DNA of 64,000 nucleotides from an uncultured Gemmatimonadota bacterium (GTDB taxonomy: Bacteria > Gemmatimonadota > Gemmatimonadetes > Palauibacterales > Palauibacteraceae), in NCBI GenBank assembly GCA_964602635.1, contig CAZRRU010000131.1, positions 37,320 to 101,319 on the forward strand, written 5' to 3'. The translations under genes were made by a program, and so were the position numbers. The first letter of the stretch is position 1. Every line of letters starts with the position of its first letter. The notes beneath the pieces are model-generated. The model had not been told where the DNA came from. It worked only from the letters and a program-made list of their open reading frames with translations, and made no database searches. Shown here one piece after another: positions 1-64,000 of this stretch.

Positions 1-1421
1 TCCAGGCCTGCCTCGTGTCGCTTCTCGCGGGCCAGGGTCTCCCGGATCTGGTCTCGGACTTCGTCGAAATCGAACGTCCCGCCGGGAACTCGTCCCGATA
101 CCTCGATCATGTGATAACCCGAGGCGTTCTGGAAGAACTCGCTGACCTCGTCGAGCGGAGAGAGTGGGTCGAGGGCCCAGTCCACCGCCACGCCCAGCGC
201 GCCTGCACCCGGAACGAAGTCGAAGCCCTCGGTCACCGTGACGTCCGCCGCGATCGGGACGCCGAGGGAGTCGGCGGCCCTGGCCAGCCCGTTGATCAGG
301 GCGGCGCCCTCGAACTCGTCCATGAGATCGAAGGTCTCATCCTCTCCATCGGGCGACAGCTCGATGGGGAGCAGGATGTGCGACACGGCGACGGTGTCGC
401 CCGTGCGTTCGGTGACGCTCAGGACGTGGAATCCCTGTGGGGACAGGACCGGCTCGGTAACGTCGCCTGCCTCCAGCCCGGCTACGGCTTCGTCGAAGGC
501 CGGAAGGAGCTGTCCCGGGCCGAATCGCCCAAGCTGACCGCCGGCCCCTCGGGTGGCGGCGTCAGCGGATGACTGGGCCGCCGCCTCTTCGAAGGTCATC
601 GTGCCATCCAGCACGGAGACACGGATCGAGTCCGCCAGCGCACGGGCGTACGCGGTGTCGCGCGCCCCGGGAGTAGTCGCGAAGCTCACGATGCTGATCG
701 TGGCCGTGGCCGGCCGCTCGTAGTCCTCGACGTGGTCCCGGTAATACGCGCGCATCTCCAACTCCGGGACATCGACCTGGAGGTCTCCGCTTGCCGGCAC
801 GGAGGCAAAAGTGACGGTGGCCGCCTCGTTGCGATCCCTGAACTCCTGCCACAGCTCGGCGTCGCTGATGGCTCCACCCTGCTGAAGCATCTGGCTGAGC
901 CTGGCCCGCGGGAGCGTCTGCCGGTAATACGACTCGATCTGGAGCAGGATCTGCTCGTCCACGCTCGGATCGGAGAAGAACTGCTGGTACTTGGCGTAGT
1001 CGAATACGCCGTCTGTCATGAATGCCGGATAGCGCATCAAGTCCGGCGGGGGCGACAGCCGGAATGCCTGCTGCACCTCGGCGTCCGTGACCGTGATCCC
1101 GAGCCTGTCTATCTCCTGCTGGATCAGGACCTCCTGGATCAGCTGATCCCAGGCCAGTCGCTCGACCTGGCGAGTTTCCTCGTCGGTCATCACGGCGCCG
1201 CCGCTTGCCACCCGAGCGTTGTTCAGGGCCACTTCGAGAGTGTTGCTCCACTGCACGTACCGGATCTCCTGGCCATTCACGACAGCGATCACGGGGTTGG
1301 CCCCCGTGGACGCCTGCGTGTCCCGGCTCTGAACCCAGTCGAGCACCAGCCACGCCGCGAAAGCCACGGCCAGGAAGACCATGATCCACTTCGTGTTCGC
1401 CCGAATCGAGCGCATCATCAT
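1..1421 (-). CDS. PpiD/SurA-like periplasmic chaperone with parvulin-type peptidyl-prolyl isomerase domain (3' end runs off the window; absent from the ORF track because it has no stop inside the window)
   Basis: Own translation of the unlisted minus frame from ATGATGATG ending at 1421: MMMRSIRANTKWIMVFLAVAFAAWLVL (membrane anchor) ... GGQLGRFGPGQLLPAFDEAVAGLEAGDVTEPVLSPQGFHVLSV (parvulin signature). The frame stays open to position 1. Confidence 0.8.
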   Translation of the reverse strand, partial: MMMRSIRANTKWIMVFLAVAFAAWLVLDWVQSRDTQASTGANPVIAVVNGQEIRYVQWSNTLEVALNNARVASGGAVMTDEETRQVERLAWDQLIQEVLIQQEIDRLGITVTDAEVQQAFRLSPPPDLMRYPAFMTDGVFDYAKYQQFFSDPSVDEQILLQIESYYRQTLPRARLSQMLQQGGAISDAELWQEFRDRNEAATVTFASVPASGDLQVDVPELEMRAYYRDHVEDYERPATATISIVSFATTPGARDTAYARALADSIRVSVLDGTMTFEEAAAQSSADAATRGAGGQLGRFGPGQLLPAFDEAVAGLEAGDVTEPVLSPQGFHVLSVTERTGDTVAVSHILLPIELSPDGEDETFDLMDEFEGAALINGLARAADSLGVPIAADVTVTEGFDFVPGAGALGVAVDWALDPLSPLDEVSEFFQNASGYHMIEVSGRVPGGTFDFDEVRDQIRETLAREKRHEAGL

Positions 1422-1584
1422 ACGACTACCGACTCCTTCTATGTCCTGATATCAGGAACGCGATCCAACATCGTTCGATGCGGGGTCGAGAACGCCCCTG
1501 TCGTCCGCCTCATGGCGGAAGAGGGAAGCGGAAAAACCTATTCCGACATGCCGGGACAGGCAATACGAACTGCCTTGGCGCGCG

Positions 1585-1614
1585 TTGACACTGGAGAACG
1601 CCGGCCGGTAACTT
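1585..1614 (+). promoter_or_regulatory. Candidate sigma70-type promoter for the TPR-aroQ-pepP string
   Basis: TTGACA (1585-1590), 18-nt spacer, TAACTT (1609-1614), about 60 nt upstream of the ATG at 1677, in a 255-nt divergent intergenic region. Confidence 0.35.
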
Positions 1615-1676
1615 CCTCGCGTTCCCGGGCCAGACCAGTGATTCCCCGATCCCGTTCAACGGACGCAGAATAAGCC

Positions 1677-2900
1677 ATGGGCCCCGATTCTTCTGCCAGC
1701 GACGAAATCCAGCGCTTCGAGGAACAGTATCGACGGCAGCCCGACACGCTGGTGTTCGCTCGCCTGGCGGACGCGTACAGGAAGGCCGGACAGCCCGAGA
1801 GGGCGCTGGCCGTGCTGGAGGATGGGCTCCTGCGGCATCCTGACTACCCGAGCGGGCATATCGTCAGGGCCCGGACGCTCCGCGACCTCGGCCGGGTCGA
1901 CGAGACGCTTGAGTCGTTTCGGCGCGTTCTCGAGCTGGACGGTGGGAATCTCGTGGCGATCATGGAGCTGGCGGGCCTGGCTGACGAGCGAGGGGACGCC
2001 GATGAAGCCCTCCACTGGTACGGACAGCTGGTGCAGATCGATCCGACCAACCTCGAGGCGCGGAGGCGACTGACGGAGTTGGAATCCGATCTGGCCGAGC
2101 CGGAAGAGAAGAGCCCGGATGGGGAGGACTCGAGGCCCTGGTGGGATGACTCTGCGGTCACCCTCGACGAGGGAGACGTCCAGGCCTGGTGGAGCGATTC
2201 GGCTGCCGGCATCGCGGATAGTGTCGGGGAGGAGCCCCCAGGTCAGGAGCCGGCCGTGGACCTCGGCGCGGGCGAGGCGCCGTCACCCGATCAGCCCCCG
2301 GATGAGCTCCAGCCTGCGGACGAGGTCGTAGATGCCATCCTGAACGGACACGTTCTTCAGACGGTCAAGGCCGAGGATACGTGGTGGTTCGAAGATGAGC
2401 CCGAAGCCACGGAGCCGGAGCCGTCACAGGATGCAGATCTCCTGACCCGCACGATGGCCGATCTGTACGCGGAGCAGGGTCTCGATCGCGAGGCCGCAGA
2501 GATCTACGAGGAACTGTTGAAAGATTCGCCCGGCGATCCCGAGCTTGTGGCACGGCTCGAGGCGCTGAGGGACAAGGGCTGGCCGGCCCCGGGGGTGCCC
2601 GCCGACCCTGGTGGGGCGCTCTCCGTGGATGCCGGCGGTGAAGGGCCGGCGGCTTCGGATGGAGAAGGGGTGCCCGCCCCGCTTGGCCGCCCGACGGGCC
2701 TCCCGGTTGCGGAGGAGCTGCGCCGCCTGCTGCGCATGGGCGAGGAACACGCCGGTGGTCTGCCCGATCCCGATCCCGGTCCCGACTCCGGTTCGGATCC
2801 CGATCCGGGCCCCGGTCCCGATATCGAGTCCGTGGAGCCGGATCAGGGTCCCAGCGGCCCGGCTCTCGACTGGATCCAGAGGCTAAAGGCGGACTCGTGA
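1677..2900 (+). CDS. TPR-repeat protein with acidic/Pro-rich C-terminal half
   Basis: TPR-like helix pairs (ARLADAYRKAGQPERALAVLEDGLLRHPDY; HWYGQLVQIDPTNLEARRRL; ADLYAEQGLDREAAEIYEELLKDSPGDPE). The stop overlaps the aroQ GTG start (GTGA). Confidence 0.8.
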   Translation: MGPDSSASDEIQRFEEQYRRQPDTLVFARLADAYRKAGQPERALAVLEDGLLRHPDYPSGHIVRARTLRDLGRVDETLESFRRVLELDGGNLVAIMELAGLADERGDADEALHWYGQLVQIDPTNLEARRRLTELESDLAEPEEKSPDGEDSRPWWDDSAVTLDEGDVQAWWSDSAAGIADSVGEEPPGQEPAVDLGAGEAPSPDQPPDELQPADEVVDAILNGHVLQTVKAEDTWWFEDEPEATEPEPSQDADLLTRTMADLYAEQGLDREAAEIYEELLKDSPGDPELVARLEALRDKGWPAPGVPADPGGALSVDAGGEGPAASDGEGVPAPLGRPTGLPVAEELRRLLRMGEEHAGGLPDPDPGPDSGSDPDPGPGPDIESVEPDQGPSGPALDWIQRLKADS

Positions 2901-3352
2901 CGCTCCCGGACCTGGCCGTCGGGGTCCTGAACGGCCCGAACCTGGACCTGCTGGGCGCCCGCGAACCGCAGCTGTATGGGGACGACGGACTGAGCGGCAT
3001 ACTCTCGGCGCTGGAGGGGCTGGGAACGGAGCTAGGGGCTCGGATCACGACGAAGCAGTCCAACCACGAAGGGGAGTTGGCCGACTGGGTGCGTGACGTG
3101 GGGTCCCGTCAGGACGGCATGCTGGTCAACGCGGCCGCTTACACACACACGAGCGTCGCCCTCCGAGATGCGCTTCTCGCCGCCGCCGTGCCTTTCGTCG
3201 AGGTTCATCTGACCAACATCTGGGCGCGGGAGCCGTTCCGCCATCACTCGCTTCTCTCGGACATCGCGGTCGGAATCGTGAGCGGTTTCGGTCGGGACAG
3301 CTACCTGCTCGGACTGAGGGCTCTCGCCGCTCATCTGCGTCCTGACGCGTGA
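2897..3352 (+). CDS. aroQ: 3-dehydroquinate dehydratase, type II
   Basis: LNGPNLDLLGAREPQLYG, NHEGELADWV, NAAAYTHTSVALRDAL, VEVHLTNIWAREPFRHHS are hallmark AroQ motifs. Confidence 0.93.
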   Translation: MTLPDLAVGVLNGPNLDLLGAREPQLYGDDGLSGILSALEGLGTELGARITTKQSNHEGELADWVRDVGSRQDGMLVNAAAYTHTSVALRDALLAAAVPFVEVHLTNIWAREPFRHHSLLSDIAVGIVSGFGRDSYLLGLRALAAHLRPDA

Positions 3353-4449
3353 GCGCCGAGGCCGCCTGGGACGCCCGTGGTCTGAGGCTGCGAAACGTCC
3401 GCGATCGATTGCACGATTCGCGCCTGGACGCCCTCCTCGTCAGCCACCTCCCGAGTATCCGCTGGCTTTCCGGCTTCACAGGCTCCTCAGCGTTCCTGAT
3501 CGTCGAGCCGGGATCCGCGACGCTGATCACGGACTTCAGGTACCGTACTCAGGCCTCCGAGGAGATATGGGACGGTGTCTCGATCGCGATCGCCGGATCC
3601 GATCTCTTCGGAGAAGTGGCGCGCTGCTTGGATGAGGGGGAATCCGGTCCAAGGGTAGGCTTCGAGGACCACAGCCTCACCGTCCGGGACCGCCGCGCCC
3701 TGGGCGAGTGTTGCGGTGGCGTAATGTGGGAGCCGTCCGGTCCCCTGGTTGATGAACTGCGCTCAGCCAAAGATTCCGGGGAGATCGAGTCGATCACCCG
3801 GGCCGTGCGGCTTGCCGAGCGGGCGCTGGAGGATCTCCTGGGCGTCGTCGCGGAGGGGGTGTCGGAAAGAGATCTGGCCGCGGAGCTCGTCTATCGCCTC
3901 CGGCTGACCGGCTCGGAGTCCAATCCGTTCGATCCCATCGTGGCGTCGGGGCCGCGGAGCGCTCTGCCGCATGCGAAGCCGGGCGGGCGGAGATTGGAGG
4001 AGGGTGACCTGCTTCTCCTCGATTTCGGGGCCACGGTCGAGGGTTACTGTTCGGACATGACGCGCACCTTCGTACTGGGTCCGCCGGCTGCCTGGCAGCG
4101 CGAGATCCATGCGGTGGTCTCGGAAGCCGTGTACGCGGCTGTCGCGGCCACCCAGGCGGGCGTGCCCGCCCGGGAGGTGGATCGCGCGGCGCGCGGAGTC
4201 ATCGCGGACGCCGGATTCGGGGACCGTTTCGGCCATGGGACCGGTCACGGGGTCGGCCTCGAGGTGCACGAGAGGCCGAGCGTGAACTCCCGCTCGCGGG
4301 AAACCCTGCGCGCCGGAAGCGTGGTCACGATCGAGCCCGCGGTGTATCTTCCGGGCCGAGGTGGAGTCAGGCTGGAGGAAATGGTGGTGGCGGGCGAAGG
4401 CGGCTGTGAGGTGCTGACCAGCTTCCCTCTCGTCCTGAGAGAGCTCTGA
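3349..4449 (+). CDS. Xaa-Pro aminopeptidase / M24 family metallopeptidase
   Basis: Creatinase-like N-domain plus M24 core with metal ligands (DFGATVEGYCSDMTRT, HGTGHGVGLEVHE, TIEPAVY). GTGA overlap with aroQ. Confidence 0.88.
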   Translation: MSAEAAWDARGLRLRNVRDRLHDSRLDALLVSHLPSIRWLSGFTGSSAFLIVEPGSATLITDFRYRTQASEEIWDGVSIAIAGSDLFGEVARCLDEGESGPRVGFEDHSLTVRDRRALGECCGGVMWEPSGPLVDELRSAKDSGEIESITRAVRLAERALEDLLGVVAEGVSERDLAAELVYRLRLTGSESNPFDPIVASGPRSALPHAKPGGRRLEEGDLLLLDFGATVEGYCSDMTRTFVLGPPAAWQREIHAVVSEAVYAAVAATQAGVPAREVDRAARGVIADAGFGDRFGHGTGHGVGLEVHERPSVNSRSRETLRAGSVVTIEPAVYLPGRGGVRLEEMVVAGEGGCEVLTSFPLVLREL

Positions 4450-4517
4450 GAGAGCGGTCGGGAGCCGAGTCACCTGCAGGGCCAGCGGGAACGTAGAAAC
4501 GGATCACGGGACGGATA

Positions 4518-5084
4518 ATGGCGGATACATCGAGTTTCAGAAACGGAATGGTGATTGAGCTCGACGGGACGCTCTACCAGATCACCTACTTTCAGCACGT
4601 GAAGCCCGGCAAAGGTGGAGCCTTCGTGCGCACCAAGATCAAGTCCGTGCTCACCGGGGGCGTGGTGGACAAGACGTTCAGGGCTGGAGAGAAGGTGACG
4701 GAAGTCCGGCTGGTGAGGCGGCCGATCCAGTACTCCTACACCGATGGAAGCCTGTACTACTTCATGGACATGGAGACGTACGAGATGACTCCTCTCTCTG
4801 CGGATATCGTCGGAGAGGATCAGCTGCCGTACCTCGAGGAGAACATGGAGTGCGAGGGGCTCACTAGGGACGGCAGCGTCCTGGCGGTGGAGCTTCCCCA
4901 GTTCGTCGAGCTCGAGGTCGTCGAGACCGAGCCCGGCGTGAAAGGCGACACGGCGCAGGGAGGCACGAAACCGGCACGGCTCGGGCCCGGGGCCGTCGTC
5001 CAGGTTCCCCTGTTCGTCAATCAGGGCGATGTGATCAAGGTGGATCGAAACACGGACAAATACCTCGAACGGGTGGCCCGATGA
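4518..5084 (+). CDS. efp: Elongation factor P
   Basis: FRNGMVIELDGTLYQITYFQHVKPGKGGAFVRTKIK is the canonical EF-P N-terminus with the KPGKG loop. Confidence 0.97.
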   Translation: MADTSSFRNGMVIELDGTLYQITYFQHVKPGKGGAFVRTKIKSVLTGGVVDKTFRAGEKVTEVRLVRRPIQYSYTDGSLYYFMDMETYEMTPLSADIVGEDQLPYLEENMECEGLTRDGSVLAVELPQFVELEVVETEPGVKGDTAQGGTKPARLGPGAVVQVPLFVNQGDVIKVDRNTDKYLERVAR

Positions 5085-5569
5085 TCGACCTCGACTGGAT
5101 TCGACGTCTGATCGACATGGTGGACGGGTCGGGGATCGACTCGCTGGAGATCTCCCGACTCGGCACGCGTGTCAGGATCGCTAAATCACCGCCGGTGGCG
5201 GTATCGTCAGCTGCCGTATCGGCAGCCCCCTCGGTCGGGCCGGTCGCCGGCAGTCCACCGTCGGCTCCCGTCGCGCCTGCCGCACCCGATTCACAAGCAC
5301 AGGAAGCCGAGGGTGACTCCGACACGGGCCTCGCGGAGGTCACGTCACCGATGGTCGGCACGTTCTACCGGGCTCCGGCACCGGACGCGCCGCCCTACGT
5401 CGAGACCGGCGATCGGGTGGAAAAGGGCCAGACCGTGTGCATCCTCGAGGCCATGAAGCTCATGAACGAGCTGGAGGCCGAGGTGTCGGGCACGATTCGC
5501 GAGATCTGCGTGGACAACTCTGAACCGGTCGAATTCGGTCAGGTCCTGTTCCGAATCGATCCTACCTGA
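5081..5569 (+). CDS. accB: Acetyl-CoA carboxylase biotin carboxyl carrier protein
   Basis: Ala/Pro-rich linker and biotinyl domain with the [12 protein letters not shown] motif. ATGA overlap with efp. Confidence 0.95.
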
Positions 5570-5582
5570 GTCTGTCCGAAGC

Positions 5583-6920
5583 GTGTTCAAGAAGATACTG
5601 ATCGCCAATCGGGGCGAGATCGCGCTACGAGTGATCCGCGCATGCCGTGAGTTGGGCATCGGCGCGGTAGCCGTGTACTCGGAGGCCGATCGAGACTCCC
5701 TGCACGTCCGATTCTCGGATGAGGACATCTGTATCGGTCCCGCCGCGAGCCGCGAGAGCTATCTGAACATCCCGCGGATCGTGGCTGCCGCTGAAATCAC
5801 CGGCGCCGAGGCGATACATCCAGGCTACGGATTCCTCGCCGAGAACGCGGAATTCGCGGAGATCTGCGACCGCAGCGGGCTCGTGTTCATCGGCCCGACG
5901 GCCGACCAGATCCGACGCATGGGAGACAAGGCCGAGGCCCGCCGAACGATGATCGAGGCCGGTGTGCCGGTGGTTCCGGGGTCCAAAGGGGCCGTGGACG
6001 ATGTCGAGGCAGCGCGTGCCGAGGCCGAGCGGATCGGTTTCCCGGTGATCATCAAGGCGGCGGCCGGTGGCGGCGGCAAGGGCATGCGCGTGGCCGAGTC
6101 GGCCGATGTGATCGAGAACACGTTCACGATGGCGCGAAACGAGGCAGCGGCGGCCTTCAACGATGCGCGTGTCTACATCGAGCGCTTCGTCCAGCGTCCG
6201 CGCCACGTCGAGATCCAGGTCATGGGGGACCAGCACGGCAACCTGATTCACCTCGGCGAGCGGGACTGCTCGATCCAGAGGCGGCACCAGAAGCTGATCG
6301 AGGAGTCGCCCAGCCCGGCGATCACGCCGGAGACGCGGCAGGCCATGGGGGAGGCGGCGATCCTGGCTGGCCGTGCGATCGACTATTCGAATGCCGGAAC
6401 GGTAGAGTTTCTGCTCGCGGAGAGCGGGGACTTCTTCTTCATGGAAATGAATACCCGCATCCAGGTAGAGCATCCCGTCACCGAGATGGTCACGGGTGTG
6501 GACCTGGTGAAGGAACAGATCCGGTCCGCCGCCGGTGAACGCATCGGAGGTCCACCCACGCTCTCGGGGCACGCGATCGAGTGCCGGATCAACGCGGAGG
6601 ATCCTGCGCACGACTTCCGACCATCCCCGGGGAAGATCACCGCGTTCCACGCGCCTGGCGGGCCGGGAATCCGCATCGATACGCACGTGTATGCCGGCTA
6701 TTCGGTCCCACCGTACTACGATTCGCTCCTCGGCAAGCTGATCGCCTACGGAAGCACCCGGGAGGAGGCCCTTGGGAGGGCATACCAGGCCCTCGAGGAG
6801 TTCATCATCGAGGGCGTGAAGACTACGATTCCGTTCCTGCGGGAGGTGCTCCGGCACCCCGAATTCGTCGCCGGAACCGTGGACACTCACTTCCTGGAGC
6901 GCATGCGGGAGGCCGGGTGA
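5583..6920 (+). CDS. accC: Acetyl-CoA carboxylase biotin carboxylase subunit
   Basis: [29 protein letters not shown]-grasp core [26 protein letters not shown] start. Confidence 0.97.
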
Positions 6921-6930
6921 TGAGGGACGG

Positions 6931-9324
6931 GTGGCCCGCGCCGGAAGGTCGGCGACCGTGAACGAGCGGCAGCGTCGGGAGGCACTGGGGGTGGGGCTGG
7001 TCGCACTGGGCGTGCTCGTCACGCTAGCGCTCGTACCACAGCTGTTGCCCGGGCGGGCGGAATCCGGGAACCTGATCGGGCCCGCCGGCGAGTTCCTCAG
7101 CCTTGGTCTCAACACCGTGTTCGGCGTGTCCTCCGTCCTCGTGGCCTTGCCCGCTTTCGTCTGGGCTCTTTGGGGCTTCGGGACCCTGGACCAGAAGGCG
7201 GCCGTCCGGTGGTCCGTCCTGTCGGTCGGCGCGATGCTCCTGGTCCCGGCCGGCTGGTGGCTGCTCACCCAGGCCCTGGGCGCGAGTGGAGACGGGGCGG
7301 GTTGGCTGGGCCAGGCGACGGCCGGCGTCCTGGCGGGCGCCTTCGGGACCCTGGGCGCGCAGCTGATCGTCGCGGCGTTCGTAGCCGCTCTGATCGTGTT
7401 GACTCTCGGAGTATCACCACACCGGGCCGCGGAGCTGGCCGGCCGGGGCGCTCGCTGGCTGATCCGCGTGACCTGGAGGGGGCTCCAGGCAGTGGGCGGA
7501 ATGGCTGGCCGGTGGTGGTCGGCCTGGCGAGCGCGAGAGGCCGCCTCGGGCCCCGACTCTTCTCTGTGGGAGCCGCCGTCTGCCGTGGAGGAGCAAGAGG
7601 CGGAAGTGGAGGCCGTCGCGGAGCCGGAGACCGGACGCGACGAAGACGCGGATGCTGCGGAGCGAATCCCCGAGGATACGACGCCGCACTTACCCGAGTA
7701 CGGCGATCCGTCCGATGACGAGCTGCCACCCCTCGACCTTCTGAAACTGCCCACGCGAACCGGGTCAGGACTGGCCAGCAGCCAGCTCGAGCGTCTCGGA
7801 CAGATCCTCATCGACAAGCTCGCCACCTTCCGAGTCGAAGGGACCATCGGGGGGTGGACGACGGGGCCGGTCGTCACACAGTTCGAGGTCATTCCGGCGG
7901 AAGGAGTGAAGGTAGGTCAGATCGCGGCGCTGGCGGACGACCTGGCCCTCGCTCTCAAGGCCCCATCAGTCCGCATCGTGGCTCCCATTCCGGGGAAGGG
8001 AGCGGTCGGAGTGGAGGTGCCGAATCCCGAGCCGGAGATCGTGAAGCTGCGGGAAATCCTGGAATCTCCAGGCTGGCAGAAGTACAGGGGCGCTCTACCC
8101 CTGGGCCTGGGGCGGGATCTGGACGGCAATCCGTGTACAGCGGACCTCGCCAAGATGCCGCACTTGCTGATCGCGGGGGCTACCGGGTCGGGCAAGTCGG
8201 TGTGCATCAATACGATCGTCACCAGCCTGGTCTACCGGTATTCGCCCCGGGATCTCAGACTCTTGATGGTCGACCCGAAAATGGTGGAGTTGATCGTCTA
8301 CAACGATCTGCCACACCTTCGCCATCCGGTGGTTACGGACAACAACGATGCGGCGTCCGTGCTCCGATGGACGGTGCACGAGATGGGGCGGCGCTACAAG
8401 CTCCTGTCCGCGAATGCGTGTCGCAACGTGGTGGAGCTCAACCGGAGGATTCGCGCCGGGGATGAGCTCGAGCGCCCCGTGGGGTGGGGAAAAGGGACGT
8501 ACGAGGAGGGCACGCTGCCCTACATCGTACTCGTGATCGACGAGTTGGCTGACCTCATGATGACCGTCCAGGGTGAGGTGGAGACGCCGCTCGCGATACT
8601 GGCCCAGAAGGCTCGCGCGGTGGGAATCCACCTCGTGGTGGCCACTCAGCGTCCGTCCGTCAACGTGATCACGGGACTGATCAAGGCCAACTTCCCGTGC
8701 CGGATCGCGTTCCGTGTGGCTTCCAAAACCGACAGCCGGACGATCATCGACCAGAACGGGGCGGAGAGTCTCCTCGGCAACGGCGACATGCTGTTCCTGG
8801 AGCCCGCGGAGTCGGATCCACACAGGATTCAGGGCGCGTTTCTGGATACTGAGGAGACAGAGCGCCTGATCGCCTGGTACAGGGAGCGGGCGGTTGCCCG
8901 GGCCGAGCGGGAGTCGGAAGAGCTGGACATCCTCGAGGAGGTCCGGGAGCTCGAGCTCGAGGAGAGCCAGGTCGATGTCAGCGACGAGGTAATGGCGGAA
9001 TGGGACCCGTACTTCCGCAAGGCGGCGGAAATCGTGATCCACAACGGTGCCGGGTCCACCAGCCTTCTGCAGCGCCGTCTGAAGATTGGATACGGCCGGG
9101 CGGCACGTATCATCGACCAGCTTCACGAGGTTGGCGTGCTGGGGCCGCCCGACGGATCCCGGCCGCGCGAAGTACTGATCTCGCTCGTGAAGCTGGACTC
9201 GGTGCTGCGCGGAGATGATCTGCTCGCCGAGGCGGCGGACGCCGCTTCGGTGGTCGCAGAGGAGGGGGAAGGGGCGGGTGCGGAACACGGGAACCTCGGA
9301 ACGGCATCGGACGCGCAAGGGTAG
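6931..9324 (+). CDS. ftsK: DNA translocase FtsK
   Basis: N-terminal TM helices, Pro/acidic linker, motor domain with Walker A GATGSGKSVCIN and Walker B VLVIDELADLMM, and a C-terminal gamma winged helix (GAGSTSLLQRRLKIGYGRAARIIDQL). Confidence 0.95.
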   Translation: MARAGRSATVNERQRREALGVGLVALGVLVTLALVPQLLPGRAESGNLIGPAGEFLSLGLNTVFGVSSVLVALPAFVWALWGFGTLDQKAAVRWSVLSVGAMLLVPAGWWLLTQALGASGDGAGWLGQATAGVLAGAFGTLGAQLIVAAFVAALIVLTLGVSPHRAAELAGRGARWLIRVTWRGLQAVGGMAGRWWSAWRAREAASGPDSSLWEPPSAVEEQEAEVEAVAEPETGRDEDADAAERIPEDTTPHLPEYGDPSDDELPPLDLLKLPTRTGSGLASSQLERLGQILIDKLATFRVEGTIGGWTTGPVVTQFEVIPAEGVKVGQIAALADDLALALKAPSVRIVAPIPGKGAVGVEVPNPEPEIVKLREILESPGWQKYRGALPLGLGRDLDGNPCTADLAKMPHLLIAGATGSGKSVCINTIVTSLVYRYSPRDLRLLMVDPKMVELIVYNDLPHLRHPVVTDNNDAASVLRWTVHEMGRRYKLLSANACRNVVELNRRIRAGDELERPVGWGKGTYEEGTLPYIVLVIDELADLMMTVQGEVETPLAILAQKARAVGIHLVVATQRPSVNVITGLIKANFPCRIAFRVASKTDSRTIIDQNGAESLLGNGDMLFLEPAESDPHRIQGAFLDTEETERLIAWYRERAVARAERESEELDILEEVRELELEESQVDVSDEVMAEWDPYFRKAAEIVIHNGAGSTSLLQRRLKIGYGRAARIIDQLHEVGVLGPPDGSRPREVLISLVKLDSVLRGDDLLAEAADAASVVAEEGEGAGAEHGNLGTASDAQG

Positions 9325-9371
9325 ATACGGGCCGAACGACAGGTCACACGGCCCGAAACCGGGGAGGGGAA

Positions 9372-10094
9372 GTGAGCCAGCTGCGACATACGACCACGAG
9401 CGGCGTGCCAGGCGTCGGAGGACGCCGGGCGGCAGTCGTGTTGGCCCTTTTCCTGTTCCTTCCGGGGCAGACAGCGGGCCAGGAAGCCGACACGGCGTTG
9501 CCGGATGTGCAGGTCCTGCTGGACCGGGCGCGGGGGGTGTACGCTGGCCTCACGTCCATGCAAGCCGTCTTCGAGCAGACGATCGAGATCCCCCTGCTGG
9601 GCAGGCGGAGGGACGGGAGCGGATCGTGGTACCAGAAGGGACCGGGCCGCTTCAAGATGGACTTCGCGGATCCGGATGGGGACGTGATCGTGGCCGACGG
9701 CCAGTATCTGTGGCTGTATTACCCGAGCACGCATCCCGGTCAGGTCATTCGGTCGGCGATCGACGCCAACGTGACCGGCGCCGGGATGGTCGACCTGCAG
9801 GGCCGTATCTTCGAGGAAGCCGACACCGCCTATTACGCGGTCCTCCAGGGCTCTGAGGACGTGAAGGGGCACGCTACCTGGCGGATCGCTCTCACCCCCA
9901 CAGGTGAGTCTCCCTATCGGCGAGTTCGGGTCTGGGTTGACGAGGCCTCATTCCTGGTGCGCCGATTCGAGATTCTCGAGGAAAACGAGACGGTGCGAAC
10001 CGTGATCCTGGACGAGCTCAGGCCGAACGACCCGATCGCGGATTCCGTGTTCGAGTTCGTCCCCCCCGAGGACACCGACGTGTTCGAAGGCTGA
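9372..10094 (+). CDS. lolA: LolA-like outer-membrane lipoprotein carrier protein
   Basis: Signal peptide, then a LolA-type half-barrel pattern (FEQTIEIPLLGRRRDGSGSWYQKGPGRFKMDF, DGQYLWLYYP). Shows the classical ftsK-lolA synteny. Confidence 0.75.
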   Translation: MSQLRHTTTSGVPGVGGRRAAVVLALFLFLPGQTAGQEADTALPDVQVLLDRARGVYAGLTSMQAVFEQTIEIPLLGRRRDGSGSWYQKGPGRFKMDFADPDGDVIVADGQYLWLYYPSTHPGQVIRSAIDANVTGAGMVDLQGRIFEEADTAYYAVLQGSEDVKGHATWRIALTPTGESPYRRVRVWVDEASFLVRRFEILEENETVRTVILDELRPNDPIADSVFEFVPPEDTDVFEG

Positions 10095-10105
10095 ACGGTT
10101 CGCCT

Positions 10106-11515
10106 ATGAAGCTCGGTCTGGTCAGCCTGGGCTGTGACAAGAACACGGTCGACTCCGAGCGCATGTTGTCTGCCCTGGCGGACCGGGGCGCCATCCACAC
10201 CCCCGACCTGTCCCAGGCCGAAGTGATCCTCGTGAATACATGCGGTTTCATCGACGCGGCGAAGGAAGAGTCGATCGAAACGCTGCTCCACATGGGCCGC
10301 CTGAAGGACGAGGGACTGTGCCGGGCAGTGGTTGCGGTCGGATGCCTGGTCGAGCAGTACCGTGAGGAGCTGAAACCGGCACTGCCCGAGGTCGACCTCT
10401 TCGTGGGCCTGCGGGACATGGACCGGCTGGTGCCGGAGCTGGAGCGCCTGGGCCTGCTGGCCCCCGATCGTGCCCGGCACCCCGGTGAACGGATTCCGCT
10501 CACCGACCGCCGGCACGTTCGCTACCTCAAGATCAGCGAGGGCTGCGATCACGGATGTGCGTTCTGCGCGATCCCGCTGTGGAGGGGTAAGCACCGGTCG
10601 TTCGAGGCTGATCGACTCGTCGCCGAAGCGCAGCGGCTAGAGGCGCAGGGAGCCGTCGAGATGAACCTCGTGGCACAGGATCTGGCCCACTTCGGGCGCG
10701 ACCTGAGTGACGGGACGGATATCGCGTCCCTCCTGCGTCGTCTGCTCGACGAGACCGGTATCCAGTGGTTTCGTCTGCTCTACATTTACTCGGCGGGCCT
10801 GCGGGAGCCGCTAGTCGAGCTGATGGCCGCGGAGCGCAGAATCGTTCCTTACCTGGACATGCCGATCCAGCATGCCAGCGATGCCGTCCTCCAGCGCATG
10901 CGGAGACCCGAGCGGCAGAGCCGGCTTCGCGAGAAGATCGCGTGGCTGCGCCGCTCGATTCCCGACCTGACGCTTCGGACCACCGTCATGGTCGGCTTTC
11001 CGGGCGAGACGGAGGACGACTTCCGCGATCTTCTCGGATTCATGGAGGACGTGGAGTTCGATCGCCTGGGCGCCTTCGCGTTCTCGCCGCAGGATGGGAC
11101 CCGGGCCATGGCGATGAAAGTCGATTTCCTGCCGGAAGAGGTCGGTCGGGAGCGACTGGAGGAACTGCTGGAGCTGCAGCGTGGCATCAGCGCCGACGGT
11201 TTGGCCGCCATGGTGGGGCGACGGGTCGAGGCGATGGTGGACGAGGGTGGAGAGACTCCCGTGGCGCGTACCTGGGGGCAGGCCGACGACGTGGACGGGG
11301 TGACATTGATCGAGGGGGAACTCGACCTGACTCCCGGAACGATCATCGAGGCCAAGATCGTGGACGCCGACGACTACGACCTCAAGGCTGAAGTCGCGAG
11401 GATCGTTCGGTCGGCTTCCGGCGTGGATCGGAGCCCCGTCCCCGCCGGTGCGGTCGGCGGGGCCCGTTCGCTTCCCGTGCTTCCGCTGGGGCTCGAGGCC
11501 GTTTGGGGCCGATGA
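10106..11515 (+). CDS. rimO: Ribosomal protein S12 methylthiotransferase RimO (radical SAM)
   Basis: MKLGLVSLGCDKNTVDSERM, NTCGFI, radical-SAM CDHGCAFCAIP, C-terminal TRAM-like region. Confidence 0.92.
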   Translation: MKLGLVSLGCDKNTVDSERMLSALADRGAIHTPDLSQAEVILVNTCGFIDAAKEESIETLLHMGRLKDEGLCRAVVAVGCLVEQYREELKPALPEVDLFVGLRDMDRLVPELERLGLLAPDRARHPGERIPLTDRRHVRYLKISEGCDHGCAFCAIPLWRGKHRSFEADRLVAEAQRLEAQGAVEMNLVAQDLAHFGRDLSDGTDIASLLRRLLDETGIQWFRLLYIYSAGLREPLVELMAAERRIVPYLDMPIQHASDAVLQRMRRPERQSRLREKIAWLRRSIPDLTLRTTVMVGFPGETEDDFRDLLGFMEDVEFDRLGAFAFSPQDGTRAMAMKVDFLPEEVGRERLEELLELQRGISADGLAAMVGRRVEAMVDEGGETPVARTWGQADDVDGVTLIEGELDLTPGTIIEAKIVDADDYDLKAEVARIVRSASGVDRSPVPAGAVGGARSLPVLPLGLEAVWGR

Positions 11516-12834
11516 CCTCGGCGCGTCGGTCGTCCGGGGCAGGTCGATCCGCCCGCGCCTCGCTTGGCCTCCTCATCGGCCTCCCCCTCGTCTCCTGGCA
11601 TGTCGCGGTCGATCCCACCGGCGCGCCTCCCGTCCCTGACGGCGTCGCCACGCGAAAGCAAGCGGCCGCGAGCCGGCCCGGGGGTCCTCTCGTTCGCATC
11701 GGGGTCGCCGTGGCTCGCGAGAATGTGACCCTGTCCTCACCCGGCGGACTGCGTCTAGAAGACGCTCTGACCGGCCAGCCGGCGGGTGCGCTGGAACCCG
11801 CTGGTCGCCTGGTCGCGAGCGCGGACGGTGCGGTTCTTCGTCTCACAGGTGACCTTTCGGGCGCCGTCTCCGGCGTCCCTTCCGTGCGCGTGTACCCGGC
11901 CCGTGCGGACCAGGCAGTGTACCTGGACGGGCGGCCGTATCGTGGATCAGCGGAAGTGAGGTTGGCCGGCGACGGTCGAGTGAGTGCGATCAACGAGCTG
12001 CCGTTGGAGGACTATCTCCTCGGAGTGGTGCCGCTCGAGATCGGCCCGCGCGAGATCCGAGAGCTGGCGGCCGTGGAAGCGCAGTCGGTGGCGGCTCGCA
12101 CGTACGCGGTAGCGCATCTCGGCGGACACTCCGAGGCAGGCTTCGACCTCTTCGGGAGCGTGGAGGACCAGGTGTACGGCGGCCTGGCTGCCGAGCGCCA
12201 CGAGTCCACCCTGGCAGTGCGGCGGACAGCGGGGAAGATACTGGTCTTCGAGGGCCGTCCCATCCGGGCGTACTATCACTCCACCTGTGGCGGCCACACC
12301 GCGGCCATAGAGGAGGTTCTGGATCGTGACCCGGCGCCATATCTGCAATCGGTACCGGATCAGCGACCGGACGGATCCGACTACTGCTCGGCATCTCCGC
12401 GGTATCAGTGGAGCGTAGTGTGGTCACGCGGCGAGTTCGACCAGGTGTCGAGGGCGGGGCTCGCGGCCCACTTCGGGACTCCCGCGAGCGACTTCGGCGC
12501 GGTCGAGAGTCTCGACATCGTGGGTCGGACCGCGAGCAGCCGGGTCAGGGACGTGGCGTTTCGGGGAGCCGGACTGGAATTCGTGCTGAGTCGACTCGAC
12601 ATTCGACGCGTGCTCGCACACGACGGCCGCATTCTGAACTCCACCGACTTCTCGGTCGTGGACCGTCCGGACGGTCTGGTGGAGGTACGCGGCCGCGGCT
12701 ATGGTCACGGAGCCGGAATGTGCCAGTGGGGAGCCATCGGCCGAGCGCGTGCCGGCCAGGGTTTCGAGCAGATCCTGGCCACGTACTACCCGGGGGCAGT
12801 CCTCGTAAACGTATACGAAGGAGACGACGTATGA
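11512..12834 (+). CDS. SpoIID/LytB domain protein (amidase-enhancer-like)
   Basis: LEDYLLGVVPLEIG, AQSVAARTYA, YHSTCGGHTA, GHGAGMCQWGA. I prefer the ATG at 11512 (ATGA overlap with the rimO stop) over the TTG at 11503 used by the ORF track. Confidence 0.85.
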   Translation: MTSARRSSGAGRSARASLGLLIGLPLVSWHVAVDPTGAPPVPDGVATRKQAAASRPGGPLVRIGVAVARENVTLSSPGGLRLEDALTGQPAGALEPAGRLVASADGAVLRLTGDLSGAVSGVPSVRVYPARADQAVYLDGRPYRGSAEVRLAGDGRVSAINELPLEDYLLGVVPLEIGPREIRELAAVEAQSVAARTYAVAHLGGHSEAGFDLFGSVEDQVYGGLAAERHESTLAVRRTAGKILVFEGRPIRAYYHSTCGGHTAAIEEVLDRDPAPYLQSVPDQRPDGSDYCSASPRYQWSVVWSRGEFDQVSRAGLAAHFGTPASDFGAVESLDIVGRTASSRVRDVAFRGAGLEFVLSRLDIRRVLAHDGRILNSTDFSVVDRPDGLVEVRGRGYGHGAGMCQWGAIGRARAGQGFEQILATYYPGAVLVNVYEGDDV

Positions 12835-12862
12835 GCGGTACGAGATTCGAGAGGATGCCGCG

Positions 12863-13492
12863 GTGAGCAGAGTTCGCAGGTTCCTGGTCGGGTCGGCACT
12901 GGTGGTCGGAACACTGCTCGGTGCCGGCGATGCCGCCGCCCAGAACCTGGAGGAATACGACTACGAGAACCTGGGGCTTCGGGCGCTCGGCGTGGACGTG
13001 GTGTGGGCGAACGCCAAGGACGCCAAGGGAGCCATCGGCTTCGGCGTTCGGGCGGACCTCGGCTTCCTCGGTCCATACGTGCGGGTGGTGCCCCGGTTCG
13101 CCTTCTGGAAGGCGGACATCGAGGATGAATCCGTCGCGAGGTTCGAGCGGAACCTGGAGGCGTTGTGCGACCCGCCGGGTTGCAGCATCGACCTCGGAGA
13201 AATGCAGCGCGACTACTATATCGTCGGTTTCGACCTGCAGTGGACGCTGGCCGACCGAACTCTCGCCCCATACCTGGGGGCAGGCGCGGACCTGTACATC
13301 CTGAACGACTCCGGCCCGGCCATTAAGGATACGTTCCTCGACGACGTGGTGGTTACCGCCGGGCTCTCCGGTGTCGCCGGTCTTCAATTCGATACCGGCA
13401 AGCACCTCCGCCTGTACGCGGACGTGCGGGGAACGCTCGTGACCTCAGCCAGCAACGTGGCGGTGTACGCGGGTGTTGCCTACAGGTTCTGA
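12863..13492 (+). CDS. Outer-membrane beta-barrel protein (OMP_b-brl-like)
   Basis: Signal peptide MSRVRRFLVGSALVVGTLLGAGDAAAQ, alternating amphipathic beta strands, C-terminal aromatic end VAYRF. Confidence 0.65.
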   Translation: MSRVRRFLVGSALVVGTLLGAGDAAAQNLEEYDYENLGLRALGVDVVWANAKDAKGAIGFGVRADLGFLGPYVRVVPRFAFWKADIEDESVARFERNLEALCDPPGCSIDLGEMQRDYYIVGFDLQWTLADRTLAPYLGAGADLYILNDSGPAIKDTFLDDVVVTAGLSGVAGLQFDTGKHLRLYADVRGTLVTSASNVAVYAGVAYRF

Positions 13493-13526
13493 CGGCTCAC
13501 GACGGAGGGAGAAAGGAGCCCGTGCC

Positions 13527-14528
13527 GTGCCACGAACCGTGAACGTCGCCGTAGTGGGGGCAGGTGGAGCGGCCCAGGTCGTGCACCTCCCGATTCTCAA
13601 GCGGCTCCAGGACTTGAACGTCGCAGGCCTGGTCGACTCCGACCTGTCGAAGGCCAGAACCATCGCGCAGCGATTCCAGGTGGAAGCCGTGGCCCCCACC
13701 CTGGACGATCTCGCAGAGACCGCGGATTTCGATGCGGTGCTCATCTGCTCGCCCACCAGTGAGCACGAGTCAGGTGTCCTGTCCGCCCTGTCGCACGGCG
13801 CCCACGTGATGTGCGAACGTCCGTTCGTGACCCGGTCGGCTGCTGCCCGTCGCCTGATCGATGCGGCGTCAGAAGCCGGCCGGGAGCTCATGATAGCGAA
13901 CAATCTGCGCTACAGGTTCGATCTCAGGGCGATCAAGCATTTCGTGGCGAACGGGGAAGCAGGAGCCGTTCAGCATATCCGATCCAACTGGCTCAACCGA
14001 CGGTCCCGGAGGCCGAGGCGCGGCTGGCGGCGCGATCCTTCGCGCGCCGGCGGTGGGGCCCTGATGGACCTGGGCGCCCAGGCCCTCGATGTACTGTTGT
14101 GGATCCTGGACTACCCGGTGGTGGAGCGTCTATGCGCCCGGTCGCGCGGTGAAGGTGAGGTCGAGACGTCGGCCGTAGTGCACCTGGCGCTGGCTGGCGG
14201 GACGTCGGCGAGCGTGGAGGTCACGTGGGAGCTCATCGACGAAAAGGATCGCCACACCGTGGTCGTTCTGGGGACTCGCGGCTCGGCCTTTTCTTACCCG
14301 CTTCAGCTTCTCACGGAGACGGAGTCGGGCGTGATGGACGTCACCCCGCCGATCGACCGGCCACCATCCGAGCTGTACACGGATTCGTACCGCCAGGAAT
14401 GGGGCGATTTCCTGCGGCACGTGCGGGGCGAGAAGGCCCTCGCGAGCCAGGAGGACCAGGTGAGACTGCTCGAGGTCCTGGAGGCATGCTACCTGTCGGC
14501 GCGGGAGGGACGCGAGGTGGCGCTGTGA
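13527..14528 (+). CDS. Gfo/Idh/MocA family oxidoreductase
   Basis: Rossmann start VNVAVVGAGGAAQVVHLPIL, EHE motif region (CSPTSEHE). Start moved to the GTG at 13527, behind AAGGAG; the ORF-track start at 13473 overlaps the preceding OMP gene. Confidence 0.8.
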   Translation: MPRTVNVAVVGAGGAAQVVHLPILKRLQDLNVAGLVDSDLSKARTIAQRFQVEAVAPTLDDLAETADFDAVLICSPTSEHESGVLSALSHGAHVMCERPFVTRSAAARRLIDAASEAGRELMIANNLRYRFDLRAIKHFVANGEAGAVQHIRSNWLNRRSRRPRRGWRRDPSRAGGGALMDLGAQALDVLLWILDYPVVERLCARSRGEGEVETSAVVHLALAGGTSASVEVTWELIDEKDRHTVVVLGTRGSAFSYPLQLLTETESGVMDVTPPIDRPPSELYTDSYRQEWGDFLRHVRGEKALASQEDQVRLLEVLEACYLSAREGREVAL

Positions 14529-14538
14529 GTCTTCGCCG

Positions 14539-15723
14539 GTGACCGAAACGGCGGTTCCGCGAGCCGCGCTCCGCCGTCAGTCCGATGCGTTCCGCATCCC
14601 GGGCGGCGCCCACTACTTGAACTGCGCCTACATGTCCCCGCTCCTTCGGGAGGTCGAAGAAGCGGGGATCGAGGGGATTCGGCGAAAGCGCAGCCCATTC
14701 GAGATCGGTCCGCAGGACTTCTTCGAGGACAGCGACCGTCTGCGCGGGGCCTTCGCCTCGCTGGTTGGCGCCCCGGATCCCCGTAGAGTCGCCATCGTCC
14801 CCTCCGTGTCGTACGGAATCACCGCTGCCGCACGCAATCTGGCTCCGTCGCCGGGGTCTCGTATCGTGATCCTGGCCGAGCAGTTCCCGAGCAACGTCTA
14901 TCCCTGGCGGCGCCTGGCTGCGGACCGCCAGGTGGACCTGCGGACCGTCAGGGCCCCCGATACCGCGGGCTCGAGGGGCGAGGCCTGGAACGAGGCCCTG
15001 CTCGAATCGATTGACTCGGACACGTCCGTCGTGGCGGTGCCGCACTACCACTGGATGGACGGCACGCGCTTCGACCTTGAGGCGGTGGGATTGCGAGCCC
15101 GGGAAGTGGGAGCGGCTCTCGTCATCGATGGGACACAGTCCGTCGGAGCGGCCGCGTTCGATGTTCCCACCCTGCGGCCCGACGCGCTGGTGTGCGCCGG
15201 CTACAAGTGGCTCCTGGGGCCGTACAGCCTCGGACTGGCGTGGTATGGGAGCCGGTTCGACGACGGCGTGCCCCTGGAGGAGACGTGGACATCGCGACCC
15301 GGAAGCGACGACTTCCGGCGGGTGGGGGAGTACAGGGACGACTATCGCCCTGCCGCGGCACGGTACGATGTCGGCGAGCGATCGAACTTCATTCTCGTTC
15401 CCATGCAGCTCGCGGCGATTCATAGGATCCGGGAGTGGTCACCGGAGGCGATCCAGGAATACTGCCGCACGATCACGCGCGGTCCCCTCGCCGACGCAGC
15501 TGGCCTCGGCCTCACAGTCGAGGACGAGAAGTGGCGCGGAAGCCACCTTTTCGGCCTTCGCCTTCCGGATGGGGTCGATCCCTCGCTCCTGGGTCCTGCC
15601 CTGGAGGCCCGCTCCGTCTCGGTGTCGCTTCGGGGAACCGCAGTTCGCGTGGCCCCGCACGTTTACAACGGGGAGGAAGATCTGCAGGCCCTCCTGGAAG
15701 CCGTTCGCGCGACGCTGGGATAG
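14539..15723 (+). CDS. Aminotransferase class V-fold PLP-dependent enzyme (cysteine-desulfurase/epimerase-like)
   Basis: YLNCAYMSP, DGTQSVGA, CAGYKWLLGPYSLG (PLP-lysine region), length about 390 aa. Confidence 0.75.
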   Translation: MTETAVPRAALRRQSDAFRIPGGAHYLNCAYMSPLLREVEEAGIEGIRRKRSPFEIGPQDFFEDSDRLRGAFASLVGAPDPRRVAIVPSVSYGITAAARNLAPSPGSRIVILAEQFPSNVYPWRRLAADRQVDLRTVRAPDTAGSRGEAWNEALLESIDSDTSVVAVPHYHWMDGTRFDLEAVGLRAREVGAALVIDGTQSVGAAAFDVPTLRPDALVCAGYKWLLGPYSLGLAWYGSRFDDGVPLEETWTSRPGSDDFRRVGEYRDDYRPAAARYDVGERSNFILVPMQLAAIHRIREWSPEAIQEYCRTITRGPLADAAGLGLTVEDEKWRGSHLFGLRLPDGVDPSLLGPALEARSVSVSLRGTAVRVAPHVYNGEEDLQALLEAVRATLG

Positions 15724-15770
15724 GATTCGGTCGGCCGCAGGTAGGGTTCTGACACGACACCCCGTCTTCT

Positions 15771-16991
15771 TCAGGAACGCACCCGGTAGTCATGCGAGCG
15801 CCGCCGGAAGACATACCATCCAGCAGTCACACGGGCCTTGCGATAGCCCAACAGGTGTAACACCTCGACGGTGAGCCACCGGGCGACGCGCCGGTCCACG
15901 ATGAGTGCGTCTGGGCGGCGGCGGGCCGGATGGATGCCGGGCAGCCAACGAGCGAGCGAGGAGACACGCAGCCGGCGCAATCCGGCGGACAGGCGAAGCC
16001 AGGCAGGATGCACTTCGCGCACGATGAAGAACCCGTCGTCGCCCTGTTCCTGGTACAGCGGCAGGAAGATGCGTCCATCTTCCTGCACGGCCACAGGTCC
16101 CTCACGGTCTTCCGCGACGACTTCTCCGGCCGACACTGCCTGGAAGTTCCTATACGCAGGGCGCATCCGGAACCGATCGTCAGCGGCAACCGGCCTGCGG
16201 AACCGGACCTCGAAGACTCCGGGCAAGCCGAGGACCGCCTCCCGCAGGGCCTCCCGCATGCCACGGGCCTCCGGGACGTCTTCCTGCGCCACGTGGCCAC
16301 CCGCGATGAGGGCCATCCATACGGCGCGCTCGTGGTGGTCCACGGACACGGGGTCGTCGTGCTGGCCCGCCTCGATGCCCAGCGTCACCGGCCCGGATCC
16401 GTTGATCACTTCCAGCAGCGCGCCGTCGATCTGTTCCTCGATTCCGAGAACGAGCGGCAGGCCGATGCGTCCCGCAAACGCCCGGTTCCGGAGCGTATCG
16501 GCCAGGGTGAGAAACGGTGGACCCTCGGCGGAGGCGGTGTGGAGGTCGATCACCCTCGTGTCGCTCCGGGCTCCCTCCAGCTCGGCACTGAGAACGGCGA
16601 TCAGCTCGGCCTGCTCCCCGTCCTCGGCGGGCGCTCCGGGCAAGGTCTCCGCCCGTTCTATGCCCCTCGGGCTCCAGCCGCGATTCAAGTCGCGCTCCAG
16701 GAACCGCCGGCCGGCCTTCAACGCCCTGATGTTTCCCGCGATCCCGACGATGTGGCCGTTGAACGGAGGCCTGCTGTCGTGCAGCGTCTCGAAGACGCGC
16801 CGAAGAGCCAGCACGCCGGCGGGTTCGTTGCCGTGCAGGCCCCCGAGGCAGATGAGGCGGGGACCGGGCGGGGTTCCGAAGCGGCCGATGACACGGCCGC
16901 TCTCGAGCCCGATTCGTCCGGAAGGCTGCAGGTCTGCCGCCCTTGATTCCTCCGGGCCGGGCGTTGCCGGTGAGCTGACGGCTCGACTCAC
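15771..16991 (-). CDS. Succinylglutamate desuccinylase/aspartoacylase (AstE/AspA, M14-like zinc deacylase) family protein
   Basis: GGLHGNEPAG (His/Glu zinc ligands), ERDLNRGW, VIDLHTAS (third ligand). Start set at the GTG at 16991, which overlaps the upstream TGA (GTGA). The rest of the 648-aa ORF-track entry is an Arg/Gly-rich read-on across the upstream gene. Confidence 0.8.
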   Translation of the reverse strand: MSRAVSSPATPGPEESRAADLQPSGRIGLESGRVIGRFGTPPGPRLICLGGLHGNEPAGVLALRRVFETLHDSRPPFNGHIVGIAGNIRALKAGRRFLERDLNRGWSPRGIERAETLPGAPAEDGEQAELIAVLSAELEGARSDTRVIDLHTASAEGPPFLTLADTLRNRAFAGRIGLPLVLGIEEQIDGALLEVINGSGPVTLGIEAGQHDDPVSVDHHERAVWMALIAGGHVAQEDVPEARGMREALREAVLGLPGVFEVRFRRPVAADDRFRMRPAYRNFQAVSAGEVVAEDREGPVAVQEDGRIFLPLYQEQGDDGFFIVREVHPAWLRLSAGLRRLRVSSLARWLPGIHPARRRPDALIVDRRVARWLTVEVLHLLGYRKARVTAGWYVFRRRSHDYRVRS

Positions 16992-18901
16992 TCCCGCAGC
17001 ATCTCCTCGAGAAGCTGCCCGGCGATACGCATGAAGTCGTGTTCGGTAACGATGCCGATGAGCCGGCCGTCCTTGACCACGGGAAGACAGGAGATGCGGT
17101 GCTCCCGCATCACGTCGATTGCGTCGAGGGTAGACGCATCGGGGCCCAGCGTGATGAGGTCGGTGATCATCACCCGGCTGACGGGGATGGGGCCCTCGCT
17201 GCGGCGACCCTCGTCGCTGGCCAGGAAACGCAGCAGGGGGCGGTGGGACACCAAACCGACCAGCCGGTGCTCGTTGTCCTCCACCGGCACGTGGTGAATG
17301 CGATGCCAGTCCATCAGGTTCGCGACCAGGTCGATGGCTTCCTCCTCGTTCACGGTGAGGAGATCCGTGGACATGTACTGCTCGACGCGCAGGTAGCTCG
17401 GCTTCCAGCTGCCCGCTTCGTCCAGTCCCGCGCGTCTCCACTCGTGCACGGGGCGGCTGTGCCGCTGCCGTTCGACCATGGCTGCGACCAGCGCGGCCAT
17501 GCGCTCTTCCAGCGTGCCTTTCTCTCCCATGTCGGCAAGCGAGCCCAGCTGCCACCGCGACCCCGTCCGTCTCGAGTCTACCCGGGCTTCCACCGTGTCG
17601 AGGTATCGCTCTATGTCGGCGGCGTCGATGCCACGTACCTGCAGGCCTTTCCGGGCCAACGGCAGCAGCGTATCGCAGATCAGTTCCTGCGCCGTCACCG
17701 GCTCGCCGTCGAACCACGTGAGATGCGCCTCGAGGCCGTGGCGGGCGGCGGACAGGAAGTTCGTGAACACCGAGTCGAACGCGATCTCCTGCCGGACGTC
17801 GTCCACTTCCTCGGCGAGACCGCTCAACAGGCCAAACCAGAACGCCGCGTTCGCGACCTCGTCCCTAACCGACGGACCGCATGGAAGCACACGGTTCTCG
17901 ATACGCAGGTGGGCGATGTCGTCGGCCACGCCGTAACAGGCCCGGTTCCACCGGTAGACGGTGCTGTTGAACAGCTGCAGTGCCTTCAGACTCGGCACCC
18001 GGCCTTCGTCCATCACTTGGAACGGGTCCTCGTCGATCTCACGCCCCAGGAGCACCCGGAATCGGGACACGTCCGACTTGAAGATCTCGATGACCGACTC
18101 ATCGACCCATTCGCGTCCGAAGCTCACGCGCGCCGGCAAATCGCGGATCTCGGGAATGGGATTTCGCGTATCCACGGACTGCTGAAACACCGCGATCCGG
18201 GTCTCCGACCACAGCCGTCTTCCCAGCATGAGCGGCGAATTCACGGCAGCGGCGAGCACCGGTCCGGTCACCGCCATCGCGATGTTGTACAGGCGGGCAA
18301 ATTCCTCCGGACCCACCTGGAAGTGTACCTGGAAACTGGCGTTAGCCGCCTCCAGCATCACCGAGTCGTGCGTAACTCGGAGTTCGTCGGTACCCTTGAT
18401 GCGAAGGTCGTAGTGTCCGCCCCGGAGCCGAGTGAGAGCGTCGTTCAAGGCGTAGTAGCGATCCGCCGGTACCATGTTCTCGAGACTCAGGTCGGACTTC
18501 CGGAGCGTCGGCAGGATTCCGGTGAGGACCACCTCGGCTCCCAGATCCCGGACCGTCTTGCGGACGGTCTCCAGAAGCTCGTTGAGCCGGTTCTCCATCA
18601 GCCGGAGACAATTACCGCCGAACAGGAGCGGTTCCAGGTTGAACTCGAGATTGAACCGGCCGATCTCGCTGGTGACGCGAGGATCCTCGATCCGCTCGAG
18701 CGCCTCGACGGCAACCGGGGCGGGGCGCCACATATCGTCCACCAGGAAGAGCTCCTGCTCCAGCCCGATCCGCCTCACCCCGGACTCGATCCGGTCCCCG
18801 TGCAAGAGGTGGTCGAGGGCCCGCACATCCCTCAGGAGGGCTTGTGTGAAGACCCTTAGGTCGGAGCTGTCCAGCTCGATACGGATTTCCTTATCGCCCA
18901 A
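16988..18901 (-). CDS. GCS2-type carboxylate-amine ligase (glutamate-cysteine ligase family 2) fused to a C-terminal tandem CBS pair
   Basis: RRIGLEQELFLVD, EIGRFNLEFNLEP, EAANASFQVHFQV (GCS2 signatures). The C-terminal ~130 aa form two CBS repeats (YMSTDLLTVNEEEAIDLVANLMDWHRIHHVPV; VMITDLITLGPDASTLDAIDVMREHRISCLPVV). TTG start 5 nt after GGAGG. Confidence 0.8.
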   Translation of the reverse strand: MGDKEIRIELDSSDLRVFTQALLRDVRALDHLLHGDRIESGVRRIGLEQELFLVDDMWRPAPVAVEALERIEDPRVTSEIGRFNLEFNLEPLLFGGNCLRLMENRLNELLETVRKTVRDLGAEVVLTGILPTLRKSDLSLENMVPADRYYALNDALTRLRGGHYDLRIKGTDELRVTHDSVMLEAANASFQVHFQVGPEEFARLYNIAMAVTGPVLAAAVNSPLMLGRRLWSETRIAVFQQSVDTRNPIPEIRDLPARVSFGREWVDESVIEIFKSDVSRFRVLLGREIDEDPFQVMDEGRVPSLKALQLFNSTVYRWNRACYGVADDIAHLRIENRVLPCGPSVRDEVANAAFWFGLLSGLAEEVDDVRQEIAFDSVFTNFLSAARHGLEAHLTWFDGEPVTAQELICDTLLPLARKGLQVRGIDAADIERYLDTVEARVDSRRTGSRWQLGSLADMGEKGTLEERMAALVAAMVERQRHSRPVHEWRRAGLDEAGSWKPSYLRVEQYMSTDLLTVNEEEAIDLVANLMDWHRIHHVPVEDNEHRLVGLVSHRPLLRFLASDEGRRSEGPIPVSRVMITDLITLGPDASTLDAIDVMREHRISCLPVVKDGRLIGIVTEHDFMRIAGQLLEEMLRE

Positions 18902-18999
18902 CGCAACCTCCGCTACGGTGGGACCCGGCCCTGCGGACCCGGCTGACGCGAGCGACTAAGGTCGCGTCCACCTCCCGACCTGACAAGTACGGGGGTGCG

Positions 19000-19191
19000 T
19001 CACGTATCCTCGCCAGGTCTTCCGTCCGGCACGTAGCGAACGAAGTACCAGTGCCCGTTCCCGGAGTTCTCCTCGGGGGCCGATCGCCGGGAATAGATCA
19101 GCCTGCGAGTGAGGTATGCTACCGCGCCCAACGCGATGACGACCACAGTCGCGACCGCTATGATCATGGTCAGGAGATCGACGATTTCCAT
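19000..19191 (-). CDS. Small single-pass membrane protein (63 aa), hypothetical
   Basis: One clear TM helix (LLTMIIAVATVVVIALGAVAYL) followed by a basic stretch. G/C-rich third positions throughout; GGAGG upstream. Confidence 0.45.
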   Translation of the reverse strand: MEIVDLLTMIIAVATVVVIALGAVAYLTRRLIYSRRSAPEENSGNGHWYFVRYVPDGRPGEDT

Positions 19192-19227
19192 CCAGTATCC
19201 TTTGCCTCCGCTCGTCCGGTGCCGGCG

Positions 19228-20673
19228 TCAGGCGTCCAGAGCCGCCCGGATCTCGTCCGCCTCTTCCGGGCTGGTGAGGATTCTGACCTCGGGGGCGCCC
19301 GCCGACGGTGCCAGTGCGCGCAGGGCCCTCTCCATGTAAATGCGTGCGTGCCTGCCGCGAGCATCCTGCAAGACCACGCCGTAGCCGCCATCGACCAGAC
19401 CCACGAAATCGCCGGCTTCGACCCGGACGCTGCCCCGCAGAGCCTTTACCACTTCCGGTCCGACGCTTTCGGGCACCAGGACCAGGCTCAGGTAGCCGAG
19501 GAAGGGCGACTGCAGGCGTTCTCCGACTTCGGCCGAAAACTCCTCGGGCTCGACCAGGTCACGAATCGGTCTGGGCCTGTAAGGATCTCCCGCGACCTGG
19601 CGGTCACCCGCGACGCAGGCCGCAGCCCTCCGGAAGCGAGACTTTAGCTCCCTGAGGACCACGTCCTGGCGGAGGATATCGTCGGCTCCGGCCTCCATCG
19701 CCCGGGCCCGGTCCGACGAGCGCAACTGCCCGCGAGACAGAACGACGAGGGCCCCGGCTACCAGGGGACGTATGGTCCGGCACGTCTGGATGGCTGAGTC
19801 GATTCCCGACCGCTCGACGACGATGCAGACACCGCCCCAGCGCTCGGCTTCGAGCATGGAGGGCAGCTGCTGCGGATCCCTCGTCTCTCGCACCTCGTAC
19901 TCCCGGCTCAGCCAGCCCTCCACGTCGCTCGACATCGCCTCGGTCATGCGAAGGAGGAGCAGCCTGCGTCGGTCGGCGTGGTCGACGTCCCCGGCTCGAC
20001 GGTCCAGCTGTTCGGAGGGCGCCGTCAGACCCTTTCCAGGCCGCACCTCGAGCGTCACGGAGCCCGCGCTCTCTACCGGAGGCCGGATCCGGCACACGGT
20101 GAGCTCCCGCAATCCGCTGCGAAGTCGACCGAAACGGAACACGCCGGTGGCACGCTGAACGACCCACTCGGTCGCGGGCGGAAGGTTCTCGTCCAGGTCG
20201 GTGACCGCAGTCGCCGCCACGGTCGCCCCGAATGACTCCTGCCATTGCAGAAAGGAGCCGGCCATGGCCGTTCCGGCCCTGGTCTCCCACAGGAGAGTCC
20301 CGGGATCGACGGCCAGGCGGCTCACCGGTCCTTCCAGGACCTCCGTCAGCTCGCCGAACGCTTCCTCGGGATCCGAAGCGCTGAGGATCCTCCTCGGGTA
20401 TTCGCCACGATAGCCCAGTACGCTCAGCCGGCCCTGTCTCCATGCCCGCTCCAGCCCCGTGAGCCCCCAGTGGTTCGCCTGCTCGAACAGCTCGTCAGGC
20501 GCATATCCACCAAGGAAAGCCAAGCGCTCGTCCGCATCGAGCCCCGCAGCGAGAAACTGCAGCAAAAAAGGCAGCTTGCCGGTCCCGGGAGCGCCGGCCA
20601 GCAGATACAGCCCTCCGGCCCTCAGCCCGCCAACCCGTTCGTCGAACGGCCCTACTCCACTGGAAATGATCAC
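19228..20673 (-). CDS. KaiC/RadA-like ATPase domain fused to a pseudo-receiver and a degenerate GGDEF-like domain
   Basis: N-terminus: GLRAGGLYLLAGAPGTGKLPFLLQF (P-loop with Leu in place of Ser/Thr), RLAVDPG (Walker B-like). Middle: receiver-like fold without the acidic pocket (VCIVVERSG, LVVLSRG, AGADDIL). C-terminus: GGDEF-like with DGGYG in place of GGDEF. Confidence 0.6.
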   Translation of the reverse strand: MIISSGVGPFDERVGGLRAGGLYLLAGAPGTGKLPFLLQFLAAGLDADERLAFLGGYAPDELFEQANHWGLTGLERAWRQGRLSVLGYRGEYPRRILSASDPEEAFGELTEVLEGPVSRLAVDPGTLLWETRAGTAMAGSFLQWQESFGATVAATAVTDLDENLPPATEWVVQRATGVFRFGRLRSGLRELTVCRIRPPVESAGSVTLEVRPGKGLTAPSEQLDRRAGDVDHADRRRLLLLRMTEAMSSDVEGWLSREYEVRETRDPQQLPSMLEAERWGGVCIVVERSGIDSAIQTCRTIRPLVAGALVVLSRGQLRSSDRARAMEAGADDILRQDVVLRELKSRFRRAAACVAGDRQVAGDPYRPRPIRDLVEPEEFSAEVGERLQSPFLGYLSLVLVPESVGPEVVKALRGSVRVEAGDFVGLVDGGYGVVLQDARGRHARIYMERALRALAPSAGAPEVRILTSPEEADEIRAALDA

Positions 20674-20746
20674 CGTGCGTCACCTGTCCGGAGTTCTCAC
20701 GTGCCTGTTCCCACAGGAATTGTCACCCGTGAGGCACCTTTGACAA

Positions 20747-20774
20747 GGGCCGGCCTCCACCTGGAGACCGGCCC
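20747..20774 (-). terminator. GC-rich hairpin downstream of the POT permease gene (candidate terminator, weak U-tract)
   Basis: GGGCCGG-C-CTCCA-CC-TGGAG-A-CCGGCCC forms 7+5 bp. It begins about 50 nt after the stop at 20825 on the minus strand. The following sequence TTGTCAAAGG is only weakly U-rich. Confidence 0.4.
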
Positions 20775-20824
20775 TCGACACAACATCCCCGGCCGGCGCC
20801 GCCGCCGCCGAGAAGGCACGTGGG

Positions 20825-22348
<1,524 letters not shown>

Positions 22349-22462
22349 CAGCTCGTTTGCCTCCTGATCGGTGAAACGAACAGCGGCGGGCAGTCTCGGC
22401 CCGCCGTTTCTGGAATGGTCGAAGCGACCAATATCGTTGCGCTGGCGCCCCGGGAGCAAGTT

Positions 22463-23533
22463 TCAGCCGCGGCCAACCTCTGCCAGAAACCGGATCGCCA
22501 CGTCTCGCCACCCGAACTGCCGCCATCGGACTGCGCCCGCCGCTGCGAGCCGGGCTCGAAGGGACTCATCGCTCAGGAGGCGGGTGAGGGCTGCCGCGAG
22601 GCCCTCCGCGTCGTCCGGCTCCACGAGAAGCGATACCTCACCGTGCGGTGCCGTTTCGGGTACGGCCGCACAGTCCGCGGCCACGATAGGCAAGCCGGCG
22701 GCCATCGCCTCCAGGAACACGATGCCGAAACCCTCCTGCCGCGATGGAAGACAGAACACGTCCGCACGACACAGCTCGGAGCGGATCTCGTGAGCGCCTA
22801 CGACGGAGCCCACGAAAGTGACCGTATCGCCGAGGTCCAGCGATGTAGCGAGCGCCTTGAGACGCGGGAGCTCCGGCCCGTCGCCCACGACTCTGAGCTG
22901 AACACCCGCGATCGACTGGCGCACGACAGCCATCGCTCGCACCAGCACGGCGGTGTTCTTGCGCCGGTACTGGCGGGCCACACTGACGACGGAAGGTGGA
23001 CCCTCGGTCCGGGGGCACTCGGGCCACAGCCCGGACCAGCTGTCGAGATCGATGCCTTCCGGTACCACGCCCACTCGCTCGGGATCCAGATCGTAGGCAA
23101 CGGTTGCGGCCCTGCGACTGTGATCGCTCGTGACGATCACCCGGTCCGCCCGGCGCGCGTTTCTTCGCTCGAGCCGGGAGAGAATGCGGAAGCGAGTCCG
23201 GTTCCAGCCAGCTTCGTACCGGAGCTCGTCGGCCATCACCCCCTTGAGAGCGACCACGTAGGGAGTCGCGGAATCGGCGAGGAAGCACCCGTCCAGGTCG
23301 AAGCCGACGATCAGGTCGGCCGGCAAGCGAGGCACCCGGAACCGAAGGTCGAGGTTGGCCGCCAGCCGAGTCAGGTCCTCCGTCAGAAGGTGGCGGCGCG
23401 GCCGGAGAACCGTGACCCGGTGTCCGAGGGAGCGCATTCCGCCGGCGAGGCCGGCGATGGCGACGGCGGATCCACTCCCCCGCGCCCGATCCGGGAACCA
23501 GGTATCCAGGAAGAGGATGTCCAGCGTATCCAC
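22463..23533 (-). CDS. Glycosyltransferase family 4 (GT-B)
   Basis: N-terminal GSGSAVAIAGLAGGMRSLGHRV; C-terminal PSRQEGFGIVFLEAMAAGLPIVA (E-x7-E region). Confidence 0.85.
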   Translation of the reverse strand: MDTLDILFLDTWFPDRARGSGSAVAIAGLAGGMRSLGHRVTVLRPRRHLLTEDLTRLAANLDLRFRVPRLPADLIVGFDLDGCFLADSATPYVVALKGVMADELRYEAGWNRTRFRILSRLERRNARRADRVIVTSDHSRRAATVAYDLDPERVGVVPEGIDLDSWSGLWPECPRTEGPPSVVSVARQYRRKNTAVLVRAMAVVRQSIAGVQLRVVGDGPELPRLKALATSLDLGDTVTFVGSVVGAHEIRSELCRADVFCLPSRQEGFGIVFLEAMAAGLPIVAADCAAVPETAPHGEVSLLVEPDDAEGLAAALTRLLSDESLRARLAAAGAVRWRQFGWRDVAIRFLAEVGRG

Positions 23534-23542
23534 GAGGCGGGT

Positions 23543-23899
23543 CTACAGCCGATCGATGCGAGCCGCGAGGATGAAGTCGCTTTCCGTGAGGCCGTCGATC
23601 TTATGAGTGAAGATCTCGATCTCGACCCGCCCCCAGCTGAGGCGGATATCCGGGTGATGGCCTTCGGATTCCGCCAACTCGCCCACCCGGTTCGTGAACT
23701 CGAGTGCGGTCAGGAAGTCCGGGAATGAGAACACCTTGTGCAGGTGGTGCTCCTCCACGACCTGCCACCCGCCATCAAGCTCGGTTTGCAGCGCTCGCAG
23801 CTTGTCCCCGGCCAGCGGCGGTACGCCTCCACGGCAGGGAACGCAGTGCCTGGAGGATAGTGTGTCGCTCAACGAACGCTCCTTTCGATGGCGCGGCAT
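23543..23899 (-). CDS. phhB: Pterin-4-alpha-carbinolamine dehydratase
   Basis: GWQVVEEHHLHKVFSFPDFLTALEFTNRVGELAESEGHHPDIRLSWGRVEIEIFTHKIDGLTESDFILAARID. Start set at the internal ATG at 23899, which clears the upstream gene. Confidence 0.85.
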   Translation of the reverse strand: MPRHRKERSLSDTLSSRHCVPCRGGVPPLAGDKLRALQTELDGGWQVVEEHHLHKVFSFPDFLTALEFTNRVGELAESEGHHPDIRLSWGRVEIEIFTHKIDGLTESDFILAARIDRL

Positions 23900-23918
23900 T
23901 CGGCCAACGCACGGATGT

Positions 23919-25499
23919 TCAACCGACGGACTGATCTTCAGCCGCGGCCGCCTCGGATGCGAGCACGACGCGGTTTCGTCCAAGGCGCTTCGCTGCGTAC
24001 AGGGCCCGGTCGGCCGACCGCAACAGAGACTTCGGGTCGTCTCCGTCTTCACGGAAGAAGGCGACGCCCAGCGAGGCGGTCAGGTCCACCGGTAGGGGAG
24101 GGTCCTCCTCCAGGATCAGGTCGTCGATTCTGGTCCTCAGGCGCTCAGCGATACTGAGCGCCAGCTCGCGGTCGGCCCGGATGAGCAGGATCGCGAATTC
24201 CTCCCCGCCGATGCGGGCGATCTGGTCGCTGTCGCGAACGCTCTCCCGCAGCGTGCGGGCCATTGCCTGCAGGCATCGGTCGCCCGCCTGATGGCCGAAC
24301 CTGTCGTTCACGGACTTGAAGTGGTCGACATCGAGGAACACCAGGGCCAGAGGCTCATCGTAGCGCGCTGCCCGTCGGACGTTCTCCTCCAGCTGCTGGT
24401 TGAAGTGCCGCCGGTTGAACAGCCCCGTCAGGGCGTCGGTGATGGCGAGCCGGCGGGTTTCCTCGAGCAGTTGGGCACTCCGGATTACCTCCGCCGTCTG
24501 GCGTGCGATCACGGTAAGCGTCTGCACGTGCTCGTCACTGAACGCGTGCGGCTCCACCGATTCCGCGTTGAACACACCGATGATCGCGCCGTCCGCGATC
24601 AGGGGGACGGCCACTTCGCTTCGGGCCCCCGGCACGCCCGGGATGTACTCCTCATCGTCCCCGAGGTGCTCGATGTCATGCACGATCTGGGTGACGCCAG
24701 TCTCGGCGCACCGTCCGGTGATGCCCTGACCGAGCGGGATCTCCATGAACTTGACGGAGGCCTGGTATCCCTGGCCCGCGGCCATGCGCAGGGTCTTCTC
24801 CCGGTCGTTGAGCAGGAGGATCGCCGACTGTCCCTGCGGAATGACCTCACCGGCGATTTCGAGCATGGAGTTCAGTGTCGCTCCCAGCGCGCCCACTCCG
24901 CTGGCCAGATTCGAGATCCGGTACAGGGCGCTCAACTGCTCGATCCGCTGGCGCAGCTGAGCCTGGGCGTGAAAGGCCAGAATTCCCAACGCGGCCTGAG
25001 TGCCGAGAACGGTGAGGAGCTTCTCGTGCTCAGGTGTGAACGCGTACAGGCGCTCCGACTCGACGAGGATCACGCCGGTGACGCGATTCCCCACGATGAG
25101 CGGTATGGCCAGGTTCGACCGCGCCTCGTCGTGTCCTGGCCTGTAGCGCGGATCCTGCGATACGTCGCCCACCCGTACCGCTTCGCGGTTCGCCGCTGCC
25201 CACCCGGCGATGCCATCGCCGACGGCCAGCGATGCCCCCCACACATCCGTCGCCCGGTCCCCATACCCGGTGAACTGCTCAACCGCCAGTCTGCCGGTCT
25301 CTTCGTCGACCAGCAGGACCGCCCCGTGTTCGAATCCGATTAGCTCCCGGCCGCGCTCGAGCACCTCGGTGAGAAGCTGGTCGAGCGAGGCGTGAAGTCC
25401 CAGAGCCCTGGTGCTTTCGTACAGCGCGTCCAGGGTGCCCAGTGCCTTGCCGGTCCGCGGCCCGTCTCCCTTCACGAATCCTCCATCGGAGTCCGTCAC
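23919..25499 (-). CDS. Diguanylate cyclase, GAF-GAF-GGDEF
   Basis: Two GAF-like sensor modules, then DALTGLFNRRHF and ARIGGEEFAILL (intact GGEEF) with an RDSD I-site motif five residues upstream. The GTG start overlaps the USP stop (GTGA). Confidence 0.92.
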   Translation of the reverse strand: MTDSDGGFVKGDGPRTGKALGTLDALYESTRALGLHASLDQLLTEVLERGRELIGFEHGAVLLVDEETGRLAVEQFTGYGDRATDVWGASLAVGDGIAGWAAANREAVRVGDVSQDPRYRPGHDEARSNLAIPLIVGNRVTGVILVESERLYAFTPEHEKLLTVLGTQAALGILAFHAQAQLRQRIEQLSALYRISNLASGVGALGATLNSMLEIAGEVIPQGQSAILLLNDREKTLRMAAGQGYQASVKFMEIPLGQGITGRCAETGVTQIVHDIEHLGDDEEYIPGVPGARSEVAVPLIADGAIIGVFNAESVEPHAFSDEHVQTLTVIARQTAEVIRSAQLLEETRRLAITDALTGLFNRRHFNQQLEENVRRAARYDEPLALVFLDVDHFKSVNDRFGHQAGDRCLQAMARTLRESVRDSDQIARIGGEEFAILLIRADRELALSIAERLRTRIDDLILEEDPPLPVDLTASLGVAFFREDGDDPKSLLRSADRALYAAKRLGRNRVVLASEAAAAEDQSVG

Positions 25500-26416
25500 G
25501 CGAGCAGTGACTTCCCGAACGTCTTGACCGTGAGCACCGGTCGATCGGCGCGTCGGACGACCTTCTCGGTCACGCTGCCGAGCAGGACGTGCGCGAGGGC
25601 CCCCAGACCGTGCGTCGCGATAACGATCAGGTCAGCCGGGATGTCCCTCGCGACCTCGAGGATGTCCCCGACGGCGGAGCCCTCCCGAACACGAATTTCG
25701 GACTCTACATCGGCTCCCGCCCGCGTCGCCACGCCTAGCAGCGCCTCGCGCAGGCTGCCCTCCAGCACGCGAAAATCCGGGATCGTGGACGGTCCGCCGC
25801 CGAGATACACTTCCGGGGTCACCGGCTGCTCGAAGACGTGCAGCAAGTGCAGGCGAGCCCCATAGGCCCGGCAGATCTCTCTCGCGTGCTGCGCCGCGAC
25901 CTCCGAGTGCGGAGAAAAATCCACCGGGACCAGGACGTTCGCGATCCGTGAGGGGGCCGCAGTTCCGATGCCGCCGCGGATCGTGAGGACGGGACACGAG
26001 GACAGCCGCACAACCTCCTCGGTCACGCTACCCAGCAGAGCGTGACTCAGTCCCCGTCTGCCATGAGTACTCATGACGATGACGTCGGCGTCGACCTCCT
26101 CCGCATACTCGAGAATCACCGGAGCGGCTGACATTCCGCGACGCTGCGCCCGGATCACTTCGATCTCTTCTGCCCGACTCGTTTCCAGTTGATTCGCCAT
26201 CCGATCCTCGGCGATCTCCTCGAGGCGGACCCGGATCTCCTCGGCATCCGGGAAGTGGTGCGCGGGGTCGTTCGGGTCATCCGCGTGCAGGACGACCGCG
26301 TGCAGCATGTGGAGAGCCGCTCCATGCTTCTCGGCGAGCGCCAAGGCGTGGTCAAACGCTACGTCCGCCTGATCCGAGAAATCGGTCGCGAATAGAATTG
26401 TCTTCAGTGCCAGCAT
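25496..26416 (-). CDS. Universal stress protein, tandem Usp domains
   Basis: Two repeats of ILFATDFS...HVL.../VMSTHGRRGLSHALLGSVTEEVVR and VIATHGLGALAHVLLGSVTEKVVR (ATP-binding G-2x-G-9x-G-S/T). Confidence 0.9.
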   Translation of the reverse strand: MLALKTILFATDFSDQADVAFDHALALAEKHGAALHMLHAVVLHADDPNDPAHHFPDAEEIRVRLEEIAEDRMANQLETSRAEEIEVIRAQRRGMSAAPVILEYAEEVDADVIVMSTHGRRGLSHALLGSVTEEVVRLSSCPVLTIRGGIGTAAPSRIANVLVPVDFSPHSEVAAQHAREICRAYGARLHLLHVFEQPVTPEVYLGGGPSTIPDFRVLEGSLREALLGVATRAGADVESEIRVREGSAVGDILEVARDIPADLIVIATHGLGALAHVLLGSVTEKVVRRADRPVLTVKTFGKSLLA

Positions 26417-26437
26417 TCCGGTGCTCCGGCGGCGCCC

Positions 26438-27754
26438 CTAGCGGGGGGCGCCGAAGGTGACTTCCATCTCGACCCGCTCGCCGCCACGAACGACCACGAC
26501 CGGCGCTGTGTCACCGGGGTTGGCCTCGGACAGCACGACCATGTAGTCCTGCACGCTGGCGATCTCCATCTCGCCGATCTGGACGATGATGTCGCCTCGT
26601 CGCAGGCCCGCTGCTTCGGCCGGACTGTCCGGCCTCACGTCGGACAGGAGAAGTCCCGGCGAGCCGTCCGACGGTCCCGCGTAGTCAGGGATCGTGCCCA
26701 GGCGCGCCTTGAGCGCCATGCGCCGTTGCGGTCCATCGGACGTCTTCACCAGGGTCAGCTCGCCGGGGCGATTCGCCACGGAGCCGGCCACGTCGGAGAC
26801 CAGCCAGGCCACCCGCACCGCTCCCTCGGCATTGATGAGGTCGGCGTCATCCGAGGGCTTGTGATACTCGGAGTGTGTACCTGTAAAGAAGTGCAGGACC
26901 GGGATGTCGGCAGCGAAGAACGCCGACTGATCCGAGGACCCGAAACCGTCACCGCCGATCGAACACTCGAAACCGTAGCGGTCGCAGAGCGGGCCCACCA
27001 GGTCGTCCCACTCCTCCGCCGAATCTCCTCCGAGTACGGACAGCCTCTCGTCCCGCAACCGCCCCACCATGTCCATGTTGAGCATCGCGATGACGTCCTC
27101 CATCGCGAGTCCGTCGGGCGGCGCGCGCACGATGTTGCTCGCGCCGACGAGACCTCGTTCCTCGGCCGAGAAGGCCATGACCACGACGTCACGCTTCAGC
27201 TGACCGCGGCGCTCCTGCAGCTGCCGGGCCGCCTCGAGGAGGGCGGCCGCGCCCGAGGCGTTGTCATCCGCGCCGTTGTGGATGGCCCGTGAATCCGGTT
27301 CGAGTGAGCCCTCCCCGCCGAAACCCAGGTGATCGTAGTGCGCCCCGATCAAGACCACGCCTTCCAGCTCGCCGTTGCCCCCTATTCGCCCCATCACGTT
27401 GAACGCGTAGACGAAACCCTTCTGGGCGTGCGGGTTGGAGGGATCGGCGATGGGTACGCCGAACACGTGCCGATATCCGCCATCGTCTCCGGCCGGCTCG
27501 AGTCCGATATCCTTGAACTGCTCTTCCAACCACAGTCCGGCCTTGGCCAGACCCTCGGAACCCAGTCCGCGGCCCTGACGAGCGTCGTCCGCGAGCCAGT
27601 AGACGTTTGCCGAATAACGCTTTGCCGCTCCCTCGACTCCGCTGGAAATGCGTTCCGATCCGTCGGTCTGGGCGCCAGCCGCCGACGCCGTCAGCAGGAC
27701 CATTCCCGCCAGGAGCGCCGTTCGATTCCTGCTATTCCCTGCAAAGAGTGACAT
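26438..27754 (-). CDS. M28 family zinc peptidase with C-terminal PDZ domain
   Basis: Signal peptide; GAHYDHLG, DDNASGAAALLE, FSAEERGLVGA (M28 metal ligands); PDZ (GLRRGDIIVQIGEMEIASVQDY). Start set at the ATG at 27754, after GGAGG. Confidence 0.85.
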   Translation of the reverse strand: MSLFAGNSRNRTALLAGMVLLTASAAGAQTDGSERISSGVEGAAKRYSANVYWLADDARQGRGLGSEGLAKAGLWLEEQFKDIGLEPAGDDGGYRHVFGVPIADPSNPHAQKGFVYAFNVMGRIGGNGELEGVVLIGAHYDHLGFGGEGSLEPDSRAIHNGADDNASGAAALLEAARQLQERRGQLKRDVVVMAFSAEERGLVGASNIVRAPPDGLAMEDVIAMLNMDMVGRLRDERLSVLGGDSAEEWDDLVGPLCDRYGFECSIGGDGFGSSDQSAFFAADIPVLHFFTGTHSEYHKPSDDADLINAEGAVRVAWLVSDVAGSVANRPGELTLVKTSDGPQRRMALKARLGTIPDYAGPSDGSPGLLLSDVRPDSPAEAAGLRRGDIIVQIGEMEIASVQDYMVVLSEANPGDTAPVVVVRGGERVEMEVTFGAPR

Positions 27755-27877
27755 CACTTCCTCCGTATGCAATGACACAACCAAGAAGCGTAATCGAGAA
27801 AGCACCCGTCGCGGGTGCCGCCGTCAGTGCGGGCAAACTACATGCCGCGGCTCACTCGCGCTGCAGTTTGGGATCAA

Positions 27878-29746
27878 TCAGAACGCGCCGCCCCCCCCGC
27901 CCCCAAAGCCGCCCCCGGAGAAACCGCCACCCCCTCCACCCGAGAAGCCTGAGCCGCCGGAGCTCCGCGGGGCGGAGGTCATGGCAGTAGCCGCGTGCTG
28001 CGTCATGCCGGACAGGTCGTTGACGAAGATGGTCGGGTGGAAACCGCGGTGTCCGCTGCCGTGATACCAGTCCGGAGGCTCCTTGTAGATGTCCGCGAAG
28101 GCCGCGGCCCACTTCTTCTCTACGCCGAGAGCCATTGCGTACGGAAGATAGCGCTCGAACATCTCCGGTCCGGTGATCATGCGCTTGAACCGGTCCGACT
28201 CGACCCGATTGAGGAACTCCTCGAATCCGAGCGCGGCTTCGAGCGCCCGTGTCCCGGCGACGGTGCGAGCCGGCATGAAGATTCCGAAGCCGAGCACTAC
28301 CGCGCCGGTCAGAACTCCGGCCAGAATCGTCGTCAGGGGAGCCATGCCGAATCGGGTGCCGAGTGCGGTGCCTCCGGCGCCCACCAGGAGGCCGATCGCG
28401 ATCGCGGCCCCGACCCAGAAGCCGAGGACCCGGTCGGGCCGGCTCCGGTAGTACTTGAGCTCCATGAGCTCGGCGAAGATCCGGTCTTTGATCTTCGGCA
28501 GGTCCTTGTAGAACTCGTTCTCGAGGTCCGACATGTGGACCCGGTCCCCGGCGGCCGGTGACCCAAACACCCCCCGGAGCAGCTTGCGCTCGTGACTTTT
28601 GAGATCCGAAAGGGCGTCGCCAGCCCTGCGCAGCTCCAGCACGTAGTCCGTTTCCTTGATCAATCCGAGGAATTTCTCCTCTTCGATCTCCTCGATGATC
28701 AGGTACCCGCGAACAGCGAGGTCCACCAGCATCGCGGTGACGTCCCGCAGGTCCGGCCGGTTGTCCACCAGGACACCGACCTCCGACGGAGTCAGGCCTT
28801 CCGGCGGCTCGTACATGGGCGCGATCGGCCGTCGTTCGGGGTCCTTACCGTGCTTCAGCCACAAGCGTCTCATCACGAACACGGCGAGGAGCGGAATCAG
28901 GAGCGGCCAGTTACTCCGGAAGAACCTGCGGATCCGGTCCCAGAGCGTGGGCCTGCGTATGAGATGCTCGCCGGAGGCTCCTGCCGGTTCGCCGATGAAC
29001 GAGTCCCAAGCGATGGTCACCGTCAGGCCCTCGTGTATCCCGAGCCCCCGGGTCGAGGCGACGTCCACCAGGTAGTCGGAGACCTCCACATCCACGGATT
29101 CCTCAGTGGACCCGTAGCGACCCGTGAAGCCGCGCGCGCGCACGCCGGTCACGGCGGCGGGAAGCCGCACGCGGACACTGGCCCGATCGATGGGGACCGG
29201 CCACTCGTCCCCGGTGACGTTCCAATACAGCTCGTCCCACGCCTGGTCGTCCTCGTCGAAGAAACGCACGGCGTTGTCCACGCTGTATCGGATGACCACG
29301 GTGCGCACCGCATCCGAAGCGCCCGGCACCCACACCTTGATCTTGCGATAGTGCCGCTCGCGGCTGATCTCGTGGCGCAGGGCCTGTCCGGAGCCGTCCT
29401 CTACCGCTTGCACCTCTAGGCCCAGCGTGTAGTTCAAGTTGGCGCGAGTGGTATACTGGATCGGAATCGTCCGGAAGATCCCGTTGTACGAGCCCTCGAA
29501 CTGGACCTTCAGGGTCTCGACGACCTCGATGTCTCCGCTGCGCTGGACGTGAACCTCGGCGTGGAAGTCCTCGATATGCCAGGAACGGATGGTTGGGGCA
29601 GGGCGGTCCGCGGCCCGGTGACCGACCGCCGCACGGACGGTCGCCACCGACCCCACCGCCAGCAATCCCGCCGCGAGCGCAAGGAGGGTGGCCCGGCGCG
29701 GGCAGGTGAGTCTCACAACTGAAACACCCGGCTCAGGTCTCGCCAT
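27878..29746 (-). CDS. DUF2207-domain membrane protein with Gly-rich C-terminal tail
   Basis: Signal/anchor, beta-rich ectodomain (IRSWHIEDFHAEVHVQRSGDIEVVETLKVQFEGSYNGIFRTIP), three TM helices, tail GGSGFSGGGGGGFSGGGFGGGGGGAF. Start set at the ATG at 29746 (14-nt overlap with LemA). The longer ORF-track N-terminus is a read-on over lemA. Confidence 0.75.
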   Translation of the reverse strand: MARPEPGVSVVRLTCPRRATLLALAAGLLAVGSVATVRAAVGHRAADRPAPTIRSWHIEDFHAEVHVQRSGDIEVVETLKVQFEGSYNGIFRTIPIQYTTRANLNYTLGLEVQAVEDGSGQALRHEISRERHYRKIKVWVPGASDAVRTVVIRYSVDNAVRFFDEDDQAWDELYWNVTGDEWPVPIDRASVRVRLPAAVTGVRARGFTGRYGSTEESVDVEVSDYLVDVASTRGLGIHEGLTVTIAWDSFIGEPAGASGEHLIRRPTLWDRIRRFFRSNWPLLIPLLAVFVMRRLWLKHGKDPERRPIAPMYEPPEGLTPSEVGVLVDNRPDLRDVTAMLVDLAVRGYLIIEEIEEEKFLGLIKETDYVLELRRAGDALSDLKSHERKLLRGVFGSPAAGDRVHMSDLENEFYKDLPKIKDRIFAELMELKYYRSRPDRVLGFWVGAAIAIGLLVGAGGTALGTRFGMAPLTTILAGVLTGAVVLGFGIFMPARTVAGTRALEAALGFEEFLNRVESDRFKRMITGPEMFERYLPYAMALGVEKKWAAAFADIYKEPPDWYHGSGHRGFHPTIFVNDLSGMTQHAATAMTSAPRSSGGSGFSGGGGGGFSGGGFGGGGGGAF

Positions 29747-30335
29747 CGCCGAAACTGACGGTCGGCGCTTCACGCTGGGTCTCGTCGTCCAGCTCGAAGT
29801 ACTCTTCCTTCTGGAACCGGAACGCGTTCGCCACCAGCACGGACGGGAACTGCTCGACCTTGGTGTTGTAGTCGCGTACGACCGCGTTGTAGTAGCGCCG
29901 CGAGCTCTGCACCGCGCCCTCGATCTCGTTGAGCGTGCCCTGCAGCTGAGTGAAGCTCTCGACGGCCCGGAGCTGCGGGTAGGCCTCCGAAAGAGCAAAC
30001 AGGGACTTGAGCGCCCCGGTGAGCATGTTCTCGGCCTGGGCCTTGTCCGCCGGGCCACTCGCCGACATGGCACGATTTCGCGCGTTGATGACGGCCTCCA
30101 GCGTGTCCTTCTCGTGGCTCGCGTACCCCTTCACGGTCTCCACGAGGTTGGGGATCAGGTCCCATCGGCGCTTCAGCTGAACGTCGATGTCAGCCCAGGC
30201 GGCGCGCGACGCCGCGCGGAGCTTGACCAGCGCGTTGTAGATCGTGATGCCGCCGATGGCGACGATTGCCAGAAAGATTAGAAACCAGGTCAAGGCACCC
30301 TCCGGGTCCGGGGGTCGAGGAGTACATGTCGGCAC
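29733..30335 (-). CDS. LemA family protein
   Basis: One N-terminal TM, then YNALVKLRAASRAAWADIDVQLKRRWDLIPNLVETVKGYASHEKDTLEAV and RRYYNAVVRDYN (LemA signatures). Confidence 0.9.
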   Translation of the reverse strand: MPTCTPRPPDPEGALTWFLIFLAIVAIGGITIYNALVKLRAASRAAWADIDVQLKRRWDLIPNLVETVKGYASHEKDTLEAVINARNRAMSASGPADKAQAENMLTGALKSLFALSEAYPQLRAVESFTQLQGTLNEIEGAVQSSRRYYNAVVRDYNTKVEQFPSVLVANAFRFQKEEYFELDDETQREAPTVSFGDGET

Positions 30336-30398
30336 GGCCAGAATACACGATCACGTCCCGGCATGACAAGCGCCCGGATCGTTACGAAGGCCTGCCGG

Positions 30399-31724
30399 TC
30401 AGCCCAGCAAGCTTTGGTATCGCGCTTGGGGGCCCGCAAACCCCGGGAATACAGTGTCCAGGTCGCGAGTGCCGAGGTGTCCCCGCACTACCTCCGACAG
30501 CACGGCACGGAAGTCCGTGGTCACCGCCAGGTCCCGACCCTCCCACAGCTGATCGCGCTCCAGGCCGGGCCACTCTCCGTGCACCCGGCCTCCCCGCACG
30601 GAGCCGCCGAACAAGAGCATACAGTTCGCGTGCCCGTGGTCCGTTCCGCCGGATCCGTTCTCCGCTACGGTTCTCCCGAATTCCGACATCGTGAGCAGCA
30701 CAACGTCCTCCATCCGGTCTCCGAGGTCGACGCAGAACGCGCCGAGCGCGTCGCCAAAGGTCCTGAGCCGATTCGCGAGCTGGCCTCGAACTCCCCCCTG
30801 GCCTACATGCGTGTCCCACCCGCCGATGTCCGCGAACGCCACTTCCAGCCCAACGTCTGCCTTGATAAGCTGCGCGATCTGGCTCATCGATCGACCGAAG
30901 TCTCCCGGGGGGTATTCGACACCCCCCGCCGGTCGGTAGCTGAGGGGGTCGGCCTCGCGGAGCAACCGGACGGCGCCGAAGGAGCCGTCCGCGGCCGACG
31001 CCAGCACATCGCCGCTCTCCTCGCGATACAGCCGGGCGAAAGTGGATTCGAGATCGGGGTTCCGTCCCCTGGCGACGCCAAATGTCTCCAGGTCCGGTAT
31101 GGCGAACGCCGGCGCCGGACCGCGCAGGGAAACCGGCATCTCGCCACCCACGGCCACGCCGCGCAGCGATTCGAGCGTGCCCATGCCGGCCTGCCCTATC
31201 GCGTGCGCCGTTGCGTGAGCCGTGGAGTCCTGGAGCGTGCGCCCCTCGCAGTCGCACGGACTGGCGGTGAGGACCCGGTTCAGCCAACCCGACCGGGTGC
31301 GCTTGTCGCCAGGTGTCCCCGTCTCCATGAAGTCCTGTGCCTCGAAGTGCGACCGGGTGGGATGCGACGAGCCGACCGCGTGTACGATCGCGAGCTCCCC
31401 ACGCTGGTAGAGCGGTGAAATGGCGGACAGGGAAGGGTGAAGACCGAAGAAACCGTCCAGGTCGAGAGCGGAGTCCTCGCCGCGACCGGGAGCGCTCACG
31501 GCGATCGACTGTCGGGTGGCGAAGTACTGCCGCTCCCCGAACGGAACCACCATGTTGAGGCCGTCCACCGCGCCTCGCTGAAACACGCACACCAGCGTCT
31601 TGCGCCGGGCCCCACCCCGCGAGGCTCCGAGCAGTGAACGGGAAAGAAACGCGGGCGGAAGGCCCACGGCCAGGACCGCGACCGCGCCGTCCCTGAGAAA
31701 CACCCGTCTCGTCCGAAGTCTCAC
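30399..31724 (-). CDS. DUF1501 family protein (sulfatase/alkaline-phosphatase-like fold) with Tat signal
   Basis: MRLRTRRVFLRDGAVAVLAVG (T-R-R-x-F-L twin-arginine motif), GGWDTH, SEFGRT, GTDHG (DUF1501 hallmarks). Confidence 0.85.
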   Translation of the reverse strand: MRLRTRRVFLRDGAVAVLAVGLPPAFLSRSLLGASRGGARRKTLVCVFQRGAVDGLNMVVPFGERQYFATRQSIAVSAPGRGEDSALDLDGFFGLHPSLSAISPLYQRGELAIVHAVGSSHPTRSHFEAQDFMETGTPGDKRTRSGWLNRVLTASPCDCEGRTLQDSTAHATAHAIGQAGMGTLESLRGVAVGGEMPVSLRGPAPAFAIPDLETFGVARGRNPDLESTFARLYREESGDVLASAADGSFGAVRLLREADPLSYRPAGGVEYPPGDFGRSMSQIAQLIKADVGLEVAFADIGGWDTHVGQGGVRGQLANRLRTFGDALGAFCVDLGDRMEDVVLLTMSEFGRTVAENGSGGTDHGHANCMLLFGGSVRGGRVHGEWPGLERDQLWEGRDLAVTTDFRAVLSEVVRGHLGTRDLDTVFPGFAGPQARYQSLLG

Positions 31725-31745
31725 TCTATCAACCTCGCTGTCGCC

Positions 31746-33473
31746 TCAGTGTCTCTGGAACTCGGGGGAGCCGAGCAGCAGCCCGGCGCCTCGTCGCGCC
31801 GCTTCCCGTCCGCTCGCGTCGCCGCGATGGAAATCGTCCACCACCACGGTCACGATCTCTCGCGTGTCGATACCCGGAAGGAACGCGGTCGCCATCGCGG
31901 ATACGAACCCCTCCGGATCGTTTCCCGACGCCACCCTCCGCCACTCGTCCCTGGCGTCCGGCTCGATGACGACGCCCCGGATCTCGCCGCCCGCCAGGGC
32001 CAGGGCGTAGTTCATGCGCTGAAGCATGGCGCCGCTGTTCACCCACTCGTCGCTGGTCTCCGGGTATCCCGTGGGCACGTCCGACAGGTAAGGCATGTGT
32101 CCGAAGGATCGGAGCTGCTGCACCAGCGCGCGCGACGACCGGATGTCCGCGTCGGTCACACGCAGGGAGGCCGCCACCAGTTCGAAGGGCGAGCGAATCT
32201 TTCCACCGAAGCGAGCCGAATCCACGAACTCCGGATCCTGGAAAACGGCCCGGGTCACCTCGAGGAGATCGCCTTCCGTACGCATGAAGACGGCCGCCAC
32301 CCGATCCACCGCGTCGGCGGGAGGGTCGTCGGCGATGAACCGCTCGACGAGCTTCCTGGCGATATGGTCAGCGGTCGAAGGGTGCATGGCGAGCAGCCGC
32401 AGCACGGCCTCTCCATCCGCCATCCCGCGGCCGCCGGGCAGCGCATGCCCGAGCACGCTCTTGGCACCCGGGTCGTGCAGCTGCGAGACGAACCGGAACT
32501 CGATCCCCTGTGCTTCCGCGCCTCCCGGTCCTGGCCGTGTAATCGTCCAGCCCGTGAGCGCCCGCGCCACGGAGACGACATCATCCTGAGTGTATCCGCC
32601 GTCCACTCCCAGCGTGTGGAGTTCCAGCAACTCCCGGGCATAGTTCTCGTTGTAGCCTCGTTGCCGGTCGCCGCCCCGCCTCCGACCGCCGGCGTTCATG
32701 GAGTCGGGGACTGAGTTACGCCAGTTGTCCAGGTAGAACAGCATCGCCGGGTGTCGGGCGGTGGCCGCGAGCAGGTCCTCGAATCTTCCGAACACGTGGG
32801 GGCGTATCGCCGATCGCTCGTAGTCGGCCACGAGCCACCGGTCGGCGCCCTTCGCGAAGAAGACGTTGAAGTGGTTGAACCAGAAGTCGACCATCACTTC
32901 TTCGAGCTGGCGCTCGGAGTAAACCGCGCGTTGCAGCTTGGCTCCGACCAGATCCCCCGCGATTCGCGCCGGACTCATCATCCTCATTTCGCGTCGCTGG
33001 GCAGCGGAGGCCGAATCGAGGTTGCCGAACCTCTCCCGCAGGACCCGGGGCGGCGGATAGGTCTCGTACAACTCTCTCTGAGACATGGAAGCTGCGGGGT
33101 AGGACGCGAGCCGTGAATCCAGGTCCGCGTCGTCAATCGAGTCGGGATGAAGCTGCCGGTCGAGCCACGCGTCGGCGCCCATCTGCAGGACGGCGTCCAC
33201 GTCGCCCTGGCGCACCCCGAACGTGGCCCGCTGAAGAAGATGGACGATGCCCGCCGTCTCCGGGTCCGGAAGACCGTCCGTTCGGGATTGCCCCGGACTC
33301 GCCGCGGGCACGACGAGGATAATCGCGGCCAGTGCCGCCACCGCGTGCGGGAGACGCCCGGCGCCTCTGCGTTCGGCTTTCGTGACCATCATTCTCCCGT
33401 TCGCTCCGCATCGTATCCGACGTGCTGTCACCGGCCCACGATGGAAGGACGAGTCGAACGGGCAAAAGGTCAA
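31746..33473 (-). CDS. DUF1800 family protein
   Basis: HLLQRATFG, MVDFWFNHFNVF, NENYARELLELHTLGVDGGYTQDDV (DUF1800 signatures). It lies 21 nt upstream of the DUF1501 gene. The start is uncertain; the ATG at 33392 is an alternative. Confidence 0.8.
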   Translation of the reverse strand: MTFCPFDSSFHRGPVTARRIRCGANGRMMVTKAERRGAGRLPHAVAALAAIILVVPAASPGQSRTDGLPDPETAGIVHLLQRATFGVRQGDVDAVLQMGADAWLDRQLHPDSIDDADLDSRLASYPAASMSQRELYETYPPPRVLRERFGNLDSASAAQRREMRMMSPARIAGDLVGAKLQRAVYSERQLEEVMVDFWFNHFNVFFAKGADRWLVADYERSAIRPHVFGRFEDLLAATARHPAMLFYLDNWRNSVPDSMNAGGRRRGGDRQRGYNENYARELLELHTLGVDGGYTQDDVVSVARALTGWTITRPGPGGAEAQGIEFRFVSQLHDPGAKSVLGHALPGGRGMADGEAVLRLLAMHPSTADHIARKLVERFIADDPPADAVDRVAAVFMRTEGDLLEVTRAVFQDPEFVDSARFGGKIRSPFELVAASLRVTDADIRSSRALVQQLRSFGHMPYLSDVPTGYPETSDEWVNSGAMLQRMNYALALAGGEIRGVVIEPDARDEWRRVASGNDPEGFVSAMATAFLPGIDTREIVTVVVDDFHRGDASGREAARRGAGLLLGSPEFQRH

Positions 33474-33489
33474 AACCGGGACTGACGCC

Positions 33490-33939
33490 TCACTCGCCCA
33501 GCATCTCGTCGATGGCCTTCCGCGGCACAGCGCCCGTCTGCCGGCTCACCTCGGAGCCGCCCCGGAACAGGATGAGCGTGGGAATGCCGCGGATCCCGAA
33601 AGACGCCGAGGCCTCGGGGTTCGCGTCCGTGTCGAGTTTGGCCACCAGGATCTCTCCCACCCGGTCCGCGGCCAGCTCGTCGAGCACGGGCGCCATGATC
33701 TTGCACGGGCCGCACCAGTCGGCGTAGAAATCCACCAGAACCGGAACATCCGATTCTCGCACCACGCGATCCAGGTCCTCACCGCCGATTCTGACCGGCC
33801 GATCGAGAAGAAGCGGGCGACCGCAACCGCCGCACTTCGGCCGATCCACGGCCCGGTCCATGTTCACCCGGTTCAGCTTCGAGCAGAACGCGCACCGAAG
33901 CGTGGCCCTGCGCTCCCCGTTTGCGGATATGTCCTTCAT
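33490..33939 (-). CDS. trxC: Thioredoxin 2-type thioredoxin with N-terminal zinc finger
   Basis: CAFCSKLN...CGGCGRPL (zinc finger), then VDFYADWCGPCK (the WCGPC active site). Start set at the ATG at 33939. Confidence 0.9.
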   Translation of the reverse strand: MKDISANGERRATLRCAFCSKLNRVNMDRAVDRPKCGGCGRPLLLDRPVRIGGEDLDRVVRESDVPVLVDFYADWCGPCKIMAPVLDELAADRVGEILVAKLDTDANPEASASFGIRGIPTLILFRGGSEVSRQTGAVPRKAIDEMLGE

Positions 33940-34013
33940 CTGTCGCTTCCTGAAGCGTTGGGGGATCGTTCGGCGAGCGGCGAAAGCCGCGGACGCCAAC
34001 TGACTCTATCGTA

Positions 34014-35216
34014 TTGTGCGCGGCCACCACGGATGTCAACGTTCGGTGTCCCGAAAACGATCGGAAACTGCGCGTGCGCATCGTCCACACAGAATCGTCC
34101 ACGGTCATGGGGGGGCAGGAGCGGCGGGTCCTGGCCGAAAGCATCGGGATGCGCGACCGGGGCCACGACCTGTGGATCGTCACTCCGCCGGACGGTGCCC
34201 TGGCGGGCCGCGCCCGTGACGCTGGACTCGAGGTGGTCCCGCTCTCGTTCCGCCGTTGGAGGTTGCTCGCCAACGCCCGGTCCCTGGCCTCTCTCGTGCG
34301 TCGGCTCGAACCGGACATCGTGAACTCCCACAGCTCGGCAGACAGCTGGACGGCGGCCCTCGGGCTGCGTGCCGGGTCACGCGGCAGTGCGCTCGTTCGA
34401 AGTCGTCACATTTCGGCGCGCGTCGAGCCGGGACCGCTGCACAGATTCCTCTACGGGCAGGCGGACTTCGTGATCACCACCGGAGAGTCCGTCCGTCGGG
34501 ATCTCGCCGACTCCGGCCTGATCCCCCTGGAGCACTCCGCATCGATTCCAACGGGCGTCGACCTGGCCCGTTATCGACCGGTGCCCGAAGGACGGACGGA
34601 GGCGCGCCGCGCTCTCGGGATTTCCACCGGGGGACCCGTTCTGGGCGTCGTCGCCTATCTGAGGGAAGACAAGGGCCACGCGGTCCTGCTGCGGGCCATG
34701 CCGGAGATCCTGCGCCGCTGTCCGGACTGCGTCCTCGTCGTGGTCGGGGACGGCCCGGAGCGCGAACGTCTGGAGAAGCAGGCACGGAGCCTCGGGATCG
34801 AGGGCGCCGTGCGGTTCGCGGGCCTCCGGGAAGACGTCCCGTTCGTGCTCTCCGCGCTCGACGTGTTCTGCCTGCCGTCGGTCCGCAACGAGGGTGTACC
34901 GCAATCCGCGCTGCAGGCCGGCGCGGCCGCGGTGCCCGTCGTCAGCACGGCCGTCGGCGGAATCCCGGAGGCCGTCGTACACGGCAGGACCGGCACCGTG
35001 GTGCCCCCGGGCGACGCGGGCGCCCTGGCGAGAGCGGTTTGCGACCTCATCGATGACCCCGCGGCGCGGAGTCGCTTCGGGCAGGCGGGTCGGGCGCACG
35101 TATCCGGTTCGTTCTCGGTCCATCGGATGCTTGATCTCACCGAGGAAGCGTACGCGGCAGCGCTTCGGTCTGCCGCCTTGAGCGGCGGATCCCGCGGCAT
35201 CCAGCCAGGTCCATGA
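34014..35216 (+). CDS. Glycosyltransferase family 4 (GT-B)
   Basis: RIVHTESSTVMGGQERRVL (N-domain) and PSVRNEGVPQSALQAGAAAVPVVST (C-domain). The true start may be the GTG near 34074. Confidence 0.85.
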   Translation: MCAATTDVNVRCPENDRKLRVRIVHTESSTVMGGQERRVLAESIGMRDRGHDLWIVTPPDGALAGRARDAGLEVVPLSFRRWRLLANARSLASLVRRLEPDIVNSHSSADSWTAALGLRAGSRGSALVRSRHISARVEPGPLHRFLYGQADFVITTGESVRRDLADSGLIPLEHSASIPTGVDLARYRPVPEGRTEARRALGISTGGPVLGVVAYLREDKGHAVLLRAMPEILRRCPDCVLVVVGDGPERERLEKQARSLGIEGAVRFAGLREDVPFVLSALDVFCLPSVRNEGVPQSALQAGAAAVPVVSTAVGGIPEAVVHGRTGTVVPPGDAGALARAVCDLIDDPAARSRFGQAGRAHVSGSFSVHRMLDLTEEAYAAALRSAALSGGSRGIQPGP

Positions 35217-36067
35217 CCGAGCGTCTTCCTGAGGCCCGGTTCACGGGGGAGCTGCCGGCGACGCTCGCACACAGGTTGCTGCACGCGCCCGGATCGCCGC
35301 CGGACCGCTGGGTCTTGTTTCTGCACGGCTTCATGGGCGCCGGCCGGAATTGGGCATCGATCGGCCGCGGGCTGGTGGGCGCGAGACCCGACTGGGGCGT
35401 GGTCCTCGTGGATCTTCGCCTGCACGGGGAAAGCCAGGGCTTTTCCCCACCTCACACCGTGGCCGCCAGCGCAACCGACGTCAATTCATTGGTGCTTCAC
35501 CTCGGCGCCACCGAGGCGGTGATCGTCGGCCACTCGTTCGGGGGCAAGGTGGCGCTGGCTGCCGCGCGGTCGGGCGACACCGTCCTGCGGCAGGTCTGGG
35601 CGATCGACAGCACTCCGTCGGTGGGGAGGACGGAAGCAGGAGCGGCTCGCCTCCTGGCCTTGCTGGCCGGGCTGCCGGAACGGTTTGAAGACCGGTCCGT
35701 GCTGGTTGCGGCGGTGCGGGAGGCGGGCTTCAACGCCCATCTGGCCGAGTGGACGGCCACGAACCTGGCCAGGCGGCCTGATGGGTACGGCTGGAAGTTC
35801 GACCTGGCGTCTCTCGACCTGCTTCTCGAGGACTTCTATCGGGAGGACCTGTGGTCCGTGGTGGACCCGTCCGTGCCGGGGCGAGAGCTGTTTTTCATCC
35901 GGGCGACCCGCGGCTCGATCATGGACGACGCCGCGGCGGCGCGAATCAGGCGTCTGGAGGCGGATGGAGAATGCGTTCGGCTGATCGAGCTGGACGGCGG
36001 TCACTGGCTCAACATGGCGAACCCCGACGGGCTCCTGGAACTGCTGGTCCGGTTCCTGCCTCGCTGA
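35213..36067 (+). CDS. Alpha/beta-fold hydrolase
   Basis: VLFLHGFMGAGRNW, nucleophile elbow GHSFGG, C-terminal GGHWLNMANP (catalytic His). ATGA overlap with the GT4 gene. Confidence 0.8.
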   Translation: MTERLPEARFTGELPATLAHRLLHAPGSPPDRWVLFLHGFMGAGRNWASIGRGLVGARPDWGVVLVDLRLHGESQGFSPPHTVAASATDVNSLVLHLGATEAVIVGHSFGGKVALAAARSGDTVLRQVWAIDSTPSVGRTEAGAARLLALLAGLPERFEDRSVLVAAVREAGFNAHLAEWTATNLARRPDGYGWKFDLASLDLLLEDFYREDLWSVVDPSVPGRELFFIRATRGSIMDDAAAARIRRLEADGECVRLIELDGGHWLNMANPDGLLELLVRFLPR

Positions 36068-36100
36068 CCGGGCCACGCTGACCGACCGCAGTGCGCCGCG

Positions 36101-36568
36101 TCAGAAGATCTCTCGCCACGAACCGTCGATCGGGCGGACTGGATCGGTCCGGAGCCGGCGGCCCAGCAGGCTGGTCTGGCGGGCCGCGATCCCCGGATCG
36201 CCGGCGCTCGCACTCCCGACGGTCGCCCTGGAGGCGATCCTGTACACTGTCGTCACCGAATCCGCCTGGATGAGCTTGACGGCATGGACGGTGACCGTTC
36301 CGTTCCCGATCTCCCACGAGGCTACGGACGGCTGTGTCCCGGAGGCCAGCCAGGTAGCCAGTCCGGCCTCCGCGAGGTGAAACGCCTGGCTCGACGCCGC
36401 GTGGCTGACGCCGATTCGCAGCTCTGCCCTGGCGGCGAGAAAGATCCCGGTCGCGCCCAGATAGAGTGCGGCGAGCACGACCAGTACGGCCACGAGGGCG
36501 AAGCCCCTCCGACTCCCCACGACGGCTGTGCACGGGTGCTTGCTGTTTGGCCGGTGAGTCAGGAGCAT
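36101..36568 (-). CDS. PilX-N-like pseudopilin-type protein (orphan)
   Basis: RRGFALVAVLVVLAALYLGATGIFLAARAELRIGVSHAASSQAFHLAEAGL matches the PilX N-terminal pattern (hydrophobic helix ... QAF..AEAG). Confidence 0.55.
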   Translation of the reverse strand: MLLTHRPNSKHPCTAVVGSRRGFALVAVLVVLAALYLGATGIFLAARAELRIGVSHAASSQAFHLAEAGLATWLASGTQPSVASWEIGNGTVTVHAVKLIQADSVTTVYRIASRATVGSASAGDPGIAARQTSLLGRRLRTDPVRPIDGSWREIF

Positions 36569-36855
36569 ACGCTTCGGTGGTCCTATTCCCGCACCTGTCC
36601 GAGCGCCCGTCCAGTCTCGGAGTCCAGCGTCAACACCGAGTCAATTCGGCACGAACGTCCCTTTTGCGCATGGTCTTGGCTTTTTGCCACCTCGTCCCCT
36701 GTCGGGCGCCGCTCGCGGAAGTTTCGAATCGGGACGCCACGACCCCGTAAAATGCTTGCTCGCTTGTAGATAACACGATCGCGCGCCTCCGCTTGCCTGC
36801 ATGGCAGCCGGTTTGCCCTCATAAGCCGGGAGAATTCATGGAAGGAGCGGAAGCC

Positions 36856-37080
36856 ATGCAGTACAGCGCGACGACCGAGGCTCTGCTCCACGCGATCAAG
36901 AACGACGTTCGCAACCGCGTGGATGACATCGTGGACTACGCCGAGAACGCCGCGATGACGCTGACCTCGGAGAACGAGGTGGACGCGGTCCTGGAGCGGG
37001 CACTACTCGCGGTCGAGAAGACACTGTCCGAAGCCGCCCGGGCGATGGCGCGCGAGATCCACAGGGAGCGGATGTACTAG
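36856..37080 (+). CDS. Small all-helical hypothetical protein (74 aa)
   Basis: ATG at 36856, 8 nt after GGAGCGG/AAGGAG. MQYSATTEALLHAIKNDVRNRVDDIVDYAENAAMTL...; no recognisable motif. Confidence 0.4.
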   Translation: MQYSATTEALLHAIKNDVRNRVDDIVDYAENAAMTLTSENEVDAVLERALLAVEKTLSEAARAMAREIHRERMY

Positions 37081-37391
37081 CGCTTCTCGTTGCTCGCGGT
37101 ACTCCCTCATGTTATCGATATTCACGGGTGGATGGGTTTTCGTCCCGGGCAGCAACCGATTCTCGATACGCGCAATCTTTCGCATCGTGCCGCGCGTCCC
37201 GGGAGGGGGCGGCCACGATGTATATAAAGCAAACACGCGGAGTTACAGGCCTGGATACCCAGATCGGCCCGGTGGCCGCGTTCTTGCCGAATCCGGGAGA
37301 CTGTGATATACCGCGTAGACGCGGTGGTCGGACGGGGATCGAGGCCTCTGGTCTCCCGCCGGGCCGCTGACCCGCGGAAGGCGGAGACGGA

Positions 37392-39179
37392 ATGGACGAG
37401 AAGGAGAAGATGAGCGCACGAAAACGCGAAGCCAGAGCGGCCGCCTTCCAGTCCGACGCGGAGTCGCAGGATGTGACGGCCGGGAGCGATGGGGAGGGGC
37501 AGCCGACATGGTTGGACCGAGTGAGGGATATCGCCGCGCCGGAGCCTGACGAGCCGCTATGGACGCCGGAGCCCGTTGGCCCCTCCGAGCCCATGTGGGA
37601 TGCCACTGACACGGTCGAACCAGCTCCCCCGGAAGCCTCCACGCTCGAAGTCTCGCCGCCCGAGCCGTCGGTTCCCGATCCTGGAGCGATTCCGGAGACT
37701 GCCGAGGCTGCGCTCGAGGAAAACGTCGGGCTGAGCGTGCGCCGCCTGCGCAAGGCCGCCATCGAGATGGCGGGCCGCGACGCCGAGGCAAGTCTCCCGG
37801 ACCCCGGGGCCGAAGGCAGGGCCGAGTCGGAGGAGGAGCTGCGCGATCGCGCCGTTTCGTTGTTCCTCAACTGGCGGGCCAGGGAGCGCTCGCGCCTCAA
37901 CTCGGTGGTCGGGGAGATGGAGGGACGGATCACGAGGATCCTGGCCGGCATTTCGCTGGACAACGATCGTTTCGGACGCGTCACGAGCGAGCTGTTCCGC
38001 CTGCAAAGGCGATGGGACATGAACCGCAGTGTCGTGGAGAACACGCTGGAGGAGGAAACCGAGGAGCAGGATGACCAGCCGGCCACCCGCCAGTTCAAGA
38101 CGCACTGGTATGCGCTCGCCATCGGCTTCCTCGGCATCGTGGAATTCCTCGCCAACGCGCCTGTGTTCGGTGCGCTTCTTCCCCGCGATCCGCTGACCGA
38201 GCAGCAGTTGCGCTACGTCGCGGAGACGAGTGAGGGGTGGCTCGCCGGGGGCCTGCGGGTGGCGTCTCAGTTCATCCTCAGGCCGGACGCCGCCCTTCTG
38301 GCGGCTGGTGTGGTCACGTTCCTGTGCGTCCTCGCGCATTTCTTCGGCCACTCGCTTCGGTCACTGATGATGCACCAGTCCAGCCGCCGCACGGGCGAGA
38401 CGCTGGGTAAGCGCTCGGCGGGCGAGTTCGTGGTGCCGATGATCCTGTCGGGGATCGGCCTGACGCTGGTGATCGGTGTCCTTTTCGAGGCGCGCGTCAC
38501 CCTGGGTGAGGTCGCCGAGGATCGGTTCGCACAGGACAGCGCGAAGATCGAGGAGCTGCGACGCACGGCGAGCTGGCTCCGGGTGGACGGCAACCTCGTT
38601 GCCGCGAACGAGCAGGCAAACCGGGCCGACGACCTGGAAGCGCTCGCCAAGGAGCAGCGGGAGTACGCGGCATCGATGAGTGGGCTGAGCTTCCCGATCC
38701 TGCTGCTCAACACGACGCTCATCCTCGTCGCGATATCGGCTGCCTACTTCCATATGCGCGACAGGCGGCGAGATCGGTTCAACGACACGCCATTCGAGCG
38801 CCAGCGGCGCGAGCTGGTGGACCTCGGCGATTCGATTCAGCAGCGCGTGGCGGATGCCATGGGAGACGCGGTGCTTACCATCCGCGGCCTGACCAGCTTA
38901 CTTTCCGAAACACCTCTGCGGGAGGCGCCCGCGCTGGCCAGCCAGCTCGAGGCGACGGTCGTAGCGTACCGGGCGGAGAACGGGCGGTTGCGAGGTCTGG
39001 ACACCAGGGAGATACAGGCGTTCGCCGAGCCCGTCGAGCTGCAGCTCGAAGTGCAGGAGCGGGACATGCGTGACTTGCTGATGCGCGACCCGGAGAGCTA
39101 CGAGAGCGAGCGCCGTGGCCTGCAGGAGACCTTCGAGAAGACTCGGGCCAAGTTCACGGAAGAGGCTACGGCATGGTGA
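37392..39179 (+). CDS. Orphan 595-aa membrane protein: acidic/Pro-rich N-region, 3 TM helices, charged helical segment, fourth TM, long charged helical tail
   Basis: G/C-rich third positions along the whole frame. TM helices: WYALAIGFLGIVEFLANAPVFGALL, ALLAAGVVTFLCVLAHFFGHSL, FVVPMILSGIGLTLVIGVLFEA, LSFPILLLNTTLILVAISAAYFHM. No catalytic motif recognised. Confidence 0.7.
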   Translation: MDEKEKMSARKREARAAAFQSDAESQDVTAGSDGEGQPTWLDRVRDIAAPEPDEPLWTPEPVGPSEPMWDATDTVEPAPPEASTLEVSPPEPSVPDPGAIPETAEAALEENVGLSVRRLRKAAIEMAGRDAEASLPDPGAEGRAESEEELRDRAVSLFLNWRARERSRLNSVVGEMEGRITRILAGISLDNDRFGRVTSELFRLQRRWDMNRSVVENTLEEETEEQDDQPATRQFKTHWYALAIGFLGIVEFLANAPVFGALLPRDPLTEQQLRYVAETSEGWLAGGLRVASQFILRPDAALLAAGVVTFLCVLAHFFGHSLRSLMMHQSSRRTGETLGKRSAGEFVVPMILSGIGLTLVIGVLFEARVTLGEVAEDRFAQDSAKIEELRRTASWLRVDGNLVAANEQANRADDLEALAKEQREYAASMSGLSFPILLLNTTLILVAISAAYFHMRDRRRDRFNDTPFERQRRELVDLGDSIQQRVADAMGDAVLTIRGLTSLLSETPLREAPALASQLEATVVAYRAENGRLRGLDTREIQAFAEPVELQLEVQERDMRDLLMRDPESYESERRGLQETFEKTRAKFTEEATAW

Positions 39180-39955
39180 TCCGAAAGTCCTGGGTGCTGG
39201 CCTCCCTGCTCGGCGCGATGGCGCTAGCGGGCTGCGGCACACAGGAGGGCGCTGCGTCGGGTGGCGAGGGCGAAGGTGGAGTGGTCAAGCGATCGACGCC
39301 GCAGCTGGTGGTATTCGTCTACGATCGCTCGACCAGTATCTCGCACCATCAGCTCGATCTTGCACGCCAGCTCACGAACGACAGGATCCGCAAGCTGGAT
39401 CACGGTGACCGGATCGCCGCTCACCAGCTGCTTCAGCTCTCTCTCGAAGAGCCGCCGCAGCGTTGGTCCGAGACCGTCCCGCAACGACAGTTCACCGAGC
39501 AGGCCATGATGCGGGACTCGGTGACCCGAGCTCGATTCCTCCGGGACGCCCAGGACTACCTCGTCGCGTTTACCGACACCACGAGTCGAGACAACATCGA
39601 CGGTACGGACATCCTGTCGACGCTGCACGATGTGAGCGCCGACCTCCAGGCCGCACCTGGGCGCGAGGCCACGCTGTACATCTTCTCGGACATGCTTCAG
39701 TCGAACCGAAGCATCGACATGGAGGGACTGCGGAAGATGCCTCCGTCCGGCTGGATCGAACGCGAAAAGGCCAACGAAACGCTTCCCGATCTTTCAGGCC
39801 TGTGCGTATACGTGATCGGGGCCCGGGTGGACACGCGCGAGAGCCAGCGCGTGAAGGATTTCTGGCAGGAGTATTTCGAGGCGACGGGCGCCGCTTTCGA
39901 GTCGCGCAACTACACGCTGCGTCCGGTGGAGCTCCCCGAGCACCCCTGTACCTGA
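39173..39955 (+). CDS. vWA-like (MIDAS-type) lipoprotein, hypothetical
   Basis: Lipobox LLGAMALAG|C. Beta-alpha alternation with VVFVYDRSTSIS (D-x-S-x-S), DGTDILSTL (Thr) and LYIFSDMLQS (Asp), in vWA MIDAS order. The ATG overlaps the upstream stop by 7 nt (ATGGTGA). Confidence 0.55.
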   Translation: MVIRKSWVLASLLGAMALAGCGTQEGAASGGEGEGGVVKRSTPQLVVFVYDRSTSISHHQLDLARQLTNDRIRKLDHGDRIAAHQLLQLSLEEPPQRWSETVPQRQFTEQAMMRDSVTRARFLRDAQDYLVAFTDTTSRDNIDGTDILSTLHDVSADLQAAPGREATLYIFSDMLQSNRSIDMEGLRKMPPSGWIEREKANETLPDLSGLCVYVIGARVDTRESQRVKDFWQEYFEATGAAFESRNYTLRPVELPEHPCT

Positions 39956-39971
39956 GACGTACGCGAGCGCC

Positions 39972-40343
39972 TCAGAACGGCTTGGTCCGGGCGAGCCAGG
40001 CGCCGATCACACCTAGAATCGGCGCCGCGATCCACACCAGGCGGCTCAGGTCGGGCCTCACCGTCGGCACCGCCAGCAAAGCCCCTACGGCCATCCAGAT
40101 CCCCAACTTGGCCCACGTCCATCCTGGCATACCGGCGCCCATCGTTCCGGACGCTCCCAACCACCCGAACCCACCGAGCAGGATGAGGAACAATCCGACA
40201 CCATAGGTGACGGTGGTCAGCCGCCGAGCCCCATTCGAGTCTTTTGTTCCCCCGTTGATGCCGTGCAGCGCCAGCCCGCCAAGCGACATGAAGACCATGA
40301 GGATTCCGGCAACGTGCACGAGCTTGTATGTGTCGGGTGACAT
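39972..40343 (-). CDS. Small four-TM membrane protein, hypothetical
   Basis: Four hydrophobic helices (LVHVAGILMVFMSLGGLAL; TTVTYGVGLFLILLGGFGWL; KLGIWMAVGALLAV; LVWIAAPILGVIGAWL). Confidence 0.6.
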   Translation of the reverse strand: MSPDTYKLVHVAGILMVFMSLGGLALHGINGGTKDSNGARRLTTVTYGVGLFLILLGGFGWLGASGTMGAGMPGWTWAKLGIWMAVGALLAVPTVRPDLSRLVWIAAPILGVIGAWLARTKPF

Positions 40344-40494
40344 CCAGACTGCTCCTCTCTCGGGTTCGGGACGGGTCCGACCGTGGGCGCCCCTGCGGCG
40401 CCGGCCGGTTCCGGGCTACCTTAGACGGATTCGCCGCCCGGGGGAAGAGGATGGCGCGGCGAGCGGTATGCCATTGAACAGGAGATGTCGCCGA

Positions 40495-40956
40495 ATGAGT
40501 GATCCAATCTATCTGGCTCGTTCGACCGTGCGGAAGATCGAGGGTGTCCACCGTGAGGCGGAGATCGCCGCTGGGGTCCGATTCGAGATGGGGGTGCACG
40601 GGGCCATCAAGGAACACTACCGGCTGGAGGGGAAGAACCTGCCCCTTCCCGTGGACTACATCGTGGCCGCGACCGGGGGGTGAATGCTGGGCACACTCAA
40701 CGGCGCACTGGAGGTGCGCGGGATCATCCTGGCGCCCGGGGACATCGTGGCCGAGGTGGAGGGCGTGAACGAGATGGTGGAGGGACTACCCGTACTCACC
40801 CGGATCGTCGTGCGCTACCGGCTCAGAGTCCCGGCTGCTGTCAGAGACAAGGTAGATCGGGCGCTCGAGCGCCACGCGTCGAAGTGTCCGTCGGCCGCCA
40901 GTCTGAGGGGCTCGGTATCGGTGGATTGGGAGGCCGAGGTCGAAGAAAGGACCTGA
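40495..40956 (+). CDS. OsmC/YhfA-like thiol peroxidase family protein with an in-frame TGA (40681-40683) at the first catalytic Cys position: candidate selenoprotein (alternatively a pseudogene)
   Basis: Joined translation: ...LPVDYIVAATGG-U-MLGTLNGALEVRG...RALERHASKCPSAASL. This matches the OsmC family AAGGC and K(Y)CP/S motifs (compare E. coli YhfA, LMAAGGCSAIDV...AEKYCSVALML, from memory). AGGAG lies 10 nt upstream of the ATG at 40495. The two ORF-track pieces (40207-40683 and 40684-40956) are in the same frame. Confidence 0.6.
40703..40719 (+). promoter_or_regulatory. Candidate bacterial SECIS-like hairpin downstream of the in-frame TGA
   Basis: GCGCAC-UGGAG-GUGCGC: a 6-bp GC-rich stem and a 5-nt loop with GG. 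The stem starts 20 nt after the UGA and the loop G lies about 27 nt downstream, within the spacing usual for bSECIS elements. Confidence 0.35.
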
Positions 40957-41006
40957 CGGCCCTCGCGTCCTCTCCGCAAAACTCACCCATTGCTGCAAGG
41001 TGTGTC

Positions 41007-41030
41007 GGAAGCGCGCTTCGCCGCGCTTCC
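41007..41030 (+). terminator. Perfect 9-bp hairpin downstream of the OsmC-like gene (possible terminator, no U-tract)
   Basis: GGAAGCGCG-CTTCGC-CGCGCTTCC, 50 nt after the stop at 40956. The following sequence is not T-rich. Confidence 0.3.
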
Positions 41031-41178
41031 ACGCGCCGCACTTCTATCTCCATGAATTGCCGGTAGTTGCGGGCTGTCGCGCACTCGGGGCCGCGAACCT
41101 GCGAGAATGCGGGCCTTGGCGGGCCAACCGACCAACGGGACGAGTTGTCCCATTTCTCGGGCCCGCAAGGGAGGATCC

Positions 41179-41475
41179 ATGCGAAGGAACCGCCATCTGG
41201 TCAGCCGCGGCCTGATGTATCTGGGCCTGGCGGCTGTAGTGTTCACGGGTCTCGAGCTGGGGATCCGCATGGCGGCCGATGCGGCTGGTGTGTGGGGCAT
41301 CGTGGCCGCATCCGTCCTGTTCCCTGCTACCATCGCCGCGGCGCCTCTATTCGCGCTCGCCGTCGGTCACTGGATTCCCGCACTGATCGTGTACGGAGGT
41401 GCCTTCGCAGCCGGTGCCCTGTACGCCAGAGATGAGCGTGACGGGCCGGCTCGCGGATCCTCCGTTACATCTTGA
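41179..41475 (+). CDS. Small three-TM membrane protein, hypothetical
   Basis: ATG at 41179 after GGGAGG. Helices: GLMYLGLAAVVFTGLELGI, VWGIVAASVLFPATIAAAPLFALAV, IPALIVYGGAFAAGALY. Confidence 0.5.
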   Translation: MRRNRHLVSRGLMYLGLAAVVFTGLELGIRMAADAAGVWGIVAASVLFPATIAAAPLFALAVGHWIPALIVYGGAFAAGALYARDERDGPARGSSVTS

Positions 41476-41989
41476 TGTCGACCAGCTCGAACTCGTAGAC
41501 CAACGTCGCGTTCGGCGGAATAGCCCCGGGCACGCCGCGGGACCCGTAGCCGAGGTTGGGCGGGACTACGAGCCGACGCTTGCCCCCGATCCGCATGCCG
41601 GTGACCCCTTCCTCCCATCCGGCGATCACGTCGCGTCTGGCCCCGAGCTGGAAGCTGCGGGCTTCTCCCGCATCGCTCGTGCTGTCGAACTGCTCTCCGT
41701 TGGGAAGCCAACCCGTGTAGTGCACGACCACCACGTGTCCTGAACGCGCGGAGAGACCCCTCCCCTCGACCAGGTCTTCGATGTACAGGCCGGATGGCGT
41801 CTGGTGCATGGCTGCGAGGTCGATTCCCAGCACTTCGGCGAACTCCGAGGGGACCGTGGACTCCACATGCTCGGTCGCGCCCTCGACCGGCCGCTCCGTC
41901 TTGCCCCGATCGCGTACGTCACAGCCCCATACGAGGGCCAGGGCGAGCAGCGGAGCTCCTCGCCTCAGAAGCGCCCTCAACGGTCGCAT
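41465..41989 (-). CDS. FKBP-type peptidyl-prolyl cis-trans isomerase (secreted/lipoprotein-like)
   Basis: VVVHYTGWLPNGEQFDSTSD, FQLGARRDVIAGWEEGVTGMRIGGKRRLVVPPNLGYG, ATLVYEFELVDI. Signal sequence with LALVWGC. Start set at 41989 to clear the ferritin gene. Confidence 0.9.
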   Translation of the reverse strand: MRPLRALLRRGAPLLALALVWGCDVRDRGKTERPVEGATEHVESTVPSEFAEVLGIDLAAMHQTPSGLYIEDLVEGRGLSARSGHVVVVHYTGWLPNGEQFDSTSDAGEARSFQLGARRDVIAGWEEGVTGMRIGGKRRLVVPPNLGYGSRGVPGAIPPNATLVYEFELVDIKM

Positions 41990-42011
41990 TCCGAACCGGC
42001 TGGCGAGCCTG

Positions 42012-42515
42012 CTACTCATCGGCCGCCGGGCTCCGAGCGCCGAGGTCGCGGTCCAGCATGAACAGCGCCGCGCCATCGGCTCCGAACATCTTCATGCGCT
42101 GGATGATCTCGTCGATGCTCGCCTCCTCCTCGACCTGCTCGGTGATGAACCACTGCAGCATGACCTGGGCGGGGCGGTCCTGCTCCTCGTGCGCGAGGTC
42201 GAACAACTCGTTGATGCGCGACGTGACGAAGCGCTCGTGCTCCAGCGACTGCTCCATGATCTCCAGCGGCGACCCGAACTCGAAGGGCGGCTTGTCGATC
42301 CCATGTAGCTCGACGCGTCCGCCCCGCTCGATGAGGAAGTCGTAGAATCGCATGCCGTGCTCGACCTCTTCCTGGGCCTGCATCCGCAACCAGTTGGCGA
42401 AACCAGTGAGGTTCCTGTCGGAGCAGTCAGCCGACATCGCGAGGTACATGTAGGCGGAGTACAGCTCGAACTTGATCTGCTCGTTGATGGCATCCTGGAG
42501 CTTCTGGCTAATCAT
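42012..42515 (-). CDS. Ferritin (non-haem, Ftn-type)
   Basis: MISQKLQDAINEQIKFELYSAYMYLAMS, QAQEEVEHGMRFYDFL, LEHERFVT (ferroxidase-centre ligands). Confidence 0.92.
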   Translation of the reverse strand: MISQKLQDAINEQIKFELYSAYMYLAMSADCSDRNLTGFANWLRMQAQEEVEHGMRFYDFLIERGGRVELHGIDKPPFEFGSPLEIMEQSLEHERFVTSRINELFDLAHEEQDRPAQVMLQWFITEQVEEEASIDEIIQRMKMFGADGAALFMLDRDLGARSPAADE

Positions 42516-42631
42516 CTCTCGTACCGTGATTCGCTTGGGTGAACTGAACGATGTACGGCGCCGTTGCCGCACGCTCCACAACCTGTCCGCTGTTCGGCGG
42601 GCCGGCAACCGGGGGGACGCCTAGCGCGCGG

Positions 42632-43999
42632 TCAGCCACCGATCCATACCGTCTTGACGTTGAGGAACTCGCGCAATCCGTAGATCCCAAGCTCCCGACC
42701 GTAGCCCGATCGCTTGATGCCACCGAACGGGAGTCTCGGATCGGACGCCACCATTCCGTTGACGAACACCGATCCTGCCTGAAGTCCTTCGATGAACCGG
42801 CCGGCGATCCCCACGTCCCCGGTCCACACGGCCGCGCCGAGGCCGAAATCGGTTGCGTTGGCAAGATCGAGCGCCTCGTCCACGCTGCCTACCCTGAATA
42901 CCGGGGCGACGGGGCCGAACAGCTCCTCGACACCGGCCGGGCACTCCCGCGGGACCTCCGTCAGGACCGTTGGAGGATAGAAGAAGCCGGTCTCCGGCGG
43001 CATCACTCCTCCGGTGCGGAGGCGAGCGCCGGCCGTCACGGAGCGTTCGACCTGTCCGTGCAGCTCCGCGCGAATCGCCTCCGTCGCGAGCGGGCCGACA
43101 TCCGTATCGGGTTCCATCGGGTCGCCCACGCGCAGGCTCTCCATGTGTTGGATGAACAGGCCCTCGAATTCAGCGGCGCAATCCTCGGCTACGATGAACC
43201 GCTTGGCCGCGATGCAGGATTGCCCGTTGTTGATGACTCGTGCCTGCACTCCGGTCCGCGCGGCCGCCTCGATGTCGGCGTCGCCGAGAACGATGAAGGG
43301 GTCGCTTCCTCCGAGCTCGAGGACGGACTTCTTGAGATGCTGCCCCGCCGCCCGCGCCACGGCCCGGCCAGCCGGTTCGCTTCCGGTGAGCGTGACCGCC
43401 GCGATCCGGGGATCCGCGACCAGAGCCTCGGCCCGCACTGCCGGAATCAGGAGTGATTGGAAGGCGCCGGCCGGGAATCCGGCTTCCAGGAACACCGACT
43501 CGATGGCGAGCGCGCATCCCGGCACGTTCGACGCGTGTTTCAGAAGACCCACGTTTCCGGCGACCAGGGCAGGAGCTGCGAACCGGAATACCTGCCACAA
43601 CGGGAAATTCCACGGCATGACGGCCAGTACCACGCCGAGAGGCTCGAAGCGTACCCGGCTCTCTCGTGCTCCCGATGCGACGATCTCGTCCGCCAGGAAC
43701 GCGGCTCCGTTCTCGGCGTAGTAGCGGCACACCCATTCGCACTTGTCGACTTCGGCGAGGGCTGAAGTCAGGGTCTTTCCCATCTCCGTGGTCATCAAGC
43801 GACCGAGCTCCTCCCGCCGGGCCCGCAAGCGGTCAGCCGCCGCCGCCAGCCACTCCGCCCGGCGCTCGACCGACAGCGCGGCGAACCCCGGCTGAATCTC
43901 GGTCGCTCGGTCCAGGAGGGCTTCGAGCTCCGCCTCGCTGGGCATGTCATATTCCCGCAGCACTTGCCCCGTGGCCGGGTTCACGCTCTTCATGGACAT
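42632..43999 (-). CDS. NAD(P)-dependent aldehyde dehydrogenase (succinate-semialdehyde dehydrogenase-like)
   Basis: MSMKSVNPATGQVL, PWNFPLWQV, LELGGSDP, NNGQSCIAAKR (catalytic Cys), EELFGPV. Start set at the internal ATG at 43999. Confidence 0.92.
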   Translation of the reverse strand: MSMKSVNPATGQVLREYDMPSEAELEALLDRATEIQPGFAALSVERRAEWLAAAADRLRARREELGRLMTTEMGKTLTSALAEVDKCEWVCRYYAENGAAFLADEIVASGARESRVRFEPLGVVLAVMPWNFPLWQVFRFAAPALVAGNVGLLKHASNVPGCALAIESVFLEAGFPAGAFQSLLIPAVRAEALVADPRIAAVTLTGSEPAGRAVARAAGQHLKKSVLELGGSDPFIVLGDADIEAAARTGVQARVINNGQSCIAAKRFIVAEDCAAEFEGLFIQHMESLRVGDPMEPDTDVGPLATEAIRAELHGQVERSVTAGARLRTGGVMPPETGFFYPPTVLTEVPRECPAGVEELFGPVAPVFRVGSVDEALDLANATDFGLGAAVWTGDVGIAGRFIEGLQAGSVFVNGMVASDPRLPFGGIKRSGYGRELGIYGLREFLNVKTVWIGG

Positions 44000-44089
44000 G
44001 TCGGTCCTGGTCCCGGTGGATATGAAACCGGCCGCCGGCGGGCGCCGTAAGAACCGCCAGAAGATAACCACGAACCAGCCGGAGAGCCC

Positions 44090-46291
44090 GTGCCCCGGGT
44101 AAGATCGAACATCCGCCCGTTTGCCCTGGCGTGCACCAGTTTGGCGTGCGTTGGACTCATCCAGCCTTCTTCCGTGTGTGCACAGGCGCATTCTCTGCCA
44201 ACCGGGCGCGTCGCGCGTTCATCTGGGCCGGACACCATTCCAGCGGATACCTACGTGGACGAGGGCGCCCGCTACATGATCCAGCGAGCGCAGCAGGCAC
44301 GCGGCACGGAGGCGGCGGGTCTCGCCAGCTACGAGGCGACGATCACGGAGCGCGTCTACGTGGGTCTTTCTGCCTCCCGATTCCGCCGCGAGCGGGGGCT
44401 GTTCCTGAGCGAGCAGATCGCCCGGGTGCGGTGGGACTCGGCCGGCACCGAAACGTACCGGTGGCTCGGCAGCCGGCAGGAGGTGCCCATCATCGGTGAC
44501 GCGGTCGAAATCGACGAAGGCTGCCGGACCCGGGACGGAGAATCGACCCGGTGTGGTGAGAACCCGGACGACCTCATCCCTCTCGATCCGGAAGCGGACC
44601 GCCTTATGATGGGCGGGGAGACGTTCCTCCACCCCCTGGCTGACACGGCGGGCTTCCACTACCGGTTTTCTTCGGGTGATACGATCCGGATCGTCCTTCC
44701 ATCCAGCGGCCGCGAGATCACTCTCGTGCAGATCAATATCGAGCCGCGACGGGTAGAGTTCGGGCTGTTGGCGGGGGCCGTGTGGTTCGACAGAGAATCC
44801 GCGGCCCTGGTGCGGGGTGCCTATCGGCCGGCGCGCGACTTCAACCTGGAGATCGACGAGCCCAACGATGCCAAAGAGGTGCCCGGGTTCATCAAGCCGA
44901 TTACCGCCAGCGTCGATCACATGATCGTCGACTACGCGCTGCAGGAACTGCGCTGGTGGCTTCCGTGGCGCATTCGGTTCGAAGGAGAGGGCCGAGCCGG
45001 TGCGTTGCTTCGGGTGCCGGTCGCGGTCGAGATCACGGTCAAGGACTACTCGCTCAACGAGGTCGACACTCTGGACGTGGCCCAGGAGGATCTGCCTCCG
45101 GGATGGGAGAGGCGCACGCACGAACGCGAGCTGGACGATGGAACGAAGATCCGGGAGGTCGTAATTCTCCCGCCTCGCGACTCGCTCCGGAACTCACCTC
45201 TCCTGTCCCACGACTTCTTTGCGGGCGAGCCGCTGAGCTTCAGCCGGGCGGAGATCGAGCGCATGGAACAGGAGCTGGACCAGGTCACGGTGGCCAGCGC
45301 CCTGCCCACCCCGGCCCTGTCGAGGTTCGGGATCTTCCGATACAACCGTGTCGAGGCCCTGAGCGCCGGACTGCGAAGGGAAGGGCCTGTGGCAGGCATG
45401 ACCGGGTGGGGAGAGCTTCGGCTCGGGATCGGTGACTTGATTCCGAACGTCGAACTCGGCCTGCGCGAGGACCTGCCGGGCGGGTCCGTCGAGGCGTCAG
45501 CCTACTACCGGCTGCAGGCGGTCAACGACTGGGGCAATCCTCTCAACCTCGAGAGCTCGATCAACGCACTCCTGTTCGGCGCAGACTACGGTGAGTACTA
45601 CCGGGCAGGCGGAGTCTCCATCGGGCTCAGGAACGAGACGGGTCGGGTCCGGCACGAGGTCACCGCTTTCGCCGAGTCCCATTGGTCGGAGAAGAAGAAC
45701 ACGAACTTTTCGCTGGCCAATCTTCTCGGGCGGTCCGACCCGCCGCCGAACATCGAAGCGGACGAGATCTCGATTGCCGGCCTGGCCGGGCGTTTGCGCA
45801 CCCAGGCCGGAGTGGATCCCGGCAAGCCCATCACCACCGGATCCGTCTGGGGTGAGGTGGGCGTCGGCGACGTGGAGTACGCGCGCATCGCCATAGGGGC
45901 CACGGCGACCCTCCCGCTGTTCTGGAGACTTGGCGGCAGTCTCGAGTGGTCCGTCGGGACCACGTTTGGGGACGTGCCCACCCAGCGCCTGTACTATCTT
46001 GCCGGGCCGCAGACGGTTCGTTCGTTCGAGCCGGGCCAGATCGCCGGCGAAGCGTTCTGGCTGGCGCGCGCCGAGCTGGCTGTCGGATATCCACTGTTCC
46101 GGTTTGTGGGGTTCAGCGATTTCGGCTCAGCCGGTGAACTGTCCGATCTGGGGTCAGCCGATCCGTTCGTCGCCGTTGGCGGGGGGCTTTCCCTCCTGGA
46201 CGGCCTGCTGCGGGCGGATCTGGCGCGAGGAGTACACGGTTCGGGGCCGCTGCGCTGGCAATTCCTGCTGTATCTCGACGCCCTCATGTAG
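44090..46291 (+). CDS. Large secreted protein with C-terminal Omp85/D15-like beta-barrel
   Basis: Signal peptide ...LIQPSSVCAQA. The C-terminal ~330 aa show the Omp85 barrel pattern (RLYYLAGPQTVRSFEPGQIAGEAFWLARAELAV, FVGFSDFGSAG, VAVGGGLSLLDGLLRADLARGV). I see no POTRA repeats. Confidence 0.6.
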   Translation: MPRVRSNIRPFALACTSLACVGLIQPSSVCAQAHSLPTGRVARSSGPDTIPADTYVDEGARYMIQRAQQARGTEAAGLASYEATITERVYVGLSASRFRRERGLFLSEQIARVRWDSAGTETYRWLGSRQEVPIIGDAVEIDEGCRTRDGESTRCGENPDDLIPLDPEADRLMMGGETFLHPLADTAGFHYRFSSGDTIRIVLPSSGREITLVQINIEPRRVEFGLLAGAVWFDRESAALVRGAYRPARDFNLEIDEPNDAKEVPGFIKPITASVDHMIVDYALQELRWWLPWRIRFEGEGRAGALLRVPVAVEITVKDYSLNEVDTLDVAQEDLPPGWERRTHERELDDGTKIREVVILPPRDSLRNSPLLSHDFFAGEPLSFSRAEIERMEQELDQVTVASALPTPALSRFGIFRYNRVEALSAGLRREGPVAGMTGWGELRLGIGDLIPNVELGLREDLPGGSVEASAYYRLQAVNDWGNPLNLESSINALLFGADYGEYYRAGGVSIGLRNETGRVRHEVTAFAESHWSEKKNTNFSLANLLGRSDPPPNIEADEISIAGLAGRLRTQAGVDPGKPITTGSVWGEVGVGDVEYARIAIGATATLPLFWRLGGSLEWSVGTTFGDVPTQRLYYLAGPQTVRSFEPGQIAGEAFWLARAELAVGYPLFRFVGFSDFGSAGELSDLGSADPFVAVGGGLSLLDGLLRADLARGVHGSGPLRWQFLLYLDALM

Positions 46292-46324
46292 CTGACTTTA
46301 CACCCGGCTCAGTGACGGCGGTGC

Positions 46325-47074
46325 TCAGCCGGTCAACTCGACCAGCCGTGGAAGCACGACTCCGGCCGGGCCCAGCAAGCTGACATCGGCCACGTGGCTG
46401 ATCGGAGTGGGCTCCAGGTTCACCTCGATGATCCCGGCGCCCCGCGATCCCGTCATTCTGGCGAACGAAGCGGCCGGCTCCACCAGGCCGGACGTGCCGA
46501 CCACGAGCATGACCTGGCATTCGCGCATCGCCTCGTCCGCGGCGACGAGTGCGAAGTCGGGCAGGTTCTCACCGAACCATACCACCGCCGGGCGCAGCAT
46601 GTCGCCGCACTCGGGGCACGACGGAACGGCCTCGGGCGGTAGATCGCTGGAGGCGCACCGGTAGGAGCAGACCCGGCACCGGACCTGCTCCAGCGACCCG
46701 TGCAGCTCCGTGACGTTCTCGCTGCCGGCGGCACGGTGAAGACCATCCACGTTCTGCGTTATCAGCCAGAATCGATCGCACCGGCGCTCGAGCTCGGCCA
46801 GGGCGCGGTGGCCATCGTTGGGCTCGATCCCGGCCAGGCTCGCGATCCGGAAGCGATAGAACTCCCACACCGCCTCCGGGTCCCGCTCGAACGCTCCCGG
46901 GGTGGCCAGGTCCATCGCCGACCGGCCGCGCCAGAAGCCCCCGGCGCCGCGGAACGTCGGCACTCCGCTCTCGGCTGAGATGCCGGCTCCCGTGAGCACG
47001 GCCACACGCCTCGCCCGGGACAGCATTCCAGATGCCGTGCGCATGCTGCCCTCGTCCACGCCGTTCATGGCCAT
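46325..47074 (-). CDS. cobB: NAD-dependent protein deacylase, Sir2 family
   Basis: VLTGAGISAESGVPTFRG, ITQNVDGLH, zinc ribbon CRVCSYRC...CPECG, VVGTSGLVEPA. Confidence 0.93.
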   Translation of the reverse strand: MAMNGVDEGSMRTASGMLSRARRVAVLTGAGISAESGVPTFRGAGGFWRGRSAMDLATPGAFERDPEAVWEFYRFRIASLAGIEPNDGHRALAELERRCDRFWLITQNVDGLHRAAGSENVTELHGSLEQVRCRVCSYRCASSDLPPEAVPSCPECGDMLRPAVVWFGENLPDFALVAADEAMRECQVMLVVGTSGLVEPAASFARMTGSRGAGIIEVNLEPTPISHVADVSLLGPAGVVLPRLVELTG

Positions 47075-47125
47075 GACCTCCGGTCACTGGTGAAACGCGT
47101 GTCTCTTCCTGCAAGTTATCCCGCC

Positions 47126-48013
47126 ATGCGAAACCTCGTAATCCTGAATCCAGTCGCCGGCGGCCGGGAGGACACGCGCGACCTGCATCGTCTCATCGGG
47201 CGGAAGATCGAAGGTGACTTCGTGACCACCGCGAACAGCGGAGATGCCGTGGCCATCGCCACCGAGGCGTGCCGCGCGGGGTACGGATCCGTCGTCGCGG
47301 TCGGGGGCGACGGAACGGTCCGAGAAGTGGCCATGGGATTGCACCTCGGCGGTGGCGTGCCGCGCCTCGGAATCGTGCCGGCCGGGACAGGGAACGACCT
47401 CGCCTTCTCGCTCGGCGTACCCGCGGATATCGAGCGGGCAGCAGACGTGGCGGTAGGCGGCAGAACCGTCGACCTGGATTTGATCCGCGCGTCCAGGAGC
47501 GATGGGGCGGGGGAGCCACGCTTCCTGGCCAACGCCGCGGTGGCTGGATTCGGCGGGCGAATCGGCGATCGCATGAGCCCGACGCTGCGCCGTAGGTTCC
47601 GTCCTATCGCGTATCCCCTCGCCGCCCTGGGCCAGGTCCGGGATCTGCGTCCCCACTCCGTGCGGCTGGAGATCGACGGCCGGAAGATCGAGACCAGGGC
47701 CCTGATGATCATCGTGGCGAACGGCGAGTACGCCGGCGGTCGCATCCGCTTCGCTCCGGGAGCGTCCACCGCTGACGGACTGCTGGACCTGGTGCTCGTC
47801 CACGCCGTGAGTCCTCCGAAGCTCGTGACCCTGGTACCACGTGTCCTATCGGGCCGGCACACGGGGCACCCCGCCGTTTCCATGTTCCGTGCTGCCAGCG
47901 TCCGAATCGAGTCTGAGCCACCGATGTGGATCAATCTCGACGGCGACACCTGGCGGGCCGGCAATTCCTCGTTTGAGGTCGTTCCCGCCGCCATTCGAGT
48001 GGCCGTTCCCTGA
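47126..48013 (+). CDS. Diacylglycerol/lipid kinase family protein (YegS/BmrU-like)
   Basis: MRNLVILNPVAGG, VVAVGGDGTVREV, GIVPAGTGNDLA. Start moved to the ATG at 47126; the ORF-track start would leave only 15 nt to the divergent cobB. Confidence 0.88.
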   Translation: MRNLVILNPVAGGREDTRDLHRLIGRKIEGDFVTTANSGDAVAIATEACRAGYGSVVAVGGDGTVREVAMGLHLGGGVPRLGIVPAGTGNDLAFSLGVPADIERAADVAVGGRTVDLDLIRASRSDGAGEPRFLANAAVAGFGGRIGDRMSPTLRRRFRPIAYPLAALGQVRDLRPHSVRLEIDGRKIETRALMIIVANGEYAGGRIRFAPGASTADGLLDLVLVHAVSPPKLVTLVPRVLSGRHTGHPAVSMFRAASVRIESEPPMWINLDGDTWRAGNSSFEVVPAAIRVAVP

Positions 48014-48134
48014 CGGGCAACGCTGACTCCGTTCTCACATGTCCAAGCTTGCGGAGGAACACGGGCCGCCGCCCGTCGTCGAGCTGGAGCCCCGAGCCGG
48101 GGTGAGACGAACGCGAAAACGAGGAGCGTGGAAG

Positions 48135-49208
48135 ATGAGCGTGAAGGTATGGGGATTCGTCGCCGCGGCGACGCTGGCAGGTGCCGTGGCCGTGGCCGGG
48201 ACGCTGAGCGCGCAGGAGAAGCCCGACTCGGAGAGCCGGGTGCGCGTGCTCGCGTTCAGCCAGGGAAGCTACCTGGGCGTGTTCATAGCCGATGTGACGG
48301 CCGAGGATGTCGAGAGACTGGATCTCCCGGAAGAGCGCGGCGTGCGGATCAGCGGGGTGGCGGACGAGGGTCCGGCCCGTGATGCCGGCTTGCAGGAGGA
48401 CGATGTGATCGTGAGTTGGAACGGGGATCGAATCGAGGGCGAAGCGCAGCTTCGCCGGATCCTGGGAGAGACACCCGCGGGACGCACGGCTTCGCTCGGC
48501 GTCATTCGCGCGGGCTCCGAACGAACCGTTGCGGTCGAGCTCGGCCATCGCGGGGGTCCCGGGGGCGCGTTCAGCTTTCGCTCCGGCTGGGACGAGGATC
48601 AGGCGATCGAGCTTCGCGAGCAGCTCGAGAAGACCCGCGAGCACCTCGGAGACGTGAGGGTCCATATTGGCGAGATGCCGCACGTCATGACCTTCATGTC
48701 GATGCGGGGCGGGCGACTGGGCGTCGCTATCCAGACGCTGGAGGGCCAGCTCGCCGAGTATTTCGGCCTCGACGATCGCGCCGGCGCGCTGATCACCAAC
48801 GTTCGCGAGGACTCGCCGGCAGCTGCGGCGGGTCTGAAGGCAGGTGACGTGATTGTCGCAGTGGCCGGTGAGGACGTGGAGTCCCCATCTGAAGTGTCGC
48901 GATTGGTGTGGGACGCCGATGCGGGACCTGTCGCCATTCGGATCCTGCGGGATCGCCAGGAACGCACGGTCACCGTCGATCTTCCCGAGTCTGAGAACAC
49001 CTGGCGGTCCGAGGACGGGGAGATGAACGGCTTCTTCTTCGGGCCCGAGGACTTCGACATGGAGTTCGACGTCGACGACGCGCACGTGGAGTGGGCGGAG
49101 CCGCTCCGGGAGCTGTCCCGCCTCGAGGTGTTCAGGTCGCCCGAGGGACCGGTGAACTGGGTGCCCATGCGGTCCGTGCGGCCGGTGCGGCGCTCTCTGT
49201 CGATCTGA
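48135..49208 (+). CDS. Periplasmic protein with two PDZ domains and no protease domain
   Basis: Signal peptide MSVKVWGFVAAATLAGAVAVAGTLSAQ after GAGGAG. PDZ 1: GVRISGVADEGPARDAGLQEDDVIVSWNGDRI. PDZ 2: GALITNVREDSPAAAAGLKAGDVIVAVAGEDV. Confidence 0.75.
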   Translation: MSVKVWGFVAAATLAGAVAVAGTLSAQEKPDSESRVRVLAFSQGSYLGVFIADVTAEDVERLDLPEERGVRISGVADEGPARDAGLQEDDVIVSWNGDRIEGEAQLRRILGETPAGRTASLGVIRAGSERTVAVELGHRGGPGGAFSFRSGWDEDQAIELREQLEKTREHLGDVRVHIGEMPHVMTFMSMRGGRLGVAIQTLEGQLAEYFGLDDRAGALITNVREDSPAAAAGLKAGDVIVAVAGEDVESPSEVSRLVWDADAGPVAIRILRDRQERTVTVDLPESENTWRSEDGEMNGFFFGPEDFDMEFDVDDAHVEWAEPLRELSRLEVFRSPEGPVNWVPMRSVRPVRRSLSI

Positions 49209-49279
49209 GCGCAGTCGAGTGGGGGCGATCGCTCGGCCGCCCCCGCTCGACTGCAAGCTGCGCACGTCTCTACCCATGA

Positions 49280-50530
49280 TTGTCGGGACTCACCGCGCCC
49301 GCTAACCTGTCGTCCATGTCGAACGGACAGGATCCCCGCGAGATCATCACTCCGGATGCCTTTTCGGTGTCCCGGGACCTGTTGGGTCTTCCCCTGGCCC
49401 ATCCGTGGCGCCGGGCCGTGGCGATCCTCATCGACCTTGTGCTGATCGCCCTCCTGGCCAACGCGAAGTCGGTACTGTTCGCACTCGCGGGCGGGACGTT
49501 TCTCTTCTGGCTCGCGTTGAGGGGGCGGAAGGCAGGACTCGGTTCCACGCTGGCGCGGTCCACGATCGGATGCGGCGGCGCCATAACGGTCTTCGTCGCC
49601 GTGGTGGCGATCTGGGGCACGATGTTCCTGGATGAAGACACGGTCTTGACCGACATCGGAGGGGAGGGCGGAGAGGCCGTGCCGCTGACGGTCGGCGCGG
49701 CGAGGGACTTCGGATCCATGCTGTTCACCGAGGACACTATCGAGGCGGGGGAGGCGGCCGCCCGACTGGTGCGCCGCCTGGAAGACGATGGGGTCTCTCC
49801 GGAGCAAATCCGGGAGATGCTGGCAGATGTCACGGTCGATGGCGACAACGAGCCGGTGATCCGCGCGATCGAGAGGGTCATCGGAGCGGAGGAGGCTTCG
49901 CAGGAGCCGGAGTACGGGGAAATGAGCCTCGATTCGCTACTCGAGGCCTATAACTCGGCCCTCGCCGCGGGCGACACGGCCGGCGTGCAGAGCACGGCGC
50001 CCGTCCTGGGCCGTCGTCTCGCACAGGACGACTGGAACGCCGCCGAACGGGAGATCGGGCGTCTCGAGGCGCGGAGCGATCGGCTGGCCGCCGACCTGGA
50101 CGAGACGGAGCAGCTGCTGGAGGCCGAGCGCGACAAGGGGATCATCGCCACCGTCATAGGTTTCCTGGACGAGCTGGGGCTGGGGATCGGCTGGTCCGGC
50201 CTGTACTTCACGTTTCTCACGGCCTTCTTCCGTGGCCGCACGCCTGGCAAGCGGCTATTGGGAATTCGCGTGCTCCGACTCGACGGCTCTGCCCTGAGCT
50301 ACTGGATCGCCTTCGAGAGATTCGGCGGATACGCGGCCTCGTTGTTCACCGGAATGGAAGGCTTCCTGCGGATCCTGTGGGACCGGAATCGCCAATGCCT
50401 GCAGGACAAGCTCGCGGAGACCGTCGTGATCCGGGAAACAAGAGAGGCCCGCGCCCAGCTGGCCGTGGGAGCAGCCAAGCGCGGAACCTCAGAAAAACCC
50501 TGGAAAGGCGGGCCGATCCCCGGTACCTGA
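49280..50530 (+). CDS. RDD family membrane protein with a large soluble insert
   Basis: RRAVAILIDLVLIALLA ... a ~180-aa acidic/coiled insert ... GRTPGKRLLGIRVLRLDG (RDD signature region), FGGYAASLF. Confidence 0.7.
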   Translation: MSGLTAPANLSSMSNGQDPREIITPDAFSVSRDLLGLPLAHPWRRAVAILIDLVLIALLANAKSVLFALAGGTFLFWLALRGRKAGLGSTLARSTIGCGGAITVFVAVVAIWGTMFLDEDTVLTDIGGEGGEAVPLTVGAARDFGSMLFTEDTIEAGEAAARLVRRLEDDGVSPEQIREMLADVTVDGDNEPVIRAIERVIGAEEASQEPEYGEMSLDSLLEAYNSALAAGDTAGVQSTAPVLGRRLAQDDWNAAEREIGRLEARSDRLAADLDETEQLLEAERDKGIIATVIGFLDELGLGIGWSGLYFTFLTAFFRGRTPGKRLLGIRVLRLDGSALSYWIAFERFGGYAASLFTGMEGFLRILWDRNRQCLQDKLAETVVIRETREARAQLAVGAAKRGTSEKPWKGGPIPGT

Positions 50531-50538
50531 GCCCTGCC

Positions 50539-51657
50539 TCAGTTCCGGTTCAGCCGGATGTCCCCCGATCCGGTGTCCACTTCGAGCGATCCACCGCCGG
50601 TTCCCACCCGACCCTGCACGTAGTCGTCGTGCATCTCTTCGACAGTCAACGGGAAGTCCGAGTGAATGTCACCGGAGCTGGTGGCCAGTTCCACGCTGGA
50701 TTCCCAGGAGCTCGGAAGCGTGAACGTCACGTCGCCGGAGCCGGTGTCCGCCGACACATCGGACGGGCTCGATTGGAACGCGATCTCGACACTCCCGGAG
50801 CCTGTGTCCACCTGTACCTGCATGGCTTCGACGCTCCGGAAGGTGACGTCGCCGGACCCCGTGTCCACATTCAGTTCGCCAACGGCAATATCGGCGCCCG
50901 TGACATCGCCCGAGCCCGTATCCGCCATGAGATCGCCGCCCGACACGTTGTCGGCGGCTACGTCTCCCGATCCCGTATCCAGGGTCACGTCGCCACGTGC
51001 GCCGTCGATCGCCACGTCGCCGGAGCCGGTGTCGAGCACCAGCCGGCCGGAGGTGCCGGAAGAACGGACGTCCGCGGACCCCCCGCTGACCGTGAGATCG
51101 CCGTCTACGTTGGAGACGATCACTTCCCCGGCCGCCAGGTAGATGAGCACCGTCTTCCCGTTGGGGATCCTGATGTCCAGGTCGGCGTGAGCATCGAGCC
51201 CGCCTCCGTCCTCCCGGATCTTCACTTTGCGACCACGGTCGGAGCCTCCGCGATAGAACGTCCCGTCGTCCCGGACGTGCAGCTCGGTGCCGCCTCCGGC
51301 GAACGCGATCTCATCACCGGGATACACGACGCGCAGCGCGTCTACGCTTCCCACGCCGTCACTGTCGAGATCGACGGCTCCGGTCGCCACCTGGAGTTGC
51401 CCTGCGTCAGCGCCACCTCGTCTCACTTCCACCGTGACTACCGGGCCGCCCCCTGTCACGTTAGCGGTGCCAGCGAGATTCCATACCGCTGCCGGGTCGC
51501 CGGTGAGCTCGTAGGTCTCCTGTGCTGATGCGGACGCCGCGGGGACCGCCACGGCCGCAGCCGCCACCAGGGTGCCGTACCTGACGATCCGCTGAATTGA
51601 GTCTGACTGCCACATCGCATGGGCCTCCTGAGGTTGCCGGGTGATGACGCGTCGCAA
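50539..51657 (-). CDS. DUF4097-like repeat protein (predicted beta-helix, putative adhesin)
   Basis: Signal peptide ...AAAVAVPAASASAQ, then about eight D-T-G-S-G-D-V/I repeats. The true start may be the ATG at 51615. Confidence 0.7.
   Translation of the reverse strand: MRRVITRQPQEAHAMWQSDSIQRIVRYGTLVAAAAVAVPAASASAQETYELTGDPAAVWNLAGTANVTGGGPVVTVEVRRGGADAGQLQVATGAVDLDSDGVGSVDALRVVYPGDEIAFAGGGTELHVRDDGTFYRGGSDRGRKVKIREDGGGLDAHADLDIRIPNGKTVLIYLAAGEVIVSNVDGDLTVSGGSADVRSSGTSGRLVLDTGSGDVAIDGARGDVTLDTGSGDVAADNVSGGDLMADTGSGDVTGADIAVGELNVDTGSGDVTFRSVEAMQVQVDTGSGSVEIAFQSSPSDVSADTGSGDVTFTLPSSWESSVELATSSGDIHSDFPLTVEEMHDDYVQGRVGTGGGSLEVDTGSGDIRLNRN
50542..51117 (-). repeat. Intragenic tandem coding repeats (17-20 aa period, core DTGSGDV)
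   Basis: LDTGSGDVAID, LDTGSGDVAAD, ADTGSGDVTGA, VDTGSGDVTFR, VDTGSGSVEIA, ADTGSGDVTFT, ATSSGDIHS, VDTGSGDIRL. The matching DNA core (gtcgccggagccggtgtc and variants) recurs on the plus strand. Confidence 0.7.
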
Positions 51658-51851
51658 CGGACCCGCCCTCTAATGGACAGGGTACGCAAGCGAAAGGTTG
51701 ACGCCACCTCCGGCGCTCCGGACCGGCGGCGGACACGGTCGCGGAGACGACGGGTACGGGGCCGACACTAGCCGCGGGGTTCGCATGCTGCAATCGTATC
51801 GGGAGGACTCGAGCGCCGAGCGGATGGGTCACCAGCCAGATGAGGCGAAGC

Positions 51852-53258
51852 ATGGAAGTACAGTTCTGGGGAGCGGCCAGGGAAGTGCCCGGCTCGATGC
51901 ACCTGCTGAAGGTAGCGGGCCGGCGGATTCTATTGGACTGCGGCCTTTACCAGGGACGCCGAAAGCACGCATTCGAGCGCAACCGGGATTTCCCGTTCGA
52001 GCCGTCGTCGATCGACGCGGTGGTGCTCAGCCACGCGCATATCGATCACTGCGGCAATCTCCCGACCCTGGTGCGGGCAGGCTTCAAAGGGAAGATCTAC
52101 GCCACGCCGGCGACCCGCGACCTGTGCCGGCACATGCTGGTCGATTCCGCCCACATACAAAAGTCGGACGTGCGGTACGTGAACCGGAAGCGCAAGCGAC
52201 AGGGCAAGCGGCCCTTCGAGCCCCTGTACCTGATCGGGGATGCTCGCAAGGCGCTCGCCCGGTTTCGCCCGGTACACTACGGGCGTGCGTTCGAGCCGGC
52301 GCCTGGAATCCGGGCCACTTTCATCGATGCCGGCCACATCCTCGGATCCGCCTCCGTGATTCTCGATCTCACGGAGGGAAGTCGCACGCGCCGTCTCGTG
52401 TTCTCAGGCGACATCGGCCGCAGGGGTCTGCCGATTCTCCGCGATCCGCAGATTCCCGCAGATGCGGACTACGTGATAATGGAGAGCACCTACGGTGATC
52501 GGGAGCATGAACCGCCGTCCCAGGCACGTGAGTACCTGCTGAAGTACGCCGAGTCCACCTTTGAGGCAGGCGGCAAGTTGCTCGTCCCCGCGTTCGCCCT
52601 CGGACGAACGCAGGAGGTCGTGTACCGATTGAACCAGCTGTGGGAGGACGGCGAGTTGCCGCCGATGGATGTGTTCGTGGACAGTCCTCTGGCCATCAAC
52701 GTGACCGAAGTCTACTCCGATCACCCGGAATGCTACGATCGGGAGATGCTGGATACGATGGCGACCGACTCGGACGGCGACCCCCTCGGTTTCCGGCGAC
52801 TGCGCTACGTGCGCGCGGCAGAGGAATCGAAGGCCCTGGACGCTCGCAAGGGACCGGCGATCATCATTGCCGCGTCAGGTATGTGCGAGGGCGGTCGCAT
52901 CCTGCACCACCTGAGCCACTACCTGCCGAGCCGCAACACGACCGTTCTTTTCGTCGGCTATCAGGCTCAGCACACCCTGGGGAGGCGCCTGGTGGAGGGG
53001 AACCGCGAGGTCCGGGTACTGGGCGCCCCGGTTGACGTCCGCGCCCGCGTGGAGCGCGCGGACTCGTACAGCGCCCACGCCGACCGCACGGGGCTCATTC
53101 GCTGGGCCGAAGCGGTACGAGATCGGGGGCGGGTAGTACGGTACTTCCTCGTGCATGGAGAAGCGGACAGCGCGATGGCGCTTGCCGGGGATCTACGATC
53201 GGCGGGCACGGCCGACGTGGAGGTGCCGGAGCGGGGAAGCAGGTTCGAGCTGACCTGA
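51852..53258 (+). CDS. MBL-fold metallo-hydrolase with beta-CASP and RNA-specificity domains (RNase J/CPSF-like)
   Basis: MEVQFWGAAREVPGSMHLL, LLDCGLYQG, VLSHAHIDHCG (HxHxDH), IMESTYGD, SAHAD. Start set at the ATG at 51852. Confidence 0.85.
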   Translation: MEVQFWGAAREVPGSMHLLKVAGRRILLDCGLYQGRRKHAFERNRDFPFEPSSIDAVVLSHAHIDHCGNLPTLVRAGFKGKIYATPATRDLCRHMLVDSAHIQKSDVRYVNRKRKRQGKRPFEPLYLIGDARKALARFRPVHYGRAFEPAPGIRATFIDAGHILGSASVILDLTEGSRTRRLVFSGDIGRRGLPILRDPQIPADADYVIMESTYGDREHEPPSQAREYLLKYAESTFEAGGKLLVPAFALGRTQEVVYRLNQLWEDGELPPMDVFVDSPLAINVTEVYSDHPECYDREMLDTMATDSDGDPLGFRRLRYVRAAEESKALDARKGPAIIIAASGMCEGGRILHHLSHYLPSRNTTVLFVGYQAQHTLGRRLVEGNREVRVLGAPVDVRARVERADSYSAHADRTGLIRWAEAVRDRGRVVRYFLVHGEADSAMALAGDLRSAGTADVEVPERGSRFELT

Positions 53259-53272
53259 GCCGGATCGCCCGC

Positions 53273-54028
53273 TCACGAACCGTCGGCGGCCCACTCCTCG
53301 AGGTTGCCTCGGATGAGGGCCACCGCTTCGTCTACGGTGTCCACGCAGAACAGGATCTCGAGATCTTCGGGATCGGCCAGATTGCCGTCGTCCGACAGCC
53401 AGTGCTTCCGGCCCCACTCCACGAGGTCCCTCCACATCTCGCCCACCATGATGAGGGGGCGTCGTTTCAGGTGACCGACCTGGCACAGCTGCCAGACGAG
53501 CAGCGCCTCCAGGGTCGTGCCGATCCCACCGCGCATGACCACGAAAGCGCTGGACAGTTGGACGAAGTGGTGCAGGCGCGAGAAGAAGGTCCCGTGGTGA
53601 TACAGCTTCTCTACGAACGGATTGGGGGCCTGCTCGTGCGGAAGCTCGACGTTGAGGCCTATGGAATAGGTACGGTTGGCCACGTCTCCAAGTAGCTCGC
53701 CTTCGTTCGCGGCTTGCATCAATCCGGGGCCGCCCCCCGTGATGATGTCGCACCCCATCGCGGCCAGCTCCTGGGCCAGCCGGCGGACCTCGAGGTACAG
53801 CTCGTCGCCCGCATGCATGCGGGAGGAGCCGAAGATCGTCACCCGATAGTACGTCGGGCGAGGAGGCATGACCGCCGCGAGGCCGTCGACGACACCCCAC
53901 AGCTCACGCAGCGACACCTCCATCGCCTTGTACATCTGGCGGGAGGCCTCCGGTGAAAGGGCCGGGGTCTCGATACGCAGCGCCTGAAGCCGCTTCGCCC
54001 CGTCGTCGCCGCCGTCTGGTTCCGTCAT
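53273..54028 (-). CDS. LOG family protein (TIGR00730-type nucleotide 5'-monophosphate phosphoribohydrolase)
   Basis: VTIFGSSR, ITGGGPGLMQAANEG, MRGGIGTTLEAL (GGxGTxxE). Confidence 0.9.
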   Translation of the reverse strand: MTEPDGGDDGAKRLQALRIETPALSPEASRQMYKAMEVSLRELWGVVDGLAAVMPPRPTYYRVTIFGSSRMHAGDELYLEVRRLAQELAAMGCDIITGGGPGLMQAANEGELLGDVANRTYSIGLNVELPHEQAPNPFVEKLYHHGTFFSRLHHFVQLSSAFVVMRGGIGTTLEALLVWQLCQVGHLKRRPLIMVGEMWRDLVEWGRKHWLSDDGNLADPEDLEILFCVDTVDEAVALIRGNLEEWAADGS

Positions 54029-54849
54029 GCTGTTGTTCCTCGCTTTCGCCGTGTGTCGAAAGGTAAGCCGGTTGCGGCGCTCTCTCCAGAGCGACGAAGG
54101 CGGGACAGGAAGGCCCCGTCATCGCCGCGGCACACGATCTCGACCTCCCAGCCCGCTCTCGTGGCCAGAATCGACAGCGTGTCGGGATCGATGTACAGCT
54201 GGCTGAACGGATCGCCCCGCTGACCGTCGAACTCGAGTTGGAACTGAATCTCGCCCACGTACCGGCCGTCTTCCCGGCAGGCCAGCCGCACCCCATCCGA
54301 GGTGCGCCAGTCGGACGCGAAACGCCGCATGTCCGCAGAATCGGCGATGACTTGACCGCCCGGGGTTACGATGTCGTCCAGGCCCGAGAGAAATCGGTCG
54401 AGCCCGGCAAGTGTCTCTGGCAGTCCCCAGCCGTTCATGAGCATCAGCACCGTATCCCATCTTTCTGCCGGCAGTTGGAACACGCTGCCAGGCCGGACGT
54501 CGGTCACGCCCCGGCGGCGCAGCAGTTCCACTAGCTCGGGAAGGATCTCGACCGCACAGGTCGAATGCCCACGCTCCTGCAGGGCCAGCGCATGGCATCC
54601 GGCCCCTGCGCCCACGTCGAGCACCCGGCCGGTGCACAGGTCCAGGGCCGTGCGTTCCAGGAGCGGGAGCCCGTCCTCTCCCCGGAAGAACCACGCGGCC
54701 GGCAGGAGGTCGGAATCTCCCAGGTCGTCCACCACGAGGATGCTCGCGTCCTTGTTTCCCCTCTCGAACGAGAGCAGCGCCCGGGCGTGAGGCTCCCAGC
54801 ACGCCCGCATACGGGACGTCACCCTGCTCTCGCCATCGGCTACCGCCAC
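54025..54849 (-). CDS. Class I SAM-dependent methyltransferase
   Basis: Motif I RVLDVGAGAGCHALAL, then DTVLMLMNG. The stop overlaps the LOG start (ATGA). Confidence 0.8.
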   Translation of the reverse strand: MAVADGESRVTSRMRACWEPHARALLSFERGNKDASILVVDDLGDSDLLPAAWFFRGEDGLPLLERTALDLCTGRVLDVGAGAGCHALALQERGHSTCAVEILPELVELLRRRGVTDVRPGSVFQLPAERWDTVLMLMNGWGLPETLAGLDRFLSGLDDIVTPGGQVIADSADMRRFASDWRTSDGVRLACREDGRYVGEIQFQLEFDGQRGDPFSQLYIDPDTLSILATRAGWEVEIVCRGDDGAFLSRLRRSGESAATGLPFDTRRKRGTTA

Positions 54850-54952
54850 GCAACCTCACTCTTCTTCTGAACACGACGGGCTCGACCGTGGAGCCAGGTG
54901 CCGTCGCGCCGCCGCCGTCGTACCTTGCCATACCCCATTCGAGGAGCCACCC

Positions 54953-55336
54953 GTGGATCCCGACTGCCCGTTCTGCGATCCTCCACCCGACCGCGTCTGG
55001 ATCGGCTACGACCTGACGATCGCGACGCCGGACATGTTCCCGGCCGCTGAAGGCCACACACTGGTCCTGCCGCGCCGTCACGTCCAGAGCGTGTTCGACC
55101 TCGAGGGCGACGAGTGGGACGAATTGTGGGATCTGGTCTCGACGGTGCGCGACGAATTGCAGTCGCTGCATCGGCCCGACGGCTTCACCATAGGCATCAA
55201 CGACGGGCTCGCTGCCGGGCAGACCGTCGACCACGCGCACGTGCACGTGATCCCGCGTCACCTGGGCGACGTGGCTGATCCGACCGGAGGATTGCGCGGT
55301 ATCCTGCCTCACAAGGCCAGGTACTGGGAACGCTGA
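54953..55336 (+). CDS. HIT family hydrolase
   Basis: CPFC...GHTLVLPRRHV and the histidine triad HAHVHVIPR. Confidence 0.9.
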   Translation: MDPDCPFCDPPPDRVWIGYDLTIATPDMFPAAEGHTLVLPRRHVQSVFDLEGDEWDELWDLVSTVRDELQSLHRPDGFTIGINDGLAAGQTVDHAHVHVIPRHLGDVADPTGGLRGILPHKARYWER

Positions 55337-55352
55337 GATCCGACCCCGGCGC

Positions 55353-55883
55353 TCAGCCGGGCGGAAAGTCTTTCAGCAGCTTGGCGACGGCGTCCTGGAC
55401 CGTTGTCACTCGCTGCTCCGGCGAGTCCATTTCATCGATCGTCTTCGAAGCGCTGCCGCGCCATACGAGTTCGTTCGATTCGCGATCGATCACGTCGAGG
55501 ATCAACGTTCCTTCGCTGTACGTTCGGACGGTAGTGGTCGTCATGCCGCCACCCCAGTAGCCTCCCCACCAGCCGCCGGCTCCGTATCCGTACGTATCGT
55601 ACTGTTGCCGGTCCTGCGTCCCCGTGTGATATGCGATGAGGACGTCGGCCGAGCCCGGTCGATCGGCCTTCCTGAGTCCCTTCGCGGTGAGGTCTTCATC
55701 AATGGCGGCGTACATTCGGCGCAGCATGATCTCGCTCACGCCTCCTTCGAGGCCCTGCTCCATCCAGGCGTACGTCGAGAGACCACTGAAATCGTAGGAT
55801 TGATCCCAGTCCGACGTCGTCGAGATGCCGGAGCAGCCGGCGACGGCGAGTCCCAGACCGGCGATAGCTATCCATTTCCTCAT
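55353..55883 (-). CDS. DUF4136-like lipoprotein
   Basis: Lipobox MRKWIAIAGLGLAVAG|C. Gly/Trp/Tyr-rich loop and EGTLILDVIDRESNELVWRGSA, typical of DUF4136. Confidence 0.65.
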   Translation of the reverse strand: MRKWIAIAGLGLAVAGCSGISTTSDWDQSYDFSGLSTYAWMEQGLEGGVSEIMLRRMYAAIDEDLTAKGLRKADRPGSADVLIAYHTGTQDRQQYDTYGYGAGGWWGGYWGGGMTTTTVRTYSEGTLILDVIDRESNELVWRGSASKTIDEMDSPEQRVTTVQDAVAKLLKDFPPG

Positions 55884-56004
55884 CGTGCTCTCCCGGAGCG
55901 GGTAGGTGCGAATCCGAGCCCCAGTCTAATCCCCCGATCGGAGGGCAACAACACCTGCCGGATTGGCGCGAATCTCGGCCCGCCGGGAAGGGCTCATACT
56001 TGCC

Positions 56005-56033
56005 TTGTGACAGCGTTCACGTGTCGATATCAT
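56005..56033 (+). promoter_or_regulatory. Candidate sigma70-type promoter of sdhCAB
   Basis: TTGTGA (56005-56010), 17-nt spacer, TATCAT (56028-56033), about 40 nt upstream of the GAGGAG-ATG at 56075. Confidence 0.4.
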
Positions 56034-56074
56034 GCGGAGTTATCCTCACCGATCCTCGCTCTGAGGAGTGACCT

Positions 56075-56752
56075 ATGAGACGGGTTTACTCCCTGTACAG
56101 CACCTCGGTCGGCAAGAAGTACACGATGGCTGTATCGGGTGCGATCTTCGTGTTGTTCGTGATCGTCCACATGTTCGGCAACCTCAAGGTCTATCTCGGG
56201 CCCGAGGCATTCAATCATTACGCGGAGGGACTGCGTGAGTTCGGAGAGCCCTTCCTGGGCTACGAGTGGTTTCTGTGGGTCTTCCGGGTCGGCCTCGCCG
56301 TCTTTCTGCTGATTCACACCGTAGCCGCGTGGCAGACGTCCAGGCAGAGCTGGGCCGCGCGGGGGCAGAAGTACAAGAAGAAGGACAACCTCGTGTTCCA
56401 TTACGCCTCGCGCACCATGCGCTGGGGCGGCGTGGCCCTCCTGCTCTTCGTCGTGTACCACATTCTCCACCTGACAACGGGCACGCTGCACCCGGACTTC
56501 ATTCCCGGAGATGCGTACCACAACTTCATCACCGGATTCCGCTCCCTGCCCGTCGTGGCCGTGTATTTCGTGGCCATGATCGCGTTGGGCCTGCACCTGT
56601 ACCACGGGATCTGGAGCGCTTTCCAGACCATGGGCCTGGACGGACCCCGCATCAAGAAATGGCGCGAGCCGATGGCTCTTGGTGTGGCCCTCGTGGTGGT
56701 GCTGGTGAACCTGTCATTCCCGGTGGCCGTCTTCACCGGGATCATTCCGTAG
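56075..56752 (+). CDS. sdhC: Succinate dehydrogenase/fumarate reductase cytochrome b subunit (single 5-TM b558 type)
   Basis: 225 aa, five TM helices with conserved His residues ([37 protein letters not shown]). Lies immediately upstream of sdhA. Confidence 0.85.
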
Positions 56753-56765
56753 AAGGGAGGGAGAC

Positions 56766-58679
56766 ATGGAGCTGCGCTCGAAGGTCCCCTCCGGTCCCAT
56801 CGACCAGAAGTGGACGAAGCACAAGTTCGACATGAAGCTGGTGAACCCGGCCAACAAGCGGAAATACCACGTGATCGTGGTGGGCTCCGGACTCGCCGGG
56901 GCGTCCGCTTCCGCGACGCTGGCAGAGCTCGGGTACCACGTGAGCTGCTTCACCTACCACGACAGCCCGCGGCGGGCGCACAGCATCGCCGCGCAAGGCG
57001 GAATCAACGCGGCGAAGAACTATCAGGGAGATGGAGACAGCATCTTCCGCCTGTTCTACGACACGGTGAAGGGCGGCGATTTCCGTGCCCGCGAGGCCAA
57101 CGTGTACCGACTGGCCGAAGTCTCGAACGAGATCATCGACCAGTGCGTGGCGCAGGGAATCCCGTTCGCCCGAGAGTACGGGGGCCTGCTGGCGAACCGC
57201 TCGTTCGGCGGTGCGCAGGTCTCACGAACGTTCTACGCCCGCGGCCAGACCGGGCAGCAGCTCCTTCTGGGCGCCTACCAGGCCCTGATGAAGGAAGTGC
57301 ACCGGGGCCAGGTCCAGCTCTACAACCAGCACGAGATGCTGGACTTGATCATGGTGGATGGACAGGCCCGGGGGATCGTCACCCGTCACCTGGTGACCGG
57401 CAAGATCGAAGCGCACCTGGCCGACGCGGTAGCCCTGGGCACCGGCGGGTACTCCAACGCCTTCTACCTGTCCACGAACGCCATGTACTGCAATGTCACG
57501 GCAGCCTGGCGGGCCTACCGCCGCGGCGCGGGCTTCGCGAATCCGTGCTACACGCAGATCCACCCGACCTGCATCCCGGTGGCCGGTGACTACCAGTCGA
57601 AGCTCACCCTGATGAGCGAATCCCTGCGCAACGACGGTCGCATATGGGTGTCTCAGAAGGTGGAAGACGACCGGGCTCCCGGCGACATCCCCGAGGACGA
57701 GCGCGACTACTACCTGGAACGCATGTATCCGGCCTTCGGGAACCTGGTTCCTCGGGACCTGGCGTCCCGCCGTGCCAAGGACATGTGCGACCAGGGGAAG
57801 GGCGTGGGCGACACCAAGCTCGGCGTGTACCTCGACTTCGAGGACGCGATCCAGCGCCTCGGCGCGGACGTGATCGAAGCGAGGTACGGCAACCTGTTCG
57901 AGATGTACGAGCGCATCACGGGTGAGGACCCTTACAAGGTGCCCATGCGAATCTATCCCGCGCCGCACTACACGATGGGCGGTCTGTGGGTGGACTACAA
58001 TCTCATGACGACGCTTCCCGGGCTATACGCGATCGGCGAGGCGAACTTCTCGGATCACGGAGCCAACCGGCTCGGGGCCAGCGCCCTCATGCAGGGCGTG
58101 GCGGATGGGTACTTCGTCCTTCCGTACACGATCGCCGACTATCTGGCGCAGGCAAGACTGGACCCGGTCCCCGAGGATCACGCCGAAGTCCTCGGCACAC
58201 TGGAAGAGGTCCGGTCGCGCAACGCCCGCCTGCTGGCCCTCGACGGCGACCGAACCATCAACTCGTTCCACAAGGAGCTGGGACGCATCGTCTGGGACTA
58301 TTGCGGGATGGGGCGCAGCGCGGCCGGGCTCAAGGAAGCACTTGAGAAGATCCCGGTGCTGAGGCAGGAGTTCTGGGAAAACGCGAAGGTCGTGGGCGAC
58401 GGGGAGTCGATCAACCAGACTCTCGAGCGTGCTGGCCGGGTGGCGGACTTCCTCGAGCTGGCCGAGGTCATGTGCCTCGACGCGCTGGTTCGCGAGGAGT
58501 CGTGCGGCGGCCACTTCCGCGAGGAGTACCAGACGCCGGAAGGAGAGCCCAGGCGTGACGACGAGAACTTCACACACGTGACCGTGTGGGAGTACGCCGG
58601 CGCCGACGAGGCACCCCGGGAACACAGGGAGCCCCTGGAGTTCGAATACGTTCCTCCCACGCAGAGGAGCTACAAATAA
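56766..58679 (+). CDS. sdhA: Succinate dehydrogenase/fumarate reductase flavoprotein subunit
   Basis: [14 protein letters not shown] (FAD fold), [14 protein letters not shown] (FAD-linked His), [23 protein letters not shown]. Confidence 0.97.
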
Positions 58680-59422
58680 TGAAACTCAAACTTCATGTGT
58701 GGCGGCAGGCCGAGGCGTCTGCCAGCGGACACTTCGTGACGTACGAAGCGGATGCCAGCGAGCACATGTCCTTCCTCGAGATGCTCGACGTCGTGAACGA
58801 GGAGCTCGAGTCGAAGGGTGAAGATCCGATCGCGTTCGACAGCGACTGCCGCGAGGGGATCTGCGGCACGTGCGGGATGGTGATCAACGGCCGGCCGCAC
58901 GGACCGTGGAAGCGCACGACGGTGTGCCAGCTCCACATGCGCGAGTACAGCGATGGCGATGAGATATGGATCGAGCCGTGGCGGGCAGACGGATTTCCGG
59001 TGCAAAAGGACCTGTTCGTGGACCGGTCCGCCTTCGATCGGATCGTCGCGGCGGGCGGCTACATCAGCGTCCGCACCGGAAGTGTCCCCGAGGCCAACGT
59101 AATCCTGGTCGGGCAGGACAACGCCGAAAAGTCGATGGACGCGGCCTCGTGCATAGGGTGCGGCGCCTGCGTGGCGGCCTGCCCGAACGCCTCCGCAATG
59201 CTGTTCACGTCGGCGAAGGCAGCTCATCTGAACCTCCTCCCGCAAGGGCAGCCGGAGCGCTACGGCCGCGTGCTCGACATGATCCTGACGATGGAGGCCG
59301 AGAGCTTCGGCACGTGCACGAACCACGGCGCGTGCGAGAACGCCTGCCCGAAGGAGATCAAGATCGATGTAATCGCGATGCTGAACCGCGATTACATGAA
59401 GGCGCTCCTGAAGGCGAGCTGA
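58679..59422 (+). CDS. sdhB: Succinate dehydrogenase/fumarate reductase iron-sulfur subunit
   Basis: [10 protein letters not shown]..., [15 protein letters not shown] (2Fe-2S), [13 protein letters not shown] (4Fe-4S), [13 protein letters not shown] (3Fe-4S). The ATG overlaps the sdhA TAA (TAATG). Confidence 0.95.
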
Positions 59423-59457
59423 AGCGAAAGGGCGGCGTCTTCAGAGCCTCCTTCAGG
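59407..59457 (+). promoter_or_regulatory. Nested 51-nt hairpin spanning the sdhB stop codon and part of the tenA-like Shine-Dalgarno
   Basis: Outer stem CCTGAAGG (59407-59414) / CCTTCAGG (59450-59457), 8 bp. Inner stem CTGAAG (59419-59424) / CTTCAG (59439-59444), 6 bp. 14-nt loop, no U-tract. The 3' arm overlaps GGGAG (59456-59460), just upstream of the ATG at 59466. Confidence 0.4.
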
Positions 59458-59465
59458 GAGAGAAG

Positions 59466-60128
59466 ATGAGCTTTTGCGAGACTCAGCTCGACCGACTCGC
59501 ACCGCTGTGGGAGCGTATGCTGAGCCACCCGTTCCTCGTGCAGACGCGCGACGGCACCATCCCGCACGACACGTTCGCCTCGTGGATGAGGCAGGACTAC
59601 CTGTTCGTGGAGGCTGCGATTCCCTTCCTGGCCGCCTTGATTCCCAAGGGTCCTGCCAGCCACTGGGAGCCCATGACGCAGGCGATTGGGGCGTTGATCC
59701 GGGAGCTGCGGCTGTTTGAAGAACGCGCAGAGGCAGTGGGAGTGGAGATCAAGGGCACCCGGCCCTCCTTCACCACGCACGCCTACATCCAGTTCCTCCT
59801 GGCCACGGCTCAGAACGCGTCGTACGAGGAGGCCTATACCGTGCTGTACGCCGCCGAGAAAGCCTATCACGACTCCTGGAGGATGGTCCGCGACGGACTG
59901 GACCGGACGTCACCCTGGTGGCCGTTCGTAGAGAACTGGGCCGGTCCGGAGTTCGGAGCCTACGTGGCGTACCTGCAGGTGGAGCTGGACAAGCTTGCCA
60001 GAGAGGCGGGTCCCGAACGCCTCCATCGGATGGTCGAAGCGTTCGAGACGACCGTGCGCTACGAGGTAGCCTTCTGGGAGATGGCGATGACCGGCGAGAA
60101 TTGGCCCGGGATCCCGTCCACCGACTAG
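59466..60128 (+). CDS. TenA/thiaminase-II family protein, Cys-less paralogue
   Basis: HPFLVQTRDGTIPHDTFASWMRQDYLFVE, VRYEVAFWEMA. At the position of the TenA_C catalytic Cys it reads VLYAAEKAY (no Cys). Confidence 0.8.
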   Translation: MSFCETQLDRLAPLWERMLSHPFLVQTRDGTIPHDTFASWMRQDYLFVEAAIPFLAALIPKGPASHWEPMTQAIGALIRELRLFEERAEAVGVEIKGTRPSFTTHAYIQFLLATAQNASYEEAYTVLYAAEKAYHDSWRMVRDGLDRTSPWWPFVENWAGPEFGAYVAYLQVELDKLAREAGPERLHRMVEAFETTVRYEVAFWEMAMTGENWPGIPSTD

Positions 60129-60160
60129 ACGAATCACGGCCGGGTTGCCAGGGAGGGGAC

Positions 60161-60826
60161 GTGGCGTTCACCGACGAGTTGCACGAGGCGGCGAGACATA
60201 TCTGGGACGCCCAGGTGGAGCATCCGTTCGTGGCCGGAATCTCCGACGGTACCCTGGATCGAGGGGTATTCGAACGCTGGGTGCGCCAGGACTACCTGTA
60301 CCTGGTGGAGTTCTCCCGCGTGTTCGCGTGGGCTGCTGCAAAGGCCGACCGGCTCGAGGCGATGAGCTGGTACGCGGCGGCGCTGCACCTCACGCTCAAC
60401 ACGGAGATGGCCCTTCACCGACAGTACGCAGAGCGTTTCGCCATTGGCACCGAGAAGCTGGAGGCCGAGCGGATGTGGCCCACGACCAGGGCCTACACCG
60501 ATTTCCTGGTCCGTACAGCTGCCGACGGCGACATGGCCGACCTGGTAGCGGCGCTTCTACCGTGCGTGTGGGGCTACGTGTACATCGCCGAGCGCCTCGC
60601 CGCCTCCGAACGTCCGTCGGATCAACGCTACGCCGACTGGATAGAACAGTACGCTTCCGACGAGTTCCGGGAGGCCGCGGACTGGCTCAGGTCTGAAATG
60701 GACCGGCTGGCGGCCGCAGCGTCAGAAGAGAAGCGTGCCCGCCTGACGGACCTCTTCGTGCTGTCGAGTACCTACGAATGGCGGTTCTGGGAGATGTGCT
60801 GGAGAGGTGAGACGTGGACGGTGTGA
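60161..60826 (+). CDS. tenA: TenA_C-type aminopyrimidine aminohydrolase (thiaminase II)
   Basis: HPFVAGISDGTLDRGVFERWVRQDYLYLVEF, ALLPCVWGYVYIAERL (catalytic Cys), YEWRFWEM. GTG at 60161, after GGGAGGGG. Confidence 0.85.
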   Translation: MAFTDELHEAARHIWDAQVEHPFVAGISDGTLDRGVFERWVRQDYLYLVEFSRVFAWAAAKADRLEAMSWYAAALHLTLNTEMALHRQYAERFAIGTEKLEAERMWPTTRAYTDFLVRTAADGDMADLVAALLPCVWGYVYIAERLAASERPSDQRYADWIEQYASDEFREAADWLRSEMDRLAAAASEEKRARLTDLFVLSSTYEWRFWEMCWRGETWTV

Positions 60827-60898
60827 CCCGGCCGGGCACACGGCGGGCAGGGGCGACGCCCCGCGCGCCGCACCCTACCCGCCGCATGTCGCCCGGAC

Positions 60899-62152
60899 TC
60901 AGTGGGACAGTCGGATCACCAGGTCCGAGGCCACCCGCTTGAACACCCCATCCAGCTCCGCCGGTGAGGGCGCGAAGTACATTCGCCCTTGCGGCTGTCT
61001 CGGGTTCACGGAACCGTGCTCGTTGGCCAGAAGGGAGAGATAGGCGAGGTCCGGACGGCCGAGCTCCGACGCGAGCGGGTTTCCGAGCCCGATCGTATAG
61101 ACGTAGACGTCGTCCGCCCGGAGCCGGTTCGCGGCCTCGAGCCCCAACTGCCGCGCGACTTCACGTCCCCTCCGACCGTGAGGCGGGTGCCCCCCTTCCA
61201 TCCACTCCCTGCAGTTCACGACGTTCAGGCACGCGTCGGCCGCCGGGCGGTCCCAGCGGTCCATCGAGATCTCGTCGGGATCATCGAAGTACCCGCGCAC
61301 CACGTTCTCTTCCGTCGCCGCGACGGCCAGGATCCGGTCCTCTCCTCCGACCGGGCCTCGGAACGCCGTGGGACGTCCGTCGGTGAAGAAGACCACCACC
61401 TTGACGGCCCTCTCCCTCGCATTCTCGCTCCTGACTTGCTGGCGGGCCAGCCGCAGGCCCTCGGCCGTGTTCGTCCACCCCAGCGACCCCATCTCCTCGA
61501 TGATTCTCTGTGTGTCCAGCGTGAAGTGCCCCTGCAGGGGGTAACGGACGCCCGCCCTGGTGTGGAAGGAAACCAGAGCGAACTGATCCAGGTCATCGTC
61601 GAAATGCGTGACGAACTCGCCGGCCGCTCTCTGCAGATCGTCCCACGCTCCGTGCGTACCGAGCGAACCGGACTGGTCGAGCACGAGCACCAGGTCGACA
61701 GGAGGCACTACTGCCGTAGCCGAAGAGCCGATGTCCACGACATCCAGACCGAGGAGGCGCATGAGTGTAGTAGGCAAGAGGCGGCGCGCCGATACCGTGA
61801 CCGTCTTCTCGCCCGCTTCGCTTAAGCCGAACGACACGCTCACCGTCGTTCCATCGGCTCCGACCTCCACCCCGTTAGCAAGTGCGACCGCGATGGCCTC
61901 ATCTCGCGCGACTGACTCGCCGGATCTGAACAGCCGCGCACCCGCGAGCACGCCCGCGTCCACGGCACGGGACAGGTGTGATCTCACCAGAAAAGCCCGA
62001 CCCGAGTCGAGAACGAGGCCGGCCATTCCGAGAAGGACTACCATTCCGCCGGCCACCATCACGATGACCGCTCCGCGCTCGCTGCGCGCGCGCTGCACGA
62101 AGCGACGCCAATGCCCGCGAAGGGCCGAGACCGGAGAAGCGAAGAATCGCAT
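60899..62152 (-). CDS. TadG-like pseudopilin with vWA domain
   Basis: N-terminal Tad motif ERGAVIVMVAGGMVVLLGMAGLVLDSGRAFLVRSHLSRAVDAGVLAGA. vWA with MIDAS VLVLDQSGSLG ... VVFFTDGRPT. Confidence 0.75.
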   Translation of the reverse strand: MRFFASPVSALRGHWRRFVQRARSERGAVIVMVAGGMVVLLGMAGLVLDSGRAFLVRSHLSRAVDAGVLAGARLFRSGESVARDEAIAVALANGVEVGADGTTVSVSFGLSEAGEKTVTVSARRLLPTTLMRLLGLDVVDIGSSATAVVPPVDLVLVLDQSGSLGTHGAWDDLQRAAGEFVTHFDDDLDQFALVSFHTRAGVRYPLQGHFTLDTQRIIEEMGSLGWTNTAEGLRLARQQVRSENARERAVKVVVFFTDGRPTAFRGPVGGEDRILAVAATEENVVRGYFDDPDEISMDRWDRPAADACLNVVNCREWMEGGHPPHGRRGREVARQLGLEAANRLRADDVYVYTIGLGNPLASELGRPDLAYLSLLANEHGSVNPRQPQGRMYFAPSPAELDGVFKRVASDLVIRLSH

Positions 62153-62186
62153 GGCGGTTCCTTTTCTACCCTGTGTCTACGGTGGC

Positions 62187-62699
62187 CTAGAAGACCGCGC
62201 GCTCGTAGATAGGGTCGGGAAGAGCGCTCTCGAACAGGCGCGCGAACGGCGTGATCGGCTCGTACCGGTAGAACACTTCCACGACGTAGTGCGTGCTGCC
62301 CCGTTCGAGGCCGTACGAGGCGAACGAAACGGGGCTGGCTCCCACGGTACCGAGCCGGCTCCGAGTCTCATAACCCGCCGACGCCACCTGGGCCAGGACC
62401 ATCGGTCCGTCGGGCCTCACCTCGATCCGGGAGACGACCGATCCACCGCGCCGCTCGAGTTGAATATCCCGACCGCTGGACGCGACGACATGGAGAACCG
62501 TATCCAGACTCGTTCCCCGCGAGGCGATGTTGGCTCCCTCGCGACTCAGCTTGGAAAGCGTGTGGGCGACGGTCAGGGCGTTTCCCACCTCGACCATGCC
62601 TAGGAACAGGAAGAGCAGCAGCGGAAGCACCAGCGCGAACTCGGCCACTGCTTGCCCGCGCGTGTCGAGCGTTCTGTGCCTACGGGATGAACGGTTCAT
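62187..62699 (-). CDS. TadE-like pseudopilin
   Basis: RGQAVAEFALVLPLLLFLFLGMVEVG (TadE N-terminal signature). Confidence 0.75.
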   Translation of the reverse strand: MNRSSRRHRTLDTRGQAVAEFALVLPLLLFLFLGMVEVGNALTVAHTLSKLSREGANIASRGTSLDTVLHVVASSGRDIQLERRGGSVVSRIEVRPDGPMVLAQVASAGYETRSRLGTVGASPVSFASYGLERGSTHYVVEVFYRYEPITPFARLFESALPDPIYERAVF

Positions 62700-63198
62700 T
62701 CTTCATTGCCGTCCGCACGGTGAAATCGACCGGAGGAAGCACATCTTCCAAGCCGGGCAGGAAGAAGCGGTAGGTGAACGAGACGCTGACCGTGACCAGC
62801 TCTTCCGGCCCGCCTCCGTCGGCGGGATCGATCACGATCGAGTCGGCGATCGCCAGATGGCCGACTTTGCTCCTCACCACCCGTCGGATCGACTCGGCAC
62901 GCGGGATCGGCTCACCTGTGTCCGGGTCGGTGAACTGCCGTCCGGTGACGGCGTACCGGGTGGCCTCTGCCACCGCGTGCTTCGCCGTCAGATGTGAGAG
63001 CCCGAGCCGTCCGAACTCGAACATGCCGAACAACAGGGAAAGGAGGAGAGGGAGAACCAGGGCGAATTCGACGATTCCCGAGCCGTGGCTCCCGCGCCAC
63101 AATCGATCTGTTGCGCCGCCGCGATATGTGGCACGTATCCGCGCCACCAGTTTGCCGGCCCCGAGCGCAGCTCGAAGCCGGGTTTTCCACATCGCCAT
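62680..63198 (-). CDS. TadE/TadF-like pseudopilin
   Basis: GSGIVEFALVLPLLLSLLFGMFEFG (TadE N-terminal signature). 20-nt overlap with the next TadE-like gene. Confidence 0.75.
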   Translation of the reverse strand: MAMWKTRLRAALGAGKLVARIRATYRGGATDRLWRGSHGSGIVEFALVLPLLLSLLFGMFEFGRLGLSHLTAKHAVAEATRYAVTGRQFTDPDTGEPIPRAESIRRVVRSKVGHLAIADSIVIDPADGGGPEELVTVSVSFTYRFFLPGLEDVLPPVDFTVRTAMKNEPFIP

Positions 63199-63453
63199 CG
63201 TCGACCTCCAATAGCCCCGCCTATTGCAGATCCGAGCGACTGGCCCGGTAAGATTCGAAAAGGGCTTGTAGAATGGGGCGATGGAGGCCGATTGTCAACT
63301 ACCCGGGCGAGCGATGCACGCGAGGAAGGCTCCCCGGCGGCTCGCGGAGTCGGCGACCCGGGGTGTGGAAAAGTGACCGGCATACGAACGCGAGCTGCTG
63401 CGCGAGAGGTCCGGAACGGGTGTGGCGTCCGCTCTACAGCGAGCCGAACGGTC

Positions 63454-63999
63454 TCAGTTGGGTCGCTCGATCAGGACCTGCGTCCACCGGTCCCCGAACA
63501 GACCCAGTCCGTGGTGCGTGAACGAACACTCATCCAGGATCGCCCGGTGCGGCGGACTGTTCAGCCACAGGTCGATCACGGTCTCCGGCCCCCGAGCGGT
63601 CAGGGCGAGGTTCTCCGCTATCGATCCGTGCCACGTGACTCCGCCCTTCAGAAGCCGCCGGGACAGGTCGGTCCCCTCGGGAGCCACGTGGTCGAAGTAA
63701 TCACGGCGCGACATGTCCGCGCTGTGAGCCTCGGCCACCCGGGCCGCACCTTCATGCCAGCCAAGCTCCCGGCAGCCGGCATCCCGCCGATGCCCGTTCA
63801 CCAGGCGGTGCAGTTCGCTCAGCGATTCCGCCAATATGGACTCGTCGGCAGTTTGGCTCGGAGAAGTCGATGGAACGGCCGTAGCCAGCAATCCGACCAG
63901 GACGGCGAACCGGCGGCCCAGAGATGCACGAAAGCCCCGCCCTGCTGGCCGGGGCCTTCGCTTTCCACCAAGCCGGCGGGCGGGGTTTGTCACGACCAC
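63454..63999 (-). CDS. CAP/SCP (PR-1-like, YkwD-type) domain secreted protein
   Basis: LHRLVNGHRRDAGCRELGWHEGAARVAEAHSADMSRRDYFDH, GENLA-like IAENLA, WLNSPPHRAILD (CAP signatures). The upstream region lies outside the window. Confidence 0.8.
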   Translation of the reverse strand: MVVTNPARRLGGKRRPRPAGRGFRASLGRRFAVLVGLLATAVPSTSPSQTADESILAESLSELHRLVNGHRRDAGCRELGWHEGAARVAEAHSADMSRRDYFDHVAPEGTDLSRRLLKGGVTWHGSIAENLALTARGPETVIDLWLNSPPHRAILDECSFTHHGLGLFGDRWTQVLIERPN

Positions 64000-64000
64000 C

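Follow-up and report, generated by a model that had tools for sequence, protein, structure and literature searches.

Tad/Flp pili, which are widespread organelles of adhesion and surface sensing, have no alignment complex of the PilMNOP type like that of type IVa pili. In type IVa pili (PilN/PilO/PilP) and in type II secretion (GspL/M/C), helical or coiled-coil inner-membrane proteins, together with an inner-membrane lipoprotein (PilP), join the cytoplasmic motor and platform to the secretin. To our knowledge, Tad systems have no recognised PilN/O/P equivalent, and little is understood of the way in which the Tad platform in the inner membrane is coupled to the outer and periplasmic parts.

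Modules of the vWA type with a MIDAS recur in type IV filament systems, as in CpaL/TadG, PilY1 and PilC1 (PMC11870444). TadG/CpaL is encoded in the tad locus and presents a vWA domain with a DxSxS...T...D MIDAS to the periplasm or exterior (PMC11870444). Lipoproteins in which an integrin-I-like vWA domain with a MIDAS is the sole recognisable domain include Myxococcus xanthus CglB and, in Bdellovibrio, MIDAS adhesins of the Bd0875 type; they act with an envelope-spanning machine (PMC9946355; PMC12428579). Here, we describe a conserved gene pair, A-B, in Gemmatimonadota, which pairs an inner-membrane protein of an unnamed family with a vWA lipoprotein.

Organization and conservation of the A-B gene pair

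The window is the whole stretch of 64,000 nt that was analysed, and its features that concern the pair are given below.

36101-36568, minus strand: divergent neighbour gene of 155 aa, whose product has a hydrophobic helix at the N-terminus and weakly matches PilX_N (minor-pilin-like)
36802-36817, plus strand: sigma-54-type (-24/-12) promoter, predicted, TGGCAGCCGGTTTGCC, 54 nt ahead of the start codon of the 74-aa gene
36856-37080, plus strand: gene of a 74-aa all-helical protein, with the ribosome-binding site GGAAGGAG in the sequence
37110-37120, plus strand: conserved AT-rich palindrome TGTTATCGATA, about 160 nt upstream of the A promoter
37273-37288, plus strand: sigma-54-type (-24/-12) promoter, predicted, TGGCCGCGTTCTTGCC, 119 nt ahead of the start codon of A
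37392-39179, plus strand: gene A, 595 aa, inner-membrane protein of an unnamed family (ORF, alignments, AF2 model, hydropathy)
39173-39955, plus strand: gene B, 260-aa vWA lipoprotein (ORF, alignment, AF2, Foldseek)
39173-39179, plus strand: 7-nt overlap ATGGTGA of the A stop with the B start, as expected for translational coupling
60899-62152: TadG-like vWA protein

The two reading frames of 595 and 260 aa that the earlier note had placed here are present, and so is the 7-nt overlap that it had claimed: the junction reads gcATGGTGAtc, in which the ATG of B starts at 39173 and the TGA of A occupies 39177-39179. The spacers before the 74-aa gene (36569-36855, with the ATG of the small gene at 36856) and before A (37081-37391) likewise have the lengths given earlier, 287 and 311 nt. 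Both A and B are real genes, with GC3 far above GC2 and under strong purifying selection (mean column identity in the alignments, 53% for A and 71% for B). Several A/T-ending codons had been called unusual, which would hint at a foreign origin; this hint fails, as TTA (1), ATA (2), CTA (2) and AGA (1) among the 856 codons of A and B are ordinary beside window-wide rates of 0.26, 2.15, 1.73 and 3.78 per 1000 codons, and GC3 (0.84 for A, 0.80 for B) resembles that of the adjoining genes. Codon usage and composition of the pair are thus normal.

Nor is the pair an orphan, the label it had been given. Both proteins have hundreds of homologues, and clustering at 50% identity gives the family of A 168 representative clusters, spread over the phyla Gemmatimonadota and Acidobacteriota. 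In every locus with downstream DNA, namely all close loci and 22 remote ones (Longimicrobiales, Gemmatimonadaceae and Acidobacteriota; ~25-35% identity), B lies on the same strand 3' of A. The adjacency check that had been proposed therefore shows A and B adjacent, and mostly overlapping, in all such relatives; overlaps of 1-23 nt recur even in distant loci (L002, L007, L009, L018, L024, L025 and L030), and a single in-frame A-B fusion was found (P0256, locus L034). A-B is inherited vertically, with conserved synteny among housekeeping genes.

Gene A encodes a four-TM protein with long cytoplasmic helices predicted

Residues 1-110 of A, predicted to be disordered, are rich in acidic residues and in Pro (17 E, 10 D, 17 P). 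They are followed by helices at 112-132 and 145-228, modelled by AF2 at pLDDT ~87-97, by four hydrophobic segments in the hydropathy profile (240-264, 293-325, 342-375 and 426-455), by a charged helical hairpin at ~368-432 (~65 aa; 38493-38687) and by a helical tail at 456-595. This agrees with the anatomy described earlier, with its disordered acidic/Pro-rich N-region, helices, four TM segments, charged hairpin and tail. The AF2 model of the whole protein has a pLDDT of 71, and its TM region was modelled at low confidence (pLDDT 45-70), which counts against the pilus reading proposed below.

Residues conserved across the family, polar ones among them, lie in the TM segments (E/D251, N255, P257, H316, G319, R323 and N440), acidic ones in one loop (D266, E270 and D299), and the tail bears the motif R527-E529-N530-G531-R532-R534-D537-F544. 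Arg/Lys abound both in the loop at 324-344 and in the segment that follows TM4, and the hairpin is acidic. Because the signal/anchor helix of B directly follows the tail of A in the A-B fusion, the C-terminus of A is placed in the cytoplasm. Both termini would then be cytoplasmic, together with the 112-228 stalk and the 456-595 tail, while the first periplasmic loop (263-299) and the alpha-hairpin at ~368-432 would face the periplasm.

The earlier statement that A belongs to no named family is upheld by profile, PDB and fold searches: A has no match in Pfam, NCBIfam, PADLOC, PHROG or PDB, by sequence or by fold, and no hit at E<=1 in Pfam and PADLOC. DUF4407 and MotA/ExbB/ZorA-type proteins resemble A in having several TM helices and long charged helices. 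The comparison with DUF4407, suggested earlier, was run and gave no profile match; A differs from all these proteins in that neither it nor its 38 relatives had a Pfam hit of DUF4407 or MotA-ExbB-ZorA type at E<=0.1, and PADLOC gave no match either. No similarity of A to any known pilus protein was detected in the profile and fold searches, which also speaks against the pilus reading, and no Tad-family hit was obtained in Pfam or NCBIfam for A, B or the 38 relatives of A. The TadE match of one relative (E=0.094) is noise.

Gene B encodes a divergent vWA lipoprotein with an intact MIDAS signature

The lipobox claimed for B (LAG|C) is present. The N-terminus reads MVIRKSWVLASLLGAMALAG|C21, ending in A-L-A-G-C21, and the sequence fits a lipoprotein signal peptide, with a positive n-region, a hydrophobic h-region and a lipobox of the pattern [LVI][ASTVI][GAS]C. 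The lipobox Cys is kept in 28/32 orthologues, the rest having a TM-like anchor or no lipobox by the pattern used; in some Acidobacteriota proteins, a TM anchor replaces the lipobox. Behind the signal peptide come a Gly/Glu-rich tether of ~20 aa and the vWA domain (~43-245), which carries the motifs DRSTS (51-55), GTD (144-146) and FSD (171-173). The MIDAS residues D51, S53, S55, T145 and D173 are kept in 30-32/32 orthologues, some of them only ~30% identical, and the same holds for C211 and C259.

The AF2 model of B (pTM 0.73) has the order of elements of the vWA reference, beta1-alpha1-beta2-beta3-alpha-beta4-alpha-beta5-alpha-beta6, around a Rossmann-like central sheet. D51-R-S53-T-S55 follows strand 44-50, T145 precedes helix 147-160 and D173 follows strand 165-171, in line with the reference MIDAS, whose residues sit at the C-terminal tips of beta1, the alpha3-alpha4 loop and beta4. 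A Foldseek search against PDB returned 32 matches at E<=1e-3 to chains with vWA or vWA-like domains (probability 0.98-1.0, with 1.0 for the top hits; TM-score by target 0.5-0.6 for single-domain targets), including CLCA1, vWF A1, collagen VI, ITIH1 and the Sec23/24 trunk. The first-ranked match was a chain from an entry for the capsid of parvovirus B19. Profile similarity is low: Pfam PF00092 (VWA) reached 17.4 bits against a cut-off of 23.8 (E=0.0054; residues 46-123 only), and the best E-value in the PDB profile search was 0.29, so B is a divergent member of the vWA group that is recognised by fold and motif.

These data uphold the earlier assignment of a vWA/MIDAS domain: by its model and its conserved motifs, B has the vWA fold and keeps the MIDAS signature intact, and this site is predicted to bind a divalent cation. 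B is probably held at the inner membrane, because of the natural A-B fusion and the TM-anchored orthologues. A membrane helical scaffold combined with an extracytoplasmic metal-dependent binding domain, the description offered in the earlier note, is a fair account of the anatomy of A-B.

A-B closes a Tad pilus operon in a sister clade

In a large sister clade (Gemmatimonadota/Gemmatimonadales), a complete Tad/Flp pilus operon ends with A-B in more than 30 loci. The full operons begin with genes of a Flp pilin, an A24 prepilin peptidase, TadE, RcpC and a secretin and a TadG-like gene, and continue to ...TadZ-TadA-TadB-TadC-(DUF192)-AAA+-A-B with overlapping genes, A-B coming directly after the AAA+ ATPase. 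The A proteins of this clade are 42-55% identical to that of the window and 48% to 99% identical to the copy of one member (L002). The AAA+ protein belongs to the classical clade, with spastin and CDC48 as its best PDB hits, and gave no MoxR-family hit. Since A-B closes the Tad operon in the sister clade, it is probably an undescribed accessory part of the pilus. That the pair belongs to this operon in one clade is proof of co-expression and not of work in the same machine.

The association with tad loci was seen in these >30 sister-clade loci and neither in the window nor in the 22 remote loci. Within the 64-kb window, there is no tadZABC, hence no Tad ATPase or platform gene, and no AAA+ gene near A-B, and the TadE-TadE-TadG(vWA) cluster of the window lies 22 kb from the pair. 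This cluster, the PilX_N-like neighbour gene and the recurrence of vWA/MIDAS modules in type IV filament systems count in favour of the pilus reading. At the 22 remote loci, no Tad gene occurs within 10 kb and the neighbours vary. The missing tadZABC and the remote loci both argue against the pilus reading.

A small helical protein and two putative sigma-54-type promoters in the window's clade

In all window-clade loci with upstream DNA, the gene of the 74-aa protein lies directly upstream of A. Its homologues, called at 74-77 aa in relatives, are highly conserved across 28 distinct sequences, and the protein is part of the A-B module in this clade. Its matches to protein families are weak and sub-threshold; the 95-aa ORF that holds it (36793-37080) gave the sole PADLOC hit, a weak coiled-coil match to the ZorA tail (E=0.003, 14 bits).

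Both spacers contain a sequence (TGGCAGCCGGTTTGCC and TGGCCGCGTTCTTGCC) that fits the -24 GG/-12 GC spacing of TGGCAC-N5-TTGCW. The pattern TGGC-N7-TTGC has 6 matches in the window vs 1.34 expected; it occurs upstream of A in 29/29 and upstream of the 74-aa gene in 27/28 distinct window-clade loci. The leader of A is otherwise divergent, and no block in it is more conserved than this one. Of 29 window-clade loci, 19-20 have a palindrome (TGTTATCG/TTATCGAT) at 157-186 nt upstream of the -24 element, and TGTTATCGATA may be a site for an activator (bEBP) or for IHF. These signals suggest that the 74-aa gene and A-B are expressed from sigma-54-type promoters; against this, neither rpoN nor an enhancer-binding protein (GAFTGA-type activator) was found in the window or the fetched loci. 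The tad-operon position in the sister clade and, as judged from motif conservation, the sigma-54-type promoters on both window-clade units are new, and these two points and the place of the 74-aa protein in the module had been missed earlier.

The divergent 155-aa gene holds its position in relatives of 78-100% identity, in L005 and in L006. Its PilX_N match (E=9.8e-4) is below the Pfam gathering score, and the counterparts in L005 and L001 match PilX_N weakly too; its membership in the A-B module is uncertain.

Comparison with described systems

B differs from TadG/CpaL in having a lipobox instead of a pilin-like N-terminal module, so it cannot be built into a filament. Moreover, TadG/CpaL has no 4-TM partner, whereas B is always paired with A, and the TadG vWA protein of the window has no detectable paralogy to B. 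CglB and the Bd0875-type proteins serve gliding or predation systems as adhesins of the outer membrane or the surface, while B is probably an inner-membrane lipoprotein, and no sequence relationship between them was found. The resemblance of A-B to PilN/PilO/PilP and GspL/M/C is one of role only: no homology of A or B to them was detected, A is polytopic (4 TM) and their proteins are bitopic, and PilP is a beta-sandwich where B has a vWA fold. MoxR-vWA pairs (RavA-ViaA and BatA/B-type aerotolerance operons) share with the sister clade a vWA/MIDAS gene beside an AAA+ ATPase gene, but this ATPase is classical rather than MoxR, the AAA+ gene is absent from the window arrangement, and the MoxR-associated vWA partners are cytoplasmic or TM-anchored, unlike the periplasmic B.

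Discussion

Our preferred reading, to which we give a probability of about 0.5, is that A-B is an undescribed inner-membrane/periplasm accessory complex of the Gemmatimonadota Tad (Flp, type IVc) pilus, which in the window's lineage has become detached and sigma-54-controlled. A would be a polytopic inner-membrane scaffold whose N- and C-terminal helices make a long cytoplasmic stalk. B would be exported, lipid-anchored by C21 and present its vWA domain on the ~20-residue tether, where the MIDAS cation may be completed by an acidic side chain from a periplasmic loop of A or from a pilus component (pseudopilin, RcpC or secretin). Physical contact of A with B and a role in pilus assembly or sensing are what this reading predicts; the unit would join the cytoplasmic stalk to what lies of the pilus machine in the periplasm and serve in alignment/anchoring or in force sensing, comparable to PilN/O/P or the TadG/CpaL vWA domain in role, not in ancestry. 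Ancestrally, A-B may have been co-translated with tadZ-tadA-tadB-tadC and the AAA+ ATPase. In the window's lineage, it would have left the tad operon and joined the 74-aa protein, and the sigma-54-type promoters would give on-demand expression through an enhancer-binding activator.

A-B could instead be an autonomous envelope sensor or tether, in which the MIDAS binds an envelope or external ligand and A signals to the cytoplasmic stalk, like integrin outside-in signalling or RcsF-IgaA; its tad position, in one clade, would then reflect only co-regulation for surface life. We regard this as possible, though not probable. It would account for the 22 remote loci, where A-B stands alone among variable neighbours, and for the putative promoter of its own and the dedicated small partner in the window's clade; the conserved cytoplasmic motifs of A (AGLP..D; R527-E529-N530-R532-R534-D537) also resemble partner-binding sites. 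Yet it sits poorly with more than 30 sister-clade loci in which, over a sequence divergence of ~50%, A-B keeps its place in the tad operon and the reading frames overlap, and no kinase, cyclase or other output domain was found in or beside A. We consider it unlikely that A is a cation channel or transporter with B as its periplasmic metal-binding subunit. The conserved polar TM residues of A and the conserved metal site of B are compatible with such a function, but A is unlike any family of this kind by sequence or fold, ~60% of it is a cytoplasmic helical stalk, which is atypical for transporters, and the MIDAS metal of vWA domains is established to bind protein ligands and is not carried.

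The earlier note's interpretation thus stands in part: the anatomy, the vWA domain and the adjacency hold, and the orphan label, the codon hint and the conflict option do not. The last of these, a conflict or anti-phage vWA module, now appears very improbable. Some conflict systems do contain vWA domains, A-B lies beside a Uma2-type or antitoxin-like gene at a few of the remote loci, and the sister-clade AAA+ protein matches the IteA anti-phage ATPase at E=7e-5, but with 22 bits against a cut-off of 510. Neither A nor B had a match in PADLOC or PHROG, inheritance of the pair is vertical and its synteny conserved, composition and codon usage are normal, the vWA domain of B is periplasmic, and the operon partner in the sister clade is a pilus machine.

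A bolder form of the pilus reading, which we hold to be rather doubtful, is that A and B (with the AAA+ protein where present) form an unrecognised integrin-like transmembrane coupling unit of Tad pili, in which the periplasmic MIDAS-cation bond engages, under load, a pilus or envelope ligand. If this were true, A would transmit this to a cytoplasmic stalk of ~120 Angstrom, providing a dedicated outside-in (or inside-out) mechanosensory link; the unit would be the alignment/sensing complex that type IVc pili seem to be missing, and the window's lineage would have rewired it to a sigma-54 circuit and a new 74-aa partner.

Should the link to the pilus be wrong, A-B would still be a conserved envelope module without a described counterpart. 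Two families of "hypothetical proteins" and the 74-aa family, conserved in marine-sediment and soil Gemmatimonadota and some Acidobacteriota, gain a context. The two conserved sigma-54-type promoters, predicted as they are, offer a handle for studies of regulation in Gemmatimonadota, and the combination of a 4-TM stalk protein with a MIDAS vWA lipoprotein is a concrete candidate for a coupling or sensing part in this abundant, little-studied phylum.

Coding capacity and composition of the A–B locus

Both overlapping reading frames described in the earlier note were recovered by ORF calling with the same coordinates and lengths. Together with a small gene upstream, they make up the following set:

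36856..37080 (+), small gene for a 74-aa helical protein, ATG at 36856, with a GGAAGGAG ribosome-binding site ahead
37392..39179 (+), gene A, ORF of 595 aa
39173..39955 (+), gene B, ORF of 260 aa

The A/B junction reads gcATGGTGAtc, which confirms the 7-nt overlap, and the two spacers measure 287 and 311 nt as reported when the start of the small gene is taken at 36856. The A/T-ending codons regarded previously as unusual occur at the window's normal frequency, and the GC3 values are ordinary (0.84 for A and 0.80 for B). Because composition and codon usage are both ordinary, a foreign origin of A–B was rejected. Nor do the two genes deserve the name of orphans, as database searches found homologues for both.

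B is a divergent vWA lipoprotein

The sequence of B contains the lipobox LAG/C21 as well as the motifs DRSTS (residues 51–55), GTD (144–146) and FSD (171–173), all of which had been noticed before, and a Gly/Glu-rich tether of ~20 residues. Using sequence alone, the match to Pfam VWA (PF00092) was sub-threshold (E = 0.0054). The AF2 model of B (28 homologues; pTM 0.73) reproduced the beta-alpha order of vWA domains exactly, and all 32 PDB matches obtained with Foldseek at E ≤ 1e-3 were chains with vWA or vWA-like domains (probability 0.98–1.0). The five MIDAS residues occupy canonical structural positions and are kept in 30–32 of 32 orthologues, some of them just ~30% identical. C211 and C259 are kept in 32/32 orthologues, which suggests that they form a disulfide and that B resides in the periplasm. 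Given the fold match, the canonical and conserved MIDAS residues and the cysteines, the modelled B is a true, if divergent, vWA domain with a MIDAS site and a predicted lipid anchor, as the earlier reading of a vWA-like protein had anticipated. A paralogous relationship between B and the window's TadG vWA was rejected by direct comparison.

A belongs to a new membrane protein family

Protein A starts with ~110 acidic, Pro-rich residues that are variable among relatives and predicted to be disordered, followed in the AF2 model by confident helices at 112–132 and 145–228. Hydropathy revealed four hydrophobic segments (240–264, 293–325, 342–375 and 426–455), in line with the four TM helices proposed earlier. 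According to the model, a charged helical hairpin (~368–432) extends TM3 and TM4, and the tail (456–595) is helical. Alignments showed that strong conservation starts at about residue 112 and runs onward. Invariant or nearly so across the family are the polar or special membrane residues E/D251, N255, P257, H316, G319, R323 and N440, the acidic residues D266, E270 and D299 of the first external loop, and the tail motif R527-x-E529-N530-G531-R532-x-R534-x-x-D537...F544.

No match to A was found in Pfam, NCBIfam, PADLOC, PHROGs or PDB sequences with the single sequence, 39 family members or a profile. Because the curated libraries gave no match, DUF4407 (a comparison suggested by the earlier note), MotA/ExbB/ZorA and all defence families were rejected as homologues of A. 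Foldseek returned long-helix look-alikes alone (MukB, Rad50 and chemoreceptors; E > 0.01, TM-scores ~0.1), which are not meaningful, and looking up the exact sequence of A from the window gave no record. When 1.84 billion representative proteins were searched with a profile, 168 relatives were obtained at E ≤ 1e-3. By these sequence searches, A represents a new protein family, which is small and lineage-restricted.

The topology of A, like the lipoprotein processing of B, was judged from sequence rules. A is predicted to be N-in/C-in, with the acidic hairpin and the loop 263–299 in the periplasm, because segments rich in Arg/Lys lie on one side of TM2/TM3 and after TM4, because a TM anchor replaces the lipobox in some Acidobacteriota B proteins, and because the A tail leads directly into the B signal/anchor helix in P0256, an in-frame A–B fusion protein of 799 aa present on one metagenomic contig (L034, 473–2956). 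This fusion, if real, would set the C-terminus of A in the cytoplasm and would tie B to the inner membrane, although a sequencing frameshift could also have produced such a single-contig fusion.

A and B remain linked in three genomic settings

The adjacency of A and B in relatives, a check named in the earlier note, was kept wherever the DNA extends beyond A: B follows A on the same strand in all these loci, and the frames mostly overlap by a few bases. Three settings were defined by a metagenome scan, tblastn mapping and gene tables:

Type 1 (the window's clade, including the window): PilX_N-like gene (−), 74-aa helical protein (+), A, B; identity of A to the window protein ~54% or more
Type 2 (sister clade, Gemmatimonadota/Gemmatimonadales): A–B end a full Tad operon; A 42–55% identical to the window protein
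Type 3: remote A–B pairs, standing alone

The type-1 surroundings show conserved synteny with housekeeping genes (thioredoxin, alpha/beta hydrolase and ferritin). Mostly, a MOSC-domain gene (~270 aa, minus strand) separates B from a 123-aa 4-TM protein in close relatives, the latter lying ~1.6 kb after A (e.g., 12571–13777 in the relative's locus L035). In the window (39956–40343), the 4-TM gene lies 16 nt after B and the MOSC gene is missing.

The type-2 operon runs in the order Flp pilin, A24 prepilin peptidase, TadE, RcpC, secretin, TadG-like, TadZ, TadA, TadB, TadC, (DUF192), AAA+ ATPase, A and B. Successive frames overlap, and this arrangement was found in more than 30 loci, with A ranging from 48% to 99% identity to the L002 copy. 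The AAA+ ATPase (449–564 aa), whose N-terminal domain is unrecognised, is always located between tadC (at times after the DUF192 gene) and A, for example at the following loci:

L002, 6025–7485
L033, 1360–2835
L116, 10001–11377
L117, 10001–11350

This ATPase belongs to the classical AAA+ clade (best hits spastin/CDC48) and is not MoxR-like; its family has at least 7965 database hits, annotated merely as 'ATP-binding protein' or 'predicted ATPase with chaperone activity', and what it does in Tad operons seems not to have been described. A 107-aa coiled-coil protein comes after B in one sub-branch of the sister clade (L002, 9898–10221; same position in L003, L004 and L036–L040). Comparisons rejected the 74-aa protein as a relative of either the type-2 AAA+ protein or the 107-aa protein of L002.

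The window itself contains a Tad pseudopilin cluster (60899–63198), so that Tad components are encoded in this genome at a distance of 22 kb from A–B, with no tadZABC genes within the 64-kb window:

60899–62152 (−), TadG-like protein (Tad, E = 2.5e-8; full-scoring VWA, E = 1e-15)
62187–62699 (−), TadE-like gene
62680–63198 (−), TadE-like gene

The stretch between the module and this cluster (54119–60826) holds ordinary metabolic genes, along with one ORF that has no Pfam match:

54119–55312, 397-aa ORF with no Pfam match
55353–55883, DUF4136 lipoprotein
56766–58679, succinate dehydrogenase/fumarate reductase flavoprotein
58586–59422, iron-sulfur subunit of the same enzyme
59466–60128 and 59918–60826, two overlapping ORFs matching the TENA/THI-4/PQQC family

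Scanning species-representative genomes, we found remote members of the family in Longimicrobiales, Gemmatimonadaceae, Gemmatimonadales and Acidobacteriota (Terriglobia, 'Ca. Angelobacter'). ORF clustering of 26 remote loci detected no conserved third gene, and the upstream genes are unrelated (bactofilin-like, ClpP, HD-domain protein, Uma2 and histidine kinase). One further pair (L016) sits on a contig labelled as a Pseudomonas sp. MAG, where the adjoining called genes have a GC3 of ~0.70, lower than that of most Gemmatimonadota loci. This contig may be misbinned, since all other hits are from Gemmatimonadota or Acidobacteriota.

Putative sigma-54 control in the window's clade

Alignment of the leader of A revealed poor conservation save for a block, TGGCCGCGTTCTTGCC at 37273–37288, whose bases and spacing both fit the sigma-54 consensus TGGCAC-N5-TTGCW. 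Another sigma-54-type match, TGGCAGCCGGTTTGCC (36802–36817), is located 54 nt ahead of the 74-aa gene. The pattern TGGC-N7-TTGC occurs six times in the window (1.34 expected), and the motif was present upstream of A in 29/29 and of the small gene in 27/28 distinct type-1 loci. The putative sigma-54 dependence of both genes is thereby well supported by sequence. The other four matches in the window lie at 818, 22690 (−), 45783 and 47328; at least the one at 45783 falls inside a long ORF and is probably due to chance. In 20 of 29 type-1 loci, a palindromic TGTTATCGAT element occurs 157–186 nt upstream of the A promoter, a typical distance for activator sites, making the TGTTATCGATA element a candidate binding site for a sigma-54 enhancer-binding activator. 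No GAFTGA-type activator gene was found in the window or the loci analysed, no credible RNA family in an Rfam scan of 36000–40500, and nothing above chance in a sigma-70 promoter and terminator scan. In general, sigma-54 has been linked to flagella, pili and the cell exterior (PMC3162934).

A possible accessory complex of the Tad pilus

Literature searches with related terms turned up no comparable pair, and membership tests assigned A–B to no described Tad protein family; the 74-aa protein is unnamed too. B has its vWA/MIDAS in common with TadG/CpaL (PMC11870444), the vWA lipoproteins CglB (PMC9946355) and Bd0875 (PMC12428579), and the MoxR–vWA pairs, but differs from them in partner, anchoring and architecture. 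The proposed role of A–B can be likened to that of PilN/O/P or the TadG vWA module, although neither is homologous. We rate A–B as a vWA module that is associated with type IV filaments and has a novel membrane partner.

Our main reading is that A–B may serve the Tad pilus as an accessory complex of the inner membrane and periplasm, a pilus link to which we give a probability of about 0.5. It is supported most strongly by type 2, in which A–B and the Tad pilus are deeply linked at the level of the operon. Weaker signals agree, namely the minor-pilin-like neighbour gene in type 1 and the TadE-TadE-TadG(vWA) cluster in the window. Moreover, type IV filament systems repeatedly contain vWA/MIDAS modules, such as CpaL/TadG, PilY1 and PilC1 (PMC11870444).

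An autonomous envelope sensor or tether would suit the stand-alone type-3 and type-1 settings, but leaves the operon fusion with Tad unexplained, and we consider it rather unlikely. The polar TM residues of A would also fit a cation channel with B as its metal-binding subunit, an idea that receives support from no family or fold and seems quite doubtful. As for the conflict-type vWA module raised in the earlier note, the vertical inheritance, the ordinary composition, the lack of PADLOC or PHROG matches and the placement of the vWA domain in the periplasm all speak against a defence function, making it very improbable.

If A–B does serve the Tad pilus, the MIDAS cation of B could be completed by an acidic residue from either the external loop of A or a pilus component, and A would couple this engagement to its long cytoplasmic stalk with conserved docking motifs, acting in alignment, anchoring or force sensing. 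This specific mechanism is less certain than the pilus link. In the window's lineage, the A–B unit would have been detached, joined with the new 74-aa protein and made inducible.

Follow-up and report, generated by a model that had tools for sequence, protein, structure and literature searches.

Selenocysteine (Sec) at the peroxidatic position of the OsmC fold is a known kind of arrangement, and OsmC-like selenoproteins have been published since 2005. Among the 15 selenoprotein families newly described from the Sargasso Sea was an OsmC-like protein, with 3 sequences assigned to COG1765 and the motif UxxT (PMC1088965), which agrees with the remark in the initial annotation of our locus that such proteins had been noted in metagenomic surveys. 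It is an accepted family that is still listed in the catalogues of 2022 and 2026 (PMC9312934, PMC13188914), and UxxT is retained as its motif (PMC1088965 Table 3, PMC13188914). The published proteins (Zhang, Fomenko & Gladyshev 2005; COG1765/YhfA) belong to the PF02566 superfamily, carry Sec at the first redox Cys and a SECIS element in the coding sequence just downstream of it, have Cys homologues, and were found purely by sequence analysis in uncultured bacteria; in all these respects the clade described here resembles them. Bacterial selenoprotein peroxiredoxins and GPx share the same logic, in which Sec attacks the peroxide and a thiol resolves the product (PMC1088965 Table 3), although they possess the thioredoxin fold, which is unrelated to the OsmC fold of the protein considered here.

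The locus is situated in a stretch of 64 kb from an uncultured Gemmatimonadota bacterium, to which we refer as the window. A frame of 154 codons runs from the ATG at 40495 to the TGA at 40954-40956; its sole internal stop is the TGA at 40681-40683, which is directly followed by ATG at 40684, and the two entries of the ORF list, 40207..40683 and 40684..40956, share this one frame. The initial annotation had described these ORFs as parted only by a TGA and had proposed a joined product of 153 aa, and both statements hold: the product counts 62 + 1 + 90 = 153 aa and reads ...IVAATGG-[TGA]-MLGTLNG...ERHASKCPSAASL.... The start Met corresponds to the position used by homologues (MSDP.Y..R). We propose, with a probability of about 0.9, that 40495-40956 is a single gene encoding a predicted 153-residue selenoprotein of the OsmC superfamily, in which UGA-63 would be read as Sec. 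The features of the gene are as follows.

40495..40956, forward strand: predicted OsmC-like selenoprotein coding sequence, a single frame of 153 aa followed by the terminal TGA at 40954-40956
40681..40683, forward strand: in-frame TGA, read as Sec (U63), in the peroxidatic Cys column according to aligned relatives and OsmC structures
40480..40484, forward strand: Shine-Dalgarno-like AGGAG, read from the sequence; the ATG at 40495 begins 10 nt downstream
40703..40719, forward strand: putative bacterial SECIS core hairpin, with 5' arm 40703-40708 GCGCAC, loop 40709-40713 UGGAG and 3' arm 40714-40719 GUGCGC
40885..40887, forward strand: TGT codon of Cys131 (KCP motif), the predicted resolving Cys according to its invariance and the structure alignment

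With Cys substituted at the TGA, the joined protein matches the Pfam OsmC profile (PF02566) at 46.5 bits against a cutoff of 27.5 bits (E = 5e-12), and the match spans the TGA, extending over residues 49-146 and profile positions 5-100 of 100, which is the outcome that the alignment suggested in the initial annotation had been meant to reveal. Taken alone, the N-terminal 62 aa match no Pfam family and the C-terminal 90 aa reach 28.9 bits, just above the PF02566 threshold. A sequence search of the PDB returned OsmC of Thermus thermophilus (1ukk, E = 1.5e-4) and of E. coli (1nye and 1qwi), and in these alignments the TGA column coincides with the peroxidatic Cys of AAHA(A/G)CF in all three structures, while Cys131 of K-C-P falls on the resolving Cys of G-C-P-V-S. 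The assignment of the TGA to the first conserved OsmC Cys, originally made by eye, is thereby supported, and so is the retention of the second one.

The fold was addressed with an AlphaFold2 model of the Cys homologue P0007, 56% identical to the window protein (the full-length Cys homologues count 152-157 aa and share 51-60% identity with it). The model has a pLDDT of 80.6 overall and above 90 around the active-site helix (H53-75), and it places the position of Sec63 at the N-terminus of this long helix. In Foldseek its PDB matches were only OsmC, Ohr and YhfA proteins, the top ones with a probability of 1.0, and the best was E. coli YhfA (1ml8, E = 3.7e-7, 24% identity); the TM-scores of about 0.5 are to be expected, since a monomer model is compared with a domain-swapped dimer.

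YhfA, the best structural match of the family, represents an OsmC subfamily of unknown function, and we know of no demonstrated peroxidase activity for it. Its G-G-C, which precedes the active-site helix, resembles the G-G-U of the window protein. The PDB sequence search at E <= 1 left YhfA unmatched, whereas the OsmC proteins were matched. The fold is shared with OsmC (1nye/1qwi, 1ukk) and Ohr (6ebg, 1n2f) at a Foldseek probability of 1.0, and OsmC Cys59 and Cys125 correspond by position to U63 and C131. An Arg in the N-terminal strand region, R20 in our family, is a further likeness. As to differences, OsmC and Ohr use a peroxidatic Cys where the window protein would use Sec, and sequence identity is only 12-24%.

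Conservation was counted over 152 unique joined sequences of the family. C131 and D54 are present in 152/152 of them and R20 in 151/152, and the positions conserved in at least 97% include R20, G33-V34-H35-G36, P50-L51-P52-V53-D54, T67, R75, Y108, R117, R122, H127, C131-P132 and W145. Where the active-site helix of OsmC and Ohr is preceded by a PEEL/PEQL acid motif, the window family has an invariant PLPVD, and the position of the catalytic Glu (Cys minus 10) is taken by Val53 in the window protein according to the PDB alignment. R20 and D54 are a candidate activating Arg/acid pair, D54 being no more than a candidate to stand in for the Glu. Unlike OsmC and Ohr, the family also possesses an invariant GVHG of its own (residues 33-36), in a region of low model confidence.

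Relatives were collected from three sources of DNA: a scan of species-representative genomes (80 loci, of which 77 species-level loci were matched by a motif search), a metagenome scan seeded deliberately with Cys forms (80 loci), and individual contigs, the fetched DNA amounting to 1.56 Mb, with about 20 kb inspected per related genome. The 80 genome loci belong mostly to Gemmatimonadota, complete Candidatus Palauibacter chromosomes included, with several Acidobacteriota and one Eisenbacteria. Genomes in which the gene is present include the Candidatus Palauibacter chromosomes NZ_OZ253465.1, NZ_OZ244149.1, NZ_OZ250143.1 and NZ_OZ244907.1 and, in Acidobacteriota, CBDFKO010000002.1. At the TGA column the relatives carry TGA in 163 loci, TGC or TGT in 8 (L087, L088, L089, L127, L164, L169, L170 and L171) and GGA in 1. 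All 77 matched genome loci have the TGA, with a conserved and in-frame N-terminal half, and so do 77 of the 80 metagenome loci, although Cys forms were the seed. Alternation of Cys and Sec at a redox-active position is the classical signature of a selenoprotein, and the TGY homologues that had been anticipated for this column are found in the eight Cys-coding relatives.

At the protein level the search returned about 100 close relatives, each of roughly 90 aa and each starting with MLGTLNG, which indicates that all were cut at the identical place; a few others were full-length (152-161 aa), and among the 11 full-length relatives that cover the TGA column 8 have Cys. Two homologues were considered as evidence against the Cys/Sec pairing and rejected: the Trp of P0009 stems from a TGA that was translated with a different genetic code, and the Gly of P0002 is genuinely encoded by GGA, its SECIS being intact.

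The 6-bp hairpin with a UGGAG loop that the initial annotation reported at 40703-40719 is present in the sequence as described, 19 nt from the TGA to the stem and 25 nt from the UGA to the loop. Folding and a bSECIS check, recommended at the same time, were both carried out. Published bSECIS criteria (PMC13188914) comprise a loop of 3-9 nt of the form N1-G-[G/U]-N-N2 with N1:N2 pairing and a G in the first two loop positions, an upper stem of 4-16 bp, a UGA-loop distance of 16-37 nt and an MFE <= -7.5 kcal/mol; the hairpin agrees with all four, having a loop U-G-G-A-(G/A) of 5 nt, a stem of 6-7 bp, a distance of 25 nt and -12.4 kcal/mol. The MFE structure of the 70 nt at 40681-40750, on the other hand, misses the hairpin and is no better than shuffles (z = -0.3), so the lone sequence is not convincing and the support comes from comparative data. 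Searches of Rfam, with the window at the gathering threshold and with 40600-40800 at E <= 10, gave chance matches but neither a SECIS nor any other family of relevance.

In the ungapped alignment of the 77 genome sequences (74 distinct) every cell of the helix columns 23-28/34-39 is paired (100%), the covariation score of the helix was reached by 0 of 500 shuffles, and slid controls were paired at 69% at most; RNAalifold predicted the same helix independently and added a U29:R33 closing pair. When all loci are pooled, 6 of 6 pairs form in 143 of the 144 unique Sec-form sequences, and compensatory double changes affect three pairs, from G-C to C-G (6), from C-G to U-A (8) and from A-U to G-C (31). 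Some of the compensations are coupled amino-acid changes (ALEV, ALEA and VLEA; Gly to Ala together with CGC to CGG), and the pairing enforces an otherwise rare GCA codon. Third-position entropy drops to 0-0.3 in the stem and loop (columns 24, 30 and 36) against 1.1-1.9 elsewhere. The Cys forms serve as a natural control for the hairpin, since they encode a nearly identical peptide: the loop G of column 30 is present in 144/144 Sec forms but in only 2/8 Cys forms (Fisher p = 1.8e-9), with CTC found in Cys forms in place of CTG, and all six pairs are kept in only 2/8 Cys forms.

It can be observed as well that, the genome being GC-rich, the conserved peptide G-A-L-E-V-R accounts for part of the hairpin, and that two of the eight Cys forms still fold it.

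A scan of the fetched 1.56 Mb on both strands for an in-frame TGA with flanking coding signal and a bSECIS hairpin gave 138 sites, of which 129 are the TGA of the OsmC-like gene, more than chance would produce. By the same bSECIS criteria no other selenoprotein genes were seen in the scanned neighbourhoods of all fetched loci, and no other convincing in-frame TGA gene was found within the 64-kb window.

The genes for Sec incorporation (selA, selB, selD and tRNA-Sec) were found neither in the window nor in the 1.56 Mb of fetched loci. ARAGORN gave no tRNA-Sec in the window or in the 80 loci L001-L080, signature regular expressions for SelA, SelD and SelB run in six frames over the 1.56 Mb picked up IF-2 only, and a Pfam map of 40 window ORFs contained no sel genes. 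A 96-nt 'tRNA-Arg(tct)' in L018, considered as a tRNA-Sec, was rejected for want of Rfam support. The missing sel genes say little, because merely 64 kb of the source genome were inspected. The gene content of the window is that of an ordinary housekeeping chromosome (aroQ, efp, accC, ftsK, lolA, sdhCAB and others), and the ferritin and thiol-type stress context that had been mentioned for this region can be located in it.

42012-42608, reverse strand: ferritin(-like protein), downstream neighbour
41465-42076, reverse strand: FKBP, downstream neighbour
33490-33999, reverse strand: thioredoxin, about 7 kb upstream

An aldehyde dehydrogenase is also among the downstream neighbours. As conserved operon partners these genes were rejected, since the synteny of FKBP, ferritin and aldehyde dehydrogenase extends no further than close relatives (15-22 of 80 loci); synteny limited in this way defines no operon and permits no functional inference from the neighbours.

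There are other ways to account for an internal TGA in this gene, and the data bear on them unequally. A Cys codon, TGC or TGT, might have mutated in a pseudogene or been misread in sequencing or assembly: TGC to TGA is one base change, and the GGA of L086, a contig of 906 nt, demonstrates that single-base variants or errors occur at this codon. We take the chance of this as negligible, given that the identical TGA is present in 163 loci from different species and samples, independently assembled and showing 51-94% protein identity, which excludes an assembly error, and that both halves are under purifying selection with no additional stops or frameshifts. It is also highly improbable that two separate small genes of 62 and 90 aa are translationally coupled via the UGA-AUG junction. 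Gene callers do cut the gene into these two parts and GenBank holds records of the 90-aa part as 'OsmC family protein', just as the initial annotation expected of automatic pipelines; the 90-aa half passes the Pfam threshold by itself, and the codon behind the TGA is ATG in 150 of 158 loci. The Met after the TGA, however, is a conserved residue of the family that occurs in the Cys forms too (C-M-L-G-T), and the other 8 loci have CTG or CTA at this position, which leaves the downstream half there without a good start of its own. Such a split would run through the middle of the active-site helix, dividing the OsmC fold and depriving it of the catalytic residue, and the junction falls invariably at the Cys column, behind an N-terminal part that has no Pfam family to itself. 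In 155 of 158 loci the frame preceding the TGA contains no stop over 55 codons or more, and codon-position entropies (0.76/0.67/1.28 in the upstream half, 0.91/0.69/1.37 in the downstream half) indicate that the upstream half evolves as coding sequence. The terminal stop of the gene is itself TGA in 106 of 155 loci, the window included, so that the recoding is a local one and TGA has not been reassigned throughout the genome. The open upstream frame, the entropies, the CTG/CTA codons and the terminal TGA, taken together, exclude assembly error, pseudogene and two independent genes.

A full-length but selenium-free protein would result if the UGA were read through by a near-cognate tRNA inserting Trp, Cys or Arg, perhaps with stimulation by the hairpin. 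Read-through in other systems can be stimulated by downstream structures, and no Sec machinery was seen in the window or the fetched loci, both of which speak for this explanation. Against it, the hairpin fits closely the SelB-type consensus, with the loop N1-G-G-N-N2, N1:N2 pairing and 25 nt spacing, and the recoding affects precisely the redox-active Cys position, where the UGA alternates with no codons but those for Cys. Inefficient insertion of Trp or Arg at a catalytic residue would give a dead enzyme, which would not be retained in 163 loci. We therefore regard read-through without Sec as quite unlikely, and continue with UGA-63 as a predicted Sec codon.

The next question is whether the protein is simply a member of the published family. 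Against the NCBI model NF041052, 'OsmC-related (seleno)protein' (OsmC_like_Se), the window protein scores 20.2 bits (E = 4.4e-4), below the cutoff of 95 and about equal to its score of 16.3 bits against the classical OsmC model TIGR03562. Its motif U63-M-L-G-T67 is UxxxT and not the published UxxT, and at least 97% of the family members retain T67. The published OsmC-like selenoproteins come from surface-ocean bacteria, whereas the present clade, from soil, sediment and sponges, is mainly one of Gemmatimonadota and Acidobacteriota, and two published representatives, MBR72571.1 and MCS5647933.1, were absent among the members of the 10 clusters sampled. From the NF041052 score and the published motif description, the clade of Gemmatimonadota and Acidobacteriota seems to be a distinct member of this kind that at present lacks annotation. 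GenBank entries of the clade, recent ones included, are named 'OsmC family protein' or 'hypothetical protein' and have 90 aa (for instance MBT8462243.1, MCL7972576.1 and MGW8282101.1); an exact look-up of the window's own 90-aa product gave no record. Homology-based resources of the BSepDB type may already contain the clade. The literature searched offered nothing specific to Gemmatimonadota on either selenoproteins or the Sec trait, and neither Gemmatimonadota nor Acidobacteriota are discussed in the selenoproteome literature covered. Whether the clade is a second and independent OsmC-superfamily selenoprotein lineage, distinct from NF041052/UxxT, in which members from Gemmatimonadota and some Acidobacteriota have the Sec form as a rule, we see as an evenly balanced question; the Sec form accounts for about 95% of the sampled loci, across at least 77 species-level genomes.

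In bacteria Sec is inserted when SelB-GTP with Sec-tRNA(Sec) is recruited by an mRNA hairpin downstream of the UGA. By this scheme, the hairpin that begins 19 nt past UGA-63 would bring SelB-GTP-Sec-tRNA(Sec) to the ribosome and UGA-63 would be decoded as Sec, while the terminal UGA, being without a hairpin, would end translation. By analogy with OsmC and Ohr, Sec63 may attack a hydroperoxide (ROOH) to give a selenenic acid, which could condense with the invariant Cys131 into a selenenylsulfide, and a thiol reductant would then restore the enzyme. This role might fall to a lipoyl protein, which serves Ohr, or to thioredoxin; the Ohr reductant is dihydrolipoamide, as in PDB 6ebg, one of the fold matches. 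We infer on this basis that the protein may act as a thiol/selenol peroxidase with Sec as the peroxidatic residue, the activity and the reductant alike being suggested by the better known relatives.

The understanding of how selenoproteins work remains unchanged by this locus, which holds no mechanistic surprise. It is a clear natural case of an RNA element shaping its own protein, as the residues encoded by the hairpin switch together and the SECIS stays paired. There is also a practical side, since in hundreds of public records the gene is divided into a 62-aa ORF without a name and an 'OsmC family protein' of 90 aa that lacks the catalytic residue. One profile HMM combined with a SECIS pattern would mend the split records and flag the Sec-decoding capacity in Gemmatimonadota and Acidobacteriota MAGs. 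Corrected annotation would moreover prevent the assignment of short contigs to genetic code 4, as befell P0009 and probably also P0088.

Gemmatimonadota and Acidobacteriota are largely aerobic, and the current view is that aerobes rarely retain selenoproteins. A predicted peroxidase of the OsmC type that depends on Sec in almost every member sampled adds to the evidence for selenium use outside anaerobes and gives a hint of widespread Sec use in Gemmatimonadota. If the clade is truly independent, public annotation overlooks such selenoproteins systematically, and Sec decoding together with a selenium-dependent peroxide defence would be widespread in both phyla, against the prevailing view of aerobes.

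One family member (locus L086:366-833, protein P0002, on Logan contig SRR34348099_400039) has GGA (Gly) in place of TGA at the Sec column, and its SECIS hairpin is perfect despite this replacement (GCGUGC-UGGAG-GCACGC). There are two readings of this GGA, which is carried on a contig of 906 nt: Sec was replaced by Gly very recently, which would leave the enzyme inactive, or the codon contains a single-base error.

Another departure lies in the public gene calls, where the Sec-TGA of L085:283-768 (JGI Ga0643532_0110110, P0009) is given as Trp, and P0088 likewise has W at this column at the level of the protein sequence. It appears that genetic code 4 was applied to the short contig of P0009, and we therefore suggest that a selenoprotein gene can bring a wrong code assignment to metagenome contigs.

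Two kinds of candidates were rejected. Runs of tandem 9-nt units (CTCGAGGTG...) immediately 3' of a TGA (L165:~806 and L166:~2645), which encode an (EVL)n peptide, were flagged as SECIS elements and are false. A 96-nt 'tRNA-Arg (tct)' reported by ARAGORN at L018:18860-18955 on the minus strand, some 8.6 kb away from the OsmC-like gene, has a tRNA-Sec-like length, but is probably a false positive, as Rfam (E <= 0.01) found neither tRNA nor tRNA-Sec there.

Around the OsmC-like gene the window carries the following:

35213-36067, +, alpha/beta-hydrolase
37392-39179, +, flanking ORF
39173-39955, +, flanking ORF
39972-40343, -, flanking ORF
41107-41475, +, flanking ORF

By homologue counts, which may include paralogues, the alpha/beta-hydrolase is by far the commonest neighbour: in 37 of the 80 genome loci a homologue lies no more than 10 kb from the OsmC-like gene. 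Pfam gave no family for any of the four flanking ORFs; those of 595, 260 and 123 aa are kept beside the gene in 16-21 of the 80 loci, and the one of 122 aa is present in only 8.

Two further genes of the window are:

16988-18901, -, 637-aa protein with a GCS2 (glutamate-cysteine ligase family 2) domain and C-terminal CBS domains
33490-33999, -, thioredoxin-domain protein, about 7 kb upstream of the OsmC-like gene

The combination of GCS2 and CBS domains in one protein is an unusual architecture for thiol metabolism. The thioredoxin-domain protein is extended at its N-terminus by about 70 residues; its ORF is 169 aa long, whereas gene calls in close relatives give 123 aa. It is a possible candidate for the reductant partner of the OsmC-like protein.
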